The notes below the pieces were generated by a model. It was not told the DNA's origin. It made no database searches and worked only from the letters and a program-made list of their open reading frames with translations. 64,000 nucleotides of DNA. Origin: an uncultured Gammaproteobacteria bacterium (lineage in GTDB: Bacteria; Patescibacteriota; Patescibacteriia; UBA9934). The translations under genes and the position numbers were made by a program. Position 1 is the stretch's first letter. Every line of letters starts with the position of its first letter. Below are positions 1-64,000 of this stretch, piece after piece. The stretch is taken from the NCBI GenBank assembly GCA_964452565.1, contig CAYVLY010000001.1:386897-450896 (forward strand). The letters are read 5' to 3'.

Positions 1-1327
1 TATTCCTACGCAAGTAACGCTCCATTCTCAGTATAAACGTGCCTGGTGCATCAGAAAGAACCATCGGATGGATTCCAGCTCTCAATACCATTTGTCGTGC
101 AATATACTTATTTGGACAAGCCATCATGATCGGAACATTTGGCCTAAAAATATTGATAGTTGATGCGATAAATGAATATGACGAACAAGTTGCAATAAAA
201 TCAATCTGCTTATTCTCTGCCATTAGATGAACAGACTGAGCTATAGACTTTGGCAAAGCGCCGAGATCGCTGATCTCATAAAATGAAATGTCATCGAACC
301 TTGAAGCCTCGGCCTCGTCGATTATTGACGCCATTGTTTTAACAACAACGTATGGATGCTCGCCTGTCGCAGTTTCTGCAGAAAGCATTACTGCGTCCGT
401 ATGATCAATAATTGCATTTGCCACATCTGAAGTCTCAGCACGCGTTGCACGAGGATTCTTTGTCATTGACTCCATCATGTGCGTTGCGACTATTACTGGC
501 TTGCCAGTTTGGCGGCAAAGTTCGATCATGTCTTTTTGTACAATTGGAACTTGCTCTGGCTTTATCTCAACTCCCAAGTCACCTCGCGCGATCATTATTC
601 CATCAACAACATCAAGAATATCCTCAAACCCCTCAACGGCTTCTGGCCTTTCGATCTTAGCTATAATCTTTGGGCTAATACATCCAAGCGACCTACACTT
701 TGCATCAATAATTCTGCGTGCCTTTTTTATCTCTTCAGCATGTGTAACAAACGACAATGCAACAAAATCAACCCCCTGCTCCAAACCAAACATCAAATCT
801 TCATGATCTTTCTCTGTCATGGCAGGAGCCGAAACCGTTGAATCAGGAAGATTCATGCCTTTATTTGATGTAACCGGCCCACCATGCACAACTTTAAGTG
901 TGATCATCTTGCCACGTACAGACTCAACAACGGTCTCGATAAAACCATCATTTATGAAAAGTCTATGGCCTTTCTTTAAATCCTTATGAAGATCCCCATA
1001 GGTCACTGGCAATGGATGTCCCTCTTTATACTCATCAATACCAGTGTTCAGCTGTATAACCTGACCTCTATGAAGCTCGATTCCCTCTTCTGGAAGTTTT
1101 CCAACTCGAATCTTGGGCCCTTGCAGATCCTGCAAAATCGCAACCGTCTTACCTATCTTCTTCGCGGCTTGCCTAACATGTCGAACTAAAACTTTGTGAT
1201 CTGCGTAAGATCCATGAGAAAAATTTAAACGCGCAACATCTAATCCTGCGCGCATCATACGAACAAGCATCGCCGCTGATGATGACGATGGCCCGATCGT
1301 TGCAACTATTTTTGTACGTCGCTTCAT
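1..1327 (-). CDS. pyk: pyruvate kinase, N-terminal ~442 codons; gene continues beyond the window start
   Basis: Minus-strand ORF open to the window edge, so it is absent from the ORF track. ATG at 1327..1325. Hand translation gives MKRRTKIVATIGPSS at the start and LKVVHGGPVTSNKGMNLPD internally (PK K-G-x-N-L-P signature), in the same frame. Confidence 0.8.
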   Translation of the reverse strand, partial: MKRRTKIVATIGPSSSSAAMLVRMMRAGLDVARLNFSHGSYADHKVLVRHVRQAAKKIGKTVAILQDLQGPKIRVGKLPEEGIELHRGQVIQLNTGIDEYKEGHPLPVTYGDLHKDLKKGHRLFINDGFIETVVESVRGKMITLKVVHGGPVTSNKGMNLPDSTVSAPAMTEKDHEDLMFGLEQGVDFVALSFVTHAEEIKKARRIIDAKCRSLGCISPKIIAKIERPEAVEGFEDILDVVDGIMIARGDLGVEIKPEQVPIVQKDMIELCRQTGKPVIVATHMMESMTKNPRATRAETSDVANAIIDHTDAVMLSAETATGEHPYVVVKTMASIIDEAEASRFDDISFYEISDLGALPKSIAQSVHLMAENKQIDFIATCSSYSFIASTINIFRPNVPIMMACPNKYIARQMVLRAGIHPMVLSDAPGTFILRMERYLRRN

Positions 1328-1351
1328 ATGCAACGTAATTATAACACGAAA

Positions 1352-1825
1352 CTAACTACGCTTACGTCGCTTGCGGACAAGTTTTTGCAGTTCCTCTTCA
1401 AACTTCTTAAGATCCTCAAACGAATGATAAACAGATGCAAATCTTATGTATGCGACCTTATCAAAGCTACGCAGATGCTTCATAACAATGCTTCCAAGCT
1501 TGATACTGGTAATCTCACCTGAGCGTTCTTTTTGGATATCGCGCTCAATCTTTTGAACAAGGCTGTGAAACTGAGCATCAGTATACGGTCGCTTCTCAAG
1601 TGCCTTATTCAACCCCTCAATCATCTTCGATCGTAGATATGGCTCTCGCTTAGCATCACGCTTTACAACAGTGACATTGACCAGATCGACTTCCTCGACA
1701 GTCGAAAACCGATAACCGCAAGAAGCCTTCTCGCACTCTCGTCGACGACGCACTCCAGAGCCCTCTGAAGCAAGTCTAGAATCGACTACTCTAGTTGATT
1801 TAAATCTACAAACTGGACAATGCAT
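1352..1825 (-). CDS. nrdR: transcriptional repressor NrdR (zinc ribbon + ATP-cone)
   Basis: MHCPVCRFKSTRVVDSR...CxxC zinc ribbon followed by an ATP-cone; 157 aa is the typical NrdR size. Confidence 0.9.
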   Translation of the reverse strand: MHCPVCRFKSTRVVDSRLASEGSGVRRRRECEKASCGYRFSTVEEVDLVNVTVVKRDAKREPYLRSKMIEGLNKALEKRPYTDAQFHSLVQKIERDIQKERSGEITSIKLGSIVMKHLRSFDKVAYIRFASVYHSFEDLKKFEEELQKLVRKRRKRS

Positions 1826-1828
1826 AAT

Positions 1829-2332
1829 TTATTTTATTGCTTTTCGAATTATAGCAGGGCTATCGACTGAATTGATGAACTTTAGCTCATCGATTATTGA
1901 GATATCAATCCACTCTGCCAAATCAGCATACTCTTTTTCTTCCTCATCGAGATTCGCTTTCGAAAGCTCGCCTCCAATGCACTTAACAGTAAAATACAGA
2001 AGTGGGCAGTTCCAGAACTCATGTCCATACTTCTTCGAGTGGCTAGGGTTAAAAAACGATGTCTGGCAATGAATAGGCTCTCCAACTTCGACATCAAATC
2101 CTGTTTCTTCAAAACACTCCCTCTTCAGCGCATCCTGGATAGTTTCACCCAATTCCACTCCCCCGCCAGGAAAATCATAGCCATCGAATTGTTTTGAAAG
2201 CAAGATCTTGTTGTCTTCAATCAAAAGCCCATAAACGGAAGGTCGAAAACGCAACCTGTCCTCACAAACCTCGCAAGGATTCATATGAATATCATGACAA
2301 GTAATTTTTTTCATACTCATCGATTTTATCAC
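1829..2332 (-). CDS. NUDIX family hydrolase
   Basis: Nudix box GGGVELGETIQDALKRECFEETG (G-x5-E-x7-REuxEExGu). Confidence 0.8.
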   Translation of the reverse strand: MIKSMSMKKITCHDIHMNPCEVCEDRLRFRPSVYGLLIEDNKILLSKQFDGYDFPGGGVELGETIQDALKRECFEETGFDVEVGEPIHCQTSFFNPSHSKKYGHEFWNCPLLYFTVKCIGGELSKANLDEEEKEYADLAEWIDISIIDELKFINSVDSPAIIRKAIK

Positions 2333-2428
2333 AAATGTTTCACTAAGGGGCCGATCGGGACTTTAATGAAAATTTTCACATATAGCGTGTAAACTTGCAA
2401 ATCTAGTTAAACTGGTCCGGTTGAACTT

Positions 2429-2445
2429 ATTTAGTTGAACTAAAT
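2429..2445. promoter_or_regulatory. 17-nt perfect palindrome ATTTAGTT-G-AACTAAAT with flanking GTTGAACT direct repeat, upstream of the NUDIX-nrdR-pyk operon
   Basis: Seen directly in the sequence; candidate operator. It does not match the known NrdR-box consensus. Confidence 0.3.
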
Positions 2446-2463
2446 CGATACAGGCTAAAATTC

Positions 2464-2494
2464 AAAGGCGCCAATGTTGGCGCCTTTGTTTTCT
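2464..2494. terminator. bidirectional rho-independent terminator downstream of ftsZ
   Basis: Perfect hairpin AAAGGCGCCAA-TG-TTGGCGCCTTT flanked by T-runs on both strands. Confidence 0.7.
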
Positions 2495-2541
2495 ACTCTT
2501 ATTTTCAATTTCCAACTTCTCACCTCCAACCTTCATCATTA

Positions 2542-3780
2542 CTACATCATCTTCCGTCTGATAAACGCCGGGATGCCGAGGTCTTCATCATCTTGTCCAG
2601 CCTCAGACTTTGCTTGCTGACCACCCGCTGGAGGCTGTGCACCAACTTTTTGTTCAAATGTGTTCACTGGCTTTGGTTGCACTGGAGTACTTGAGACACG
2701 TTTTTGTTCAAATGGAGACTCCTTTTTCTGAGTGACAGCTGGCTTCTCATCACGCTCTGGAGCCTTCCAACTTCCTTGTGGTGCAACATCCATATCCCCT
2801 GCCAAGCTAGGTGTACTTCGTTGTTTTCTATTATCAAAGCCTGTTGCAACAACAGTAATCTTAACTTCATCTTCAAGTGTCTCATCTATGTTTGCTCCAA
2901 AGATAACTCTAGCATCATCATCAGCTGATCCAGTAATAACCTTTGCGGCCTCTGCCACCTCGTACATAGAAAGATCTGGGCTTCCAGTTACAGTAAATAG
3001 GATTCCTTTTGCGCCATCAATTGACAACTCGAGAAGCGGACTTGCGATCGCCATCTTAGCTGCCTCTACTGATCTATTTTCACCTGACGCTGATCCAATC
3101 CCCATCAAAGCTGAACCAGCGTTCTGCATAATAGCTTTGACGTCGGCAAAGTCAACGTTGATGAGTCCAGGTAAAGTAATAATCTCTGAGATTCCTTGGA
3201 CACCCTGTCGAAGAACATCGTCGATAATCGCAAATGACTCCAAAAGCGACGTCTTTTTATCAATAATCTGGAGGATTCGATCATTTGGAATTGTGATGAC
3301 TGTATCTACTTGCTCTACTAATTCATTGTAAGCATCGTCTGCAATACGCTTACGTTGAGCTCCTTCAAACGAGAATGGCTTTGTAACAACGGCTACTGTA
3401 AGTGCACCCGCTTCACGTGCAACCTTTGCAACCTCTGGTATTGAACCGCTTCCTGTTCCTCCACCAAGCCCGGCGGTCAGGAAAACCATATCAGTTCCTT
3501 GAACAGTGTTACGAATATCATTTGAACCCTCTTCTGCAGCACGTCGACCAACTTCTGGATTCATCCCCGCACCTAGTCCACGGGTTACAGTTTTACCTAT
3601 TGCAATTTTCTCCTTAGCTGGATTTTGATGAAGTGCTTGAACGTCAGTATTGACCGCAACAAACCCAACGCCCTTTATTTTTTCTTCAATCATGCGCTTT
3701 AGAGCTGCACCTCCACCTCCACCAATTCCAAAGACCTTGATCTTTGCAAATGTTTCTACTTCTGGTTTTACTTGAGCCAT
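2542..3780 (-). CDS. ftsZ: cell division GTPase FtsZ
   Basis: Tubulin signature GGGTGSG; N-terminal GIGGGGGAA; 412 aa. Confidence 0.95.
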   Translation of the reverse strand: MAQVKPEVETFAKIKVFGIGGGGGAALKRMIEEKIKGVGFVAVNTDVQALHQNPAKEKIAIGKTVTRGLGAGMNPEVGRRAAEEGSNDIRNTVQGTDMVFLTAGLGGGTGSGSIPEVAKVAREAGALTVAVVTKPFSFEGAQRKRIADDAYNELVEQVDTVITIPNDRILQIIDKKTSLLESFAIIDDVLRQGVQGISEIITLPGLINVDFADVKAIMQNAGSALMGIGSASGENRSVEAAKMAIASPLLELSIDGAKGILFTVTGSPDLSMYEVAEAAKVITGSADDDARVIFGANIDETLEDEVKITVVATGFDNRKQRSTPSLAGDMDVAPQGSWKAPERDEKPAVTQKKESPFEQKRVSSTPVQPKPVNTFEQKVGAQPPAGGQQAKSEAGQDDEDLGIPAFIRRKMM

Positions 3781-3924
3781 AGCTGAACAATTATTGTGTT
3801 ATAGCTGCCTCCTTGATGAACACTTATTGTATTCAATTAAGCTAATCTTAAATACTTTTTGTATTCACAAATTACCATACCAAAGGGTGTGCATAAAGCC
3901 TTGGGTGTGGATAAAAGCAGAATC

Positions 3925-3994
3925 CAGAACCCAGAAAAAAACAAAAGAATCGACTTTCGCCGACCCTCATCTGGCTTCTTCTTTCTGGGTTCTG
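3925..3994 (-). promoter_or_regulatory. long hairpin immediately downstream of ftsA stop (13-bp perfect stem CAGAACCCAGAAA/TTTCTGGGTTCTG, ~44-nt loop) followed by TTCTGCTTTT; candidate partial terminator or processing site between ftsA and ftsZ
   Basis: Inverted repeat seen in the sequence; located in the 216-nt ftsA-ftsZ spacer. Confidence 0.45.
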
Positions 3995-3996
3995 CA

Positions 3997-5247
3997 TCAA
4001 GGTATCAACGACTTCATCCATTTGCGTAACTGGTCTGCAATCTGATTTACGCCTTTGATATTCAAAAGATTAAACTTGCTACCATGAGCTCCGCGTATTG
4101 CAAATCCCCAAAGCGTAAGCCCGACTGCTGTTGCATATGCACTATCCTGGACTTCATCAATAACACTTGATACTCCGATTGGCCTTCCGATACTAGCTGG
4201 GAGTCGAAGTACACGCTTTGCAACATCAGCAATACCAGGCAGATGCATTGTAGCGCCCGTCAAAACAGTACCAACCGGCAACATCCCAGAACGATCTACC
4301 TTTCTTAGTTCATCGTCGATATTCTCAAATAGTTCTTCGATTCGCGCCTCAATGATCTCAGACACAAACCTAGCCTTAATCATCTCATCTTCAGATGACC
4401 CGAAGTCAGATAGCGAAAACTGCTGCTTTCGATCAACATCATCTGGAACAGCATTCCCAAGCTCAATTTTGACGCGATCTGCGACCTCTAGAGACGTTCT
4501 AAGCCCTATTGCTATATCATTGGTCAAATGGTCACCTCCAACCGGTAAGACGGCTGTATGAAGGATATCGCCCTCTTCAAACACCACTATACTTGTAGAT
4601 GAGGCCCCGATATCTATCACGCACACCCCTAACTCCTTTTGACGTTGAGTCAAGACCGCCTCAGCAGTCGCCAATGGAGTAAACACAAGATCATCGATAT
4701 CCAGGCCAGTCCGATATATGGTCTTTGTTAGATTCTTAATCTGAGATGACAAGGTCTGAATAATGACTGCATCAACCTCTAATCGGATTCCACTCATCCC
4801 AACTGGGTCTTTGATTCCATGTTGACCATCAACAGTAAAACTCTTTGGAATAACATGAAGGATCTCGTAATTTGATGGGGTTGCAACAGTTCTAGCAGCT
4901 TCGATAACTCTTTCCACGTCTTCTTCGCGAATATCAGCATCAGCCCTAGAAATCCCAATAACACCATGGCTTTCTTGTACGAAGATATTGTGTCCAGCAA
5001 TAGAAACCCAGGCGCTGTTAACTGCAACACCTGTCATGCGCTCGGCTCGCTCTAAAGCCTTTGAAACAGAAGACACCGCATCTTCCATAGAGGAAACGGT
5101 TCCCTTGTGTACCCCCTCTGATGGAACAGACACGGCTCCAGTGATATGAAGTTGTGGCTTTCCAGTCTCATCTGGAACGACCTGACCAACAACAACACGA
5201 ATTGTGGACGACCCAATATCTAAACCTGTAATGATCTCCTCTGCCAT
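3997..5247 (-). CDS. ftsA: cell division protein FtsA
   Basis: Actin-like ATPase N-terminus ITGLDIGSSTIRVVVG; 416 aa; directly upstream of ftsZ. Confidence 0.9.
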   Translation of the reverse strand: MAEEIITGLDIGSSTIRVVVGQVVPDETGKPQLHITGAVSVPSEGVHKGTVSSMEDAVSSVSKALERAERMTGVAVNSAWVSIAGHNIFVQESHGVIGISRADADIREEDVERVIEAARTVATPSNYEILHVIPKSFTVDGQHGIKDPVGMSGIRLEVDAVIIQTLSSQIKNLTKTIYRTGLDIDDLVFTPLATAEAVLTQRQKELGVCVIDIGASSTSIVVFEEGDILHTAVLPVGGDHLTNDIAIGLRTSLEVADRVKIELGNAVPDDVDRKQQFSLSDFGSSEDEMIKARFVSEIIEARIEELFENIDDELRKVDRSGMLPVGTVLTGATMHLPGIADVAKRVLRLPASIGRPIGVSSVIDEVQDSAYATAVGLTLWGFAIRGAHGSKFNLLNIKGVNQIADQLRKWMKSLIP

Positions 5248-5284
5248 AGTGTTTATATACTACCCTATTTTACCGTATTCTATC

Positions 5285-5671
5285 TTATCCGAAAAGTCGG
5301 CCGGCTTCGAGCAAATCTTGAATATATGGCCATAAAATCATAGCTGCAATTAATGCAGCAGTGCATGAAGTGATTAAAACTGCCCCAGCCATCATATCCT
5401 TAACATCCTTTACCATTTCATTCAACCTTGGCTTAAGTCCATCTGACAGCCTTTCGAAGATACTATTGATAACCTCGAGAACCAATACGGCCGCTACAAG
5501 CAATAAGAGCACTACTCTTTCCCAAACATCAAGCGGCAACAAAAAAACAACCACTAGAACAACAAGTGCTGCGATCAGCTGAATCCGAAAACTGTGTTCT
5601 TGCTTCATTACCTGCTTAATACCTCGCAAAGCGTACTTAAGACTTTTATAAAACTTTTTTACTGAGATCAT
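5285..5671 (-). CDS. dgkA: diacylglycerol kinase / undecaprenol kinase family (DgkA)
   Basis: 128-aa three-TM protein with the E-x-x-NS-x-xE motif (EVINSIFERL) typical of prokaryotic DAGK. Confidence 0.7.
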   Translation of the reverse strand: MISVKKFYKSLKYALRGIKQVMKQEHSFRIQLIAALVVLVVVFLLPLDVWERVVLLLLVAAVLVLEVINSIFERLSDGLKPRLNEMVKDVKDMMAGAVLITSCTAALIAAMILWPYIQDLLEAGRLFG

Positions 5672-5685
5672 ATAAATAATGGCTT

Positions 5686-6093
5686 CTATAAAATTTGTTC
5701 AACAATCTTATCTTGCAATGAAAACATTTCTTTATCCTCTCCTGGTCGCTCATGATCGTGCCCTAGGACATGTAGAACTCCGTGGACTATTAGATCGATA
5801 ACCTCATGTTCGATACTACCATGTGCTTGCCGACCTGCTTGATCATATGAGATCGCAACATCCCCGAGTTGATTGCCTCCTTCCGAATAGCCAAACGATA
5901 GCACATCTGTGACCTCATCTTTCTCGCGATACATCCTATTTAACTTCTGGATTTCTCGATCTGTCACAAAACGAACATTGATCACACCATCGTTTGATAC
6001 GCTTGAGTTGATTACATCCTGTATCTTTTGACAGATAGAATCTGATAGTTTATCAGACTCTATTAGAGATTGTTCAAAATCTAGACTTATCAT
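5686..6093 (-). CDS. ybeY: rRNA maturation endoribonuclease YbeY
   Basis: HGVLHVLGHDHE zinc-binding motif (H-x-x-x-H-x-x-G-x-D-H). Confidence 0.9.
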   Translation of the reverse strand: MISLDFEQSLIESDKLSDSICQKIQDVINSSVSNDGVINVRFVTDREIQKLNRMYREKDEVTDVLSFGYSEGGNQLGDVAISYDQAGRQAHGSIEHEVIDLIVHGVLHVLGHDHERPGEDKEMFSLQDKIVEQIL

Positions 6094-7049
6094 TGAGCAA
6101 GAAAGCTATTGATCATCATCTGGAAGGTTTGCAAATACACAATCTCTATTTCGTCAGAGAGATCATATTGGAATACATACACCCTACCTTCAGCTTCAAC
6201 ATATGCTAGAAGTTCATCTGGGCTCATATAAGCTACGTAACCCTCTTTTGTGAGTGTTGTATCAAGGTCGTCATATTCCCCTTCTCCAAACGAATTTTCT
6301 GCATACCAATCCTCAAACACCAAATCTTCTAGACTAGATGCAGTAAGCCGTATAGTCGCTGTTGAATTTGTACGGAAGATTACCTCTTCAGTTTCCTGGA
6401 ACTCTGAGTCAACCTCAGCAGCTACTGTCCATTGAGTTGGATAAGTTAATGTGAATCCGAGATCCTCGCTCTCATACTCCTCTACAGATCCAGTATCTAA
6501 CAATGTTTGCGGAGCCTCGCCAAGTGGACTATAACGATGGAACACCTCATTTCCATCTAAGAACGTATCACCATCTGAATCTGGGTCTCGCGCATCAGTT
6601 CCATACATCACCTCTTCGATGTCTGACAAACCGTCACTGTCCAAATCTGATCCTGGACGAATCTCTTCCTCTTCTACAATTACCTCCTCCTCAATTATCT
6701 CACCCTCGACTACTTCCTCTTCTTCAATACCCTGAAGCGCAACCCAGCCAAGAACAGCTATAGCTATAACAAACAATATTCCAGCAATCGCCAAGATCCA
6801 AGGAAGCTTGCTCTTCTTTTTCACTGGAGTGACCGGCTTTTTCACAGGCTGTTTTGGAGGTACTGGCTTTGGAGTTGGTTTTGGTACTGGCTTTGGTGCA
6901 GCCTTAACAACTGGCCTCTTCTCTTCCTTTACAACAGTCTTTTTCTGCTTGAATGCCTCGGGCATTACATGAATCACAAAATCACTTAACTCGCCTTTCT
7001 TTTGTTTCTTTGCACCTTTTGGCGCTTGCTTTTGTGATTCGTCGAACAT
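6090..7049 (-). CDS. single-pass membrane protein: K/P-rich cytoplasmic N-terminus, TM, poly-Glu spacer, two bacterial TSP3-like EF-hand Ca-binding repeats, C-terminal domain
   Basis: TM segment LPWILAIAGILFVIAIAVLGWVAL; repeats DSDGDGLSDIEEV and DSDGDTFLDGNEV (D1,D3,D5,D9,E12 EF-loop spacing). Paralogous to 7155..7841, 7939..8850 and 35229..35909. Confidence 0.6.
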   Translation of the reverse strand: MFDESQKQAPKGAKKQKKGELSDFVIHVMPEAFKQKKTVVKEEKRPVVKAAPKPVPKPTPKPVPPKQPVKKPVTPVKKKSKLPWILAIAGILFVIAIAVLGWVALQGIEEEEVVEGEIIEEEVIVEEEEIRPGSDLDSDGLSDIEEVMYGTDARDPDSDGDTFLDGNEVFHRYSPLGEAPQTLLDTGSVEEYESEDLGFTLTYPTQWTVAAEVDSEFQETEEVIFRTNSTATIRLTASSLEDLVFEDWYAENSFGEGEYDDLDTTLTKEGYVAYMSPDELLAYVEAEGRVYVFQYDLSDEIEIVYLQTFQMMINSFLAQ

Positions 7050-7154
7050 AGTCTACAAAGGTTATAAAGGTGATTAGAGGTTATAAAGGTGATTAAATGG
7101 CATCTCTACAGCCTTTAATCACTTTTTATTACCTTTGCCACCTTTTATCACTTT
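7050..7154 (-). promoter_or_regulatory. GTGAT/ATCAC repeat module (R1) upstream of the TSP3-family gene 6090..7049
   Basis: Read on the coding strand: 3x AAAGTGAT, then 2x TAATCACCTTTATAACC (17-nt direct repeat), then ATG. TATAAC -10-like box about 20 nt before the start. Can fold as GTGATTAAAGGC/GCC(A)TTTAATCAC. Confidence 0.5.
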
Positions 7155-7841
7155 TTACTTCGGTATCTCAAACAACTGACCCTCGCCATTTGGGTTATAA
7201 CCAGCAGCAACCTCTTGGCCATCTAGGAATCCGTCATCATCCGTATCTGCATCGAATGGATCTGTGTCATAAACCTGAACTTCCTCACGATCACCCAAAC
7301 CATCTTTATCTGTATCTACACTTTCAGGATCGGTCCCAGCTTCAATCTCCTCTGCGTCAGTTAATCCGTCGCCATCAGTATCCTGCTCTTCAAGCTCCTC
7401 ATCAACAACCTCCTCTTCATCGACATCCTCTTCTTCCTCTTCAATGTCTTCTACGATCTCTTCTGTTGTATCATCTACAACTTCGTCGGTTGCTACATCC
7501 TGAGTCATCAACCGATAAGCCAAGTAACCTGCTGCTGCAATAATTACAACTGCAACAACAACAATGACACCAACTTTAAAGACATTGGATATATCTGACT
7601 TTGGCGGTGCTGGTGGAACTGTTCCTGCACTTGGTGCCGCCTGTTGCGTTGGCGCAGTTGGCGTTGGTGAAGCTGCTGGAGTCGGTTCAGCCGCCTTAGG
7701 AGCCGCTGCTGGAGCAGTTGGTGCTACAGGAAGGTTCGTGGGCACACTAGGTGCATCTGCCTGAGCATCTGTAGGTCCATCAGTTTTAGCAAACATGTCC
7801 TCAACTTGAGGATCGTCTTTTTTCACTTGATCATCAAACAT
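7155..7841 (-). CDS. single-pass membrane protein with Pro/Ala-rich N-terminus, TM, acidic spacer and bacterial TSP3-like Ca-binding repeats
   Basis: DTDGDGLTDAEEIEAGTDPESVDTDKDGLGDREEV...DTDDDGFLDGQEV; the same MFD-start, TM and acidic-run architecture as 6090..7049. Confidence 0.6.
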   Translation of the reverse strand: MFDDQVKKDDPQVEDMFAKTDGPTDAQADAPSVPTNLPVAPTAPAAAPKAAEPTPAASPTPTAPTQQAAPSAGTVPPAPPKSDISNVFKVGVIVVVAVVIIAAAGYLAYRLMTQDVATDEVVDDTTEEIVEDIEEEEEDVDEEEVVDEELEEQDTDGDGLTDAEEIEAGTDPESVDTDKDGLGDREEVQVYDTDPFDADTDDDGFLDGQEVAAGYNPNGEGQLFEIPK

Positions 7842-7938
7842 AATTTATAAAGGTTATAAAGGTGATCAGAGGTGATAAAAGGTATTAAACCTTTCATCAC
7901 TTTTTATTCCTCTATCACTTTTAATCACTTTTGTTATT
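7842..7938 (-). promoter_or_regulatory. GTGAT/ATCAC repeat module (R2) upstream of the TSP3-family gene 7155..7841
   Basis: Coding strand: AAAAGTGATTAAAAGTGATAGAGGAATAAAAAGTGATGAAAGGT-TTAAT-ACCTTTTATCACCTCTGATCACCTTTATAACCTTTATAAATT-ATG. Contains a 12-bp hairpin with one G.U pair and shares the ATCACCTTTATAACCTTT block with R1. Confidence 0.5.
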
Positions 7939-8850
7939 TTACCTCAGTGGATCATATCCTCCAATCACCTCTGTGCCATCCTGGTATCCATCATTATCTG
8001 TATCTGAATCTGCTGGATCTGTTCCATGCTCAAATACCTCATCATAATCTAGTAATCCATCATCATCTGAATCTGTATCTCGATCGCTAGTTCCATAATA
8101 ATCCTCTTCATCACCGTCTAATTCATCAAAATCCCTGTCTCCTGGCCCAACCATCTCTAAACAAGCATATTTGTAATCTCGGATTCCAACTAAATAACAT
8201 GGGGCCGGATCACGTGTTTCAATTGCTTCTGCGATTCTCGCCCCGTATTCACATTGCGCATCAGATATAATTTCATTGTCGCAATTACCTTCGATAATTG
8301 CATTCAAAGCCCATAACGCACGACAATTATCTACTTTTTCTGAATCTGAATAATCCTCGCAGTCCTCATAGCCGTGATCTTCACCAAGTGTCTGGGTCAC
8401 AATAGCATCATTACAACTATTCTTTTTATCTTGATCTGCGATACCTTTGCAGTCATTGATATCTAAAGATGTAAGGGCAGATAATGTTGCGCAAGAATCA
8501 TAGTCCTCCCCCTCAAGCTCATCACAATAACTAATGTCTCCGGTTTGCTGAGCAAGCCTAGGAGCAGCGCTTGCAATACATTTATCTACATCATCCTCGC
8601 TTTGACAAGATTCTATATATAGCCTTGTATTGTTTTCAACGGTCTTATCTCCACCATTAAAGAATAGGCCAATGACAAATACTAGAAACCAAATTGCCAA
8701 TACAACCGCCACAATGGCTACGACAATCTTAATCACAAGCCCAGACTTCGCGCGTATCTTATCTTTCAAGCTTACAACCTTTGTACCCTCTTCATCCAAC
8801 TCGTACCAATCAACCTTACTTTCATCAAATTGTTTTTGTTTGTCTTGCAT
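7939..8850 (-). CDS. single-pass membrane protein with Cys-rich ectodomain and C-terminal bacterial TSP3-like Ca-binding repeats
   Basis: TM segment LVIKIVVAIVAVVLAIWFLVFVIGLFF; C-terminus DRDTDSDDDGLLDYDEVFEHGTDPADSDTDNDGYQDGTEVIGGYDPLR. Confidence 0.6.
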   Translation of the reverse strand: MQDKQKQFDESKVDWYELDEEGTKVVSLKDKIRAKSGLVIKIVVAIVAVVLAIWFLVFVIGLFFNGGDKTVENNTRLYIESCQSEDDVDKCIASAAPRLAQQTGDISYCDELEGEDYDSCATLSALTSLDINDCKGIADQDKKNSCNDAIVTQTLGEDHGYEDCEDYSDSEKVDNCRALWALNAIIEGNCDNEIISDAQCEYGARIAEAIETRDPAPCYLVGIRDYKYACLEMVGPGDRDFDELDGDEEDYYGTSDRDTDSDDDGLLDYDEVFEHGTDPADSDTDNDGYQDGTEVIGGYDPLR

Positions 8851-8862
8851 ATGATTGAAAGG

Positions 8863-11800
8863 TTATTGAGCACACATATTTAAGTAGATATCTGAAAGCT
8901 CCACAGTTCCCTCTCCATTATATGCTGTTCTCAAAGTCACGGTTTGCTCATTGGATCCATCGCAAGAGAATGTAGTTGGTAATTCTATTGATCTGCTTAA
9001 TCCAGCCTCGATAGTAGTAGACTCAGTCTCACCATCAAATGTTAGTGAGATTGTTACATTAAGGATCGCATCAACAATTGCTTCATACATAGCAACCAAC
9101 TCATCAGATGTTGTTGCACTGTATGCGTATGTGATTCCATTGTCAGGGACTTCACAATCGTGATTACCCTCAGTTGTCATTGCTCCACAAGAATCGCTGT
9201 TGTCAGTACATTCCATACTTGACCACCTCTGCATTTGAGCAATCTCACAATCACTATCACTCAACACTGCTGAGAACACCTCAACACCAGCATCTTTAAT
9301 GTCATCAAGGATATTACTTACTCCTCGCATATATTCGGCTGTATCCATGACATCATCACCATCTGTATCTTCTGTATCGATGTGATCGAAGTATAAGCTC
9401 TCATAATCTGTGTTATAGATATTTCCATCTGTAAAAATGATCATGTACTCATTATCTGCATACCCAGAGAATCCTAACGCCGCGTCCTCGATTGACTCAT
9501 AAATAGGTGTTCCTGTAGTGGAGTCTACTACCAGCCCGCTGGTGATACTTGATTGGGTATCTGACTCCGTTGTTGATACTCCAGCAGAACTTGCAGCTTC
9601 AAGCATTAAGAACTTACCTTCTCCAGACGATGAGTAACTTGCCCAAGCAACTAATGGCTTAAACATGTCAATTGCTTGATCCCAGAATGACAGTGTTGCC
9701 AACTTTGTGTCTTTGATGCTTGGATCATAGCCAGTTGCACCTTCTGTTTCTGCTGGATCAGTTCCACCCAAACCATCATCGTCTATTCCACCATCATCAT
9801 CGTCATCTCCACAGATATCTTCGCAATCAGCCTCATCAAGGACAAGCTCTCCACAGTCACACTCAATTGGCTCTGGTACCTCTTCCTCACACTCATCACC
9901 AACTCCATCACCATCTGTGTCCAATTGTGATGGATTTGAATCGTCTGGACAGTTATCTTCATCATCGGGTATTCCATCACCATCTGTGTCTACAGGTGCT
10001 GTGTAGGTTTGATGCAGGCCACCAATATAAGCCCATCCAATTCCCATATCTGCTGAAACTCCATCATAAGCTTCATGTAGAGCTGTGATAGCATCACCTA
10101 CTGCTGATTCCAATACTTCGATTCTGGTGCTATCTCCCAAGTCTGAACTCATCGACTTTGACAGGTCAATCACAAACATAATCTCAACGTCTGGATACTC
10201 GCGATCATCATCATTAATTGTCATTGTAAGACCATCAGAGACTGTACACTCAGGAATATAAAGTGTAGATGAGTTTCCAGTACTAATAACTAGTCCAGAT
10301 GAATCAAATGGAGAAATGTCAGTTGTATAGGTTCGCTTTGCGCCAAGCTCATTGGTCTCAAGAGCGATGCTCTGCGCTGTATAAGTAAACGGACACATGT
10401 TGGCACAGGAATCATTGCAAACTGGGAGTGCGCAATCTGAATACTCACAATCACTATCTGCCATGCAGTGATCGCCATTGTCTGATCCTCCGTTACAAAC
10501 TCCAACCATAGTACAAGTATATGTAGTGCCCGTACTGCCATCTAATATTATCTCACCATCTTCATCAACTTCTACTGTCCCACCCTCATCAGCTACATCG
10601 CAGTAATCATAAACTCCATTTGTTGAATCATAGTAGTAATAAGAAACATCATCGGCATCGCAGACCTCATCTCCATTAATCTCACCGTCTCCACAAAAAC
10701 TTCCTGATGAAGTTACGTTCACGCAATTGTCATTACAATATGCACAGGTCGAGCCATATGACGCAGTACAGATCGTTCCGTTTGCACTTCCTTCATCGCA
10801 TGATTCTTCACCGTCATAAACGTATCCATCTCCGCAGATGTTCTCAGTACATTCGATCGTACACGAGTCAGTAGAATCGTCATTTCCGTCGTCACACTCC
10901 TCTCCATCATCAACTACACCGTCTCCACATGAGCCAGGAGCTATGCAGTCAATATCTGCCCAGTCATATGCCCACAAACATGTAGAATCATCACACGTCC
11001 GTGTTCTTGTTGTTTGATATTCAATTGATGAACAAATTCCGTCTGCCACACCACTGCTATCACAGTCTCCATCTGTATCACATGGTTCGCCCATCTTATC
11101 TGCATCTCCGTCTACACAAACGGTTGTGTAAGGACACTCATTAGCAGTGTCTTTTGTTTCATCTGTTGTGTCTGTCTCTCCACACTGACCAGTTGATGAG
11201 CTGCCAGAACCGGCTGCCACAATCATAATACAATCGCTATCCTCATCACATTTATCTTCATCTGTTGAATTTCCGCTAGTGCACAACATTCCAGAATAAG
11301 TATCTGTGGTTCCATCACAATCCTCTTCATCATCTGCGTCACCGTCTCCACAATATGGACCAGCACCTGAGCAATCCCAAGCACAAGTATTAGACGCGCT
11401 GGCATCATATACACCATTCAAATATGTACATGATCCACCGCCATATGCTGCACCAGAGGCAGTTCCAGATGATCCACAGTCGCAGGCCTCACCTCCAGCC
11501 AAGGTTCCATCTCCACAATATGTTCGGCTTGTATTGAGACAATCTGCTCCGCAGAAACCATAGCTTCCATTTAATGACCCGTCATCACAATCCTCACCTG
11601 TTTCTGTCACTCCGTTTCCGCAGCTTGTCGCATCACATGTTGTCGTAGTGCTATAAGCAGCACATGTCGAATCGCACTCATCTACATAATATCCATCATT
11701 TGTTCCGTCTCCATCTGAGTCACATGCTGTTGTACTTGATGTGGTATCTCCGACCTCACAAAGCTCGCCACTTCCAACTATTCCATCTCCGCAGATATCA

Positions 11801-14800
11801 GATGCTCCCCAGATTGTTGATCCATCACAGAATGCCGGTCCATTTTGGAACCCATCACCTGTTCCGTATCCTCCAATAATTATTTGCTCATCGTCAGTTG
11901 TGTCACTGTCAATATCTGAGAACCAAGAACCAGTTTTAAATTCAAGTTCTGCACCAATAACATACCCAGAATCTCCATATGCACGATAATGATAGGTTCT
12001 TGAACCTCGCGGACAAAGATATTCACCAGCAACCTCATCCACACATGTTGTCTCATCATAATCTCTATATCTTCCGGAGCCACATCCTTGATAAGAATCT
12101 AAAGGATCTGAGTCAACGCTTACACCAAGATCTGTTGCTAGAACATCATCCCAGGATCCCCAAACACTTGATGTTAATGATCGAACAAAACTTCCTGATT
12201 CGATCTGTGGGGTTGAACTACTCATATACTCTGCAAGATCTGTAACATCTCCTAGACGATCCATATCGCGCATGAGCTTTGATTTTATGTCAGCACAATC
12301 GTATCCAGTTGCAGTACAGTCTAAGTCTGATTCGCAACTCGTTGTATAGTTTCCAGCTGTTGAGCTATAGCAAAGTGCCATGTCATCTACATTTGTAACA
12401 AGAGACAAGTTCTCAAGCATCATGTCAAAAATATCAACAGCTGTACTGCTTGCACCGTAGTTATAAGAGATGATTGCTATGTTCGGATATAACGATCCAG
12501 TGACATAGTTTGGAACAGCCACATAGGTTGAGCGGCCATCTACCACTGCCTGGAATCCATCAATCGTTGTTTGTGTTGGATTACCTGAGAATCCGTTTGC
12601 GTAATACCATGCCATTGGACTTAGGTACGAGCTATTCATCACAAAACGAACACCAATGGCATCACCTGTTGGGCCATTATCATTAACTACATTAAAGAAA
12701 TATTCTTTCAAAACTTCAGTACTTCCACGCTCTTGAGCCATCACAACGCGCAACTCTGGATAATCATCATCAGTGTCGCCATCTTCACCAGCATCTCGAC
12801 AATAGTATGTTGAGAAATTCATCCATCCACGTCCGACACCAGCAGACACACCTGAGCCTGCATGTAATCCGTCAGCATTATCTTCAAATGGGAAGTAATC
12901 AAGAGCTGGCCATGGATTATCACAAACAACTATCGTAATGTCTTCGGTTCCACTAACTACAGTTGATTCACATGTAGCAGATACATACTCGCAATCAGTA
13001 TCAAGGTCGCAACTCTCACCACTAATCGAACACACTCCTGAAGAACATGTCTCCTGACACTCAGAGTCAGTTGTACAACCGGTTATTGATGCATCAGAGC
13101 TACAGTAGAAAGACTCGCCAGATGTATCTTCTGTAACAATTGCTTTTGTTGCAATGTTTGCTTCACCACTTGATCCTGTGGATGTGTAATCAGCAGTGGC
13201 GGCGCTAACAGAGCCAACAGACTCACTGCTTCTTGTTAGGAATGAACCAATGCCATCGTCATCATCGTCGTCGTCCGAACTCCAGCTTGTCCATTCCCAT
13301 GTATATCCTGAAATTGGCTCAATCGCCTGTGCTGAGCCTGTGTCGTATGAATAAGCTGTTGCAGTAAATGTGTGCTCCTCATCAACCTCGGTGAATGCAT
13401 TCGGGCTATCTTCGTCTCCATCAATGATGTCCACTTCATCAAGTCCGCAAATGCTCTGATATGTCTCAAAGCTTTGTGAAGCATCTCCATCCATTGCAAC
13501 TCCATAACTTGTCAGAACTCCATCCCGATCATCATCACCCAGAGTATCTCCAGTAACATAGATTGTATAACTTGCTTCTGCAGCAAGTGCCTGATCGTGA
13601 TTGAACACCACTTTATAAACGCCATCACCAACTGCACTTTGCGTGTATCCAGTGATTGGCAATATACAGTCTCCACTTGTTTGTGCATGTACGATTGGCG
13701 CAAAGATCATTGTAAATACATTTAATGCTCGCTGCCACCAAGAATCTGACGATCCGCCCAAGGCAATAGTTGAATGAGTACTTGGGCAAGTTCCGTCATC
13801 AGTAGTTGTAATGTCTAATACTATAAATACATTGCCTTCAAAGGTTGATGTTTCCATCTTCATATTGAACAGCCCATAAATCTCAGCATTCAAACATGCG
13901 TTAGAGCCATTCGGGAACAATTCCGGATCAGGTCGCTCCATGCAACACAGTGTAGTTGCAGGACCATAGCCATCATCGCAATCATCATCATCTTCAGCAA
14001 CACATGAAAGATATAGCGAGGTATATGCCGTTAGATCGTCATAGGTAACCTGAACAGTTGCTGTTGCAAGGTTTGTACTCATATCTACCTGCTGTCCAGC
14101 GTCAGTACTGATCAAGGCCAACTGAACAGGATCTGTATATCCATCAGGTCCTGCGCCGTATGAGCTACCTTCGCAAGCGTCCAGCTCCCCATAGCCAGCA
14201 ATTCCATCTCCACAAACTGAGGCTTCAGTGTAATAAATCGATGAGCCTGAAAGCAGACAGTCATCAGAACACCACTCTTCCCCATCACAATCCTCACCGG
14301 CACTTGTACTTGAATGTTGATCTAATATTTCATCGCCACACTCGCCAGAACTTCCAAAGCTTGCGTAATCAGCATCAGCACCTTCACGAATACAGCTTGA
14401 TGAGCACCCGTCACCGTCGGTTGTATTTGAATCATCACAAGTCTCATATGGTTCATCGATTGTTCCATCACCACATTCTGCAGCAACTTGTGTAATCGCT
14501 GTTGTTCCTTCATTAAGACAGATTGAGGAGCATCCATCGCCAGATGAAGCATTTCCATCATCACAGTCCTCTCCTCCTTGATCATCTTCATGTGCGATAT
14601 CGCTATTTCCACATGTTGCTCCAGCTGCCTGAGACCCCTCGTTTAAACATGAAGAAGAACATCCATCACCGTTAGTTGAGTTGTTATCATCGCATTCTTC
14701 CCCGGTATCAAGGTCCCCATCACCACAACAGGAAGAACTATCTGCATCGCAAGTGCTTGCAGCATATGTACAATCCGTATCTAGAGAACACTCAGTTTCA

Positions 14801-17800
14801 GAGATAGAACATGTTCCAATTAACGCCTCTGTATCAGTTATTTCACATACTTCCTGGCAGTCTGTGTCAGCACTACAAGACTCGCCAGTTGATGAGCATG
14901 TGTATACACATGCGTCGGTTCCTTCATATTGGCAAGATGAAGAACATCCATCGCCATCAACTGTATTCCAGTCGTCACAGTCCTCACCCGTCTCAGTGGA
15001 GCCATTTCCGCAGATTCCATAATAAGTCTCTGATCCGCTTGCAGTACAAGCTGATGTACATCCGTCTGGGATATTTGTTTGACCTACATCAAACAAACTA
15101 CTTGCAACTGTAACCCATTCCGCTACATCCTCATCACTAACAATAGGGTCAGTCCATGACCAGTCATAGCCATAACCACTCAATTCCTGACCTGCAACAG
15201 AGCAGCTATCTGGATCTCCATATGCAGTGACCTCGTAATGCTGTGTATCGCCTATTGCCTCAAGTGTCTGATTTTCAGGGGCAAGTGCGATGCTGCTTAC
15301 CAAACAAAGTGCATCATCGTCCTTTGATCCAAAAGTCCAAGAGAAATCATCTCCATAGTTTGTTCTAGTAAGTGCTACGCCACTATTTGATATAGCAGAT
15401 CCTGACACTACAACTCTGTAGAACTCAGATTCCTTCAAGCTCGTACCGTAATCGCTGTCCGCAATAGTCAATGTCACCTCTGAACAACCAACTGATTCCA
15501 CGCTGCTGCAACTAGCTGTAGTTGTTATTTCTGAAACCACCGCACATAGCTCATTTGAGCAGGAATACAATGTTATATAATCAGTTATTGAATCATCCAT
15601 CACCACATTAAATGTAGCGCTAATTGCGCCATTCACGCATGCAGATGAACAATCTGGCTGATAGTCGCTAACATACGGATCTTCAAAATTAACAGTAACT
15701 TCTGCATCACCAGTGGTTCCGCTATCTGATTCTTCTGCTGTCAAAATAGTAATTCCTTCTGCAACACCAACTGCAGATATGCAATAATCTTCTGTCATTT
15801 CCTCACAATCTGTAAGGCCAATATATGAATATGTGTCTACATCCCAATCCCAACCATAACTTGCAGGATTCAAGACCTGACATTCTTGCAATGGCAATGC
15901 ATTGAACTCAGAATCTTCACCCTGCTCTTCAATCGTGGACGAGGTTGGGCTGACCATCACCTCTTCAATCTCACAATCTGCTTCACTTGGACCTGTAGTA
16001 AATGTCCAAGTCACATCCTCCTCAAGAGTTTGGCCAACGCCTGTATCTGAGTACGATGTAAGATCGTCCGTCACCCAAACAAGATATGAGGTGCTGGTTT
16101 TAAACTTCCCATCGTTATAAGAAGAATCTAAAGTCCATGTAAACGATGTTCGCTCAGTACTCGATGAGGCATATACCGACCCGCTTACATCATCGTCATC
16201 AAAATCAACATTGCACCTGCTATCAGAGCACTCAAAAATCTTAATGTTGTCGGTCGAAATAGTATCTTCATCCATGACAGTACTAAAAGACGCTCTAATC
16301 ACTGTATTGGTGCACGACTCTGTTGTATAAATTAGGTTTGGAACTGCACTAACCAAATCGTCAGAACACTCAACAAGTAAAGTTGGTACATCTGGAATGT
16401 CGCCTGTTGAGAAATACCAAGCATAACCTCCAGAAACATCAGCCGCGACCTCCTCTTCAACAGTTCCAACTTCAAAATTCAATTCATTACTTTCTTCTAG
16501 TGCCGACGAAGTAACAGATACTGGCCCAGTCTGGGTACCAGAAGGAACGGTCACCGTTACACTATCATCATCCCAATCCTCTACCGTGCCAAAAACTGAA
16601 CTATAAAATTCTACTGATCCTGCTGTTGACCCCAGCCTTTGACCATAGATAATAATAGTATCGTCAACCTCTGCGATATCTGGATCAATCGCACAAATTC
16701 CAGGAGTGGGTTCATCGTCAGTAACTGTAAAGTCAATATCATCTGAATCAACTCCAGCTTGTGTTGTTATATAAAGGTCGTAATCCCCTGCTTCAACATC
16801 GCTTTCATTAGTAAACTCTTCTGGAACTATGATTGTAATCTCATCATCACTCCAGTAATCATCCTCACAAGCATCTGGGAAATCAACACTACCCTGCGCG
16901 ACATATCCGCTAGTTTGATCTTCAAACCAAACACTTCCAATGGCAGCACCAAAGTTTGTACCTGAAATAGTGACATACTGACCCACGCCACCCTCTTCAG
17001 GATCTATAGAATAAATTGTTGGTATTTCCTCATCGCTATACTCAACTCCAAAGCTTATTTCGTTCGAAGTTACTCCATCAACTGTTACAGACACGTCAAC
17101 AAATTCTCCTGCCGTTAACGACGGCACGGTCACGACCGCAGACGCATCTGACCATGTTGAATAGCTACTTGCTTCAGTTGTATCAAAATAAATTGATGAA
17201 TCGCCCACTGAATCACCGAAGCCGAGCCCTGATAGCGTAACCGCGTCTCCTACCTCAGCTTCATCAGGAGCTATGTTACAAAGATTTGGACGCTCAGTTT
17301 CATTAACATCAAAATCATCAATCAACGTTCCTTCATCATTGTCAGTTGAGTCAGTATATCCAGATGGCGAAACTTCAACAGTAATAGGCCCATCATCAGC
17401 TCCTTCTGGTACTTCTGCAATGATCTGATCAGACCACCACCCCTCACCACAGGTTGGAATGTCAGCCTCTACCGTGCCGCCAGCGCCATCAGAAAAATAG
17501 ACCGAGCCTCTTGTTCCAAACCCAGAACCAGAAATAGTTACATAAGTGCCAACTGCTCCGTTTGAAGGTGAAATGCTCTCGATCTCAGGATATGAAACAC
17601 ATGTGCCATCTTCGCATGTCCCACTTGCACAATCATCGTCCTCCTCACATGAATCGCCATCACATGAGCCACAACTACCACCACAGTCAGTTCCCTCTTC
17701 ATCTTCGTCCTGCGTTCCATTGAAACAATGCGCTGGCAAAATCTTAATTCGAACTGAATCTGTGTCTTCGTTTCCTGCAATATCTGTCACAGTAACCTCA

Positions 17801-18837
17801 AGCGTGTAACGAGTGTCCTCTTCAGTGTCATCTGTATACCAAGTGCTTTCAATGGTTACATCTGATAAGTCAGATCCGCTTGCTGATACAGTGTCAAACC
17901 AATCATCACCAGCATAAAAATCCGCGCTCGATATCTCACTGTCATCTGTTGCTGATACTTGAACTAAACTTGAACTGTCTGTTGAGATATTCTCGCCGCT
18001 CTCAGGATAAGTAACACTCACATCAGGATCTTCGGTGTCAACTAACTCACCTGTGGTGAAAGTTGACGTACAGTCTGAAACCGCACAATCAAGCGAGGTT
18101 CCGGTCGAACTTTCAATATCGCCGTCTACAGTAACGGTGTACTGGGTATTTTCATCAAAACAATATCTATCTTCGTTTGGCTCAGGGCATGCTTCAGATG
18201 GCATGAACTCAATGCTGTTTCCTGAAATCTCCAAAGTTCCACTTACCTCATCGCCTGTTTCAGTATTTGTAATTGTGATATTCCCTTCAACTGTATCTTC
18301 ATCCAATGTTCTACTGAACGTGACCTCAGCTACGACATTACGAATCGACACTTCGCCTTCTGGTGAATAACCCGCAACTGCAAACGAAGTTACTGAACCT
18401 CCACCATAAGAACCACCCGCCCCACTATCACTACTTGTATAATCGCCATCACCGCCTGTGGCTTCTAATAAGGCATTTAGCACAAACGTCGTAATCGACC
18501 ACGATAATAATATTATCGCAAGCCCAATAAACCCGTTGAGAAGGATCTTCTTTGCTTTATCTACCTTGTCCGCCTCACCTCTTGCCGTCATCCACATGAA
18601 ACCACCGTATAGCACTATTACAACCGCAATAACGCCCAGAACAGTCAGGAATGTCCTTATAATCTTCGCAACAACGATTCTAAGATCTTCGTCCTGCAGA
18701 CCCGATACATCACCCACTTCCTCGAGTTCGTCGACTTGAGCATGGGTTACTTGCATTGGCACTAAGACACCTCCTGTTATTGTAAACAGGACTGCAAGCG
18801 AGCTTATGAATAGAGTTAAACGTTTGAAAAACAGCAT
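8863..18837 (-). CDS. giant (3324 aa) cell-surface adhesin-like protein with N-terminal signal peptide plus two-TM TrbC/VirB2-like pilin anchor module and a multi-domain ectodomain
   Basis: Single uninterrupted 9975-nt ORF. N-terminus: signal peptide, then VIAVVIVLYGGFMWMTARGEADKVDKAKKILLNGFIGLAIILLSW (two hydrophobic helices). Ectodomain: Big_5-like Ig domains; IPT/TIG-like ISPSNGAVGTYVTISGSGFG; many Cys-rich repeats of the form CGDGxxDxGEECDDGNxxxGDGCSSxC (DUF4215/Myxococcus-type cysteine-rich repeat); a TSP3 repeat DTDGDGIPDDEDNCPDDSNPSQLDTDGDGVGDECE; a vWA domain with MIDAS motif VIDLSKSMS. Confidence 0.85.
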   Translation of the reverse strand: MLFFKRLTLFISSLAVLFTITGGVLVPMQVTHAQVDELEEVGDVSGLQDEDLRIVVAKIIRTFLTVLGVIAVVIVLYGGFMWMTARGEADKVDKAKKILLNGFIGLAIILLSWSITTFVLNALLEATGGDGDYTSSDSGAGGSYGGGSVTSFAVAGYSPEGEVSIRNVVAEVTFSRTLDEDTVEGNITITNTETGDEVSGTLEISGNSIEFMPSEACPEPNEDRYCFDENTQYTVTVDGDIESSTGTSLDCAVSDCTSTFTTGELVDTEDPDVSVTYPESGENISTDSSSLVQVSATDDSEISSADFYAGDDWFDTVSASGSDLSDVTIESTWYTDDTEEDTRYTLEVTVTDIAGNEDTDSVRIKILPAHCFNGTQDEDEEGTDCGGSCGSCDGDSCEEDDDCASGTCEDGTCVSYPEIESISPSNGAVGTYVTISGSGFGTRGSVYFSDGAGGTVEADIPTCGEGWWSDQIIAEVPEGADDGPITVEVSPSGYTDSTDNDEGTLIDDFDVNETERPNLCNIAPDEAEVGDAVTLSGLGFGDSVGDSSIYFDTTEASSYSTWSDASAVVTVPSLTAGEFVDVSVTVDGVTSNEISFGVEYSDEEIPTIYSIDPEEGGVGQYVTISGTNFGAAIGSVWFEDQTSGYVAQGSVDFPDACEDDYWSDDEITIIVPEEFTNESDVEAGDYDLYITTQAGVDSDDIDFTVTDDEPTPGICAIDPDIAEVDDTIIIYGQRLGSTAGSVEFYSSVFGTVEDWDDDSVTVTVPSGTQTGPVSVTSSALEESNELNFEVGTVEEEVAADVSGGYAWYFSTGDIPDVPTLLVECSDDLVSAVPNLIYTTESCTNTVIRASFSTVMDEDTISTDNIKIFECSDSRCNVDFDDDDVSGSVYASSSTERTSFTWTLDSSYNDGKFKTSTSYLVWVTDDLTSYSDTGVGQTLEEDVTWTFTTGPSEADCEIEEVMVSPTSSTIEEQGEDSEFNALPLQECQVLNPASYGWDWDVDTYSYIGLTDCEEMTEDYCISAVGVAEGITILTAEESDSGTTGDAEVTVNFEDPYVSDYQPDCSSACVNGAISATFNVVMDDSITDYITLYSCSNELCAVVSEITTTASCSSVESVGCSEVTLTIADSDYGTSLKESEFYRVVVSGSAISNSGVALTRTNYGDDFSWTFGSKDDDALCLVSSIALAPENQTLEAIGDTQHYEVTAYGDPDSCSVAGQELSGYGYDWSWTDPIVSDEDVAEWVTVASSLFDVGQTNIPDGCTSACTASGSETYYGICGNGSTETGEDCDDWNTVDGDGCSSSCQYEGTDACVYTCSSTGESCSADTDCQEVCEITDTEALIGTCSISETECSLDTDCTYAASTCDADSSSCCGDGDLDTGEECDDNNSTNGDGCSSSCLNEGSQAAGATCGNSDIAHEDDQGGEDCDDGNASSGDGCSSICLNEGTTAITQVAAECGDGTIDEPYETCDDSNTTDGDGCSSSCIREGADADYASFGSSGECGDEILDQHSSTSAGEDCDGEEWCSDDCLLSGSSIYYTEASVCGDGIAGYGELDACEGSSYGAGPDGYTDPVQLALISTDAGQQVDMSTNLATATVQVTYDDLTAYTSLYLSCVAEDDDDCDDGYGPATTLCCMERPDPELFPNGSNACLNAEIYGLFNMKMETSTFEGNVFIVLDITTTDDGTCPSTHSTIALGGSSDSWWQRALNVFTMIFAPIVHAQTSGDCILPITGYTQSAVGDGVYKVVFNHDQALAAEASYTIYVTGDTLGDDDRDGVLTSYGVAMDGDASQSFETYQSICGLDEVDIIDGDEDSPNAFTEVDEEHTFTATAYSYDTGSAQAIEPISGYTWEWTSWSSDDDDDDDGIGSFLTRSSESVGSVSAATADYTSTGSSGEANIATKAIVTEDTSGESFYCSSDASITGCTTDSECQETCSSGVCSISGESCDLDTDCEYVSATCESTVVSGTEDITIVVCDNPWPALDYFPFEDNADGLHAGSGVSAGVGRGWMNFSTYYCRDAGEDGDTDDDYPELRVVMAQERGSTEVLKEYFFNVVNDNGPTGDAIGVRFVMNSSYLSPMAWYYANGFSGNPTQTTIDGFQAVVDGRSTYVAVPNYVTGSLYPNIAIISYNYGASSTAVDIFDMMLENLSLVTNVDDMALCYSSTAGNYTTSCESDLDCTATGYDCADIKSKLMRDMDRLGDVTDLAEYMSSSTPQIESGSFVRSLTSSVWGSWDDVLATDLGVSVDSDPLDSYQGCGSGRYRDYDETTCVDEVAGEYLCPRGSRTYHYRAYGDSGYVIGAELEFKTGSWFSDIDSDTTDDEQIIIGGYGTGDGFQNGPAFCDGSTIWGASDICGDGIVGSGELCEVGDTTSSTTACDSDGDGTNDGYYVDECDSTCAAYSTTTTCDATSCGNGVTETGEDCDDGSLNGSYGFCGADCLNTSRTYCGDGTLAGGEACDCGSSGTASGAAYGGGSCTYLNGVYDASASNTCAWDCSGAGPYCGDGDADDEEDCDGTTDTYSGMLCTSGNSTDEDKCDEDSDCIMIVAAGSGSSSTGQCGETDTTDETKDTANECPYTTVCVDGDADKMGEPCDTDGDCDSSGVADGICSSIEYQTTRTRTCDDSTCLWAYDWADIDCIAPGSCGDGVVDDGEECDDGNDDSTDSCTIECTENICGDGYVYDGEESCDEGSANGTICTASYGSTCAYCNDNCVNVTSSGSFCGDGEINGDEVCDADDVSYYYYDSTNGVYDYCDVADEGGTVEVDEDGEIILDGSTGTTYTCTMVGVCNGGSDNGDHCMADSDCEYSDCALPVCNDSCANMCPFTYTAQSIALETNELGAKRTYTTDISPFDSSGLVISTGNSSTLYIPECTVSDGLTMTINDDDREYPDVEIMFVIDLSKSMSSDLGDSTRIEVLESAVGDAITALHEAYDGVSADMGIGWAYIGGLHQTYTAPVDTDGDGIPDDEDNCPDDSNPSQLDTDGDGVGDECEEEVPEPIECDCGELVLDEADCEDICGDDDDDGGIDDDGLGGTDPAETEGATGYDPSIKDTKLATLSFWDQAIDMFKPLVAWASYSSSGEGKFLMLEAASSAGVSTTESDTQSSITSGLVVDSTTGTPIYESIEDAALGFSGYADNEYMIIFTDGNIYNTDYESLYFDHIDTEDTDGDDVMDTAEYMRGVSNILDDIKDAGVEVFSAVLSDSDCEIAQMQRWSSMECTDNSDSCGAMTTEGNHDCEVPDNGITYAYSATTSDELVAMYEAIVDAILNVTISLTFDGETESTTIEAGLSRSIELPTTFSCDGSNEQTVTLRTAYNGEGTVELSDIYLNMCAQ

Positions 18838-18915
18838 GTAATGATTGTTTATAACAATTATTACCCTGAGCGACCCCTGCGATCTACACAGGGAGTCGAA
18901 GGGTGAATTCTTTAA

Positions 18916-20733
18916 CTAAAATGAACACTCTGATGATGATGGCACACCAGCACAACAATATGGATAACTAGACGATGTTCCGCACGATCCTCCACTTACA
19001 TCAGGCCCCTCACCTGGAACAAAGCAATTCTGATATTGATTCTTGATCTGATAATCTCCTGTACCGTCCATTCGTGGAACCTCAGGTATGTAGAAATAGG
19101 TTGTTCCACCATCAACGCTTTCCAAGAAAACTCCGTGATTGATCTCAACTTGAGATGCAACAACGTCTTTTCCTGTTTCTCCAGCATCAGCCCCATCTTC
19201 ATCTAAGCTATTCACGTAAATCCAAAACGCCATCTCGTGAACTGGTACAGGTTCCAGCGAAATATTTGTAGTAGTTAGAGTCGAACTCATCATCACGGAA
19301 TCAAATGTAATATAAACCTCCTGATCTAATGAAATGTCTGATTCAGAAATATCTGGGGAAATACTGTCAATCTCTGGAGCAGTTAGATTTATATCGTCAG
19401 TTGTAGTAAAGCTCCAGGCATAGTCATCCCCTGCCGTTCCATCATCATCTCCATCCAAAGCGTTCCCTGCTGTATCTGTAACTCCATCATAAGGATAGAT
19501 ATCAACCTGCGGTGGCTCCTCGCCTGGAGTTGCCGCAACTGCCGTGACCGAGATTGTCTGACCTCCAGGAAGGCAGTAGATTGTCTCTCCACATGAGTTT
19601 GTTCCGCATGGATCATCTGATGTGAAGGTTACAGTTCTGTACTGATTGCTTATTTCATAAGATCCAGCTGTTGGAGATCCGTCCGCTCCAACTGTTTGAA
19701 TGTTATCGAATCCCGAATCCGACTCCCTTGTTCCAGAAGCACTTGTTGGATCAACTGCTTCACTAAATGTAATCTCAACAACAATATTTCGATCATATGA
19801 GCCAGATGCAGCTGGAGTAACACTATTCACAGTTGGAGGTGTTAGATCGATTTCTGTTCCAACTTCAAACGACCATTCATATCCTCCAGTATCAAGAATT
19901 GTCTCGCCATCTACATTTTCAATATCATCATTTAGATAAACCGTGTAGGAAGTATCATCTGTAGATGAGCCTAGGAGCTCTGTTGGATCAAATACGAATG
20001 TTTTTAAATCATCTGTGAAACTAACATCTACCTCAGTACTTTCAAACGCACCGCTCTCACCATCTGCAGATGCATAGATTAAAATGTTATCTGTATTAAG
20101 CTCAGTGGACGTTGTGTCGTCAGATACATCGTCCGGAGTTCCAGCTGTATCATAGCCTGAGATAATTGCCTCAAGATCTATCTCATCCTTGAATGTTACG
20201 AAGATTTTCGTGTTGCGAGCGATCTCTGATGCATTACGTTCTGGATAGTGATCACTTATTCCCCCTGATCCTAACGAGCCAGAGAGCCGCTCAACGGTCG
20301 GAGTACTTGAATAACTTGTTGAATACGATCCAGTATCACTTATCGCGCCTGTGAGTGCATTGATGATGAACGCTGTTATTGCATATGCGCACAGTGTAAT
20401 GACAAGTCCGATAGTCGCATTTATCAAAATGTTTTTCGCCTTTGTAATTTTGTCTGGATCTCCTTGCGATGTCATCCATGTGAATCCTGCATACAAAACT
20501 AGAACCAAGAAAATCACTCCTAGAATTCCTAAGAACACTTTTATGATATTTCCGATCAGCTCAGGTAGTTCAGCGTCTGCAAGTTCAGATGCCTCAGCTG
20601 CAGTCTCTAAGCCTCCTGCAACATCCTGCGCCATTGCTGGAGCCGCGCTAAAAATAAAAAGCGCCAGCACCAAAAAACCGACACCTACCATGAACATTAT
20701 CGCTTGGGGTAGAAGCGTTTTGTGTTTTGTCAT
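18916..20733 (-). CDS. 605-aa surface protein with the same signal peptide plus TrbC/VirB2-like two-TM anchor module, followed by Big_5-type Ig-like domains and a Cys-rich C-terminus
   Basis: N-terminal IIKVFLGILGVIFLVLVLYAGFTWMTSQGDPDKITKAKNILINATIGLVITLCAY is paralogous to the giant protein N-terminus. Ig-like TPPTVNSVTPAASGSYDRNIVVEITFSEAVDPTS; C-terminal CGTSSSYPYCCAGVPSSSECSF. Confidence 0.8.
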   Translation of the reverse strand: MTKHKTLLPQAIMFMVGVGFLVLALFIFSAAPAMAQDVAGGLETAAEASELADAELPELIGNIIKVFLGILGVIFLVLVLYAGFTWMTSQGDPDKITKAKNILINATIGLVITLCAYAITAFIINALTGAISDTGSYSTSYSSTPTVERLSGSLGSGGISDHYPERNASEIARNTKIFVTFKDEIDLEAIISGYDTAGTPDDVSDDTTSTELNTDNILIYASADGESGAFESTEVDVSFTDDLKTFVFDPTELLGSSTDDTSYTVYLNDDIENVDGETILDTGGYEWSFEVGTEIDLTPPTVNSVTPAASGSYDRNIVVEITFSEAVDPTSASGTRESDSGFDNIQTVGADGSPTAGSYEISNQYRTVTFTSDDPCGTNSCGETIYCLPGGQTISVTAVAATPGEEPPQVDIYPYDGVTDTAGNALDGDDDGTAGDDYAWSFTTTDDINLTAPEIDSISPDISESDISLDQEVYITFDSVMMSSTLTTTNISLEPVPVHEMAFWIYVNSLDEDGADAGETGKDVVASQVEINHGVFLESVDGGTTYFYIPEVPRMDGTGDYQIKNQYQNCFVPGEGPDVSGGSCGTSSSYPYCCAGVPSSSECSF

Positions 20734-20802
20734 ATTTTCTTGTCGTGTTAGTTACAACGACCACTAACATTATACCGCAAACTCAAGCAATCTTTACTAC
20801 AA

Positions 20803-20842
20803 ATTGTGGACACAAAAAGCCCCCGATTTCTTAGGGGCTTTT
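20803..20842 (-). terminator. 40-nt repeated double-hairpin terminator module (copy 1)
   Basis: ATTGTGGACACAAAAAGCCCCCGATTTCTTAGGGGCTTTT: hairpin TTGTG-GA-CACAA plus hairpin AAGCCCC-N9-GGGGCTT with T-run. Identical copy at 25844..25883. Confidence 0.6.
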
Positions 20843-20852
20843 AACTATATTT

Positions 20853-21416
20853 TCATAATACTACCAACTCCTCCCTCTTCTTCATTTCTTTTCCTTCAGT
20901 GTCAATCTGACTAGCTTCCTCTACATCATCACCTCTTGTGAATCTAGGGAAGAAGGTGGCTTCTATGTCTATGATGTATTGGTTCCAGTCTTCTCCATAT
21001 AGAGTGGTCGCTATTTCTTCTGTCTGTATCCATCTTATGGTTGTTCCGTTTGTATCTATGGCATATACCTTAGGATCAGACTGGATCTTTATTAGTACCA
21101 CTCCTGGGTTTGGTAACATTGGTTGTCCAAGTTCAATGGTGGTTAAAGTAGCGTCTGTTACTATTTTAACGTTGTCAAAGTTATCTTGGTATGTAAAGAA
21201 GGTTTGCATATCCATGAATGGACGTCTAACTGTCTCACCTGTAGTTTCGTCAGAATCTAGATAGTAAACTGTTGAGAAGTAAGCTGAACGTATATAGTCC
21301 CCTTCAGAGGTTACAGATATGTCTTCTAGTTCTCCTGTGACTGGAGATACTCCTGTTTGGCCTGTGGATGGCTCTGTTACTTCTGTAGCTGCATCATCAT
21401 CTGTAGTATCATTCAC
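20853..21416 (-). CDS. acidic hypothetical protein; ORF-track start is a GTG; reading frame is open and protein-like upstream as far as the TGA at 21648..21650
   Basis: No ATG, GTG or TTG in the 77 in-frame codons upstream of the listed GTG. The upstream segment encodes a BNR/Asp-box-like motif YSTDGGSTYT. It is in the same frame as the 1402-aa ORF. Confidence 0.5.
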   Translation of the reverse strand: MNDTTDDDAATEVTEPSTGQTGVSPVTGELEDISVTSEGDYIRSAYFSTVYYLDSDETTGETVRRPFMDMQTFFTYQDNFDNVKIVTDATLTTIELGQPMLPNPGVVLIKIQSDPKVYAIDTNGTTIRWIQTEEIATTLYGEDWNQYIIDIEATFFPRFTRGDDVEEASQIDTEGKEMKKREELVVL

Positions 21417-21647
21417 GACTCCATCGTCTACACCGTTAAGTGCACATGTTTCTGTTTCAAAGGTCGCTGTTATATCTGCAAGATCTGTACCCTCAATCTT
21501 AAACTGAAGTGTACTTCCTACTATATCTGTTGGAATAGTCCATGTGTAGTGTTCTGTATTTGTTATTGGGCCATCAATAAATGTGTATGTTGAACCGCCA
21601 TCTGTTGAGTAATGGATATTTACTAAATTAACACTCGAGGAGGTTAC

Positions 21648-24600
21648 TCATGACAGTGCGATATCTTCTCCTGGATTCAGACCTTCTGAACAGGTTCCTG
21701 TTGATGTAGAGGAAGATGAGATTGAGTCTGCACCACCTTCAAGAGAGCCAATCTCGGGAGAAGATGAGGTTGTTGGAGTACTTCCTGAACTTGCTGTTGT
21801 AAAACTTATGTCGTCTAGTGTTGTTTCATTACCAAAGTCATCTATGGCCCAAATCTTTGTGTAATATGTGGTTTGCTTGCTAAGGCCTGTGATGGTTGTG
21901 GTTGCGGTTCCTACGGTTGTTAGATCTGTGTCATCTGAATCATCCCATTCAGTAGCACTTGTTCTACCTTGAACATCTGACTGGCTAGTATCAATCCAGA
22001 TTTCATAATGATTAAAGTTTGAGTCTGTGGCTGCAGTCCAGGTAAACGTTGCGGTTGTGGTAGTCGCACTAGAACGTGCGAATGAAGCTAAAGACGCTGG
22101 ATCTACATTGTCTACAGTTATACTTGTTTTAGATGCAGTAGATCCGGCTGCAGTTCCATCATATGGAGTTATTCTAACCTGGGCAGTAGAAAGATCGGCT
22201 GCTGCCTCATCTGTAGCAGATTCCCATACAACAGAGACTGTATTAGCTCCAGATGAACTTGTTATATATCCACTGGCATTACCTACTTGGTAAGTATCAT
22301 CGTTTTCTACTGCAGGATCTCCATAAGTAGCAGATGCCTCTGCTCCTGTCTCAGATACTGTAGCTTTAGTCCATCCTCCGCCAATGTCGTATTCAACAAG
22401 GGCCTCTAGAGTATCGTCATCATCTGCATCATCCATGATGAATGTAATAGTCACATCTCCTGTTCCGTCTGTACCTTGAGTTGCTGTAACTGTTGAGACT
22501 GTTGGGGCAACATTGAAACCCCAGTTGGTATTATTCCCTCCATTTGTTGAACGTGACGGGCTTACAGCATGTGTAATTGTATTACCACCACTCGCATCTG
22601 AATCTGTGACATTAACATAATCTACAGAACTTGTACCTGAAACATTTAAAAGCCAGGTTGTAGCAGGACTAGAACTAGTAATTGTAATCAGGGCTGCATC
22701 ACCACCTGTTAATGTTAGGGTCCCAGATACTGTTGTTGTGGTGCTTGCTGTAAATACAATTGCCTTACTTGCTGTTGTAGAGGTTAAATTATTGAAAGAT
22801 GTAGTTCCAGAAATCGTTGTTGTCTTTGACACGTCGTCCAATGTCACGGTTCCTGATCTGGGCGTAAATGTCCCGGAGTTAGCCCAATCACCTCCCACTG
22901 TAATTGCATAGTTATCACCATCTGAAGTGTCTAGCGTTCCAGCCGTAATTGTGAGTGTATTATTTACATCTATAGCCTCATCTAGTGTATAAGTGCTACC
23001 AGATGAGTTAATTGTTAAATTATTGTATGGAGATAATGCTGAAAGTAATGATGTAGACTCTGTGGTTGCTGCATTATATGTAATTGTTCCACCTGAGTTA
23101 GTCCATGTGTTTGCAGTTTTAACAATATCAGAAGTCGTATCATTAGATTCAATCTGAAGTTCACCACTTGAAATTGTTACAGTATCTCCTCCTGCATCTC
23201 CAAAGGTATTTATATTTGTTCCCGTCTTCATCGTTCCACCACTAATAACTGTATTACCTGCAATGGTCATAGTGTAGTCATTAACATCAAAGGTTCCTGC
23301 AGATACTGTTAGATTTCCCACTATTGATTCATTTGCACCCAACTGAGCTATTGCACCTCCAGTTGTTGCAATTTCCAGGCTTTGATATGCCCAGTCCTGC
23401 ATAGCAACCGTTCCTGTTGATGAAACATATTTTACTGTAGAGCCTGAGTTCAAAGTTGGAACAGTATCATCTAAAGTCAAGGTTTCTGTTCCTCTCCATG
23501 CAAATGTTCCGCCATCTTCAACTACAAAATCACCAGACCAACCACTAACTGTCAAATCATAACCATTTATATTTAATTCCCCTTCTACAACAGTGAGGTC
23601 TTGCTCACTGTCATTCACAGTTAAATCAGATGCTAAATTAACAGTCGGTGTTGAAGTGGTGGTTCCTATTTTTATATGTCCGTCATATAAAGCTTCTGCT
23701 CCAGTTAAATCAAAAGTTTGAGCACTAGAGCCAGCAAGAGTCAATACAGAGTCATTCTTATCATAACTGTACCAATTTGATTCTATTGTTACATCTCCTT
23801 GAGCTTCAATTGTGCCCAATATCGTCCTTCCATCACTCATTAATAAATCACCTTCAACATACAGGGTATCCCCAGAGCCTAAATAAACATAATTAGAACC
23901 TCCACCACATACAACGCCCGTACCACTACAATCAAAGGTAACATCATTGAAAACACCAGAAGTAGCAATTGACGCCTTATCAAAATTCCAAGTGTCAGAA
24001 CCATTACCATCCCACATGAAAGTACCACTGTTATGATTAGAAACACCTCCAGCAGTATGGGTCCAACTGCCTGCAATAAATGTTGTACCAGTTGTTGCAT
24101 TAAAAGTTCCATCTGTAATAATCACATCATTTACATCTAATGTTCCTGTATTTCCATTTAATGTACCTCCAGATATATTTAAATCATCTGCCACCTCCAA
24201 TTCATATGCGCCAACATTCAAACTTCCATCAGTGAGTGTCAAATCTTGTCCTGAACTATTCATTATCAAGTCAGATGCTAAATTAACAGTTGGTGCTGCG
24301 GAACCAGTCCCTATTGTTACATGTGCGTTAAATAAAGCTTCCCCTCCAGTTAAATCAAAAATTTGTGTACCAGAGCTAGAAAAAACTAAAGGAGTGTCAC
24401 TGGTATTATTGCTATACCAATTTGACTCTATTGTTACATTTCCCTGGGCCTCAATTGTACCTGTTATTACTCTTCCATCACTCATTAATAAATCACCTTC
24501 AACATACAGGGTATCCCCAGAGCCTAAATAAACATAATTAGAACCTCCACCACATACAACGCCCGTACCACTACAATCAAAGGTAACATCATTGAAAACA

Positions 24601-25793
24601 CCAGAAGTAGCAATTGACGCCTTATCAAAATTCCAAGTGTCAGAACCATTACCATCCCACATGAAAGTACCACTGTTATGATTAGAAACACCTCCAGCAG
24701 TATGGGTCCAACTGCCTGCAATAAATGTTGTACCAGTTGTTGCATTAAAAGTTCCATCTGTAATAATCACATCATTTACATCTAATGTTCCTGTATTTCC
24801 ATTTAATGTACCTCCAGATATATTTAAATCATCTGCCACCTCCAATTCATATGCGCCAACATTCAAACTTCCATTAGTAATAGTTAAATCTAGCCCACCA
24901 TAATTCAAAATACAATCCGAAACTAAATTAACAGTTGGTGCATTAGTTACAGTTCCAATAGTTGTATGTGAATCCCATTCATCTGTATATCCTGTTAAAT
25001 CAAAAGTTTGTGTCCCTGTTCCAGTAAATGTCAGAGCGGCATCAGTAAGATTAAAGGCATCCCAAGGTCCTACAGTGACATTACCCTGCACCTCTATACC
25101 ACCACCGTTAAACCACCTTCCATCATAAAAAGTCGCATTACCGTTTATATATAGGGTGTCTCCTGAAAGATTAACATAGGAGCCGGAGTCACTGGTGCTA
25201 TCATAAGTAAAATTATTAAACACTCCAGAGGTAGGAATCCCGGCTTTATCAAAATTAAAGGTTTGTCTATAACCAGTATGTTTGACTGTTCCTGAACCTG
25301 CATTCCACACTCCTCCAGCTGTATGTGTCCAGTTTCCAGTAAAAGTGAGCGTCCCTGACGTACCATTAAATGTACCACCTGAAATTGTAACACCTCCGCT
25401 TATTGTAATATCTTGACTTGCTCCAGTGAATGTCCCATCTGCTTGATCATAATGTGATGAACCAATTGTTAAACTTCTAGCCTGTGTAATGGTCCCATCA
25501 TAACCACTATTTATATCAATTCCAGCAACAGACCCTGCAAATGAAGCGTCAATTGTTGAATCATTGTCAGAAGTATTATCAAAAGTAGCAACATCACTTG
25601 CTCCTGGTGGTGAATCGGTAGACCAGTTCAAGCCAGTTGACCAGTTTGTATCAACTCCTCCGCCACCATCCCAAGTGACTACTGCTGCATGAGCTTGATT
25701 GGCACTCCAAAAGGCTGCAAGTAGCACAAATAATGCAATAATAGAAATATTGCAAATCAGCAAGCCAAGCGATCTTGTCTTAATATATTTCAT
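21648..25793 (-). CDS. large secreted/anchored protein with parallel beta-helix-like ~215-aa tandem repeats and C-terminal FN3-like domains
   Basis: Likely start MKYIKTRSLGLLICNISIIALFVLLAAF (signal/anchor) at 25793; the ORF-track start at 25856 lies inside the terminator repeat. Repeats NISGGTLNGNTGTLDVNDVIITDGTFNATTGTTF occur; two copies are nucleotide-identical over ~400 nt. FN3-like TTATFTWTAATDSNFNHYEIWI. Stop TGA at 21648..21650. Confidence 0.8.
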   Translation of the reverse strand: MKYIKTRSLGLLICNISIIALFVLLAAFWSANQAHAAVVTWDGGGGVDTNWSTGLNWSTDSPPGASDVATFDNTSDNDSTIDASFAGSVAGIDINSGYDGTITQARSLTIGSSHYDQADGTFTGASQDITISGGVTISGGTFNGTSGTLTFTGNWTHTAGGVWNAGSGTVKHTGYRQTFNFDKAGIPTSGVFNNFTYDSTSDSGSYVNLSGDTLYINGNATFYDGRWFNGGGIEVQGNVTVGPWDAFNLTDAALTFTGTGTQTFDLTGYTDEWDSHTTIGTVTNAPTVNLVSDCILNYGGLDLTITNGSLNVGAYELEVADDLNISGGTLNGNTGTLDVNDVIITDGTFNATTGTTFIAGSWTHTAGGVSNHNSGTFMWDGNGSDTWNFDKASIATSGVFNDVTFDCSGTGVVCGGGSNYVYLGSGDTLYVEGDLLMSDGRVITGTIEAQGNVTIESNWYSNNTSDTPLVFSSSGTQIFDLTGGEALFNAHVTIGTGSAAPTVNLASDLIMNSSGQDLTLTDGSLNVGAYELEVADDLNISGGTLNGNTGTLDVNDVIITDGTFNATTGTTFIAGSWTHTAGGVSNHNSGTFMWDGNGSDTWNFDKASIATSGVFNDVTFDCSGTGVVCGGGSNYVYLGSGDTLYVEGDLLMSDGRTILGTIEAQGDVTIESNWYSYDKNDSVLTLAGSSAQTFDLTGAEALYDGHIKIGTTTSTPTVNLASDLTVNDSEQDLTVVEGELNINGYDLTVSGWSGDFVVEDGGTFAWRGTETLTLDDTVPTLNSGSTVKYVSSTGTVAMQDWAYQSLEIATTGGAIAQLGANESIVGNLTVSAGTFDVNDYTMTIAGNTVISGGTMKTGTNINTFGDAGGDTVTISSGELQIESNDTTSDIVKTANTWTNSGGTITYNAATTESTSLLSALSPYNNLTINSSGSTYTLDEAIDVNNTLTITAGTLDTSDGDNYAITVGGDWANSGTFTPRSGTVTLDDVSKTTTISGTTSFNNLTSTTASKAIVFTASTTTTVSGTLTLTGGDAALITITSSSPATTWLLNVSGTSSVDYVNVTDSDASGGNTITHAVSPSRSTNGGNNTNWGFNVAPTVSTVTATQGTDGTGDVTITFIMDDADDDDTLEALVEYDIGGGWTKATVSETGAEASATYGDPAVENDDTYQVGNASGYITSSSGANTVSVVWESATDEAAADLSTAQVRITPYDGTAAGSTASKTSITVDNVDPASLASFARSSATTTTATFTWTAATDSNFNHYEIWIDTSQSDVQGRTSATEWDDSDDTDLTTVGTATTTITGLSKQTTYYTKIWAIDDFGNETTLDDISFTTASSGSTPTTSSSPEIGSLEGGADSISSSSTSTGTCSEGLNPGEDIALS
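23836..24876 (-). repeat. near-perfect intragenic tandem duplication (period 645 nt; about 396 nt identical: 23836..24231 = 24481..24876)
   Basis: The identical 77-aa reverse-frame ORFs 23879..24112 and 24524..24757 in the ORF track show the duplication. The identical nucleotide strings were read directly. Confidence 0.85.
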
Positions 25794-25843
25794 GATCTTA
25801 TTGTTTCTATATTGTATCAAGCTACTATTTATAAAAGAAACAT

Positions 25844-25883
25844 ATTGTGGACACAAAAAGCCCCCGATTTCTTAGGGGCTTTT
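25844..25883 (-). terminator. 40-nt repeated double-hairpin terminator module (copy 2), downstream of yqeY
   Basis: Identical to 20803..20842. Confidence 0.6.
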
Positions 25884-25893
25884 TTGTTTAAAA

Positions 25894-26340
25894 CTATTCA
25901 CCAAGCAACCGCGCTAGCATTGCTTTGACGCGTTTGCCGTCGGCTTGATCCTTAAGCTCTTCCATTAGTTTACCCATGGCTTTGCCCATTCCAGACATGT
26001 CTCCGATCTCAAGCTCTTTGATGACTTTCTTCGCAGCTTTCTCAAGATCCTCTTCTGACATCTCGGGCGGCAAATACTTTTTAAGAACTTCGATTTCTGA
26101 CCGAGCCTTGTCTGCTAAGTCCTCCCGCTCCCCTTTGATGAACATCTCAAGAGAATCCTCGATCTTCTTAAGATCAGATCGAACCACTGAAACAACATCT
26201 GCATCCTCTAGCTCCTCCTTCATGTCGATCATTTTATTCTTGAGCGATGCAATCAGCAATCTCAGTACACTAAGGGTCTCGGCATCCTTCCCTTTCATTG
26301 CCTCCTTCATGTCACTTGTAATTTTGTCGTATAAATTCAT
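25894..26340 (-). CDS. yqeY: GatB/YqeY domain protein
   Basis: 148-aa helical protein with a YqeY-like sequence (MNLYDKI...LKK...EIE...YLP). Confidence 0.75.
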   Translation of the reverse strand: MNLYDKITSDMKEAMKGKDAETLSVLRLLIASLKNKMIDMKEELEDADVVSVVRSDLKKIEDSLEMFIKGEREDLADKARSEIEVLKKYLPPEMSEEDLEKAAKKVIKELEIGDMSGMGKAMGKLMEELKDQADGKRVKAMLARLLGE

Positions 26341-26399
26341 ATTTTGTGATTATTTCTTATATATAGTGTATTCTTAATGCGGCATTAAGACAAGATATT

Positions 26400-26864
26400 A
26401 TGAAAAGTAAATTCAGCGAAAAGCTTGAAAAGCATTCTCAAGAACACCTACAGGATGGCGAAAAATATATAATTGGAATACGAGTCAACTGCCCTGGTCT
26501 TTTGACAGCTATGAGCCTTGGAGCAACAGGAGCAGCCGTTGGTGTAGTTATGGCGGCTCAACTACATAAGAAGGCTCAAGAAAAGGCAGGGGAAACTTTG
26601 AAACAATCAAGCCCCCAGATGGCACTTGCTTTGACTAACAAGAGGATGTTGATCTTCAAACGATCGATATTCACTGGTGGCGCTCGAGATCTACTCGGTC
26701 ATATCAATCGCGACAAGATCAAAAGCGGAGAGATTGATAAAACATTTTTTGGATACAATCTAAAAATAAACTTCAAAGATGACAAAACACTGGAGCTTCA
26801 AGGCATCAAAATCGACCACTGCGAAGAATTCATCAATGAGCTTAACAGGCAGCTGACTACATAA
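26400..26864 (+). CDS. hypothetical protein
   Basis: 154-aa ORF with a Gly/Ala-rich hydrophobic segment; no recognised motif. Confidence 0.45.
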   Translation: MKSKFSEKLEKHSQEHLQDGEKYIIGIRVNCPGLLTAMSLGATGAAVGVVMAAQLHKKAQEKAGETLKQSSPQMALALTNKRMLIFKRSIFTGGARDLLGHINRDKIKSGEIDKTFFGYNLKINFKDDKTLELQGIKIDHCEEFINELNRQLTT

Positions 26865-26950
26865 CAAACAATTTCGTATAGTTGTCGATCGACAACTATA
26901 CAGAGTAAATAAAAAACCACCACACGGCGGTTCTTTTAATACACGCCAAG

Positions 26951-27237
26951 GTCCCCAGCCAATTTTTCCCAGCTAATCTTAAACTCAGGCCTGTCACGAG
27001 CACGTCCAGGTTTATCCTCGGGCAGGAGAACGGAATTGCATTTTGCGTGACATTTATCCATATAAACAAATGGAGCTCAAAATGCCCGTTCGTATGTACC
27101 GAGGTATACCTGGACAGCGCAGTGAGGCCAAGCAGTTTCTTTTCCCCATTTCTTTGCTGCTTCAAAGAAATGGGGCCAGGGGTTAGGGGCAGGATGCCCC
27201 ATAACAAAACAGGGCCTTGCGGCCTTGTTTTATTTTT
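26951..27237 (+). ncRNA. copy 1 of an about 240-nt structured repeat family (candidate sRNA or MITE) with 3' rho-independent terminator
   Basis: Shares >85% identity with 46210..46489 and a core with 61947..62167. Internal hairpins CCCCATTTCTTTG-N7-CAAAGAAATGGGG and GGGGCA-GGA-TGCCCC. Terminator ACAGGGCC-TTGC-GGCCTTGT plus TTTTATTTTT. Confidence 0.5.
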
Positions 27238-27241
27238 GAAT

Positions 27242-27499
27242 TTATCGTTTTCGATATCCACCGCGTCGGCGGTCATCTTCATTGATCTGTCCAGTCTTTA
27301 CCATCCAAGCTCGCTTCTCTCCGATCTTTAGACCACGCAATGCGCTATCTTTTCGCTTGTTCTTTGTTTTCTTTTTAACATGATATCGCTTTCCTGCAAC
27401 AGACAACTTTTTACCAGATTGCATAAATCGACGTGAAAATCGACGATACATCGCCTCAAAACTTTCACCTTTCTTTCGTTTGATAAAAATGTCTGACAT
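27242..27499 (-). CDS. rpsU: 30S ribosomal protein S21
   Basis: Basic 85-aa protein; YRRFSRRFMQSG...KRYH.KKKTKNKRKDSALR resembles the S21 family. Confidence 0.65.
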   Translation of the reverse strand: MSDIFIKRKKGESFEAMYRRFSRRFMQSGKKLSVAGKRYHVKKKTKNKRKDSALRGLKIGEKRAWMVKTGQINEDDRRRGGYRKR

Positions 27500-27702
27500 G
27501 TGCTTTCACCTTCCTTTCTCTGGTGGAACCTCCATCTTTGGCATATCGCGGTGTCGAAATCTACTTTTTTGCTCATCGTACGTTCTAGTACGTTTCGCAA
27601 AAGCCTCGATTTCTCCTAGCGATATATCCAAACCTGAAAATTCCTTAATGATTACTGGCAGAATAGTACTAAAATTGGATAATTATGTCAATCCTAAATG
27701 CC

Positions 27703-27741
27703 TAAAAAGCAAAAGTCCCACCCAGGCGTTCCCAGGTGGGG
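27703..27741 (-). terminator. GC-rich hairpin plus T-run terminator downstream of the high-GC gene 27767..28579
   Basis: Minus strand reads CCCCCACCTGGGAACGCCTGGGTGGGACTTTTGCTTTTT, the same style as the terminators at 36577..36614 and 37757..37810. Confidence 0.5.
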
Positions 27742-27766
27742 GCTCGAAAGTCCGATCGCGAGGAGG

Positions 27767-28579
27767 CTACCTGAGCATCCAGCCGTAGATGTCCTGCATG
27801 CGATCATCGATGTTCTCGTCCCTCAGGCAGACCGCGATGCGCGCTGCCCAGGCCGGAACCATCATGTCGGGACACATCATGACGGCGGCGTCGTAGGGGA
27901 AGAACTCTACCCCCTGGATCACCTCTGCGTCTGAACCGTCACCCCCCTGCGCCGTCTGCACGTTGAGGTGCAGTGTGCCCCGATCAGTGGCCTTGAGGAA
28001 CCTGATGTCCACCTCGACAGCGAGACAGCCGATACCCTGACCTTCCCTGAAATTGGAGAACCACTGGGAACGCTGAGGGTTCATGCGCGGTCCCGGAACC
28101 ATCCAGGTACGCTTGAAGACCCCTTCGTGGTCACCAACCTCAGCATGAAGCTCCTCCATGCCGGTATCCTCGTGGGTCGCGGCGATCTTACCGTAGCCAC
28201 CGGCGGCGTTCCAGCTCATACCGCCCATGCATGGACGATTTTGGTAGGCCAGCGCCACGTAGAGACCACCCTCGACCACGACGTACGGCATAACCACCGT
28301 GCCACCACCACCTGCTTCCCAGTAGACCACAGTGACGAACTGGTCACCGTTTCCAGCGTCGAGATGGCAGAGATGGACCTCGCGGTAGATCTGCTTCTCG
28401 TCGTTGTGGATGTACAGAACGACTCTCTGAACCTGGTCTGAGCCGCCAGACCCCTCGACGCTGTCGACGTGCACCTTCCAGTCCGACTCCACACTCGATG
28501 GGATAGGCCCCAGGACAGCCAAGATGCCCTCAGGCATCAGGCTCTGAAAGCCACTCGCTTGAACCTGCTCTTCACTCAT
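27767..28579 (-). CDS. hypothetical protein encoded in a ~60% GC island (cassette 1)
   Basis: 270-aa ORF with GC content far above the surroundings. RBS GGAGGTG before the ATG; TTGACG-N17-TAAGGT promoter-like element about 60 nt upstream; own terminator. Confidence 0.55.
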   Translation of the reverse strand: MSEEQVQASGFQSLMPEGILAVLGPIPSSVESDWKVHVDSVEGSGGSDQVQRVVLYIHNDEKQIYREVHLCHLDAGNGDQFVTVVYWEAGGGGTVVMPYVVVEGGLYVALAYQNRPCMGGMSWNAAGGYGKIAATHEDTGMEELHAEVGDHEGVFKRTWMVPGPRMNPQRSQWFSNFREGQGIGCLAVEVDIRFLKATDRGTLHLNVQTAQGGDGSDAEVIQGVEFFPYDAAVMMCPDMMVPAWAARIAVCLRDENIDDRMQDIYGWMLR

Positions 28580-28706
28580 AGCACCTCCATGCTAATGCCA
28601 ATCCTTGCCATCAGTAGCAAAGGAAAAGAACCTTAGCGTAATTATCGATTCTCGTCAACCCAAAAACCCGCCAAATCGGCGAGTTTTTTAAACTGTCTAT
28701 ATTCTT

Positions 28707-29405
28707 TTATATCTGCCCCTTGAGTGCTTCCAATTTTTCAATAACTGCAGCCTTGTAGCCCTCATCTAACTCTTCTCCAGAAAACTCATATGAAACCTCT
28801 CCACTGGCATTCATTGTAATTGCAACGGTAGTAGAAGGCCCACTATAGTCAAAATTATCACCCGAGTAAGTCTGAAGACTACTTATATGAATCTCTGCCA
28901 CAGCTTTTGAGTGGAAATATTCATCAAAATAATAATCACCAGGCTCAAATTCATCAACGTAATTTAAATCAGGTGTATCAACATTTGCACCAAACCCATT
29001 ATATAAACTGTGACCGTTCTCAACTGGATTAACTTCTGAATGATCAACCTCATCCATCACGGTATCTAAATCACCTTCGTTAAATACCTCACGTGCCCTT
29101 GTAATCATTGCACCACGCTCAGTTTGTTCAAATTTCTCTATTGCAGCTTGAATTTCTTTATCATCAACCTCTGCTTCCACCGAGGCTCTATCTGCCTCCA
29201 TGCGTATAAACTCAACCCCTCCCTGCAATGCATCCCAGTCAAAATCTCTCAACTTCTCAGCAAGCGCCCTATCACTTCTTGCTGATGATACCAACTGTGA
29301 AAACTCTTCAACTCGTCGTCGCGCCTCTAGAAACTCCGTCCTCTCGAGGACTTCTCTTGTATCTGGAGCGCGTACAACCTCCTTTGGTGCACCTCTTTCT
29401 GGCAT
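28707..29405 (-). CDS. hypothetical acidic protein
   Basis: 232-aa ORF in a native-GC background; no recognised motif. Confidence 0.5.
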   Translation of the reverse strand: MPERGAPKEVVRAPDTREVLERTEFLEARRRVEEFSQLVSSARSDRALAEKLRDFDWDALQGGVEFIRMEADRASVEAEVDDKEIQAAIEKFEQTERGAMITRAREVFNEGDLDTVMDEVDHSEVNPVENGHSLYNGFGANVDTPDLNYVDEFEPGDYYFDEYFHSKAVAEIHISSLQTYSGDNFDYSGPSTTVAITMNASGEVSYEFSGEELDEGYKAAVIEKLEALKGQI

Positions 29406-29486
29406 ACATTTAAGATTAAATAATTATTACCCTCATTCTAAGAACTAATGATCTAAATTACAAGAAGGTGTCCACACAAGGGCTGT

Positions 29487-29515
29487 ACCATAAAAGACCA
29501 GGCAAGCTGGTCTTT
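29487..29515. terminator. bidirectional terminator hairpin AAAGACCAG-GCAA-GCTGGTCTTT downstream of hisS
   Basis: Perfect inverted repeat flanked by A/T runs. Confidence 0.6.
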
Positions 29516-29532
29516 TATAGTGAAAAACAAAT

Positions 29533-30858
29533 TTATTTACCTTTGAGCTGCTTCTTCACTAAATTAAGAACCTTGGTGATATCTACAATCTCTTGCCCTC
29601 CTGATTCCATATCACGAATAATGATTGTTCCATCAAGTACTTCTTTTTGCCCAAGGATCAATGCAACCTTTGCATTCCGTTTATCGGCGATCTCAAGCTG
29701 TGCCTTAAGTGCCCCCTTTCCAAACGCTTCCGCAGTCTTGATGCCCGCAGTACGGAACTCCTCAAAAACTATCAATCCTTTGCGTCGAGCTGCATCTCCT
29801 AGCTGACAGAAAAAAACATCAGTCTCTTGCTGTTTAGGAAGCTCAACTCCTTGACTCTTCATAGCGCGAACGATCCGCTCTATACCAAGCGCCAATCCCA
29901 TAGCAGGGGTATCCTCGCGACCACCAAGCTGCTCAATCAACATGTCGTAGCGACCTCCGCCCCCAAGAGAACTTTGTGCCTTCTCACCTTCGTCATCCAC
30001 TTGCACGATCTCAAACACAGTCTTTGTGTAGTAGTCCAAACCTCGAACCAAGAATGGATCAAGTTCATATGGCACCTCGGCCTCATCAAGATATTCAATT
30101 ACAGTCATGAAGTGTTGCTTTGATTCCTCATCAAGCCAATCAAGAATCTGCGGTGCATCCTTTTTGAGCTCATCCATTCCCTCTTCCTTTGAATCAAGTA
30201 GCCGCAATGGATTCTTAGTCAAACGCTTCTTGTCAACATCAGACAACTTTTTACGGAACTGCTTAAAGTAACTCACAAGTTCCATGATGTACTCACGTCG
30301 TGAATCCTCTGTTCCGATTGAGTTGATCAAAAACTTCACATCTACACCAAGCTCAGTAAGCATCCGATGTGTCATGATGATCATCTGTGCATCTAGAATT
30401 GGATCAGATGACCCAATTGCCTCAAGTCCAAACTGATAAAACTGACGATAACGACCAGCCTGCGGACGATCATGTCTAAACATCGGACCGAAGTACCACA
30501 TCTTCACTGGCTGTGTCTTGTTAAGCATTCCATGTTCGATATACGCACGTGCGACTGAAGCAGTTGCCTCAGGTCGCAATGTAACACGAGCCTCGCTCGG
30601 ATCCTTAAATGTATACATCTCCTTTTCAACTATGTCAGTTGCCTTTCCAACAGAACGCTCAAACAAAGTTGTTGGCTCTAGAATTGGCAGACGAATACGA
30701 CCAAAACTATAATCTGTTGCAATCTTTCGACAAGCATCCTCAACAGCATCCCAATATGTTTGATGCTCAGGAAGGATGTCTTTGAATCCACGCAAAATCT
30801 GCGGGGTCTTTATCTTTTTCTTTGGTTCCTCCTCGATAGGTTTCTTCTGTGCAGTCAT
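29533..30858 (-). CDS. hisS: histidyl-tRNA synthetase
   Basis: Class II aaRS motifs; HisRS-like RLDSKEE...GGGRYD; 441 aa. Confidence 0.9.
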   Translation of the reverse strand: MTAQKKPIEEEPKKKIKTPQILRGFKDILPEHQTYWDAVEDACRKIATDYSFGRIRLPILEPTTLFERSVGKATDIVEKEMYTFKDPSEARVTLRPEATASVARAYIEHGMLNKTQPVKMWYFGPMFRHDRPQAGRYRQFYQFGLEAIGSSDPILDAQMIIMTHRMLTELGVDVKFLINSIGTEDSRREYIMELVSYFKQFRKKLSDVDKKRLTKNPLRLLDSKEEGMDELKKDAPQILDWLDEESKQHFMTVIEYLDEAEVPYELDPFLVRGLDYYTKTVFEIVQVDDEGEKAQSSLGGGGRYDMLIEQLGGREDTPAMGLALGIERIVRAMKSQGVELPKQQETDVFFCQLGDAARRKGLIVFEEFRTAGIKTAEAFGKGALKAQLEIADKRNAKVALILGQKEVLDGTIIIRDMESGGQEIVDITKVLNLVKKQLKGK

Positions 30859-30860
30859 AA

Positions 30861-31469
30861 TTAATAAGTTAGATTATACTCAGGAGTATCGATCACTCCG
30901 GCTTTACTAAATGGAAGTCCGCGAATCCATACTCGTCCGACAATGTTATCTTCTGGGATTGGTCCAATTGAACGAGAATCTAAACTCATATCGCGATTAT
31001 CCCCCAAGACAAAGTACTCGCTGTCGCTCAATACCACATACTCCTCTCCGTGAGTATACTCATCAATGTAGTACTCATCGACAACCACACCATTGGGAAA
31101 CTCATCATTGTAAACTCGGATTGTTCCTTCTTTGATTTCTACGGTTTCGCCAGGTAGACCAATCACGCGCTTAATGTAATACTGATCTATACCTGTAGGT
31201 GGTTCAAATACGACAATCTCTCCACGTTCGATCGCTCGGAATCTGTATGAAAGCTCATCAATGATCAAATACTCGTTCTCTTCAAAATTCGGCTCCATTG
31301 AAGCTCCCTTTACAATAAATGGTTGAATCAAAAAGTATCGAATCGGAATAATGATAGCAGCTGCAATGATCACAACCTGCAATACCTCTAAAACAAATAC
31401 CACAACACCACCCAGCGTTGCTCCGAAGATTCTGAATATTGCAGAGTCTTTTTTCTCCTTAAAAGACAT
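30861..31469 (-). CDS. lepB: signal peptidase I
   Basis: Catalytic Ser box GASMEPNF and the GDNRDMSLDSR box. Confidence 0.85.
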   Translation of the reverse strand: MSFKEKKDSAIFRIFGATLGGVVVFVLEVLQVVIIAAAIIIPIRYFLIQPFIVKGASMEPNFEENEYLIIDELSYRFRAIERGEIVVFEPPTGIDQYYIKRVIGLPGETVEIKEGTIRVYNDEFPNGVVVDEYYIDEYTHGEEYVVLSDSEYFVLGDNRDMSLDSRSIGPIPEDNIVGRVWIRGLPFSKAGVIDTPEYNLTY

Positions 31470-31596
31470 GTTTTTACTTTAAAATTGGCTTAAATCTCGC
31501 TCAGAATAGCATATTTTTCATGCATGTGCAAGGAAAAACCACCACTCATGATTTCCGATTCCCAATTCCATAAAAACCTGCTAGAATACGAGCGTT

Positions 31597-33084
31597 ATGA
31601 GCGACGAGCATAGCGTTGATTTTCTCAAAAAGAAGTACCAGATGGTCCCAACTCAAAAGAGCACAAAGCGAAAGCGCAAGGCTCTCAAAGTGTTTGGGGC
31701 GCTTTTTGTTGTTACAGCTATCTGCGGCGTTCTTTTTTCTTACAATCTTTCCCGCGAGTATGACGACGAGGCTGTTGAGTATGAGAGCTTCTCACTCTTC
31801 TCTTCTTTACGTAATCTTGTTAGTTCAGGAGATAAGGAGTTGACCGGTGAAGATGATGACCGCATAAACTTTTTACTTCTTGGAGTTGGAGGATACGGAC
31901 ATGCCGGGCCTGAGCTTTCTGACACCATAATGTTTGCAAGTTACAAACCTTCAACAAGTGATATTGGTTTGCTCTCGATTCCTAGAGACCTAGCCGTGCC
32001 TATTCCTGGATATGGCTACCAAAAGATCAACAGTATAAATGCGTATGGTGAGATGGAAGATCCTGGATCTGGTCCTGAGTGGTCATCTGAGGTAATTGGC
32101 GATCTTCTTGATCAGCAGATTCACTACTACGTGAAGGTTGACTTCAATGGATTTGTAGAAATGATTGATGCAATTGGCGGAATCGATGTGTATGTTGATA
32201 GGTCATTTACAGACTACAGCTACCCCACTGACGACGATCTTATTCAAACAGTTTCGTTTGATGCTGGATGGACACACATGGACGGTGAAACCGCCTTGCA
32301 GTTTGCCCGCTCAAGACACGGAGATAATGGCGAAGGGTCTGACTTTGCTCGCGCTGAGCGCCAACAAAAAATCTTGCTTGCTGTAAAAGATGAACTTCTC
32401 TCAGCATCAACCTTTCTGAACCCGTCAAAGCTGAGCAACCTAGTTGAGACTTTCCAGGACAATGTTGAAACAAACATGTCATTCTGGGAGTTGATGAAAA
32501 TGACACGCTACATTCCAGATATCGACACTGAGAATATCTACACAACAGTTCTTGAAACTGGATATGACAGTCCTCTGTATTCTACGATGATTAATGGAGC
32601 GTATGTTCTTCTACCAAAGAAAGATGACTGGACACCAATTCAGGAGATGGCGCAAAACATTTTTGATGAATCTGGTTCTGCAAGTTATGCAACTGACAGT
32701 GTAGATAGCGATTCTGACACAAGTGCGGAGATCTCATCAACGATCCTGGAGATACAAAACGGAACAAGCGTTGTAGGCCTTGCCTTTCAAACCTCGCAGA
32801 TGCTCTCTGGAACAAACTTTTCTGTAGAAAACATCGGAAACGCAGACTCTCAAGATTATGAAACAACTATAATCTACGACCTTACCGGCGGAGAAAAACC
32901 AGACGAACTGGAAGTATTAACAAACTTTTTAGAAGCCGATGTTGCAATGACAACATCGGGTTGGATCTTTTCTGAAACAGTCACTCCTCGTGAGCTAACA
33001 ATTGATACTCCAGAGGATACTGATGAAAACATTGACTTTTTGATAATTTTGGGGCAAAACGCTACGAGCTTGGTACTGCAATAA
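31597..33084 (+). CDS. LytR-CpsA-Psr (LCP) family cell-envelope protein with C-terminal LytR_C-like domain
   Basis: N-terminal TM; FLLLGVGGYGHAGPELSDTIMFASY LCP core; extended -10 TGCTAGAAT just upstream. Confidence 0.8.
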   Translation: MSDEHSVDFLKKKYQMVPTQKSTKRKRKALKVFGALFVVTAICGVLFSYNLSREYDDEAVEYESFSLFSSLRNLVSSGDKELTGEDDDRINFLLLGVGGYGHAGPELSDTIMFASYKPSTSDIGLLSIPRDLAVPIPGYGYQKINSINAYGEMEDPGSGPEWSSEVIGDLLDQQIHYYVKVDFNGFVEMIDAIGGIDVYVDRSFTDYSYPTDDDLIQTVSFDAGWTHMDGETALQFARSRHGDNGEGSDFARAERQQKILLAVKDELLSASTFLNPSKLSNLVETFQDNVETNMSFWELMKMTRYIPDIDTENIYTTVLETGYDSPLYSTMINGAYVLLPKKDDWTPIQEMAQNIFDESGSASYATDSVDSDSDTSAEISSTILEIQNGTSVVGLAFQTSQMLSGTNFSVENIGNADSQDYETTIIYDLTGGEKPDELEVLTNFLEADVAMTTSGWIFSETVTPRELTIDTPEDTDENIDFLIILGQNATSLVLQ

Positions 33085-33170
33085 AGTGATTAAAGGTTAA
33101 AAAGGTGATCAAAAGTGATTAACAACTTTTCACACCTCTCATCACCTTTCATCACTTCTTAATCACCTCT
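33085..33170 (+). promoter_or_regulatory. GTGAT/ATCAC repeat module (R3) upstream of der
   Basis: AAAGTGATTAAAGGTTAAAAAGGTGATCAAAAGTGATTAACAACTTTTCACACCTCTCATCACCTTTCATCACTTCTTAATCACCTCT-ATG. Same architecture as R1 and R2: 3x GTGAT, then 3x ATCAC. AAAGGTGAT...ATCACCTTT is a perfect 9-bp pairing. Confidence 0.5.
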
Positions 33171-34541
33171 ATGACTTCACACGCCCCCAAGGTCGCGATT
33201 GTTGGCCGAACAAATGTAGGAAAATCAACCCTGTTCAACAAGCTTATTGAAGAACAGAAGTCTTTAGTTTCTGCGACTCCCGGTACAACTCGTGATCGCT
33301 ATGAGGGAGACTGCATCTGGCGCGCCAAGGTTGTGCGGCTGATTGATACAGGTGGGCTTGATCGTGATCAAACTGATGAGATCGATATTGAGATTGGCAA
33401 GCAAGCAAGGGCAGCCATAAAGGAGGCTGATCTTGTTTTATTTATAGTTGATGTTAAGGCCGGTCTTCAAGAAGAAGATCGTTTGTTAGAAAAAGAACTT
33501 CAGAAGCTTAAGAAGCCAATAATTCTCGTTGGAAATAAGGCAGACAATGCAAAGCTTGTTGCATCTGTTCATGATAAGCAATGGCATAAGTGGAGTCTGC
33601 AATCTCCGATGCCAGTTTGTGCCAAACGGGGAAATAGGACCGGTGACTTGCTTGATAGCGTTTACGAAGAACTTGAAGAGCTGGGCAAACCCCCGATTTC
33701 GATTTCCGATGCCACTGCCATGCGTGTTGCAGTTATTGGAAGGCCGAACGTTGGAAAGTCTTCCCTTCTTAATGCCGCACTTGGTGAAACTCGATTTATT
33801 GCATCATCACGTGAACATACGACTCGCGAACCTAATGACACACAAGTTACTATAGACGGACGTGATTATATTCTTATCGACACTGCGGGTCTTCGAAAAA
33901 TGGCACGTGTTCACAGTGGTAAGTCAAAACTTGAAAAAGAAGGTGTTGAAAGAACCATTAAAGCCATAAAGAAATCTGACGTTTGTCTTCTGGTGCTCGA
34001 TATTTCTAAAAATATCCAAGCGCAAGATAAGCATCTAGCTGGTGAACTTGAAAAATCTGGAGCAAGCGTGGTTATCATTGCAAACAAGTGGGATCTGATT
34101 CCTGATAAAGACCCTGTCACGATCGACAAATACGAACACTACATCCGCGCTAACTTGCCATCTCTTGATTGGGCGCCGATCTTGTTTACAACTGCTACAA
34201 CTGGAAAGCGTGTTCAAAACATGTTCGATATTATTGATCAAGTTTTTGAAAATAGATTCACACAGCTTGATGATCAAGAAACACACGAGTTTATCAGCCG
34301 AGCCATTGTGAAGCACAAACCAAGTCGTGGAAAAGGAATCGCGCATCCAAAAATCTTTAAGTTTAGGCAAACTGGAGTTAACCCTCCAACATTCCTTTTG
34401 TTCATCAAGCAGATGCGTACTGACTCTCTGAATAAATCATATTTGCGGTTCTTAGAGAACTTATTGCGACGATTTTATTCATTTGGTGGAACTCCGATTG
34501 TGATCAAAGTGCGCGGACGTAAGAAATCACATACGACTTAA
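33171..34541 (+). CDS. der: ribosome-biogenesis GTPase Der (EngA), tandem GTPase domains + KH-like domain
   Basis: Two P-loops GRTNVGKSTLFN and GRPNVGKSSLLN; 456 aa. Confidence 0.9.
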   Translation: MTSHAPKVAIVGRTNVGKSTLFNKLIEEQKSLVSATPGTTRDRYEGDCIWRAKVVRLIDTGGLDRDQTDEIDIEIGKQARAAIKEADLVLFIVDVKAGLQEEDRLLEKELQKLKKPIILVGNKADNAKLVASVHDKQWHKWSLQSPMPVCAKRGNRTGDLLDSVYEELEELGKPPISISDATAMRVAVIGRPNVGKSSLLNAALGETRFIASSREHTTREPNDTQVTIDGRDYILIDTAGLRKMARVHSGKSKLEKEGVERTIKAIKKSDVCLLVLDISKNIQAQDKHLAGELEKSGASVVIIANKWDLIPDKDPVTIDKYEHYIRANLPSLDWAPILFTTATTGKRVQNMFDIIDQVFENRFTQLDDQETHEFISRAIVKHKPSRGKGIAHPKIFKFRQTGVNPPTFLLFIKQMRTDSLNKSYLRFLENLLRRFYSFGGTPIVIKVRGRKKSHTT

Positions 34542-34550
34542 TACAGAACA

Positions 34551-34642
34551 CAGATCCCCTCCAGCTCCCCCCTCGAAAGGGGGAGGGTCTAGATTCGAAA
34601 TTAGACCCCTCCTTGCGAAGGAGGGGGTAGGGGAGGTCTGTG
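34551..34642. repeat. dual-hairpin REP/RPE-like element copy A (der-pth spacer)
   Basis: CTCCCCCCTCGAAAGGGGGAG hairpin, then GGTCTAGATTCGAAATTAGACC, then CCCCTCCTTGCGAAGGAGGGG hairpin. Family members at 53535, 54409, 56494 and 61069. Confidence 0.7.
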
Positions 34643-34663
34643 AATCTCAATTCCAACAACTCT

Positions 34664-35224
34664 ATGAAACTAATCCTAGGCCTGGGCAATCCAGGAAAAA
34701 AATACGAAAGTACTCGCCACAATGTCGGCTTTATGGTGCTCGATGCGATTGCTGCTGAGCTCGGTGCCTCATTTTCTGATAAATCCGATTTACATGCTGA
34801 CGTGGCTGAGTTAAATCTCGACGGCGAGAAGCTGATATTGGCAAAGCCAACAACATTCATGAACAAGTCAGGCGATTCCTTACGGGCACTAATCAAAAAA
34901 TACAAAGTTGACTTAGGTGATATTTGGATCGTGTTTGATGATGCAGCTTTGGGTCTTGGAACACTTCGAGTTCGGCAAGAAGGATCGGCCGGCGGGCACA
35001 ATGGTGTAAAGTCAATCATCGATGCAATCGGCGGTCAAACTTTTTGGAGATTTAAAGTCGGCGTCAACTCCCCTGCTGAAAATGTGCCGCTTGAGGATTG
35101 GGTGCTTTCAAAGTTCGCAGGTGATCAAGTCGAACTTCTCGGACGCGTGATCGAACTTACAAAAGAACAAATCCTAAACGCCTTACAAACCGAACCAAGC
35201 GATGAAAGCCTGTCGATAAACTAA
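34664..35224 (+). CDS. pth: peptidyl-tRNA hydrolase
   Basis: MKLILGLGNPGKKYESTRHNVGFMVLD Pth signature. The ORF track begins at a GTG at 34640 inside the REP-like element; the ATG at 34664 is the likelier start. Confidence 0.85.
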   Translation: MKLILGLGNPGKKYESTRHNVGFMVLDAIAAELGASFSDKSDLHADVAELNLDGEKLILAKPTTFMNKSGDSLRALIKKYKVDLGDIWIVFDDAALGLGTLRVRQEGSAGGHNGVKSIIDAIGGQTFWRFKVGVNSPAENVPLEDWVLSKFAGDQVELLGRVIELTKEQILNALQTEPSDESLSIN

Positions 35225-35228
35225 ACAT

Positions 35229-35909
35229 ATGAAAAAATTTGCATTACTTACATTAGCCTCCCTACTACTTGTAGGGTTTGGGTGTACATCAGATTCGTCA
35301 GATGATACAGGCCTTGAAATTCCTGAAGATGAGACTGTTGAGGAATCAACAGAGTCAACTCTAGACTCTGATGGGGACGGGATCACAGACTACGAAGAAA
35401 TTGAAACCTATCAGACAGATCCATTCGATGAAGATACAGACGGTGATGGATATTTGGATGGTGACGAGATTGCTGCAGGATACGATCCAAACGAGCCTGC
35501 AGTAACAACTATAGTAGAAGAGGATGCCAACTTTCAAGATACACAGATAAAAGATGGTCTGACAGTTAATACAGATATTACAGTTGACCTTACAACAACT
35601 ATTGACTGCGGAGCTGAGGTGTCATGTTTTGATGAAAAGTTTGCAGCTTGCGAACCCTCAACAATGACAAGTGATGCAAGTGGGTGGGTAGCGGTTAGTT
35701 ATGAAATTACTGGCCCAGCTGATTACGGGTGCGCAGTAACAATGATATATACAACAAACCCCAATCCGGAATGGCAAGATAAACCGCTTTACTGTGTCTA
35801 CGATAATTCAAAAGACTTTGAATCAGCGATGATGGAAGCTGTCGAAGCAGCGATGGAAACTGACGGATACTGCAGTGGACCACTTAATGACGTATTCCAC
35901 TCTGAGTAA
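35229..35909 (+). CDS. lipoprotein with bacterial TSP3-like Ca-binding repeats (fourth member of the TSP3 family in the window)
   Basis: Signal peptide MKKFALLTLASLLLVGFGC; DSDGDGITDYEEIETYQTDPFDEDTDGDGYLDGDEIAAGYDPNEP. Confidence 0.6.
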   Translation: MKKFALLTLASLLLVGFGCTSDSSDDTGLEIPEDETVEESTESTLDSDGDGITDYEEIETYQTDPFDEDTDGDGYLDGDEIAAGYDPNEPAVTTIVEEDANFQDTQIKDGLTVNTDITVDLTTTIDCGAEVSCFDEKFAACEPSTMTSDASGWVAVSYEITGPADYGCAVTMIYTTNPNPEWQDKPLYCVYDNSKDFESAMMEAVEAAMETDGYCSGPLNDVFHSE

Positions 35910-35920
35910 GTAAATATTAC

Positions 35921-35948
35921 AAAAAGAGCCAATCCCGGCTCTTTTTTG
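35921..35948 (+). terminator. terminator AAGAGCCAATCCCGGCTCTTTTTT; near-identical copy at 36611..36636
   Basis: Hairpin GAGCC-N6-GGCTC plus T6. Confidence 0.6.
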
Positions 35949-35959
35949 GTTTACAGGGC

Positions 35960-35988
35960 TTGACAATGCAGTTTTTTTATGCTAAATT
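35960..35988 (+). promoter_or_regulatory. near-consensus sigma70 promoter of high-GC cassette 2 (TTGACA-N17-TAAATT, preceded by TGC)
   Basis: TTGACA at 35960..35965, 17-nt spacer, TAAATT at 35983..35988. The ORF-track start of the 198-aa ORF (TTG at 35960) is this -35 box. Confidence 0.55.
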
Positions 35989-36034
35989 TCTTTGTTCATT
36001 CAACCAGGCCCAGGGGCGCAAACCAGAGAACAAC

Positions 36035-36556
36035 ATGCCTGACAGAGTGGAAAAACTCGCCAGTCTAATGGGAATGAAAGGAACCGTAGTTGATGGGAAG
36101 GAAATCTTCGCCTGTCGGCTCGGTTCAGAAGGCGACACCCTCGTCATCGCGTACTACGACGACGCGCGGCACATCTGGAAAATCCGGTTCTTGCCGGGAA
36201 TCCCCATCGTACCTGCGCAAGCGCTGGTGCACGGTGGCTACAGGTGGAACGAGCGAGGCTATGGATATAAGTTCTACAACTGGCCCAAAACCTCAATCCA
36301 GATCGAAGATGAACCCCACGAAGTTGGTCAACGCGAATTTATGTGTTCGATTGGTGCTTTCACAGCTGAACGAACCGTGGATGCCTTCGTGGCGCTCCAA
36401 CTCGTCTTCCGCGTAAGCTTCCTTGCGCCATACGATCGCCCCCTGACAGACACACAGGTCAGAGAAGCAATGCATCTAATGACGATCGTGGCCAATGACT
36501 GTCATTTTGTCGCCCCACCTGGGTATTACCCTGGCGACGAAGACCTCGAAAGCTAA
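36035..36556 (+). CDS. hypothetical protein in ~60% GC island (cassette 2), 173 aa from first ATG downstream of the promoter
   Basis: In-frame ATG at 36035 (M26 of the track ORF 35960..36556); GC-rich codon usage unlike the host genes. Confidence 0.5.
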   Translation: MPDRVEKLASLMGMKGTVVDGKEIFACRLGSEGDTLVIAYYDDARHIWKIRFLPGIPIVPAQALVHGGYRWNERGYGYKFYNWPKTSIQIEDEPHEVGQREFMCSIGAFTAERTVDAFVALQLVFRVSFLAPYDRPLTDTQVREAMHLMTIVANDCHFVAPPGYYPGDEDLES

Positions 36557-36576
36557 ACCGTACCTCACCCCCACCC

Positions 36577-36614
36577 CGGACCCCCGCGTCCTTGCGTGGG
36601 GGTTCTGCTTTTTT
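36577..36614 (+). terminator. GC-hairpin terminator of cassette 2 (shared module TCACCCCCACCCC...CGTGGGGGTTCTGCTTTTTT)
   Basis: ACCCCCGCG-TCCTTG-CGTGGGGGT hairpin (one G.U pair) plus TCTGCTTTTTT. About 80% identical to 37757..37810. Confidence 0.65.
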
Positions 36615-36682
36615 GAGCCAATACCGGCTCTTTTTTGACCAAACTACCAACGTTACACGTTGGTAGTTTTTGCATAATTATA

Positions 36683-36711
36683 TTGACAATTTGGCTAATT
36701 TATGCTATATT
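36683..36711 (+). promoter_or_regulatory. near-consensus sigma70 promoter of high-GC cassette 3 (TTGACA-N17-TATATT)
   Basis: TTGACA 36683..36688, 17-nt spacer ATTTGGCTAATTTATGC, TATATT 36706..36711. Similar to the cassette 2 promoter (TTGACAAT...TTTATGCTAWAT). Confidence 0.55.
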
Positions 36712-36778
36712 TTTTTGTTTCTAGCGCAACTCCGCGCAGAACATATCGTGCATCCCGCACGTGAAGAGGGAGACAAGA

Positions 36779-37747
36779 ATGACTCACAGGCAAATCAAGG
36801 TGTGGCGCCAGCCCACCTCTGTGAGCGTCCAGCTCGAAGCCACCCGCAGCGCCGAGCACGAATTGAGACAGCTCATCATAGCCATACAGCAAGCGCTGGG
36901 GGTCCAGGACTGGCACAACTTCGGACGCATGCTCCAGACCTGCTGCAACGTCTTCATGCCAGAACGCCACACCCCGATGGGCTTCGGCGTACGCAGACGT
37001 TCACCAGCCCAGATCCTCAAGCGCAAGATGGAGTGGGTGGACATCGAAGAGTTCAAGGCCTTCGGCCTCAAGATCGAAGACGAAACCTTCACAGCCACCC
37101 CCCGCGAACCCGTGACCATCACGATCGGACGCACCTTCACTGGGGGTCACGAGTTCAACAGCGATGGACACAGCATCGTCTTCACGGTCGCAAGCGACTC
37201 CGAGGTCGAGATCATCGCTGAGGTCCAGGACAGAGTCGGGAGCGTCGATAGAGGCCGCCACATGGGCAGCTACCACTTGCAGCTTGGCGAAACCACCTAC
37301 ACATCTGTGCTCTACGTCCAGGCCTGGACTCAGAGACACTGGGCCTTCAGCAAGGGCAGCAAGGAACGCCTGGGAGACCGCCTGCAGGAACCGCCCTACG
37401 ACTGCTTCCGCCGAGATGCTCCGATCTATCAGGTCGAACCGCTCGAAGACGAGGAGCTCGTGGTCTACGAGAGCTCTGGGGCCCACAATGTAGGTCTGGA
37501 AGTGCCCTTCTCGCGCACGGCACCGAGACACCCGGATCGTCAGGTCTTCGCCTCGGTCGGACCGTTCTCGTTGGCACTGCGCAAGGGCGAACGCCGCGGA
37601 CGCAGCCCAGCTCGCGATCGCATCGTGGTCTTCCGCGATGACAAACTGCCCATCGTCCCACCCGAAGTTGACGATGAGGAATGCGACGATAGCGGCTGGG
37701 ACTGCGACGAATTCGACTTCGCTGACCGGTACGACGCAGAGTACTAG
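36779..37747 (+). CDS. hypothetical protein in ~60% GC island (cassette 3), 322 aa
   Basis: RBS GAGGGAGA 6 nt before the ATG at 36779; GC-rich; antisense ORFs in this stretch are treated as GC artefacts. Confidence 0.55.
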   Translation: MTHRQIKVWRQPTSVSVQLEATRSAEHELRQLIIAIQQALGVQDWHNFGRMLQTCCNVFMPERHTPMGFGVRRRSPAQILKRKMEWVDIEEFKAFGLKIEDETFTATPREPVTITIGRTFTGGHEFNSDGHSIVFTVASDSEVEIIAEVQDRVGSVDRGRHMGSYHLQLGETTYTSVLYVQAWTQRHWAFSKGSKERLGDRLQEPPYDCFRRDAPIYQVEPLEDEELVVYESSGAHNVGLEVPFSRTAPRHPDRQVFASVGPFSLALRKGERRGRSPARDRIVVFRDDKLPIVPPEVDDEECDDSGWDCDEFDFADRYDAEY

Positions 37748-37756
37748 CCCCACCAC

Positions 37757-37810
37757 TCACCCCCACCCAAGGACCCCCTCGTCCTCGGCGTGGGGGTTCT
37801 GCTTTTTTGT
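37757..37810 (+). terminator. GC-hairpin terminator of cassette 3 (second copy of shared module)
   Basis: TCACCCCCACCCAAGGACCCCCTCGTCCTCGGCGTGGGGGTTCTGCTTTTTTG. Confidence 0.65.
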
Positions 37811-37817
37811 TCAAACC

Positions 37818-37878
37818 TGGGGCCCACCACGAGCCTGCCTGCCAGCAGGCAGGGGTTTCAGGGGGATGAAGTGCCCCC
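37818..37878 (+). repeat. internally deleted fragment of the about 240-nt structured repeat family (retains both termini)
   Basis: GGGCCCACCACGAGC (5' end as in copy 3), then palindrome CCTGCCTGCCAGCAGGCAGG, then GGGGGATGAAGTGCCCCC (3' hairpin as in copy 3, GGGGGACGGAGTGCCCCC). Confidence 0.5.
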
Positions 37879-37954
37879 AATGAAACACGTTTCACACAAC
37901 AACCCTTGACACACCTAACAAAATCAGATTTTTCGTGCATGATAAAATATAAGT

Positions 37955-39055
37955 ATGACTCAAGGAGATGAGAGCTTGGCGTATTTGATGGCCTTAAATG
38001 AATTTCCACAGTTTGGTCCGCGCAGGATGCAGCGGTTGTTTAAGTATTTTGATTCAGCCCAGTCAATCTTCGAATCAGGCACATCAGATCTTCAAAGTGC
38101 AGGGATCTCTGAGAATATTGCAAAAGAGTTCATTGAATTCCGTAAATCAATCAATCCGCAGGAACTACTTGAGCTTATTCGATCGAATCAGGTCTCGACC
38201 TTATCAATCTTCGACCCTAACTACCCCACCCTACTCAAAGAGATATTTGATCCTCCGACATTGCTATATGTAAAAGGTAAGCTTCCAGATCTTACTGATC
38301 GAAAACTTCTTGGAATCGTTGGTTCGCGCAAAGTAAGTCCATATGGCATGCAGGCTGCAAAAGACCTAACTCGAAACATAGCAAGGGCTGGAATCATTAC
38401 TGTAAGCGGGCTTGCGTATGGAGTTGATCAAATCGTACATCGATCAACAATCGACGCAGGCGGATCAACGATCGCAGTTCTAGGCTTTGGCATTCTGCAT
38501 GAATCAACGCCGCGTGAACAAAAGATGCAAAGATACATAGTTGAGAATGGCGGATGTTTAATCAGTGAATTCCCGCTGATGATGCATGGTGCCAAACAAA
38601 ACTTCCCAGTCCGCAACCGAATCATCTCAGGGCTAAGCCACGGGACCCTTGTGGTTGAGGCGGCGATAAAATCCGGCTCACTAATAACAGCCCGATCGGC
38701 AACTGATCAAAACCGTGAGGTTTTTGCTGTTCCAGGTCCGATTAACTCTCCAGCTTCAGAAGGTACAAATAATCTAATCAAAAATGGCGCACATACGGTC
38801 ACTTCGATCGAAGATATACTTGAACCACTTGAAATCGACCGAATCCGATCAAACTCAATCAAAAAAACCACCCCAAAGGGCGACACTCCGCAGGAAGATA
38901 AAATCCTGTCGATCTTATCAAAACAACCAGTCCACATCGACGACATCACCCGCAAATCCAACCTTCCTCCCCACACCGTCGCAAGCGTAATTTCGATGCT
39001 TGAATTGAAAGGACTTGCCCAAAACGTCGGAGCGCAATACTATACGTACGTATGA
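37955..39055 (+). CDS. dprA: DNA processing protein DprA (Smf)
   Basis: Rossmann-like core GIVGSRKVSPYGMQAAKDLTRNIARAGIITVSGLAYGVDQIVH; 366 aa with C-terminal winged-helix-like tail. Confidence 0.85.
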   Translation: MTQGDESLAYLMALNEFPQFGPRRMQRLFKYFDSAQSIFESGTSDLQSAGISENIAKEFIEFRKSINPQELLELIRSNQVSTLSIFDPNYPTLLKEIFDPPTLLYVKGKLPDLTDRKLLGIVGSRKVSPYGMQAAKDLTRNIARAGIITVSGLAYGVDQIVHRSTIDAGGSTIAVLGFGILHESTPREQKMQRYIVENGGCLISEFPLMMHGAKQNFPVRNRIISGLSHGTLVVEAAIKSGSLITARSATDQNREVFAVPGPINSPASEGTNNLIKNGAHTVTSIEDILEPLEIDRIRSNSIKKTTPKGDTPQEDKILSILSKQPVHIDDITRKSNLPPHTVASVISMLELKGLAQNVGAQYYTYV

Positions 39056-40329
39056 TCCCGCAATATTACAAAGCCTACGAAAACTTTTTGTCACTGACCA
39101 ATCTGTGTCAAAAGCCGTTTTCTGATTCAAAAGCAGAGCTCAAAAAATCCATGAGACGCACAGAGCTATTTATGGAAGCTCTTGGTAGTCCGCATAAAAA
39201 GCTTAAGATCATTCATATCGCAGGAACAAGTGGAAAAGGATCGGTCGCATATATGCTACATCAGATGCTTAAGGCTGACAACCAAAGCGTTGGAACCTAC
39301 CTCTCACCTCATACAACAACCTTCTTAGAACGCTTTCAATATAACGACAAGCTTTTAAGTGCTAAAGAACTTACTGATTCGATTGATGATCTGATGAGCA
39401 CATATGAATCTTTTCTTGAAAAGCACGGCACTCCACTTTCGTTCTTCGAGCTCTCAACTTGCCTCTCGCTCTTCGCCTTTCATAAAGCCGGCGCCAAGTG
39501 GTGTGTACTTGAGACTGGATGCGGTGGCCGCTGGGATGCCACAAATGTAATCCCAACTCCAGAGGTTGCGATTATCACAAATATCGACAAGGATCATACT
39601 GAGCTTTTAGGGAACTCTCTAACACAGATTGCATTTGAAAAAGCTGGAATCATTAAAAAGAATGGAACGGTTTTTTGCGGTGAAGTGAGACCAAAAATAA
39701 AAAAAGTATTCATGAAAGAGGCGATCAAAAACAATGCCGCGCTTTTCTTTATTCACCCTCCGTTTGAGAACATCACAGATGCAAAGCATGGAGAACATCA
39801 GCAACACAATGCTTCACTTGCTGTGGCTGCAGCACAAGAGCTAAAGATAGCTGATTCTTCGATCGAAAAAATACTTGATAATCTCAAACGCCTTCCTTGT
39901 CGCTTTGAAACTATTCAAAAGTCGCCGCAAATCATCCTGGATGGCGCACATTCCCCTGCCAAGATTGCGGCTACAGTGAAAAAGATCAAAACAATCGACA
40001 AACCTATACACTTGATATTCGGCTGTGCTGCAAACAAAGATGCAACTCAAATGATTAAACAGCTCGCTCCACACATTAACAAAGTCACAACAACACGATT
40101 TAAGATGGATATGCGAAAAGCAGCAATCCCATCTGATCTCATCAAGGCAGTACCAAAGGCAAAGCGGTCTGGTGCATTCTTGGATCATGAGGAAGCACTT
40201 GATCATGCTAAGAAGCAAATCAAGCAAGGCGAGGTTATTATCGCCACCGGCTCTCTTTTCCTAACAGGTGAAATGCGTACGAATTGGATCAGTGAAGAAG
40301 AAATAATCACAACTGGCTCTTCCTTTTGA
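39052..40329 (+). CDS. folC: folylpolyglutamate synthase / dihydrofolate synthase (Mur ligase family)
   Basis: P-loop IHIAGTSGKGS; LDGAHSP motif; 425 aa. Confidence 0.7.
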   Translation: MIPQYYKAYENFLSLTNLCQKPFSDSKAELKKSMRRTELFMEALGSPHKKLKIIHIAGTSGKGSVAYMLHQMLKADNQSVGTYLSPHTTTFLERFQYNDKLLSAKELTDSIDDLMSTYESFLEKHGTPLSFFELSTCLSLFAFHKAGAKWCVLETGCGGRWDATNVIPTPEVAIITNIDKDHTELLGNSLTQIAFEKAGIIKKNGTVFCGEVRPKIKKVFMKEAIKNNAALFFIHPPFENITDAKHGEHQQHNASLAVAAAQELKIADSSIEKILDNLKRLPCRFETIQKSPQIILDGAHSPAKIAATVKKIKTIDKPIHLIFGCAANKDATQMIKQLAPHINKVTTTRFKMDMRKAAIPSDLIKAVPKAKRSGAFLDHEEALDHAKKQIKQGEVIIATGSLFLTGEMRTNWISEEEIITTGSSF

Positions 40330-40473
40330 TGGAGGAGATCCCTCGACTCCTCGCGTAAACGCTCGGTCGCTCGGGATGACAGCTTCTGGAATACAGCTAT
40401 CCGCCACCGTCATTTGACATCCCTCTCTTAATCCTGCATTATTGGCACGTACATATCTCAAATTAAGCTAATT

Positions 40474-42762
40474 ATGGGCACAAAACTACTGATCGTTGAG
40501 TCACCAACCAAGGCAAGAACAATTACGAAATTTTTAGGCGCACCTTACGAGGTGCTTTCTTCCTATGGACATATCCGGGATCTTCCGAAAAAGGAGATGG
40601 GAGTGGATACTGAGAAAAGCTTCACACCAAAGTACGTGGTTCCTACAGATAAGAAAAAGCACGTAAGCGAGTTAAAGGCTGCTGCTAAAAAAGCAGATGA
40701 GATCTACCTTGCCTCTGATGAAGACCGCGAAGGAGAAGCCATTGCCTGGCATGTGGCTGAAATCTTGAAGCTTGATGAGTCTGAAATCAAACGGATCGCT
40801 TTTCATGAAATCACAAAACATGCAATTGAAGAAGCCCTAAAGGAGCCTCGCAAGCTCTCAATGCACCTAGTTGACGCACAGCAGACCCGTCGTATTCTTG
40901 ATCGACTTGTCGGTTACGAACTTTCTCCATTCTTATGGAAAAAAGTTCAACGCGGACTTTCAGCTGGGCGTGTACAATCAGTTGCTCTTCGACTAATCGT
41001 TGAAAGAGAACGTGAACGCAATGCCTTTAATTCTGAGGAATACTGGACTATCGAGGGGCTATTTGAAAAGGATACAGCCGAGTTTGAAGGAAAACTCTCG
41101 AAAATCGATGGAAAGAAGGTTGAAAAACTACAGATCCAAACTGAGGCTGATGCGCAAAAGATCAAAGATGATGTTACTGGCGAAGAATTTACAATCTCAT
41201 CGATTGAAAAGAAGCAAGCTACCCGAAAACCTCCAACACCACTGACAACTTCTACTTTGCAGCAAGAGGCGAACAGCAAACTTGGGTTTGGCGCAAAGCG
41301 AACCATGACAATCGCACAAAAGCTCTATGAAACTGGACGTATTACTTACATGCGTACTGACTCTCTGAACTTAGCTGATAAATTCTTAGGTGAAGCACAA
41401 GAGTATATCCAAGGCTCGCTTGGAAGTGACTATGCTAAAGGTAAGCAAGTCTATAGAACAAAGAAAAAAGGTGCACAAGAAGCTCATGAAGCAGTTCGTC
41501 CAACTGATATAACTGCATCACCAGAAGCTTTGCGTGGAAGACTTAAAGACGAGGGCCAGTGGAAACTTTATGATCTGATTTGGCGACGAACACTTGCGAC
41601 GCAGCTTCCTGCTGCAAAGCTTGAGCAAACTGGTATCAACCTAGAAGCCAAGAACTATACATTCCGTACAAGCGGTAGTGTGATCGTATTTGATGGATTC
41701 ATGAAAGTATACCGTGCTGCAAAACAAACCATCCTTCCTGAACTTGCAGAGGGTGATAAGGTCAAAGATAAGGAGATCAATGCCAAGCAACACTTCACAG
41801 AACCACCTGCACGATTCTCTGATGCAACTTTGGTTAAGGTGCTTGAAGAGCATGGTATTGGTCGACCTTCAACTTATGCGCCTACGATCGGGACGATCAT
41901 TGATCGTGGATATGTTGAGCGTGATGAGCGTAAAAAGCTTGCACCAACCAACACTGCTCTGATCGTAACCGACCTACTTGTTGAGCACTTCCCAGACATT
42001 GTTGATTACGAATTCACAGCAACCATGGAGAAAACACTTGATGAAATCGCTGAGGGTAAGATCGAATGGGTACCAATGCTTGAAGCTTTTTACAAACCAT
42101 TCCATGAACATTTAGAAAAAAAGTCCGAAGAACTGACCAGAGCGGATGTAATGCACGAGCGAGAGCTTGGGGTTGATAAAAAGTCAGGAAAGACCGTATA
42201 CCTCAAAACCGGACGCTTTGGACCATATGTCCAACTAGGTGAATATCATAAAGACGATAAAGAAGCGCCAAAGCCAAAGAGCTCTTCCCTGCTTAAGGGC
42301 ATGAACATGGATACTGTGACTCTTGAAGAGGTACTTCCATTATTCGAACTTCCTCGAACCGTCGGTACTACAGCAGATGGTGAAGTTATCACAGCGCAAC
42401 TTGGTCCATATGGTCCTTATCTAAAAGCTGGCAAACTCAACGCCTCTCTGCCAGAAGAAGAAAGCGTTCTTGAAGTAAATGAAAATACCGCACGAGTTAT
42501 TCTTGAGACCACTAGGGCACAGAAGAAAGCCATGGCAGAACCACTTGCAAAGCTTGGAATAGATCCTGAATCAAAGGAAGAGATACTTGTGAAGGTTGGC
42601 CGCTTTGGACCCTATGTCACAGATGGAACAACAAATGTATCAGTCCCTAAAAAGTTCGATCCAAAAGAAATAACCGCAGAGCAAGCGATTGAAATGCTTA
42701 TAAAGAAGCGAGCAAAAAAAGGTATAAAACCAGGTGCAAAGAAAAACGCCAAGAAAAAATAG
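40474..42762 (+). CDS. topA: DNA topoisomerase I
   Basis: TOPRIM N-terminus LLIVESPTKARTITKFLG...GHIRDLP; 762 aa with Lys-rich C-terminal tail. Confidence 0.95.
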   Translation: MGTKLLIVESPTKARTITKFLGAPYEVLSSYGHIRDLPKKEMGVDTEKSFTPKYVVPTDKKKHVSELKAAAKKADEIYLASDEDREGEAIAWHVAEILKLDESEIKRIAFHEITKHAIEEALKEPRKLSMHLVDAQQTRRILDRLVGYELSPFLWKKVQRGLSAGRVQSVALRLIVERERERNAFNSEEYWTIEGLFEKDTAEFEGKLSKIDGKKVEKLQIQTEADAQKIKDDVTGEEFTISSIEKKQATRKPPTPLTTSTLQQEANSKLGFGAKRTMTIAQKLYETGRITYMRTDSLNLADKFLGEAQEYIQGSLGSDYAKGKQVYRTKKKGAQEAHEAVRPTDITASPEALRGRLKDEGQWKLYDLIWRRTLATQLPAAKLEQTGINLEAKNYTFRTSGSVIVFDGFMKVYRAAKQTILPELAEGDKVKDKEINAKQHFTEPPARFSDATLVKVLEEHGIGRPSTYAPTIGTIIDRGYVERDERKKLAPTNTALIVTDLLVEHFPDIVDYEFTATMEKTLDEIAEGKIEWVPMLEAFYKPFHEHLEKKSEELTRADVMHERELGVDKKSGKTVYLKTGRFGPYVQLGEYHKDDKEAPKPKSSSLLKGMNMDTVTLEEVLPLFELPRTVGTTADGEVITAQLGPYGPYLKAGKLNASLPEEESVLEVNENTARVILETTRAQKKAMAEPLAKLGIDPESKEEILVKVGRFGPYVTDGTTNVSVPKKFDPKEITAEQAIEMLIKKRAKKGIKPGAKKNAKKK

Positions 42763-42794
42763 AACCAAAAACAGGCTCTTACGAGCCTGTTTTT

Positions 42795-44636
42795 CTATTT
42801 TACTTCTGACCGATCTATCCCGCCCCTTGTTGGCGCTGTGCCTGGCTTTGTTGTCTTTGCCTGCTTCCCGGCTCCAACACCAAGCTTACTGGCATCAACA
42901 GCAGTATCACCAAACTTAAATCCAGTCTTCATTGACTTTCTTTCTGCCAGCTCTTCTGGAGTCTGAACCTCTGGTGCTTCTGGTGCCGGCGTCTCTGCTG
43001 GCGCAGCCGCTTCTGGCCCTCTAGTCTTTAACAGTTCCGCTTCTGCCTTAATTTCTCTATCTAGTTGCTTTTTGCGCTCTGCTATTTCTTCAAGTCCAGC
43101 CTCGGCCTCGTCCAATCGTGCTTTGAGTGCATCGTGATCCGCTTTACTAAGCTCTGTATTTTCTAGCTGCTCCTCGAGACCTTTAATCGTTTCTGTTAAT
43201 GATGCTTCATCCTCAACAATCTTATTAAGCCTTTCAGAAAATTCATCTTGTTTTCCCGAGCCTTCAAGAGCAGCAATCCTATCACTAAACTGCTGTTGTT
43301 CATTCTTCTTCTCCTTAGCCTTTTCTTTCTTTAACGTCATCTTACCCATTTTCTTAATCTGTTTCCTACGTTCTTCATCTTCCTTCGCAAGCTTCTCATC
43401 GAGCTTCTTAATAGCCTCACCCGGCTCTCCAAACTTTGCTTCTTCCTGTCCTGTGATTTGTTTTAAGAATGACCAAAGACCAAGCGCCATTCGTGGAATC
43501 GTGGGAAGTGATCCAAGAATTGGCTTTCTACCTGCTATAAACTGACCCAACACACCAACTGTACCCATAGATGCAGCGGCAGCAGCCCATCCAACCTTTT
43601 TGACTTTACTATATTCTTCTTCATCAACCTCTTCCTTTGCAGCTTGCTCCTGCTGTTCCATACCAGCACCAAACTCTTGCCCCGCACCCCGTCTAGCTGC
43701 TTCGTTTATTTCCGTTCCTGGAACTTGCCCGCGATCGCCACCTCTATCACGACCTAAGGCATCAGCTGCTGCACCAGCAGCAGCACCAACTGCTGCTTCA
43801 ACGCCAGCACCAGCCTGGCTATCATCTGGTGGTTCTATTCCACCATCAGCCCCAGGTGCTTCAATGACATCAATAGCATTATCTAACGCCTGATCCCAGC
43901 GCTGCCTTGTCTCGCGATTTGATTCTTCTACTTCTGGGGGCAGTCCTGCGCCACCGCCAGTTAACTCAAATGTTTTGCTTTTTACCAACTTTATTACGTT
44001 TGCCAAATCCTCATAATCCACGCTGTCATCTAATTGATCGACATTCTCGAGCATTAGCAACATTTGAATTGCATCCTTTGTATCTTCATCCGCTCTTCTC
44101 TCCATCTCACGCAGAGTGTCCAAAAAATCTGGATTTTTAACAGCTTCCAGTACGGACTGGTAATATTCTGTATTATCACCTGGTGGTTCAACGTCTGCGT
44201 CTGGTGGTTCAACGTCTGCGTCTGGTGGTTCAACGTCTGCGTCTGGTGGTTGAATCTCTTGCCCTGTACCAGTGTCATCAGCAGGCGGCTCAACATCAGC
44301 AGGCGGCTCAACATCAGCAGGCGGCTCAACATCAGCAGGCGGCTCAACTCCACCTTCTCGATCCATACGATCAGCAACAGCATCGCCAAGATCGCCGATT
44401 GCCTCAGCCTCAGCACCTGCTCTAGCTTGTGCGCGCAACTCTTCCTCAGCAGCAAAGCGGGCCGCAGCTTCCTCATCTAGTTCAACACGAGCCGCCTCCT
44501 CAGCCGCAGCCTCTGCAGCAAGCTGCTCTGGAGATACTTCTGGCTGCTCTGCAGCTGCCTCAGGAGTGCCTTCAACTCCCTCTTGTTGACCTTCTTTTTT
44601 GTCTGGTTCATTTACCATATGTATACATAATATCAA
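42795..44636 (-). CDS. acidic low-complexity coiled-coil protein with tandem VEPPAD / DADVEPP repeats and one predicted TM segment
   Basis: 613-aa ORF; probable start MVNEPDKK at 44618. 4x VEPPAD (18-nt period, 44272..44345) and 3-4x DADVEPP (21-nt period, 44188..44270). Lys/Glu-rich coiled-coil C-terminal half. Confidence 0.55.
   Translation of the reverse strand: MILCIHMVNEPDKKEGQQEGVEGTPEAAAEQPEVSPEQLAAEAAAEEAARVELDEEAAARFAAEEELRAQARAGAEAEAIGDLGDAVADRMDREGGVEPPADVEPPADVEPPADVEPPADDTGTGQEIQPPDADVEPPDADVEPPDADVEPPGDNTEYYQSVLEAVKNPDFLDTLREMERRADEDTKDAIQMLLMLENVDQLDDSVDYEDLANVIKLVKSKTFELTGGGAGLPPEVEESNRETRQRWDQALDNAIDVIEAPGADGGIEPPDDSQAGAGVEAAVGAAAGAAADALGRDRGGDRGQVPGTEINEAARRGAGQEFGAGMEQQEQAAKEEVDEEEYSKVKKVGWAAAAASMGTVGVLGQFIAGRKPILGSLPTIPRMALGLWSFLKQITGQEEAKFGEPGEAIKKLDEKLAKEDEERRKQIKKMGKMTLKKEKAKEKKNEQQQFSDRIAALEGSGKQDEFSERLNKIVEDEASLTETIKGLEEQLENTELSKADHDALKARLDEAEAGLEEIAERKKQLDREIKAEAELLKTRGPEAAAPAETPAPEAPEVQTPEELAERKSMKTGFKFGDTAVDASKLGVGAGKQAKTTKPGTAPTRGGIDRSEVK
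44188..44345 (-). repeat. in-frame tandem coding repeats (21-nt x about 4 and 18-nt x 4)
   Basis: TGGTGGTTCAACGTCTGCGTC units and ATCAGCAGGCGGCTCAAC units, read directly. Confidence 0.9.
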
Positions 44637-44683
44637 AATCTTGCTTTTCGTGGTATTAGCGGCTAGTGTATACTATATAAGCT

Positions 44684-46153
44684 ATGAAAATTGCTTTTGA
44701 AACAATAAAAGAAGCATTGACCTCGGATCGATATACATCCGAGGATATTGAACTTGCAAAAAAAGCTTTTAATCTTGCAAAGCAAGCGCATGAAGGTCAG
44801 GTCCGCAAAACTGGAGAGCCATATTTCATTCACCCCATGATTACCTCGATAAAGCTTGCTGATATGAAGCTCCCTATCGAAGTTGTGGTTTCTGGGCTCC
44901 TACACGATGTTCCAGAAGATACTGAGGTAGAACTCGATGAGATTAGGAACGCTTTTGGTGATGATATTGCGAACATGGTCAACGGCGTTACAAAGTTGGG
45001 ACATGTTCAGTACCGTGGGATTGATAGATATGTCGAAAACCTGCGCAAGATGTTCTTGGCAATGGCGCAAGATGTTCGTGTGGTCTTTATCAAATTCGCC
45101 GACCGCATGCACAACATGGAAACGCTGTATGTGATTCCTGAACACAAACGAAGGCGTATTGCCAAAGAGGTAATGGAAATCTATGCTCCGATCGCCAATC
45201 GACTTGGTATGGGTGAATATCGTGGGTTGTTTGAGGATTATGCATTTCGATATATTGAACCAAAAGAATACAACTGGACAAAGCATTTACTAGAACAACG
45301 TGTAAAAAAGGCAGGACCTGCCATGGAGCGCGCAATGAAGAATGTTGATGCCGAACTGCTAAAACACAACATTCATACAATGAACATACATGGCAGGATT
45401 AAGTATTGCTATTCCCTTTTTAAAAAACTCAGGCGTTACAATGATGACATCTCAAAGGTATATGACATCATGGCTCTACGGATCATTGTAGACGATGTCA
45501 GTGAGTGTTATGCAGCGCTTGGAATTTTACATGGACTATATACACCACTTTCCGGACGAATCAAGGATTACATCTCACAGCCTAAACCAAACGGTTACCA
45601 GTCACTTCACACCACGGTTTTTGATGATCAGGGGACGATTCTTGAATTTCAGATTCGTACAACTGAGATGCACGAAGAAGCTGAATACGGTATTGCGGCT
45701 CACTGGCGATACAAAGAAAATCCTGGACAAAAAGAACGTCAGGTAACCTGGATGAATGAACTTGTTAAGATCCAAAAAGAGCTTGATGAGGAAGACTTCA
45801 TGGACCGACTTGATGAGCTAAAGCTCGACATGTTCCAGGACCGCATCTTTGTCTTCTCACCCAATGGTGACGTGTTTGACCTTCCAGCAGGCTCAACCCC
45901 GATCGACTTTGCTTATAATGTTCACACTGATATCGGAAATAAAGCAAGTGGTTCTAAGATTAATCATCAGATGGCAAACCTTAATACTCCGCTACGTTCT
46001 GGTGATATGTGTGAGGTTCTTGTTGATCGAAACCGCCAAAGTCCAAATGCTGACTGGTTGAAATTTGTAAAGACTCACCACGCGCGATCAAAAATCCGCG
46101 ACGCCCTAAGGAAGTCAAAAAAATCTTTCTTTCAGAGTATTATAAATCGGTAG
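44684..46153 (+). CDS. rel: short bifunctional RelA/SpoT-family (p)ppGpp synthetase/hydrolase (HD + synthetase + TGS, no ACT)
   Basis: HD motif LLHDVPEDT; synthetase region RIKYCYSLFKKL...DIMALRIIV; TGS IFVFSPNGDVFDLPAGSTPIDFAY. Confidence 0.85.
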   Translation: MKIAFETIKEALTSDRYTSEDIELAKKAFNLAKQAHEGQVRKTGEPYFIHPMITSIKLADMKLPIEVVVSGLLHDVPEDTEVELDEIRNAFGDDIANMVNGVTKLGHVQYRGIDRYVENLRKMFLAMAQDVRVVFIKFADRMHNMETLYVIPEHKRRRIAKEVMEIYAPIANRLGMGEYRGLFEDYAFRYIEPKEYNWTKHLLEQRVKKAGPAMERAMKNVDAELLKHNIHTMNIHGRIKYCYSLFKKLRRYNDDISKVYDIMALRIIVDDVSECYAALGILHGLYTPLSGRIKDYISQPKPNGYQSLHTTVFDDQGTILEFQIRTTEMHEEAEYGIAAHWRYKENPGQKERQVTWMNELVKIQKELDEEDFMDRLDELKLDMFQDRIFVFSPNGDVFDLPAGSTPIDFAYNVHTDIGNKASGSKINHQMANLNTPLRSGDMCEVLVDRNRQSPNADWLKFVKTHHARSKIRDALRKSKKSFFQSIINR

Positions 46154-46209
46154 GAGCAGCGGCCAGACAAAGGGCCGGCTTACGCCGGCCCTTTTAATTC
46201 TGAAACTAA

Positions 46210-46489
46210 GTCCCCAGCCAACCTTCTAACCTCGGGCCTGTCACGAGCACGTTCATGCTCATCCCCTGGCAGGAAGACGGAATAGCATTTTGAGTCCAAT
46301 TTATCCATATATACAAATTGGATCGCCAAAATGCCCGTCTGTATGCCTGGGGTATGCATGGACAGCGCAGTGAGGCCAAGCAGTTTCTTTTCCCCATTTC
46401 TTTGCTGCTACAAAGAAATGGGGCCAAGGGTTAGGGGTTAGGGGCAGGATGCCCCAATAACAAAAGACCGGCGATCTGCCGGTCTTTTG
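46210..46489 (+). ncRNA. copy 2 of the about 240-nt structured repeat family with 3' terminator
   Basis: Near-identical to copy 1, including the GTCCCCAGCC start. Hairpins CCCCATTTCTTTG-N7-CAAAGAAATGGGG and TCCAATTT...AAATTGGA. Terminator GACCGGC-GATCT-GCCGGTC plus TTTT. Confidence 0.5.
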
Positions 46490-46493
46490 CGAT

Positions 46494-46521
46494 GGATCCC
46501 CGCCTTTGCGGGGATGACAAG
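46494..46521. repeat. solo GGATCCCCGC-CTTT-GCGGGGATGACAA hairpin (same motif as the MITE-like family X ends), downstream of parB
   Basis: Perfect 8-bp stem; motif GGATyCC..GGrATGACAA shared with 59337..59440 and 62792..62879. Confidence 0.5.
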
Positions 46522-46528
46522 TTTATAG

Positions 46529-47416
46529 CTACTCCACAATCCTCTTAATAAAATCCTTTAGCTCCTCTCGCGAGTAAAAGTGAATTGTTAGTTTGCTTGC
46601 CGGTCCCTTCACTTGAAGTCCGACCTTAGTACCTAGTGCTTCGCGAAGTTCTGATTCGATCGCCGCAATGTTTGGATCTTTGTCCGCCTTTTTGCGCGGT
46701 GTGGCAGCTCGTGCCTCTGCCTCACGCACACTCATCTTTCCTCCAAGCATTTGTTTAAACAATTCGTTTCGACGCTTTGGATCAGATTCTGACAAAAGAG
46801 TTCGAGCATGAGACCTGGTAATCTTCTTTTCCATAAGTGCCTGCTGAATCTCATGATCGAGATCCATTAGACGCATTGTATTTGCAACATATGACCGACT
46901 CTTACCAACACGCTTTCCAATCTCATCCTGAGTGAGTCCAAACAATTCGACAAACGAATTAAATGCTCGCGCCTCTTCAATGGCATTCAAGTTTGACCGT
47001 TGAATGTTTTCGATAAGTGCTAGCTCAAGCTTTTGCTGTTCTGTTGCAGTTCGCACAACTGCTGGAACGCTTTTCATGCCAAGCATCTTTGCACATCTAA
47101 AGCGTCGCTCACCTGCAATGAGCTCATAAGATCCATCATCCTTCCGGGTTACAAGTAAGGGCTGTAATATTCCATGCTCTTTTATGGACTGCAAAAGATC
47201 CTCCAAGTCTGATGGAGAAAAGTGAACACGCGGCTGATGCGGATTTTCAGCGATTTGATCGACCGGAATCTCAGACTCAACTGTGTGCTTAATAACTTCT
47301 GCAGCCTCAGTTCCTGGTTCAGGTGCTATCTTGGGTGGAATCAATGAACTAAGTCCACGACCTAATCCTCCCTTAGGTGTTACCATACAATGCTTCTTTA
47401 GTTGCGTTTTCTTCAC
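46529..47416 (-). CDS. parB: chromosome partitioning protein ParB
   Basis: GERRFRCAKMLGMKSVPAVV ParB box. The track ORF overlaps parA; the internal start MVTPKGGLGRGLSS at 47386 is likelier. Confidence 0.85.
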   Translation of the reverse strand: MKKTQLKKHCMVTPKGGLGRGLSSLIPPKIAPEPGTEAAEVIKHTVESEIPVDQIAENPHQPRVHFSPSDLEDLLQSIKEHGILQPLLVTRKDDGSYELIAGERRFRCAKMLGMKSVPAVVRTATEQQKLELALIENIQRSNLNAIEEARAFNSFVELFGLTQDEIGKRVGKSRSYVANTMRLMDLDHEIQQALMEKKITRSHARTLLSESDPKRRNELFKQMLGGKMSVREAEARAATPRKKADKDPNIAAIESELREALGTKVGLQVKGPASKLTIHFYSREELKDFIKRIVE

Positions 47417-48167
47417 GCATTAAGAATTCTTTAGCTAATCGCTCGTATGATCGAGCTGCCTTTGACTTTGGATCATAGTGCGCAATGGACTGACCAAAGC
47501 TTGGGGCCTCAGCCAAACGAACACTACGCGGAATAACTGAACGGAAAATCTTTTCTGGAAAGTGTTTATAGAGCTCTTCAAGCACTTGGTTTGAAAGCTT
47601 TGTTCGCGAATCAAACATAGTGATCACTGCTCCCATAACCTGAAGCTCTGGCTTGATCGACTGTTTAACCATGTTAATTGTCTGCATGAGCTGCCCCAAT
47701 CCTTCAAGAGCATAATACTCGGCCTGCACCGGGATCAATACGCTGTCTGCTGCCACAAGTCCATTAATCGTAAGAAGTCCAAGCGTTGGTGGATTGTCGA
47801 TCAGTATGTAATCGTAATCATTCCGAACTTCGAGCAATGCTTCGTGCAACTTCTTTTCGCGACCAAATTCATTTACAAGCTCCACAGATGCTGCCGCTAG
47901 ATTCGCATGTCCTGGCAAAATATGTAGACCCTCATGTGCTGATTTAACCAGAAGATCATGTGCTTTATGAAGGCCAGCAATTGCTTCGTACGTCCCCTTT
48001 GTATCTGATATCTCATGCCCTAAACCACTTGATGCATTTGCCTGCGGATCCAGATCAACCAAAAGAACGTATTTCCCTTGTTCAGCCAAATACGCCGCTA
48101 GGTTAATCGCCGTTGTGGATTTACCAACACCTCCCTTTTGATTCACGATCGAAACAATATGCGCCAT
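47373..48167 (-). CDS. parA: chromosome partitioning ATPase ParA/Soj
   Basis: Deviant Walker A NQKGGVGKSTTAINLA. Confidence 0.9.
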   Translation of the reverse strand: MAHIVSIVNQKGGVGKSTTAINLAAYLAEQGKYVLLVDLDPQANASSGLGHEISDTKGTYEAIAGLHKAHDLLVKSAHEGLHILPGHANLAAASVELVNEFGREKKLHEALLEVRNDYDYILIDNPPTLGLLTINGLVAADSVLIPVQAEYYALEGLGQLMQTINMVKQSIKPELQVMGAVITMFDSRTKLSNQVLEELYKHFPEKIFRSVIPRSVRLAEAPSFGQSIAHYDPKSKAARSYERLAKEFLMREENATKEALYGNT

Positions 48168-48271
48168 AACGCACTTATTATATCAGTTTGAGGGGTGATC
48201 ATCAAAGCAAGCATGTGGGTCTATCGTGCCCCAATGTTTGACAAAAACCAGTAAAAACTGTAGTATCTTCG

Positions 48272-48348
<77 letters not shown>

Positions 48349-48471
48349 GGCCGTCGAACGGCCTAAATCCGTTCAGGCAACCACAAAAACCCATCGACAC
48401 CACGTCGGTGGATTTTTGTACAACAAGGCCTGTGGCCCGTCTAACGGGCCCAAAATGCTAAAATAGACCAT

Positions 48472-48741
48472 ATGCATTTTGTTTATGTTCTGTTCTGTAA
48501 AGATCGGAGATTATATATCGGCTACACAAAAAACTTGCAGGAACGCTTTACCGCGCATCAAGGTGGTAAAGTACGATCAACGCGCCACCGACTACCTATT
48601 AAGCTCATCTATTATGAGCATTATTGCAATAGCAAGGATGCTAGAGCTCGAGAAATATACCTCAAGAGTGGTGGAGGCCACCATCACTTTAAAAGACAGC
48701 ACAAGAACCAACTTATAAGACTGGGTTATAAGCATCTCTAA
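48472..48741 (+). CDS. GIY-YIG nuclease domain protein (small standalone)
   Basis: MHFVYVLFCKDRRLYIGYTKNLQERFTAHQ matches the GIY-YIG core (Y-V-Y..G.T..L..R...H). Confidence 0.7.
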   Translation: MHFVYVLFCKDRRLYIGYTKNLQERFTAHQGGKVRSTRHRLPIKLIYYEHYCNSKDARAREIYLKSGGGHHHFKRQHKNQLIRLGYKHL

Positions 48742-48772
48742 ATAACAAAAACCGGTCGTTAGACCGATTTTT

Positions 48773-49774
48773 TTGTACCTGGCATATCGTGGTACCATGA
48801 GTGTTAATGAAAAACTTATGCAGAAAAAGACTATTAAGTTTGTTTTCTTATCAATAATCGCGTTGTCCATTATAACTGGAATTGCATACTTTTCTATTCC
48901 ATCAAATCTCAAGATGCATTCACATGAAAAGGATGAGCACAAAGTGGGAGACGTAGGTACTTGCCAACTCTTCTTCACAATGGACGCCATTGTAGCAGAT
49001 GGACAACGTACACTTCGTAGTGCGACGTCAACGGATGGATTCACATTTACATTCGAAGATGAAATCTGGCTGGAGTCACACCATACAGCTGACCCCGCTG
49101 TACGACTCGGAAGCGATGGTATTTGGAGAATTGTTACAGGATCAATGGGTGGCTCGCCTGATCACGGAATTCGATTTGGATACGTAAGTGATGAACCATA
49201 CTTTCCTGAGCCCGATCTGATCATCACTGATGAGAATACTCATTATCAATTTCCAGATTTAATTGAAATGGATGATGGGTATAGGATTTACTTTGGCGGA
49301 GGTGGTATATATAGCGCGTTTTCTGAAGATGGTTTTGAATTTGAAAAAGAAGACCTCTGGCTGCGATCTTTTGACGGTGTTGACATGGTTGCTGACCCCA
49401 CTGTTGCACGCCGAGATGATGGAAGTTATGTAATGTATTACAAGGTAGCCGGGGAATTAACAGGAGATGGGACGCGGTCGGTAAAAAACCATGCGCTCGC
49501 CCGTGCATTTAGTGAAGATGGAATCAATTGGACTCATGAAGAAGTAATTCTTGTCGAGCATGCAAGTGTTCCTGCGGCTTATACAGATGCAAATGGGACA
49601 GTGTGGGTGTATTATCTTTACTTTGGAGATTGGCCAGAAGAGAAAGAATCTATATGGGCAACATATGAGCTTGATGATGGTAGTCTTGCTGAACCACAAC
49701 CTATCAGGTTTATTGGGGGTATCCCAGAAGGATATTGGACCAATAACCCCTCACCAATGCTTTTGAGTGATTAA
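48773..49774 (+). CDS. secreted/anchored beta-propeller-like protein with BNR/Asp-box-like repeats
   Basis: N-terminal TM FVFLSIIALSIITGIAYF; repeats ATSTDGFTFTF, FSEDGFEFE, FSEDGINWTHEE (S-x-D-G-x-x-W/F). Confidence 0.55.
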   Translation: MYLAYRGTMSVNEKLMQKKTIKFVFLSIIALSIITGIAYFSIPSNLKMHSHEKDEHKVGDVGTCQLFFTMDAIVADGQRTLRSATSTDGFTFTFEDEIWLESHHTADPAVRLGSDGIWRIVTGSMGGSPDHGIRFGYVSDEPYFPEPDLIITDENTHYQFPDLIEMDDGYRIYFGGGGIYSAFSEDGFEFEKEDLWLRSFDGVDMVADPTVARRDDGSYVMYYKVAGELTGDGTRSVKNHALARAFSEDGINWTHEEVILVEHASVPAAYTDANGTVWVYYLYFGDWPEEKESIWATYELDDGSLAEPQPIRFIGGIPEGYWTNNPSPMLLSD

Positions 49775-49823
49775 ATGATTTTGACGAGATCAAAAAAGAC
49801 CGTCTTTTTATGACAGTCTTTTT

Positions 49824-49900
49824 TGGTGGCTGGGGTGGGAATCGAACCCACAACCTCAGGCTTATGAGTCCTGCGCTCTAACCGATTGAGCTACCCAGCC
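49824..49900 (-). tRNA. tRNA with CAU anticodon (elongator Met or Ile2/lysidine)
   Basis: Reverse complement reads GGCTGGGTAGCTCAATCGGTTAGAGCGCAGGACTCATAAGCCTGAGGTTGTGGGTTCGATTCCCACCCCAGCCACCA; Y11:R24 elongator-type D-stem. Confidence 0.8.
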
Positions 49901-50003
49901 TTGTTATGCGCCAAGACTATAACAGAAATCTGGCATTTTTGCAAGCCCCCGGATTGACGTTTTCGTCAATTTTTGATACAATTTTCGCGTTAAATCCAGT
50001 TAT

Positions 50004-50090
50004 GGGCGAGTGGCGGAACTGGTAGACGCGCAGGACTCAAAATCCTGTGGTAGCAATACCGTGCGGGTTCGATCCCCGCCTTGCCCACCA
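50004..50090 (+). tRNA. tRNA-Leu (anticodon CAA), long variable arm
   Basis: GGGCGAGTGGCGGAACTGGTAGACGC...CAGGA-CTCAAAA-TCCTG...GGGTTCGATCCCCGCCTTGCCCACCA. Confidence 0.85.
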
Positions 50091-50122
50091 AAAAGAACCG
50101 ACATGTGTCGGTTCTTTTTGTC
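50091..50122 (+). terminator. rho-independent terminator after tRNA-Leu
   Basis: GAACCGACA-TG-TGTCGGTTC perfect hairpin plus TTTTTG. Confidence 0.75.
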
Positions 50123-50192
50123 CTGAGCCTGTCGAAAGGCCCAGTATCAGAGTACTCGACCATAGTCGAATCTTTTTGTATGATGCGATCGT

Positions 50193-50768
50193 ATGAATCA
50201 AGAACTATTAGACAAATATAAACTCTCCCCTATCCGATCAATCGCATGGGATGAGATATACTCAAAATGGAAAGAATGCGAGGAGGAAGTTTGGCGATCG
50301 CACTATACAGAACGCGGGCATGATTCATGGGACAGCTGGCGTCGCCAATATATCGAAGCAATCAAGCCTGAGAGCCGATCATGGAAACTATACAAGGTCA
50401 CAACCCCAGCAGAATCAATCTCAAAAATGTATATTGGCCCATTCAAAGGCTGGACCGGTTATTATGACAATCGTGAGCAATCGACTTTTGCTGATATAGC
50501 CAAGAATCTCGATCCAGAAAAACGCAAGGCTCTGCTAAAAATCGCAAATAATTTCCCCAAAGAAATGTTCATCTGGGGACTTGCAGATAGCCATAGAATC
50601 ATGACCATGGAGGGATCTCACCGGTCAGCAGCTGCTACGCTAGCATATATCAACCAAATTCCTATATCATCAGATGTTGAGATAGCACTAAGTCATTACA
50701 ATGCTGATGAACAAGATTCATTCGATAAACTCTTCACAACCATTGTCAAAGCACAAATGGGCTCATAA
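50193..50768 (+). CDS. hypothetical protein
   Basis: 191-aa ORF; no recognised motif. Confidence 0.45.
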   Translation: MNQELLDKYKLSPIRSIAWDEIYSKWKECEEEVWRSHYTERGHDSWDSWRRQYIEAIKPESRSWKLYKVTTPAESISKMYIGPFKGWTGYYDNREQSTFADIAKNLDPEKRKALLKIANNFPKEMFIWGLADSHRIMTMEGSHRSAAATLAYINQIPISSDVEIALSHYNADEQDSFDKLFTTIVKAQMGS

Positions 50769-50789
50769 TCTGATATAATACTATCCGTT

Positions 50790-51251
50790 ATGACAATGAG
50801 CACTCATACAGCTATTGGAGCAGCAATTGGATTTGCGGTTGGGAACCCAATCCTTGGATTTATCATTGGATTTACTTCTCACTTTCTAATCGACATTATT
50901 CCACATGGTGACAGCAATATTTCGAAGAATCTTAGGGTTCATAAAAGAAAAAAGGGCGCATTTACTTACGGCACAATCGATGGGATTGCAGCGATCTATA
51001 TCATTCTGCTGTTAACGCCGATCCCCAAGGAAACATCTGAGATTGCGTTTAGCGCAGCTATTGCCGGAAGTATCTTGCCAGATCTACTCGTAGGACTTCA
51101 TGATCTAACAAAGTCAAAGTTCTTGAAGCCAATAAATGACCTGCACTTCTTCTTCCACGAATTACTAGTAAAAAAATACGGGGACATTAAACTGCCCACA
51201 GCCTTGATCGGACAAGTCGTCCTGATCATGATCATAATGACACAAATATAA
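50790..51251 (+). CDS. membrane protein, possibly YdjM-like metal-dependent hydrolase family
   Basis: Multi-TM; HFLIDIIPHGD motif. Confidence 0.45.
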   Translation: MTMSTHTAIGAAIGFAVGNPILGFIIGFTSHFLIDIIPHGDSNISKNLRVHKRKKGAFTYGTIDGIAAIYIILLLTPIPKETSEIAFSAAIAGSILPDLLVGLHDLTKSKFLKPINDLHFFFHELLVKKYGDIKLPTALIGQVVLIMIIMTQI

Positions 51252-51270
51252 AAACCCCGTTCGGGGTTCT

Positions 51271-54200
51271 TTATTTTACAATCCTCACAACCCCATCATT
51301 TGCATTGACTTCGACTTCATCGCCGTCTTTCAAAACTTGTGTCGCAACCTTGGATCCGATGATGCATGGCTTCTTTAATTCACGGGCCACGATCGCAGCG
51401 TGACAGATTACTCCCCCTTCGTCTGTAACAATCGCTGCGGCTTTTTTGATTGCTGGCAAGAAGTCAGGTGTAGTCATTGGAGAAACTAGGATCTCACCTT
51501 TTCGAAACTCACCGATCTGATCCTTACACTTTAGAACTTTAACAGTTCCCTGGACTCTTCCCTTGAATGCAACCTGCCCCTCTATACTTTGAACATCAGC
51601 GGGCACCTCTTCAAACTCGAAGTTAAGATCTGAATTACTCTGAATAAACTCATCTATCGTTATAGCATTAGCGACCTTAGGGGGCACCAAGACAAAGTGC
51701 TGCTTACGATCCTCCAAGACTGACTTATCGGGCACACTGAAAACCTCATCCAACAAGATCGAAGTTACCAAACGAGATAGTTCTGGATACAGTTCGATCA
51801 ATGTCGATCGAATTACTTCATCAGATCGATCAAAAAACTCATCCTTGTCCCTCCAAGCTCGCGCCTTTTCCTGCATCTCCTTAGGCAACCTTTTATCAAA
51901 CCCTGCATGATAGAGGATCACCAGGTCAGCCATCATTGCATAGAGCAGGTTGCTAAATTGATCAAATGCATTGGAATCAACAAGTGGCTTTTTCCAAAAT
52001 CCCCTCATAATATCTAGGTTTCGACCGTATCTCTCAAGCACCTTATCGAAATAATCTGGATTCTCTTCATGCTTCTTAACTACCCCTCCCATAAGATCCC
52101 ACATCACAGCCTCATTCTCCCAAACCTCTACGACGCCATCGTTGATGTAAAAAACATAAGGCGACTTCTGACCTATTTCAATCCCATGATACTTCTCTAA
52201 ACCTTCATCATTGGCATAAAACCAGGCCTGCTGGATAATAATCGAAAAATCCCGCGTATAAGCTTTTCGATAAATATCCCGAGGTTCTTTTTTAGACTCA
52301 AGCAGCTTGACAGTACCTTGATCTGCATTGACTTCTATGATGTCGCCACTACTAAGTACACTTGTTGCACACTTGGTTCCAACGACACACGGCTTCTTAA
52401 GCTCACGAGACACAATCGCGGCGTGGCTGAGCATTCCTCCAGCATCAGTTACAATCGCGCCAGCCTTTTTCATGAGTGGAACATAGTTTGGATCTGTCAT
52501 TCCAGTAACAAGGATCTCCCCTTCTTCTATTTTGGCGTCTTCAAAATTTGTAATGATTCTACACTTACCTGTTACGATTCCCTCGTACGCAGTTGTTCCT
52601 TTCAAAATCCCAGTATCGAGATTCTTCCAACCCTGTTTTATTCTGTCTACTTCATCAGCATTGAGAATCAGAGTATTGCCTGGGGTTAAATATACCCCGG
52701 ACTTTATATATCGTTGTTTTGCCTCGTCGAGAGATACGCTACAAGCTACCAGCTCATCGATGGTAAGCGTAGAGTAAGCTCGGTCATTGCCGCCCGTGAA
52801 GTGCTTAACCATTAAATTGATCAAATCTTCTGCATCTTTATAAATCGTCTCTGAATAGCGCCTTGCCTTTTCAAACTTTTTAGCCGATGCGCTGTAAAGC
52901 CTATCTGGTAAAAAGTTTATAACAGCTTTGGTCGAAATCTGATACGCACCATACGCACTGTACACTTCTTTCAATTTCGCTAATGTATCCTGATCGGTCA
53001 AATCTCCACTCAGATTTTTAATTAAAGCGGTAAGCCCATCTGCAGTCTTTACAAATGAATCACACCACCTATCAACAACAGCCTCGTCATCAATCACCAA
53101 CTGTGCCAAGTGGCTTCCATGCGATTCATACGAATCCATTGGAAGGTAGGCTGACATTATTCCGTTCTTAATGACTAGTAGCACAGAATCAAGCGAAGAA
53201 CCAAAAAATTCTTGAGGCTTGCTAAAATATACACCCTCACCCAGCGACACTTGCAAAAGTGAAAACGGTCCCTCCCAATCTTTCTGCCAGTTGCGACTAG
53301 CGATTTTTGATACGTTGCTTTTTTCTTTATCAAACGACCCCAACGTAGTAATCGGCCGGCTTTGGGTGATGTAAAACTTGCCATTCTCATAAGCCCATTC
53401 GATATCGCAAGGAAAGCCATAGTGGTCTTCAATCTTTTTTATCAGTTCAGCCAGTTCAATGATCTGAGATTCTGACAAGACTTGTGCCTCGGCTTCGTCA
53501 GATGCTAACTCGATCCATTGATTATTAGACGTAGAGACCTCCCCTATCCCCTCCTTCGTAAGGAAGGGTCTAGCCACTCGACTCTCCCCCTTACGAAGGG
53601 GGAGTTGGAGGGGGTCAGACCCAAGAACTAGCTTCTTATTTTGAACATTCACGTTGACATCAAGAATCTCAAGCGTATCTTTTTGCACAACATAAGCATC
53701 TGGTGTTATTGATCCTGATACTATTGCCTCGCCTAAACCAAACCCGGCCTCGATAATCATTTGGTTTCTGTCTTGAGTCACAGGATGAACCGAGAATGCG
53801 ATTCCTGAGGTTTCTGACTGGATCATCTTTTGCACAACAACAGCGACTGATATGTGATGATTTTCTAATCCTTGCTCAAATCGATAATAGATTGCTCGAG
53901 GAGTAAACAAAGATGCCCAGCACCTCTGGACGTCCCTCAAAAGTCTTTCCTGAGTTGTATTCAAAAAGGTATCCAGCTGCCCTGCCCATGCCGCAGATGC
54001 GCTATCCTCTGCTGTTGCGCTTGATCGGACCGCGACGTAGTCGGCTCCTAATTGATCAAACTGCGATTGAACTTCCTTCGCAATATCATCAGGCATCACA
54101 GCGCTCATAATCAAACCCTGGATCTTCTCAGAGGCCTCATCAATAGTGTGAATAGCTTCAGTATTCACAGTATCAAGGATTGATGCAATCTCAACTCCAA

Positions 54201-54375
54201 GGTCGGTCTCTTCCAAAAATCTATCAAACGCATCGGCTAGAATCACATACCCTGGGGGTACAGCTAGACCCGCCTGAGTCATCTCGCCAAGCGACGCACC
54301 TTTCCCACCGGCTTGATCAACGTCGCTTGATGCTATTTTTTCAAATACTTTTGTATAACTCATATCAAAAAACAC
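51271..54375 (-). CDS. PEP-utilising enzyme family protein: PPDK_N-type ATP-grasp N-domain plus two phosphohistidine swivel domains (PEP synthase / rifampicin-phosphotransferase-like)
   Basis: N-terminal DQAGGKGASLGEM; two copies of G-G-x-x-S/C-H-A-A-I-V-x-R-E-L-K-K-P-C-V/I-x-G (GGMLSHAAIVSRELKKPCVVG; GGVICHAAIVARELKKPCIIG); 1034 aa. Carries an in-frame REP-like insert at 53535..53620. Confidence 0.8.
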   Translation of the reverse strand: MFFDMSYTKVFEKIASSDVDQAGGKGASLGEMTQAGLAVPPGYVILADAFDRFLEETDLGVEIASILDTVNTEAIHTIDEASEKIQGLIMSAVMPDDIAKEVQSQFDQLGADYVAVRSSATAEDSASAAWAGQLDTFLNTTQERLLRDVQRCWASLFTPRAIYYRFEQGLENHHISVAVVVQKMIQSETSGIAFSVHPVTQDRNQMIIEAGFGLGEAIVSGSITPDAYVVQKDTLEILDVNVNVQNKKLVLGSDPLQLPLRKGESRVARPFLTKEGIGEVSTSNNQWIELASDEAEAQVLSESQIIELAELIKKIEDHYGFPCDIEWAYENGKFYITQSRPITTLGSFDKEKSNVSKIASRNWQKDWEGPFSLLQVSLGEGVYFSKPQEFFGSSLDSVLLVIKNGIMSAYLPMDSYESHGSHLAQLVIDDEAVVDRWCDSFVKTADGLTALIKNLSGDLTDQDTLAKLKEVYSAYGAYQISTKAVINFLPDRLYSASAKKFEKARRYSETIYKDAEDLINLMVKHFTGGNDRAYSTLTIDELVACSVSLDEAKQRYIKSGVYLTPGNTLILNADEVDRIKQGWKNLDTGILKGTTAYEGIVTGKCRIITNFEDAKIEEGEILVTGMTDPNYVPLMKKAGAIVTDAGGMLSHAAIVSRELKKPCVVGTKCATSVLSSGDIIEVNADQGTVKLLESKKEPRDIYRKAYTRDFSIIIQQAWFYANDEGLEKYHGIEIGQKSPYVFYINDGVVEVWENEAVMWDLMGGVVKKHEENPDYFDKVLERYGRNLDIMRGFWKKPLVDSNAFDQFSNLLYAMMADLVILYHAGFDKRLPKEMQEKARAWRDKDEFFDRSDEVIRSTLIELYPELSRLVTSILLDEVFSVPDKSVLEDRKQHFVLVPPKVANAITIDEFIQSNSDLNFEFEEVPADVQSIEGQVAFKGRVQGTVKVLKCKDQIGEFRKGEILVSPMTTPDFLPAIKKAAAIVTDEGGVICHAAIVARELKKPCIIGSKVATQVLKDGDEVEVNANDGVVRIVK
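53535..53620. repeat. dual-hairpin REP/RPE-like element copy B, embedded in frame in the PEP-utilising enzyme CDS
   Basis: CCCCTCCTTCGTAAGGAAGGG, then GTCTAG, then CTCCCCCTTACGAAGGGGGAG. Translated as PLQLPLRKGESRVARPFLTKEGIGEV without a stop. Confidence 0.7.
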
Positions 54376-54408
54376 TGTATCACACAGTGCTACTTCTATA
54401 AATATACA

Positions 54409-54446
54409 GGCAACCCCCTCTATCTCCCCCTTGGGAAGGGGGAGGA
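54409..54446. repeat. REP-like element copy C (single hairpin CTCCCCCTT-GGG-AAGGGGGAG with GGCAACCCCCTCTAT leader)
   Basis: Identical leader and hairpin to copy D at 56494. Confidence 0.7.
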
Positions 54447-54447
54447 C

Positions 54448-54939
54448 TCAGAACAACGCATCAGCACTAACACTTAGGATTGTGACGATAATGCCGGCGG
54501 CAAAAACTCCTGGAATAATTCCCCAAACAGCGTACTTGAACGGAATCTTGAGAGCCACAGCTGCTAAAGTCGCAGTCCAAAGTCCAGTGAATGGTAGTGG
54601 TAGTGCTGTAAATAAGAAAAGTGCAAATGCTCCGTACTTTGCGTACTTGTCACGCACTCGACGCTCAGCACGATCAACTGACTTATCAATTACTTTTGTA
54701 AGGATCGGGGCAAATCGCTCTGTCATCCTACGCAACCAATTGAGTCCGAAGTATAGCGGGAACAAAGGCAGCATGTTTCCGAAAATTGCATATCCAAGTG
54801 CATCAAGAGGTGCAAGTAGCCACGTATGGATTGCAATCGGGATTGCTAATCGAAGCTCTGTGATTGGCAAGGTAGCCAAAATCACAGTCGCAAGCTCGCG
54901 CGGAAACTGGTCAAGAAATTGTACAATTGCATCGATCAT
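54448..54939 (-). CDS. small multi-pass membrane protein (putative small multidrug export family, COG2426-like)
   Basis: 163 aa, four hydrophobic helices. Confidence 0.5.
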   Translation of the reverse strand: MIDAIVQFLDQFPRELATVILATLPITELRLAIPIAIHTWLLAPLDALGYAIFGNMLPLFPLYFGLNWLRRMTERFAPILTKVIDKSVDRAERRVRDKYAKYGAFALFLFTALPLPFTGLWTATLAAVALKIPFKYAVWGIIPGVFAAGIIVTILSVSADALF

Positions 54940-54941
54940 AT

Positions 54942-55910
54942 TTACTCAGGCCACTGGTAAGTCTTAAATGCCCAATAGGCCAAACCTTTAGCTTCATTTG
55001 CGCGCGCATCCTTTGACTCTGACCCCATCACAATAACATGAATTTTATCACCCTCATGCTCTACGGTAGTCGCAAGAACATATCCGGCTTGGGGTAAGTA
55101 CCCTGTCTTTCCCCCTACCACATCATATGGATCTTCATTAACAAACGTGGTTAACAATGTATTCGTGTTCTCTATCGTGACTGATCGACCCGATGCTTGA
55201 GTAATGGTCACAGATGGCAGCTGTGTGTAGTATGTGATTGTTTCATTTTGCTCTGCTGCCTGAAGGAGCAACACTAACTCACGAGCGGTCGACATATTAT
55301 CAGCATCAAGTCCAGTCACATCATAAAACTCAGTCTGCTCCATCCCAAGCTCATCTGCCTTCTGGTTCATTCGTGCGATAAAGTCCTCGCTTGATAACCC
55401 AGAAAATCGAATCAATGATTGTGTTGCTGTATTATCTGATCCAACCAAGCTTGCTGCTAAGACATCACTCAAAGCAAGACTATTGAAATAACCAAGGTAA
55501 ACTCGTCCACCTGCCACATAATCTAAATCCGGGTCAAGGCTCACTATCTGATTCAAATCAGGATTCTGATCCATAAACACAAGCGCCGCCATTAACTTGG
55601 TAACACTTCCGATCGATCGCAAGGCGTCTGGATGTTTTTGAAACAGCACAGCGCCGCTCGCATCATCCATTACCAATGCACTCCATGCTGTAGTAACGAT
55701 CCCATGTGAATCCAGGTCGATTTTCACAGGATGATCCCTGCTATCTGCCTCAGGAAGTGCAGCATATGCTACTTCAATTTCTGCAGCACTCATAATAGTT
55801 TGTTCAAATGTTCCTTCTCCAACCTGATACTCAAAAACCGATGCATCTGTTGGAAAGATTTGCACCAAAGTGGTCGCAATCAATGCTTGTCCTAGTAACT
55901 TCAATAGCAT
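54942..55910 (-). CDS. dacA: D-alanyl-D-alanine carboxypeptidase (peptidase S11, PBP5-like)
   Basis: SxxK (SVTK), SxN (SDN) and KTG (GKTGY) motifs. Confidence 0.8.
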   Translation of the reverse strand: MLLKLLGQALIATTLVQIFPTDASVFEYQVGEGTFEQTIMSAAEIEVAYAALPEADSRDHPVKIDLDSHGIVTTAWSALVMDDASGAVLFQKHPDALRSIGSVTKLMAALVFMDQNPDLNQIVSLDPDLDYVAGGRVYLGYFNSLALSDVLAASLVGSDNTATQSLIRFSGLSSEDFIARMNQKADELGMEQTEFYDVTGLDADNMSTARELVLLLQAAEQNETITYYTQLPSVTITQASGRSVTIENTNTLLTTFVNEDPYDVVGGKTGYLPQAGYVLATTVEHEGDKIHVIVMGSESKDARANEAKGLAYWAFKTYQWPE

Positions 55911-55911
55911 A

Positions 55912-56469
55912 TTACTCCTCTTCGATCGTAGTTAGTGACTCAAGTAGTTGATCAATCTTTGAATTCTCATGCAAGTCCTCGAAATCTGGAAGCTCCTCAA
56001 CGCTATGGATTCCCAGGTGGCGAAGCATCTTTGATGAAAGTGTATATACTGGCTGGAGCTTGTTCTTGTCATTACGTTCTTCAATAAGTCCACGCATCAG
56101 CAAATTTCGAAGGATAATACTACAGTTAACTCCACGAATGTGTTCGATCTCTGCCTTAGTTATCGGTGCTCTATAGGCAATGATTGTAAGAGTCTCAAGC
56201 TGCGGTCGAGTAAGTTCTGACTGCATGTCATCTTTAGTAAGATCCGATAGTTCCTGGGCCAATTCAGGGTTAGTCGCGAGCGTCACAGCATCTTGTGAGA
56301 TAACTAGATGCGCGCCTCGATCTTCGACATTCATCTGGGTCGCCATCTCTTTCAATGTGAGCTCAAGTTCAGAAACCTTAACCTTAAGCATTTTTGCCAG
56401 GCGTTTAAAAGTCATTGGCTTTGTTGAGAGAAATAACAGTGCTTCGATTTTTGGTTTGAGTTGGTTCAT
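55912..56469 (-). CDS. scpB: segregation and condensation protein B
   Basis: Winged-helix ScpB N-terminus IEALLFLSTKPMTFKRLAKML; adjacent to scpA. Confidence 0.85.
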   Translation of the reverse strand: MNQLKPKIEALLFLSTKPMTFKRLAKMLKVKVSELELTLKEMATQMNVEDRGAHLVISQDAVTLATNPELAQELSDLTKDDMQSELTRPQLETLTIIAYRAPITKAEIEHIRGVNCSIILRNLLMRGLIEERNDKNKLQPVYTLSSKMLRHLGIHSVEELPDFEDLHENSKIDQLLESLTTIEEE

Positions 56470-56493
56470 AGTTACAGTATATCAAGACTCGCT

Positions 56494-56583
56494 GGCAACC
56501 CCCTCTATCTCCCCCTTGGGAAGGGGGAGGACCTTGATCTAGATCCCCCCTCCTTCCCAAGGAGGGGCTGGGGGTGGTTGCCT
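56494..56583. repeat. dual-hairpin REP/RPE-like element copy D in the scpA-scpB spacer, abutting the scpA stop
   Basis: GGCAACC...CTCCCCCTTGGGAAGGGGGAG...GATCTAGATC...CCCCTCCTTCCCAAGGAGGGG...GGTGGTTGCC, an outer inverted repeat enclosing the two hairpins. Confidence 0.7.
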
Positions 56584-57330
56584 TTAAACCCTTTCTATCA
56601 TTATTTCTTCATCTTTTTGCTTAACCTTTACAATCTGTCGGCGCATCATTTCCAAAAGTGCCAAGAAGCTTACTACAACCTCTACCCTGCTCTTTGCACC
56701 TGCTACTACATCCTTGAAGCTCATCTTTGCACGTGTGCTAATGGCTCCCTTGAGTTCATCTAACCGCTCCTCGACTGATTTGACGCGTTCCATTGAAATC
56801 TCTCGCAAAGCAAAGAATGGCTCCATGCGCTTGAGTAACGATCGAAACGCATGATGTAGGTTGATTAACGTAATATTCTCAGCTGGGTAAAATGCGTCTT
56901 CTGTTTCAATGATCTTCTTTGTATACGGACGTAGGTAAGCCTTCTCAGGATTTTCAAACTTCTCCTCAAGTCTATCTGCCGCTTCTTTGAAAAGTCGATA
57001 CAAACGTAGCTGATCCTCAAGGTCCTCAATCTTTTCATCCTCATCATCGATCCGTAAGTATGGTAGGAGCTCGCGACTCTTAAGATAAATCAAACGCGAT
57101 GCTACAACTAGAAAGTCAGCCATCTCTTCTGGCAAGACTTGCTCACTTTCGAGCCGCTCGAGATACTCATCTGTAACTTCTGCAAGGTTAACATCTTTGA
57201 TCTCAAGCTCGTGTTTATCTAATAACTCCAAAAGAAGCCCTAAGGGGCCACTAAACGCCTCTTGCTTGATTTCCAACTGGATCATGCATGCATTATATCG
57301 CAGATTTACAGAATACAGAACCCAGAACAC
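56584..57330 (-). CDS. scpA: segregation and condensation protein A
   Basis: ScpA-like FSGPLGLLLELLDKHELEI...; likely start MIQLEIKQ at 57286. Confidence 0.85.
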   Translation of the reverse strand: MFWVLYSVNLRYNACMIQLEIKQEAFSGPLGLLLELLDKHELEIKDVNLAEVTDEYLERLESEQVLPEEMADFLVVASRLIYLKSRELLPYLRIDDEDEKIEDLEDQLRLYRLFKEAADRLEEKFENPEKAYLRPYTKKIIETEDAFYPAENITLINLHHAFRSLLKRMEPFFALREISMERVKSVEERLDELKGAISTRAKMSFKDVVAGAKSRVEVVVSFLALLEMMRRQIVKVKQKDEEIMIERV

Positions 57331-57423
57331 AGACTGCAGAATCCACGATCACCACGTGACAATACGGCACTTTTATGATGAAACAACTCCAGACGCCCCT
57401 TCGCCCGAACTTCAGGAGCTCTC

Positions 57424-57657
57424 ATGAATGCCAAACGTTTTCTGCTTGTAAGACTCTTGGCAGCACTAGTCACGTACTGCCTTCAAACCATAGCACTCAT
57501 ATACACGGCGTTAGCGCTTATCAAATTCGACCACCATATCATGAATGGCGAAGTGAATAACGCCGTCAAGATGCTCATCGGGGTCGGATTGATGCTATGC
57601 GGATTCTATGTTCTAAGCCTCGCCCGCAAGGCTATATCAAAGAAACCCAGACGGTAG
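57424..57657 (+). CDS. possible small two-TM membrane protein
   Basis: 77-aa ORF with two hydrophobic segments, followed by hairpin CCCAGGACC-TTG-GTCCTGGG plus T-run; weak support. Confidence 0.3.
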   Translation: MNAKRFLLVRLLAALVTYCLQTIALIYTALALIKFDHHIMNGEVNNAVKMLIGVGLMLCGFYVLSLARKAISKKPRR

Positions 57658-57816
57658 CAAAGATAATCTGTAGATGAGATTGTTCACACAGCAAGCTAGC
57701 GATCCGCACGACACCCCAGGACCTTGGTCCTGGGTGATTTGCCTTTTAGAAAACCAGCATATACAAGGCTTTCTACCCCAAGGTTCAACCTTGAAAGAAA
57801 AAGTTAATATTTAAAG

Positions 57817-57850
57817 GGCCGGGGTGTAAATCACCCCGGCCCTCTTTTCT
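57817..57850. terminator. bidirectional terminator downstream of aspS
   Basis: GGGCCGGGGTG-TAAA-TCACCCCGGCCC perfect 11-bp hairpin with T-runs on both sides. Confidence 0.7.
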
Positions 57851-57855
57851 GTGTT

Positions 57856-59253
57856 CTATTTCTCTATTGATATATTCGCATCCTTGAGTGCCTGCTCTGA
57901 AAGCTCAGATGGTGCGTCCATCATCAGATCCCGCGCACTTCCGTCTTTAGGGAACGCCATCACTTCACGGATATTTGGCTCGTTCTGCAGAATCGCAACA
58001 ATCCTATCCATTCCAAGTGCTATCCCACCATGTGGCGGTGCCCCGTACTTGAAAGCCTGCAGCATGTGCCCGAACTGATCACTGATTTGATCCTCATTGA
58101 ATCCGATAATCTCAAGTACAGCTTTAAGCAGCTCAGGCTTATGATTTCGAATACTTCCACCTCCAATCTCAAATCCATTCAAAGCCAGGTCGTACTGTGA
58201 TGCAATGATCTTTTCAATATCTTTCTTTTCGATAAGATCTTTTTCAAAATCAGGCTGCGCTGCAGAAAATGGATTATGGGTGAATGTCCAGCCTCCGTTA
58301 TCGTCCTTTTCGAAGAATGGAAAGTCAACGACCCAGCAAAACGCTAATAAATTCGAATCGTCTTTATCCTTTCTAAGATCTGGCCGATCAGTTCCATGCT
58401 TTTCCATTGCTTCTGCATAAGTCATCCGAGGGAATGGCTTTTCTTGAATCTTCTTTTCAGGATAATTCTCCTCTACTACTTTGATCATCATACTCTCGAT
58501 CATATCCATTACATCATCCTGATCTACAAAACTCATCTCAAAATCCATCTGAGTAAACTCAGGCTGACGATCACCACGTTGATCTTCATCACGGAAACAC
58601 TTTGCCATTTGGAAATATCGTTCAACTCCGGAAGTCATCAAAAGCTGCTTGAACTGTTGCGGAGCCTGAGGAAGAACATAAAACTTACCTGGATGAAGGC
58701 GCGCTGGAACAATATATTCACGCGCTCCTTCTGGGGTCCCTTTTGTAAGGATCGGAGTCTCAACTTCAATAAACCCCTCACCTCCAAGAAAACCACGCAT
58801 CGCCTGGAACACCTTATTGCGATTTCGGATATTCTCAGCCATGCGCTCCGATCGGAGATCAAGATATCGATACTTAAGTCGAACGTCCTCACCCACTCCT
58901 GAAGTATCTTTATCCAATTCAAATGGCGGGGTCTTTGCCTCATTTAAAACAGTGATCTTCTTTGCCAAAAGCTCAACTGTACCGGTTGTGATCTTATCGT
59001 TGACTTGCTTATCACCACGCTTTTGAACAACACCCTCAATCTCTACAACCCACTCAGGTCGAAGGGTCTCAGCAATCTTTGTTCCATCCTCGCCAAGATC
59101 CGCAGGCACTCCAACGATCTGCAAAAGACCATCTTTATCACGGAGATCAAAAAACATTATCTTACCCATATCACGCCGTGCATGAATCCATCCGGCGACT
59201 TTGACGGTTTCATCTGCCTTATCGACCGTCTGCGAAGTGAAAATTCTTTTCAT
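57856..59253 (-). CDS. aspS: aspartyl-tRNA synthetase, short archaeal/non-discriminating type
   Basis: 465 aa; OB-fold N-terminus VKVAGWIHARRDMGKIMFFDLRD; class II motifs. Confidence 0.9.
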   Translation of the reverse strand: MKRIFTSQTVDKADETVKVAGWIHARRDMGKIMFFDLRDKDGLLQIVGVPADLGEDGTKIAETLRPEWVVEIEGVVQKRGDKQVNDKITTGTVELLAKKITVLNEAKTPPFELDKDTSGVGEDVRLKYRYLDLRSERMAENIRNRNKVFQAMRGFLGGEGFIEVETPILTKGTPEGAREYIVPARLHPGKFYVLPQAPQQFKQLLMTSGVERYFQMAKCFRDEDQRGDRQPEFTQMDFEMSFVDQDDVMDMIESMMIKVVEENYPEKKIQEKPFPRMTYAEAMEKHGTDRPDLRKDKDDSNLLAFCWVVDFPFFEKDDNGGWTFTHNPFSAAQPDFEKDLIEKKDIEKIIASQYDLALNGFEIGGGSIRNHKPELLKAVLEIIGFNEDQISDQFGHMLQAFKYGAPPHGGIALGMDRIVAILQNEPNIREVMAFPKDGSARDLMMDAPSELSEQALKDANISIEK

Positions 59254-59336
59254 ATGAATGTTTAAAATGTTGAAGTGTCTAAGTTGTTTACGGGATCCAG
59301 TTTACCTTTTTGGGACGATTTGCTCAAGATTACTAT

Positions 59337-59440
59337 TTGTCATTCCCGCGAAGGCGGGAATCCATCAGTTATCGAATTCGATAAACGACCTGCCTGCCGG
59401 CAGGCAGGTGGATCCCGGCTCTACGGCCGGGATGACAATC
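59337..59440. mobile_element. MITE-like element X1: two inverted copies of hairpin motif GGATyCCCGC-loop-GCGGGrATGACAA flanking internal palindromes
   Basis: TTGTCATTCCCGCGAAGGCGGGAATCCATC, then GTTATCGAATTCGATAAAC, then CCTGCCTGCCGGCAGGCAGG, then GGATCCCGGCTCTACGGCCGGGATGACAATC. Ends at the recO stop. Confidence 0.5.
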
Positions 59441-60216
59441 TAAGCAGCAAGCCCCTGCCAAAACGGCACGGTTTGATCAACTGGAAGATGATATTGCATT
59501 AAATCGTGTACGATTCGCGAAAAATCTTCAATATGATCTCTTTCGAAATTAGTCTGCATAATATCCTCATACCTTGCCTCTCGAGCAAAACGAAGGATCT
59601 TAACCGCCTCTTCTGCGATCGTACGTGCTGCAAACCACTCTTCTCCGTCTTTCTGAACACAGTCACTGCAAACTAGCCCACCTTTACCACCATGCCACCT
59701 AAAAGCTAGTGGCATTATCTTGTCTTTACAAACCACACAATCGCCCAAAGCTACCTCATAACCAAGCTGTTGCATTAATCGAAGTAAGAGCGATCCTAAC
59801 AAAAGCACCTGCTGCTTCTTTTCGATACGTTCTTGCTGATCAACAAAGTGCACCCAATCCAGAATCAAATGATACAAGATCTCATCCTCGTCGTACTCGC
59901 GTAAATGTTTGTCGATCAGCGCTAGCGATGATTGAGTGAGAATCCTTCGATCAAGGTCATCCATCAATGATCGGAACGCATGCTGCCGCTCAACTGAGAT
60001 AACTGTTACCGAACGACGGCCTTTGATTATTTCAAGATCCACAATCGCATAAGGCTCAAGGTGCGCAGCCAACTTTGCCTTACCCTTGCGCGCTCCGCGT
60101 CCAGTAAAAACCACCTTTCCAAAATCGCGTGTCAAAGCAGAATAACGACGATCCGCTTCCCGAAATGGAGCGGACGTCAATACAATAGCTTCAGTTTTTA
60201 GAGCCGACCAAGCCAT
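59440..60216 (-). CDS. recO: DNA repair protein RecO
   Basis: OB-fold N-terminus and C-terminal zinc finger CVVCKDK...CSDC. Confidence 0.8.
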   Translation of the reverse strand: MAWSALKTEAIVLTSAPFREADRRYSALTRDFGKVVFTGRGARKGKAKLAAHLEPYAIVDLEIIKGRRSVTVISVERQHAFRSLMDDLDRRILTQSSLALIDKHLREYDEDEILYHLILDWVHFVDQQERIEKKQQVLLLGSLLLRLMQQLGYEVALGDCVVCKDKIMPLAFRWHGGKGGLVCSDCVQKDGEEWFAARTIAEEAVKILRFAREARYEDIMQTNFERDHIEDFSRIVHDLMQYHLPVDQTVPFWQGLAA

Positions 60217-60220
60217 GACT

Positions 60221-60613
60221 CTACTCTAGCGCATCGAGGAAAGATTGCAAGATAAGCATTGCCGCAAGCGAATCCTCAGGCGCCTTGGTTCCCTCTTCCC
60301 TTTGCAAACGCTGGCTCTCAGCTGTAGTAAAGCTCTCGTCGATTTCATGAACTTCGATTCCCACATGCGATCGTAACTTTTGGATGAATACCTGAGTAAC
60401 CTTCAACTGCTCGCCATCATGGAACTTACCAACTGCTAGTGGAACTCCAACAACAATCTGTTCAACTCCTTCGCTCTTCACCAGCTCTGCAAGTGAATCA
60501 AAAATCTGCTCGTTATTTTCAACAGTCTCAATCGGACTTGCCATCTTTGTTTCACTGTCACCTAAAGCAAGTCCCATCTTTTTAAGTCCAAAGTCAATTC
60601 CTAAATATCGCAT
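60221..60613 (-). CDS. ruvX: Holliday junction resolvase-like RuvX/YqgF
   Basis: MRYLGIDFGLKKMGLALGD (RNase H-like). The track ORF extends to 60676, but the conserved start is the internal Met at 60613. Confidence 0.8.
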   Translation of the reverse strand: MRYLGIDFGLKKMGLALGDSETKMASPIETVENNEQIFDSLAELVKSEGVEQIVVGVPLAVGKFHDGEQLKVTQVFIQKLRSHVGIEVHEIDESFTTAESQRLQREEGTKAPEDSLAAMLILQSFLDALE

Positions 60614-60614
60614 A

Positions 60615-61064
60615 CTATTCATTTTCAGTTTCAATATAATATCCAGCCTCAAAACTTGGCCGCACAACCTCGCCATTTACCATTGCTGCCATGTCATCGT
60701 CCATGTTAAATACCTCGTCACCATCATCAACATGCAAGATAGCGATGTAGGTGTCTCCTGGGATCATTGTACTGGTTAGATCAATAGTGTAATCGTACGA
60801 TCCGTCGTAGAAGTACTCTGAGATTCCTATGGTTTCGCCTGGGGCAATGTCCATAGACTCATGGATGGTCACAAAACCTGGTTCGCTATTCTCAACATAC
60901 AAATAGACTTGATTGAGATCATACTGATCATCAACTTCGATTAAACCTATATCAACTTCGACTGGACCAAAGTCAGGAGAAGCATCAGGAGCAATCATGA
61001 AAAATAGGCCAATGATAGCTAATATTATTATTACGGCACCAAGGCCTAAAAAGTCTTTTTTCAT
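60615..61064 (-). CDS. signal-anchored hypothetical protein
   Basis: N-terminal TM LGLGAVIIILAIIGLFFMIA; acidic ectodomain. Confidence 0.45.
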   Translation of the reverse strand: MKKDFLGLGAVIIILAIIGLFFMIAPDASPDFGPVEVDIGLIEVDDQYDLNQVYLYVENSEPGFVTIHESMDIAPGETIGISEYFYDGSYDYTIDLTSTMIPGDTYIAILHVDDGDEVFNMDDDMAAMVNGEVVRPSFEAGYYIETENE

Positions 61065-61068
61065 AGTT

Positions 61069-61147
61069 CGCCTCTCCCCCTTCCCAAGGGGGAGGGTCTA
61101 GATCTAGTCTCCCCTCCTTACGAAGGAGGGGTTGGGGGAGGTTTCTC
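61069..61147. repeat. dual-hairpin REP/RPE-like element copy E (between map and the downstream gene)
   Basis: CTCCCCCTTCCCAAGGGGGAG, then GGTCTAGATCTAGTCT, then CCCCTCCTTACGAAGGAGGGG. Confidence 0.7.
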
Positions 61148-61151
61148 ATTA

Positions 61152-61934
61152 TTAAATCTTAATCTCAGGCTGAGGGGTTAGGATCTCTGGTCCCTCATCA
61201 GTTATCGCAACGGTGACTTCGAAATGCCCAGCATCAGATGTGTCCTGAGTTCGAATCGACCAACCATCACCATCAGTTTTTATATCATGTCCTCCAGTAG
61301 TGATCATCGGCTCAAGCGCCAAGCACATTCCCTTCTTTATCTTGACGATTGGAAAATCTCCACTGGTGAAATTCGGAATCTGGGGCTTCTCGTGTACGGC
61401 ATGGCCTACTCCATGTCCAGTCAATGCTCTAACAATTCCATAGCTGGTTCCCTCAATAACTTCCTCAACAGCCTTTGCAATATCTTGAATCATTCCATCT
61501 TTTTGACAAGCCTTGATGGCACGATCGAGTGCAAGCCGTGTGGTCCTCAAAAGCTGTTTCCTATCCTCACTTATCGAACCAACCGGAACAGTCACAGCCA
61601 TGTCTGTACAAAGTTCTTTGTACCAGCATCCAATGTCGAGCCCTACAATGTCACCTTCCTTGAGTTCAATGTCGCGATCTCCGCAGCCATGAACAATCTC
61701 GTCATTTGCAGAAATACAAAGCGTTGACGGAAACTCAACTCCATCCCCACTTTTATAGCCTTTGAAAGACGGCTTGGCTCCCTCATCAAGAAGAGCCTGC
61801 TCTGCGATCTTATCGATTTCAGACATCAAAACACCAGGCTTAACCGCATCAACAGCCTTTTGCAAAGCACGCGAGAGGATCGCCCCTCCCTCACGCATGA
61901 TCTCAATTTCTTCTGGTGTCTTAATAAGTGCCAT
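61152..61934 (-). CDS. map: methionine aminopeptidase type I
   Basis: Pita-bread fold with metal ligands; 260 aa. Confidence 0.9.
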   Translation of the reverse strand: MALIKTPEEIEIMREGGAILSRALQKAVDAVKPGVLMSEIDKIAEQALLDEGAKPSFKGYKSGDGVEFPSTLCISANDEIVHGCGDRDIELKEGDIVGLDIGCWYKELCTDMAVTVPVGSISEDRKQLLRTTRLALDRAIKACQKDGMIQDIAKAVEEVIEGTSYGIVRALTGHGVGHAVHEKPQIPNFTSGDFPIVKIKKGMCLALEPMITTGGHDIKTDGDGWSIRTQDTSDAGHFEVTVAITDEGPEILTPQPEIKI

Positions 61935-61946
61935 AAGCTCTTTCTT

Positions 61947-62167
61947 GGGCCACCACGAGCACGTTCAGGTTTATCCTCGGGCAGGAGAACGGAATTGCAT
62001 TTTGATGTCCAATTTCTCCATAGATACAAATTGGATCTCCAAAATGCCCGTTCGTATGCCTGAGGTATACCTGGACGAGCGCAGTATGGCCACGCCCTTT
62101 CTTTTCCATATTTCTTTGGGCGAGCAAAGAAATATGGCCTGGGGGCTACGGGGGACGGAGTGCCCCC
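61947..62167 (+). ncRNA. copy 3 of the about 240-nt structured repeat family (more diverged, with compensatory substitutions)
   Basis: Hairpin CCATATTTCTTTG-N6-CAAAGAAATATGG compares with CCCCATTTCTTTG...CAAAGAAATGGGG in copies 1 and 2; both stem sides changed. TCCAATTT...AAATTGGA; 3' hairpin GGGGGACGGAGTGCCCCC. Confidence 0.5.
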
Positions 62168-62177
62168 GCTTGATTAA

Positions 62178-62732
62178 TTAAATCCTCAAAGCCTCTTCAA
62201 TCCGCTTTTCAACTTCTTCAATCTCACCAACTCCATCAACATCCTTAACTACCCCCATCTTACGATACTCCTCAATAATTGGCTCTGTATCATTGTGATA
62301 AATAGCCAAACGCTTCTTGATCAGCTCCTCAGTGTCATCTGCCCTTCCTTCGATCTCTGCGCGTTTTAAAAGACGCTTGAGTGTCTCTTCCTCAGGAACC
62401 GTAACCACCACAAGCGCAGTTGGTACATCAAAGTTATTAAAAGTATGGAACTGAGCCATGTTACGTGGGTACCCGTCGATGATATATCCCTCCTCAGCAT
62501 CAGGCTTTTGGAGTCGCACCTTAAGAACATCGAGCGCCACATCGTCAGAAACAAGCACACCACTGTCGATGAGCTCTTTTATCTTTTTCCCAAGCTCACT
62601 TCCTGACGCTGCCTCATCACGCAAAAGCTGACCCATCGATAATGCTGGGATGTTTAACTTCTTTGATAGAATGTTCGCTTGCGTCCCCTTACCACTCCCC
62701 TGCGGACCAAGAACTAATATTTTGTGTTTCAT
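62178..62732 (-). CDS. adk: adenylate kinase (short, lid-less form)
   Basis: P-loop GPQGSGKGTQ; 184 aa. Confidence 0.9.
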   Translation of the reverse strand: MKHKILVLGPQGSGKGTQANILSKKLNIPALSMGQLLRDEAASGSELGKKIKELIDSGVLVSDDVALDVLKVRLQKPDAEEGYIIDGYPRNMAQFHTFNNFDVPTALVVVTVPEEETLKRLLKRAEIEGRADDTEELIKKRLAIYHNDTEPIIEEYRKMGVVKDVDGVGEIEEVEKRIEEALRI

Positions 62733-62791
62733 AATATGTTGAAATTGTTTAATCGCTCGGCTCTACCTCGCTTGTCCAAAATGTTAATCTA

Positions 62792-62879
62792 CTTGTCACC
62801 CCCGACTCCGATCGGGGGTCCATCGTTTATCGAACTCGATAGTTGATGGATCCCGGCTCTACGGCCGGGATGGCACATC
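62792..62879. mobile_element. MITE-like element X2 (second member of family X)
   Basis: TTGTCACCCCCGACTCCGATCGGGGGTCCATC, then GTTTATCGAACTCGATAG, then GGATCCCGGCTCTACGGCCGGGATGGCACATC. The left hairpin sequence differs from X1 but keeps its position and pairing; the right hairpin is identical to X1. Confidence 0.5.
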
Positions 62880-62884
62880 TTTCC

Positions 62885-63112
62885 CTACTCCTCAAATATC
62901 TTCTCCAAAGCCCTTTTAACATCACCGCCAGAGATCAGATTAGCGTCCTGAAGGTGCCTGAGAAGCTCTTTAACGCGATCTTCACTCAAAGACCCATATT
63001 TCCTCATGTATATCTGCAACGCAAGCTCTAAAAGGTTCTTTTCCCTCGAATCCAACCCCATATTCCGACTAAGCTTGTGTATCTTACTATCAGTTAATTT
63101 GATCTCTGTCAT
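62885..63112 (-). CDS. small hypothetical protein
   Basis: 75-aa helical ORF; weak support. Confidence 0.35.
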   Translation of the reverse strand: MTEIKLTDSKIHKLSRNMGLDSREKNLLELALQIYMRKYGSLSEDRVKELLRHLQDANLISGGDVKRALEKIFEE

Positions 63113-63207
63113 ATTCGATTTTACCTCCCCATTTTAGCGTGTTTGTAGGCTATCTGCAATAATTAAAGCAGGGCTCTTAGACCCCGCTATTATAGGCCTA
63201 TCTGATA

Positions 63208-63969
63208 TTATTCCTGGAATATTTCCTCGACCTCTCCCGATGAAATATGCGGGATAACACGAGCTTTCTCGTAAACCTCCCCCATTACATGCGCACCTCT
63301 TACTGTGGCGGACCCTTCCTTCCTTTCAATAATTACATTCTGATTATTTACACCTAATTCTAACGGAATAGAACCTGGACCAAAGTCAACAACCGGTATT
63401 TCCGTGCCCACAACCTCGTCATCACTAATCAACTGTAATATATGCTCACGATCGGATTCAGACACAAAAACCATACAAGACGTGGGCTGTATCAATCTAT
63501 ATAACCTTTTATATGCAGTGTCTAATTTCCCATTATCCGGATGTTCCTCAGTAATCTCATTGGCAGGATCAATAAGGCTATCGCTAACCCCAAGCTTATG
63601 ACGCATAGCTCCACCGTCAGGAAGTTCAAAATAATATGACCCGCTGCTAACTTTAAAAATTCTAGAAAACTCAGATGCAATCTCTGGATCTTCTATGGCA
63701 TCTCTAATTAATTGCTCTTGTAACATTCTTTCGTGCGAATAAAATCTCCGTAATTGCTCCTGACGCCATTCTGGGTCACTATCATCCCAATCTATAGCAT
63801 CGTACCGCGCCTTCATCTTTTCATAATACTCAGTATAAATTTTTTCATCAAACAATTCACGAATACGCAATAACCTACGCTCTCTCTGTCGCAGGTATTC
63901 ATGTTCCTCTCCCAGCTGCATCCCCTCCTCCCTTCTTGGTAGCACACCTCTTGATACTGTCATAGACAT
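63208..63969 (-). CDS. hypothetical protein
   Basis: 253-aa ORF; no recognised motif. Confidence 0.45.
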   Translation of the reverse strand: MSMTVSRGVLPRREEGMQLGEEHEYLRQRERRLLRIRELFDEKIYTEYYEKMKARYDAIDWDDSDPEWRQEQLRRFYSHERMLQEQLIRDAIEDPEIASEFSRIFKVSSGSYYFELPDGGAMRHKLGVSDSLIDPANEITEEHPDNGKLDTAYKRLYRLIQPTSCMVFVSESDREHILQLISDDEVVGTEIPVVDFGPGSIPLELGVNNQNVIIERKEGSATVRGAHVMGEVYEKARVIPHISSGEVEEIFQE

Positions 63970-64000
63970 AAATTATAACAAAATAGTAAAGCCGGTCAAT

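Follow-up and report, generated by a model that had tools for sequence, protein, structure and literature searches.

CGTC-tagged REPs, described as families CGTC-1 to CGTC-4 by Di Nocera, De Gregorio and Rocco (2013, BMC Genomics 14:522; PMC3733652), are the closest known counterparts of the elements considered here. According to that account, the tag is CGTC with TGTC and CCTC as accepted variants, the stem is 8-9 bp long and almost always opens A-T/T-A, the loop is 4-5 nt with some exceptions noted, and copy numbers range from tens to thousands per genome. NTS/Ssn-related motifs (SRMs) have been described together with the SsnA GIY-YIG ssDNA nucleases by Chenal et al. (2025, Nat Commun 16:2388; PMC11893778). 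Mutagenesis established that SsnA depends on the C that directly follows the palindrome and on the three nucleotides before it; the enzyme does not bind RNA (PMC11893778). A third described system is that of the Neisseria dRS3 repeats, with NIMEs as dRS3-RS-dRS3 units (Bentley et al. 2007, PMC1797815).

The window, by which we mean the whole 64-kb stretch of DNA that was analysed, holds five units of this type, two in each of the elements X1 and X2 and one standing alone. The X1, X2 and solo sequences quoted in the earlier note were borne out by direct reading, and the features are as follows.

59338..59437, no strand assigned: X1, in which two TGTC-tagged REP/SRM hairpins form a head-to-head dimer, the tags being outermost
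59338..59364, + strand: X1 left unit, TGTC-ATTCCCGC-GAAG-GCGGGAAT-CCA, a canonical CGTC-1/NTS-type hairpin (by direct reading, TGTC 59338-41, ATTCCCGC 59342-49, GCGGGAAT 59354-61, CCA 59362-64)
59369..59384, no strand assigned: X1 spacer core TTATCGAATTCGATAA, a perfect 16-bp palindrome forming the central small hairpin
59389..59408, no strand assigned: nested perfect 20-nt palindrome of X1, CCTGCCTGCCGGCAGGCAGG
59409..59437, - strand: X1 right unit, reading TGTC-ATCCCGGC-CGTAGA-GCCGGGAT-CCA on that strand (on the + strand, TGG 59409-11, ATCCCGGC 59412-19, loop TCTACG, GCCGGGAT 59426-33, GACA 59434-37)
62794..62877, no strand assigned: X2, a head-to-head dimer
62794..62822, + strand: X2 left unit, TGTC-ACCCCCGA-CTCCGA-TCGGGGGT-CCA, a match to the SRM pattern (by direct reading, TGTC 62794-97, CCA tail 62820-22)
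62827..62842, no strand assigned: X2 spacer core TTATCGAACTCGATAG, with arms CCATC and GATGG on either side
62847..62877, - strand: X2 right unit, with the degenerate tag TGTGCC replacing TGTC
46493..46519, - strand: solo unit, TGTC-ATCCCCGC-AAAG-GCGGGGAT-CCA
48472..48741, + strand: gene for an 89-aa stand-alone GIY-YIG nuclease, listed as context rather than as a demonstrated part of the system

The module common to X1, X2 and the solo unit consists of a 5'-TGTC, an 8-bp G+C-rich stem that opens with A-T and then T-A, a loop of 4-6 nt and CCATC-3'. This module is a CGTC-tagged REP, alias NTS/Ssn-related motif, and belongs to a known repeat class rather than to a new kind of element; the layout of X is likewise the known head-to-head dimer, here built as heterodimers of CGTC/TGTC-tagged REPs. 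A second palindromic family in the sense of something new is not supported. The earlier description of the layout needs correction in that the core string GTTTATCGAAyTCGATA lies on the + strand in X2 and on the - strand in X1, and the right terminus of X2 is degenerate, reading ATGGCACA instead of ATGACAA. The + strand string common to the two cores is TTATCGAAYTCGATA, the core itself being a near-palindrome. As had been noted, the right hairpins of X1 and X2 are identical, and the identity extends over GGATCCCGGCTCTACGGCCGGGATG. Because the two units flank a self-complementary A+T-rich spacer, a single strand of X forms three local hairpins (four in the case of X1), with the core palindrome forming its own hairpin within the spacer. 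In DNA folding, the window elements and a related element at locus L001 have z-scores of -4.4 to -6.4, and the element at L002 has one of -2.4. The window also carries a second hairpin-dimer family, with GTAG-like tags.

A priori, five units in 64 kb might be unremarkable hairpins or terminators that resemble one another by chance. All of the shuffle controls oppose this. The string GGATYCCC..GGGRATGACA matches the window twice and the 20-nt palindrome also twice, each against 0.00 in shuffles, and the core with at most 2 mismatches matches five times against 0.33. One core-like match, TTATCGTTTTCGATA at 27242-56, has 2 mismatches and was attributed to chance, since it falls within the 3' end of a coding sequence on the - strand. 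The published SRM pattern, HGTCWYN(0-2)YYVSBRHN(0-5)WNVSBRGN(0-2)RNCYNB, finds three of the five window units, at 46492(-), 59338(+) and 62794(+), where 0.3 matches are expected from 100 dinucleotide shuffles, and it finds one further match in L001. The other two units are one stem position off, as in X1 right, which misses the pattern at that position only, or have a degenerate tag. X1 left agrees with the 28-nt NTS consensus at 26 of 28 positions. It is identical over 28/28 nucleotides to multicopy intergenic hairpins of Azospirillum and Sphingobium, while the copies in N. gonorrhoeae, Legionella and Novosphingobium agree with it at 96%; its matches comprise 45 records and 242 places. A BLAST search of plasmids with the whole of X2 returned nothing, and the X1 left hairpin alone has relatives there. 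Rfam searches, run with gathering thresholds on the entire window and with E-value thresholds in the surroundings of X1 and of the solo unit, gave just three tRNAs plus sub-threshold noise. The full identity to repeats in other phyla, together with recurrence of X at different loci of other genomes and the lack of T-tails, leaves chance resemblance with a negligible probability, and the case that the earlier note had named as refuting, chance terminators with no other copies, did not materialize.

Nine units, of about six hairpin types, were aligned. Over the 8-bp stem 98.6% of cells are paired, and this value falls to 18-56% when the partners are slid by 1-3 columns. Both-sided changes occur at 4 of the 8 stem pairs (12 cells; 0 of 500 shuffles), which bears out the compensatory variation that had been proposed for the hairpins. 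Paired changes in DNA palindromes can, however, also come from intrastrand templated repair without selection. The first stem pair is A-T in eight of the nine units, and the second is T-A in seven and C-G in the other two. The TGTC tag is present in 8/9 units, the exception being X2 right with TGTGCC, and the tail is CCA in 8/9 and CTA in one. Invariant columns are the G, the C of GTC and the A, along with the C after the stem (9/9 units), and the nucleotides critical for SsnA coincide with invariant columns across these nine units. Loop length is more variable: X1 left and the solo unit have 4 nt, the CCCGGC, CCCCGA and CCCTGG types have 6 nt, and L002 right has 35 nt. The right unit of L001 is nearly identical to X2 left, with the same loop and differences at two stem positions.

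X1 lies between the stop of RecO (59440-42, - strand) and promoter-like sequence of an Asn/Asp-type tRNA synthetase gene. A conserved ORF of 75 aa, whose stop is at 62885-87 on the - strand, borders X2 on one side, and the adenylate kinase gene borders it on the other; promoter-like sequence follows both alike. The solo unit begins 8 nt past the ParB stop codon, in sense orientation, and is adjoined by a bidirectional intrinsic terminator at 46463-46490. A scan of a genome contig collection with the core pattern gave matches in two Uhrbacteria MAGs only. In one of these (JABHCP01; L001) an X with the same core lies between rmlC/rmlD-like genes, and in the other (DMOG01; L002/L015) between DHFR and deaminase genes. 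In metagenome contigs the same scan hit the L002 locus three times and a single decayed element (L016), and neither the core pattern nor the right-hairpin string had a match in viral contigs. An identical X1 is present in an independent assembly (Logan SRR8146441; L003, a 4-kb contig). The tags are outermost in X1, X2, L001 and L002 (4/4). All five loci begin 2-13 nt past the stop of a co-oriented upstream gene, in keeping with the location at 3' gene ends that had been suggested.

Comparison with relatives bears on the origin of the elements. The spacer from RecO to the tRNA synthetase gene measures 187 nt here with X1, and 91 nt without X in the closest relative, whose RecO is 87% identical and which keeps the downstream AATCTTGAGCAAATC...GGTAAACT. 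A more compact relative has 43 nt at this place, and 3 nt where X2 is located here. Since the closest relatives have no X in their syntenic spacers, the X elements are insertions. The insertion polymorphism for which a check had been proposed is thus real, X being missing from the same spacers in close relatives and present at non-orthologous loci in Uhrbacteria. The earlier note had spoken of MITE/REP elements, and of these terms the second stands, because the units are REP-type and match the published superfamily. As for the first, a conventional MITE, that is, a deletion derivative of a DDE-type IS with the hairpins as terminal inverted repeats (TIRs), would fit the inverted ends TTGTCAT...ATGACAA, the presence/absence polymorphism and the decayed metagenome copy. 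However, inspection by eye revealed no target-site duplication at X1, X2, L001 or L002, and comparison of the filled site in the window with the empty site in a relative (L026) showed none either. Further, the left and right "TIRs" differ but keep their internal pairing, which a transposase-binding TIR does not need; a solo unit exists; and neither a parent IS nor, among the approximately 58 larger ORFs of the window that were compared with Pfam, a transposase was seen. We regard an origin as a conventional MITE as very unlikely. Mobilization as REPINs by a RAYT, an IS200/IS605-like tyrosine transposase, is slightly less so but is still improbable. The inverted hairpin doublet is formally REPIN-like, and the second family of hairpin dimers in the window has GTAG-like tags. 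Nevertheless, the tag of X is TGTC and not GTAG, no Y1 transposase domain was detected by Pfam among the approximately 58 larger ORFs of the window, and Di Nocera et al. found RAYTs flanked by CGTC repeats in no species (PMC3733652).

The X elements, whose motif identity, dimer architecture and place past stop codons were described above, are head-to-head heterodimers of CGTC/TGTC REPs, dispersed as non-coding insertions, for which we consider nicking of single-stranded DNA by an Ssn-type enzyme a rather probable mechanism. Such units would fold when the DNA is single-stranded, as in incoming transforming DNA, the lagging-strand template or repair intermediates. A small GIY-YIG nuclease of the Ssn type would bind the folded unit, recognizing its stem, the GTC tag and the C adjoining the stem on the 3' side, and would introduce a nick several nucleotides 5' of that tag. 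The motif has a direction, so an inverted pair offers one correctly oriented site on each strand. X may accordingly be seen as a strand-symmetric Ssn site, with cuts predicted just outside both ends of the element. By analogy with the described SsnA systems we infer an Ssn-type enzyme in this genome, which would act on the X copies and might influence recombination or transformation.

An RNA role would also fit the REP identity and competes only with the ssDNA/nuclease mechanism. According to this alternative, which has been proposed for REP/BIME and for many CGTC/GTAG REPs, X works mainly as RNA, its multi-hairpin 3' end shielding the mRNA from 3' exonucleases or attenuating read-through. We consider this possible, with a substantially lower probability than nicking. 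It draws on the position of all five loci just past a co-oriented stop; in L001 and L002 the next gene follows X after 14-15 nt, so X must be co-transcribed. RNA folding is strong as well, with -41 to -53 kcal/mol and z-scores of -4.0 to -5.4, and according to Di Nocera et al. transcription and a function as RNA apply to many REPs of this sort (PMC3733652). A more specific role as terminators, suggested in the earlier note, is contradicted by a terminator scan of X1 and X2, in which no T/U run follows any hairpin on the transcribed strand; since the X hairpins lack a U-tract, they are not intrinsic terminators. Several observations weigh against RNA as the main form of action. First, the unpaired TGTC and CCATC are conserved without an obvious role in RNA, yet are determinants of ssDNA binding and cleavage by SsnA, which, as noted above, does not bind RNA. 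Second, the one imperfect pair in L001 right joins G to T on the motif-sense strand, whereas the mRNA sense has a C-A mismatch there. Third, no Rfam family matches, and relatives run the same operons with spacers of 3-43 nt.

If nicking by an Ssn-type enzyme is the mechanism, its cognate nuclease is of interest, and the sole candidate hairpin nuclease in the window is the 89-aa GIY-YIG protein. It is of a non-Ssn type and its gene is not flanked by hairpins. An Ssn consensus, used in PLSDB solely as bait for real sequences, retrieved a 94-aa N. gonorrhoeae Ssn with Y6/Y17/E64; an Aeromonas caviae homologue was retrieved as well. Both of the retrieved genes are flanked by the same hairpin as the X units, and the N. 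gonorrhoeae units alternate in orientation and include tag-outside pairs with gaps of 49-127 nt. A canonical Ssn-type ORF (GFTxxYNV...REKQLKKWxRxWK) was not found by tblastn in the 64-kb window or in L001/L002/L015. BLASTP detected no similarity between the 89-aa protein and gonococcal SsnA; its best annotated matches are YazA/UPF0213 proteins. A family profile places it in a separate large family, with the Ssn C-terminal signature in 0 of 150 representatives, and the "REKYLKSGSG" mini GIY-YIG family that includes it forms 379 clusters of 50% identity at E<=1e-10. A hairpin survey in relatives covered about 102 kb from seven related lineages, four of them with a GIY-YIG of the 89-aa type, and showed no SRM-type hairpin with the homologues of this protein, one of which is syntenic, 67% identical and located beside parAB. 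The BLASTP, tblastn and family-profile results and the contexts of four homologue groups thus gave no support to the window GIY-YIG as the cognate nuclease. It is a doubtful idea that proteins of the abundant, uncharacterised "REKYLKSGSG" family, rather than canonical Ssn, service TGTC dimers in host-dependent, DNA-scavenging CPR bacteria. If they did, hairpin-directed nicking of ssDNA would be a property of a second GIY-YIG family, and the X dimer, with its conserved palindromic spacer, would serve to "restrict" or process incoming ssDNA symmetrically on both strands.

The spacers have a structure of their own. Central in each X is the conserved palindrome TTATCGAAyTCGATAr, and this 16-bp sequence might be a double-stranded operator for a dimeric DNA-binding protein, with the hairpins as passengers. 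Across genomes no other segment is as well conserved, the stems being variable, and a 12-nt version, ATCGAATTCGAT, adjoins a different hairpin family in the relative L026. However, the genes on either side have unrelated functions (recO/asnS, adk, rmlC/D, folA/deaminase), the core lies past stop codons and not at promoters, and the solo unit has no core. Conserved spacers are moreover a known trait of head-to-head REP dimers (PMC3733652), and an operator function strikes us as highly improbable. The arm of X is otherwise conserved as ...TCGATAR-NN-GATGGAT..., and in comparison with X2, L001 and L002 the 20-nt palindrome of X1 is inserted precisely between GA and TGGAT of this arm. The palindrome shared with the ~240-nt family, which had hinted at a link, is real, in that a 19/20 copy of the palindrome is located at 37834-37853, within a piece built from both ends of that family. 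This mosaic of hairpins and palindromes, with the X core, the 20-nt palindrome and the reuse in the ~240-nt family, might, though this is doubtful, reflect an unknown templated insertion mechanism for perfect palindromes.

As a whole, these observations extend a known class, the CGTC-REP or Ssn-related hairpin, to a new lineage, the Patescibacteria/CPR. CPR bacteria probably rely on the uptake of DNA, and an ssDNA-hairpin/nuclease system that modulates transformation in Neisseria may be relevant to them. The identity of X1 left over 28 nt to copies in Alphaproteobacteria points to either a very tightly constrained protein-DNA recognition code or horizontal spread. In practical terms, recognizing the units avoids spurious calls of small ORFs or terminators in annotation, and repeats like X help to explain short-read assembly breaks in such genomes.

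Of the systems with which X may be compared, bacterial MITEs such as the Correia elements are likewise short, non-coding, palindromic and insertion-polymorphic, but X has neither target-site duplication nor parent IS, and each of its ends is an autonomous hairpin rather than a simple TIR. GTAG REPs and REPINs resemble X as small tagged hairpins that form inverted doublets and dispersed intergenic insertions. They too are recognized as ssDNA hairpins by a dedicated nuclease, which in the case of X is presumed by analogy; the tag and the enzyme class differ (HUH-Y1 for GTAG, GIY-YIG for X), and no RAYT was seen here. The resemblance to Neisseria repeats is closer. X1 left is a strict dRS3 (ATTCCC-N8-GGGAAT), whereas the other units do not fit the strict string, and X and NIMEs have in common the dRS3-RS-dRS3 layout with G+C-rich hairpins around a spacer of lower G+C. 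NIMEs, however, are arranged in long arrays whose RS elements, about 50-150 bp in size, fall into more than 100 families, while X is isolated, has one conserved spacer type of 24-48 nt and is without a filamentous-phage or IS110-type recombinase context.

With NTS/SRM, X shares the hairpin sequence, the directionality conferred by the 5' GTC and the 3' C, and the intergenic site, and in both cases the hosts are symbiont-like, host-dependent bacteria. The differences are that the available sequence of X hosts yielded no cd10448-type ssn gene and no SRM-ssn-SRM cassette, that X occurs at low density as isolated dimers and NTS/SRM in large clusters, and that the main text of Chenal et al. does not mention Patescibacteria (PMC11893778). 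In comparison with the CGTC REPs, as far as the available part of their description goes, X has three hairpin types with 6-nt loops and a copy in L002 with a 35-nt loop, where 4-5 nt is typical, and its spacer palindrome and nested 20-nt palindrome are not among the features given (PMC3733652). Its host is a CPR/Patescibacteria member (Uhrbacteria-like), a group that is not among the five phyla given for CGTC REPs in the 2013 paper. Both have a terminal tag for which TGTC is an accepted variant, stems of 8-9 bp (8 bp in X) that open with A-T/T-A, a short loop and a CCA tail that stays unpaired. Both form head-to-head dimers with tags outside and a spacer of 20-100 bp that is often conserved or structured, heterodimers occurring among them, and both lie less than 20 bp past an upstream ORF, between unidirectional or convergent genes. 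The X elements open no new element class.

Read directly from the window, X1, X2 and the solo hairpin agree almost letter for letter with the sequences quoted in the earlier note, and they contain the following features.

X1, 59338-59437, from tag to tag
X1 left unit: TGTC, ATTCCCGC-GAAG-GCGGGAAT, CCATC
X1 core, 59369-84: perfect 16-bp palindrome TTATCGAATTCGATAA
X1 additional palindrome, 59389-59408: perfect, 20 nt, CCTGCCTGCCGGCAGGCAGG
X1 right unit, inverted: GGAT-CCCGGC-TCTACG-GCCGGG-ATGACA
X2, 62794-62877
X2 left unit: TGTC, ACCCCCGA-CTCCGA-TCGGGGGT, CCATC
X2 core: TTATCGAACTCGATAG, then the arm GATGG
X2 right unit: hairpin identical to the X1 right hairpin; terminus degenerate (ATGGCACA)
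Solo unit, 46493-46519, minus strand

The core is indeed shared by X1 and X2, but the asymmetric form in which it had been quoted sits on opposite strands in the two elements, because the core is a near-palindrome (repeat scan I7). That this core serves as an operator is poorly supported. The identity of the two right hairpins stands, although the right tag of X2 is degenerate and departs from the layout proposed for both elements. The 20-nt palindrome of X1 is also present, but is more accurately a precise insertion within an otherwise conserved arm; with it removed, X1 reads ...TCGATAA-AC-GATGGATCC..., matching X2 and the copies in other genomes. When both strands were folded as single-stranded DNA, X2 formed three local hairpins and X1 four (z -4.4 to -6.4). 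Every motif count in the 64-kb window exceeded the dinucleotide-shuffle expectation, which argues against a chance resemblance among the hairpins, a poorly supported reading.

Read in one orientation, nine of nine hairpin units (the five of the window and four in two further genomes) follow one plan: an unpaired TGTC, an 8-bp stem that begins with A-T and then T-A, a short loop, and an unpaired CCA(TC). It is by this plan that Di Nocera et al. (2013, PMC3733652) define the CGTC-tagged REP superfamily, whose "tails" fit CCA and whose members form mainly head-to-head (HH) dimers with the tags outside, with spacers of 20-100 bp that in HH dimers are conserved and sometimes carry stem-loops, and lie <20 bp past the end of the preceding ORF. 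The repeat goes by the name dRS3 in Neisseria; a 2025 study recast it as the 28-nt NTS (CGTCATTCCCGCGMAVGCGGGAATCYRG) and generalized it as the "Ssn-related motif", or SRM (PMC11893778). The X1 left unit and the NTS consensus share 26 of 28 positions, and the published SRM pattern has three matches in the window against 0.3 expected. A BLAST search of PLSDB with this unit found 242 places in 45 records, including copies identical at 28/28 positions in Azospirillum and Sphingobium and multicopy matches in N. gonorrhoeae, Photobacterium, Legionella, Novosphingobium and a Rickettsia endosymbiont. The assignment of the units to this repeat family is firm, with little doubt attached. The layout of X is therefore that of a head-to-head heterodimer of the CGTC REP/NTS/SRM repeat.

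In the nine-unit alignment, which comprises only about six hairpin types and from which the structure itself was read, the stem is 98.6% paired; sliding the partners by 1-3 columns lowers pairing to 18-56%. Four stem pairs are altered on both sides (12 cells) and none of 500 shuffles reached the observed pairing or covariation score, bearing out the compensatory variation that had been proposed, with the caveat that templated repair can preserve pairing in DNA palindromes.

Pfam annotation (~58 ORFs) identifies the window as a housekeeping chromosome segment, with FtsZ/FtsA, NrdR, HisRS, Der, Pth, DprA, TopA, RelA/SpoT, ParAB, PPDK, ScpAB, an Asn/Asp-type tRNA synthetase, RecO, RuvX, Map and Adk. 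The RecO homologues and both genome matches that carry X are labelled Candidatus Uhrbacteria / Patescibacteria. X1 has the RecO stop 2 nt away on one side and the promoter-like TTGAGC-N17-TAAACT of the synthetase gene on the other; X2 begins 7 nt past the stop of a conserved 75-aa ORF, with adk downstream, and the solo unit begins 8 nt past the ParB stop. In the two other Uhrbacteria genomes X lies between rmlC-like and rmlD-like genes (L001) or between a DHFR gene and a deaminase gene (L002/L015), 4-13 nt past the stop, and the next start follows X by 14-15 nt. All of these copies sit just past stops, at the 3' ends of genes. The suggestion that they act as terminators is not supported: on the transcribed strand no U-tract follows any of the hairpins. 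An RNA-level role at these 3' ends is the main alternative to a DNA-level one; the RNA folds of X1 and X2 are equivalent to the single-stranded DNA folds, and such a role is compatible with the Ssn mechanism considered below.

Syntenic loci of relatives were compared: L026-28 (RecO 87% identical), L021 (79%) and L024 (69%, on a 652-kb contig).

RecO-to-synthetase spacer, window: 187 nt, X1 present
RecO-to-synthetase spacer, L026-28: 91 nt, without X; alignment restarts directly past the X1 site (AATCTTGAGCAAATC...GGTAAACT)
RecO-to-synthetase spacer, L021: 141 nt, unrelated hairpin inside
RecO-to-synthetase spacer, L024: 43 nt
X2-holding spacer, window: 152 nt
X2-holding spacer, L026-28: 274 nt, other hairpins
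X2-holding spacer, L021: not comparable, upstream genes differ
X2-holding spacer, L024: 3 nt

The X elements are insertions, and ~102 kb from seven related lineages contained no SRM-type hairpins. Classical MITEs, as the earlier note had proposed, are poorly supported: no target-site duplication is visible at the X elements and no transposase or integrase was found among the ~58 window ORFs. Mobilization as a RAYT-dependent REPIN is likewise poorly supported, as these ORFs include no RAYT. The units behave as modules, because hairpin types recur between genomes in differing combinations; a CCCGGC-type hairpin is found in X1-right, X2-right and L002-left, and a CCCCGA-type hairpin in X2-left and L001-right. 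X1 is reproduced exactly in an independent assembly (Logan SRR8146441), and a metagenome holds a decayed X copy. A further small hairpin family of the relatives, (GAG)ATCCC-TCCTATCGTC-GGGAT-GGGAT (L021 10780-10860 and 7740-7790; L026 ~740-780 and ~1690-1730), is found in these operon spacers too; they are hot spots, taken by different palindromic elements in different lineages.

The window holds other repeats. A ~210-240-nt family without an Rfam match has three copies (26980-27189, 46227-46437 and 61939-62151; 64-95% identity over aligned blocks), the first two followed by bidirectional terminators and the third occupying the adk-to-map spacer. This family is also insertion-polymorphic, because that spacer is 3 nt in L024 and contains other hairpins in L026 and L021. 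A fragment at 37818-37878 consists of both its ends joined by CCTGCCTGCCAGCAGGCAGG, which matches the nested palindrome of X1 at 19/20 positions, as had been noticed earlier. It closes a G+C island (36000-38000; 56.5% versus ~44% elsewhere) of overlapping ORFs without Pfam match, just upstream of dprA. A second hairpin-dimer family (34550-34640, 53533-53616, 54405-54447, 56494-56586 and 61073-61146; also L026 ~1490-1800) has the layout CTCCCCC-loop-GGGGGAG, a GGTCTAGATCTAG-type palindromic spacer, and CCCCTCC-loop-GGAGGGG, with GTAG/TTGG/CTGG and GGGAGG outside; in the closest relative it lies beside a ATCGAATTCGAT palindrome. It looks like head-to-head dimers of GTAG-like-tagged REPs, which would mean that this CPR genome harbors both tagged-REP superfamilies. 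Very large ORFs with internal repeats (8863-18837, minus strand, 3324 aa; 21648-25856, minus strand, 1402 aa) have neighbors with TSP3 repeats (7155-8850) and a 605-aa ORF (18916-20733) with T4SS-pilin-like and Ig-like domains. All of these ORFs probably encode proteins of the cell surface or of attachment. Clusters of AAAGGTGAT / AAAGGTTAT-type motifs in both orientations in three intergenic regions (7039-7160, 7831-7909 and 33074-33164; repeat-scan families D10, D18 and I3) may reflect a promoter or operator architecture that these regions have in common. At 44180-44365, perfect in-frame tandem repeats of 21 and 18 nt lie within a Pfam-less ORF (42795-44636).

SsnA, the cognate GIY-YIG protein of the 94-aa type, binds the hairpin only as single-stranded DNA and in one orientation, in four species, and nicks a few nucleotides upstream of it; in N. 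meningitidis its action reduces integration of transforming DNA that bears the motif (PMC11893778). Judging from the homologous DNA motif, the likeliest mechanism for X is the same one: the units would be bound as single-stranded hairpins and nicked by an Ssn-type nuclease, and the inverted pair would provide one functional site per strand. That this mechanism operates in the present organism is a tentative proposal, to which we give somewhat less than even weight. Ssn genes, each flanked by the hairpin, were recovered from N. gonorrhoeae (94 aa, Y6/Y17/E64) and Aeromonas caviae; no Ssn-type ORF was found in the 64-kb window or the X-bearing loci. A stand-alone 89-aa GIY-YIG protein is encoded at 48472-48741 (plus strand; Pfam E=4e-14), just past tRNA-Met (48272-48348). 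BLASTP shows no similarity of this protein to SsnA; it resembles UPF0213/YazA about as much as Ssn, and the Ssn C-terminal signature is missing from it and from 150/150 family representatives. Its gene has no flanking hairpins, and it is conserved in synteny beside parAB/relA in a relative without such hairpins. The family is large and uncharacterized (consensus ...YIGYTENLKKRLKEHNSGKVKSTKNRRPLKLIYYEAYLNKKDAKKREKYLKSGSGKK...; 379 clusters at E<=1e-10, 5807 at E<=1e-3) and stands apart from Ssn as well as from UPF0213. It is improbable that this second mini-GIY-YIG family services TGTC hairpins in CPR bacteria.

Across the nine units the tag's G, C and A, three of the stem pairs and the C directly past the stem never vary; these are the positions critical in SsnA mutagenesis, in which 3 nt upstream were critical for cleavage and the C after the palindrome for binding (PMC11893778). 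In 50 kb of N. gonorrhoeae unit orientation alternates and tag-outside pairs with gaps of 49-127 nt are present, and in Photobacterium the units form direct arrays. In formal terms X also qualifies as a minimal NIME-type dRS3-RS-dRS3 unit (PMC1797815). Published work already covers the unit, its arrangement as dimers, its position close to genes and even the likely class of enzyme. What is new is the CPR/Patescibacteria host lineage and, relative to the portion of the REP literature available, the particular conserved spacer palindrome of X and its nested, shared 20-nt palindrome.
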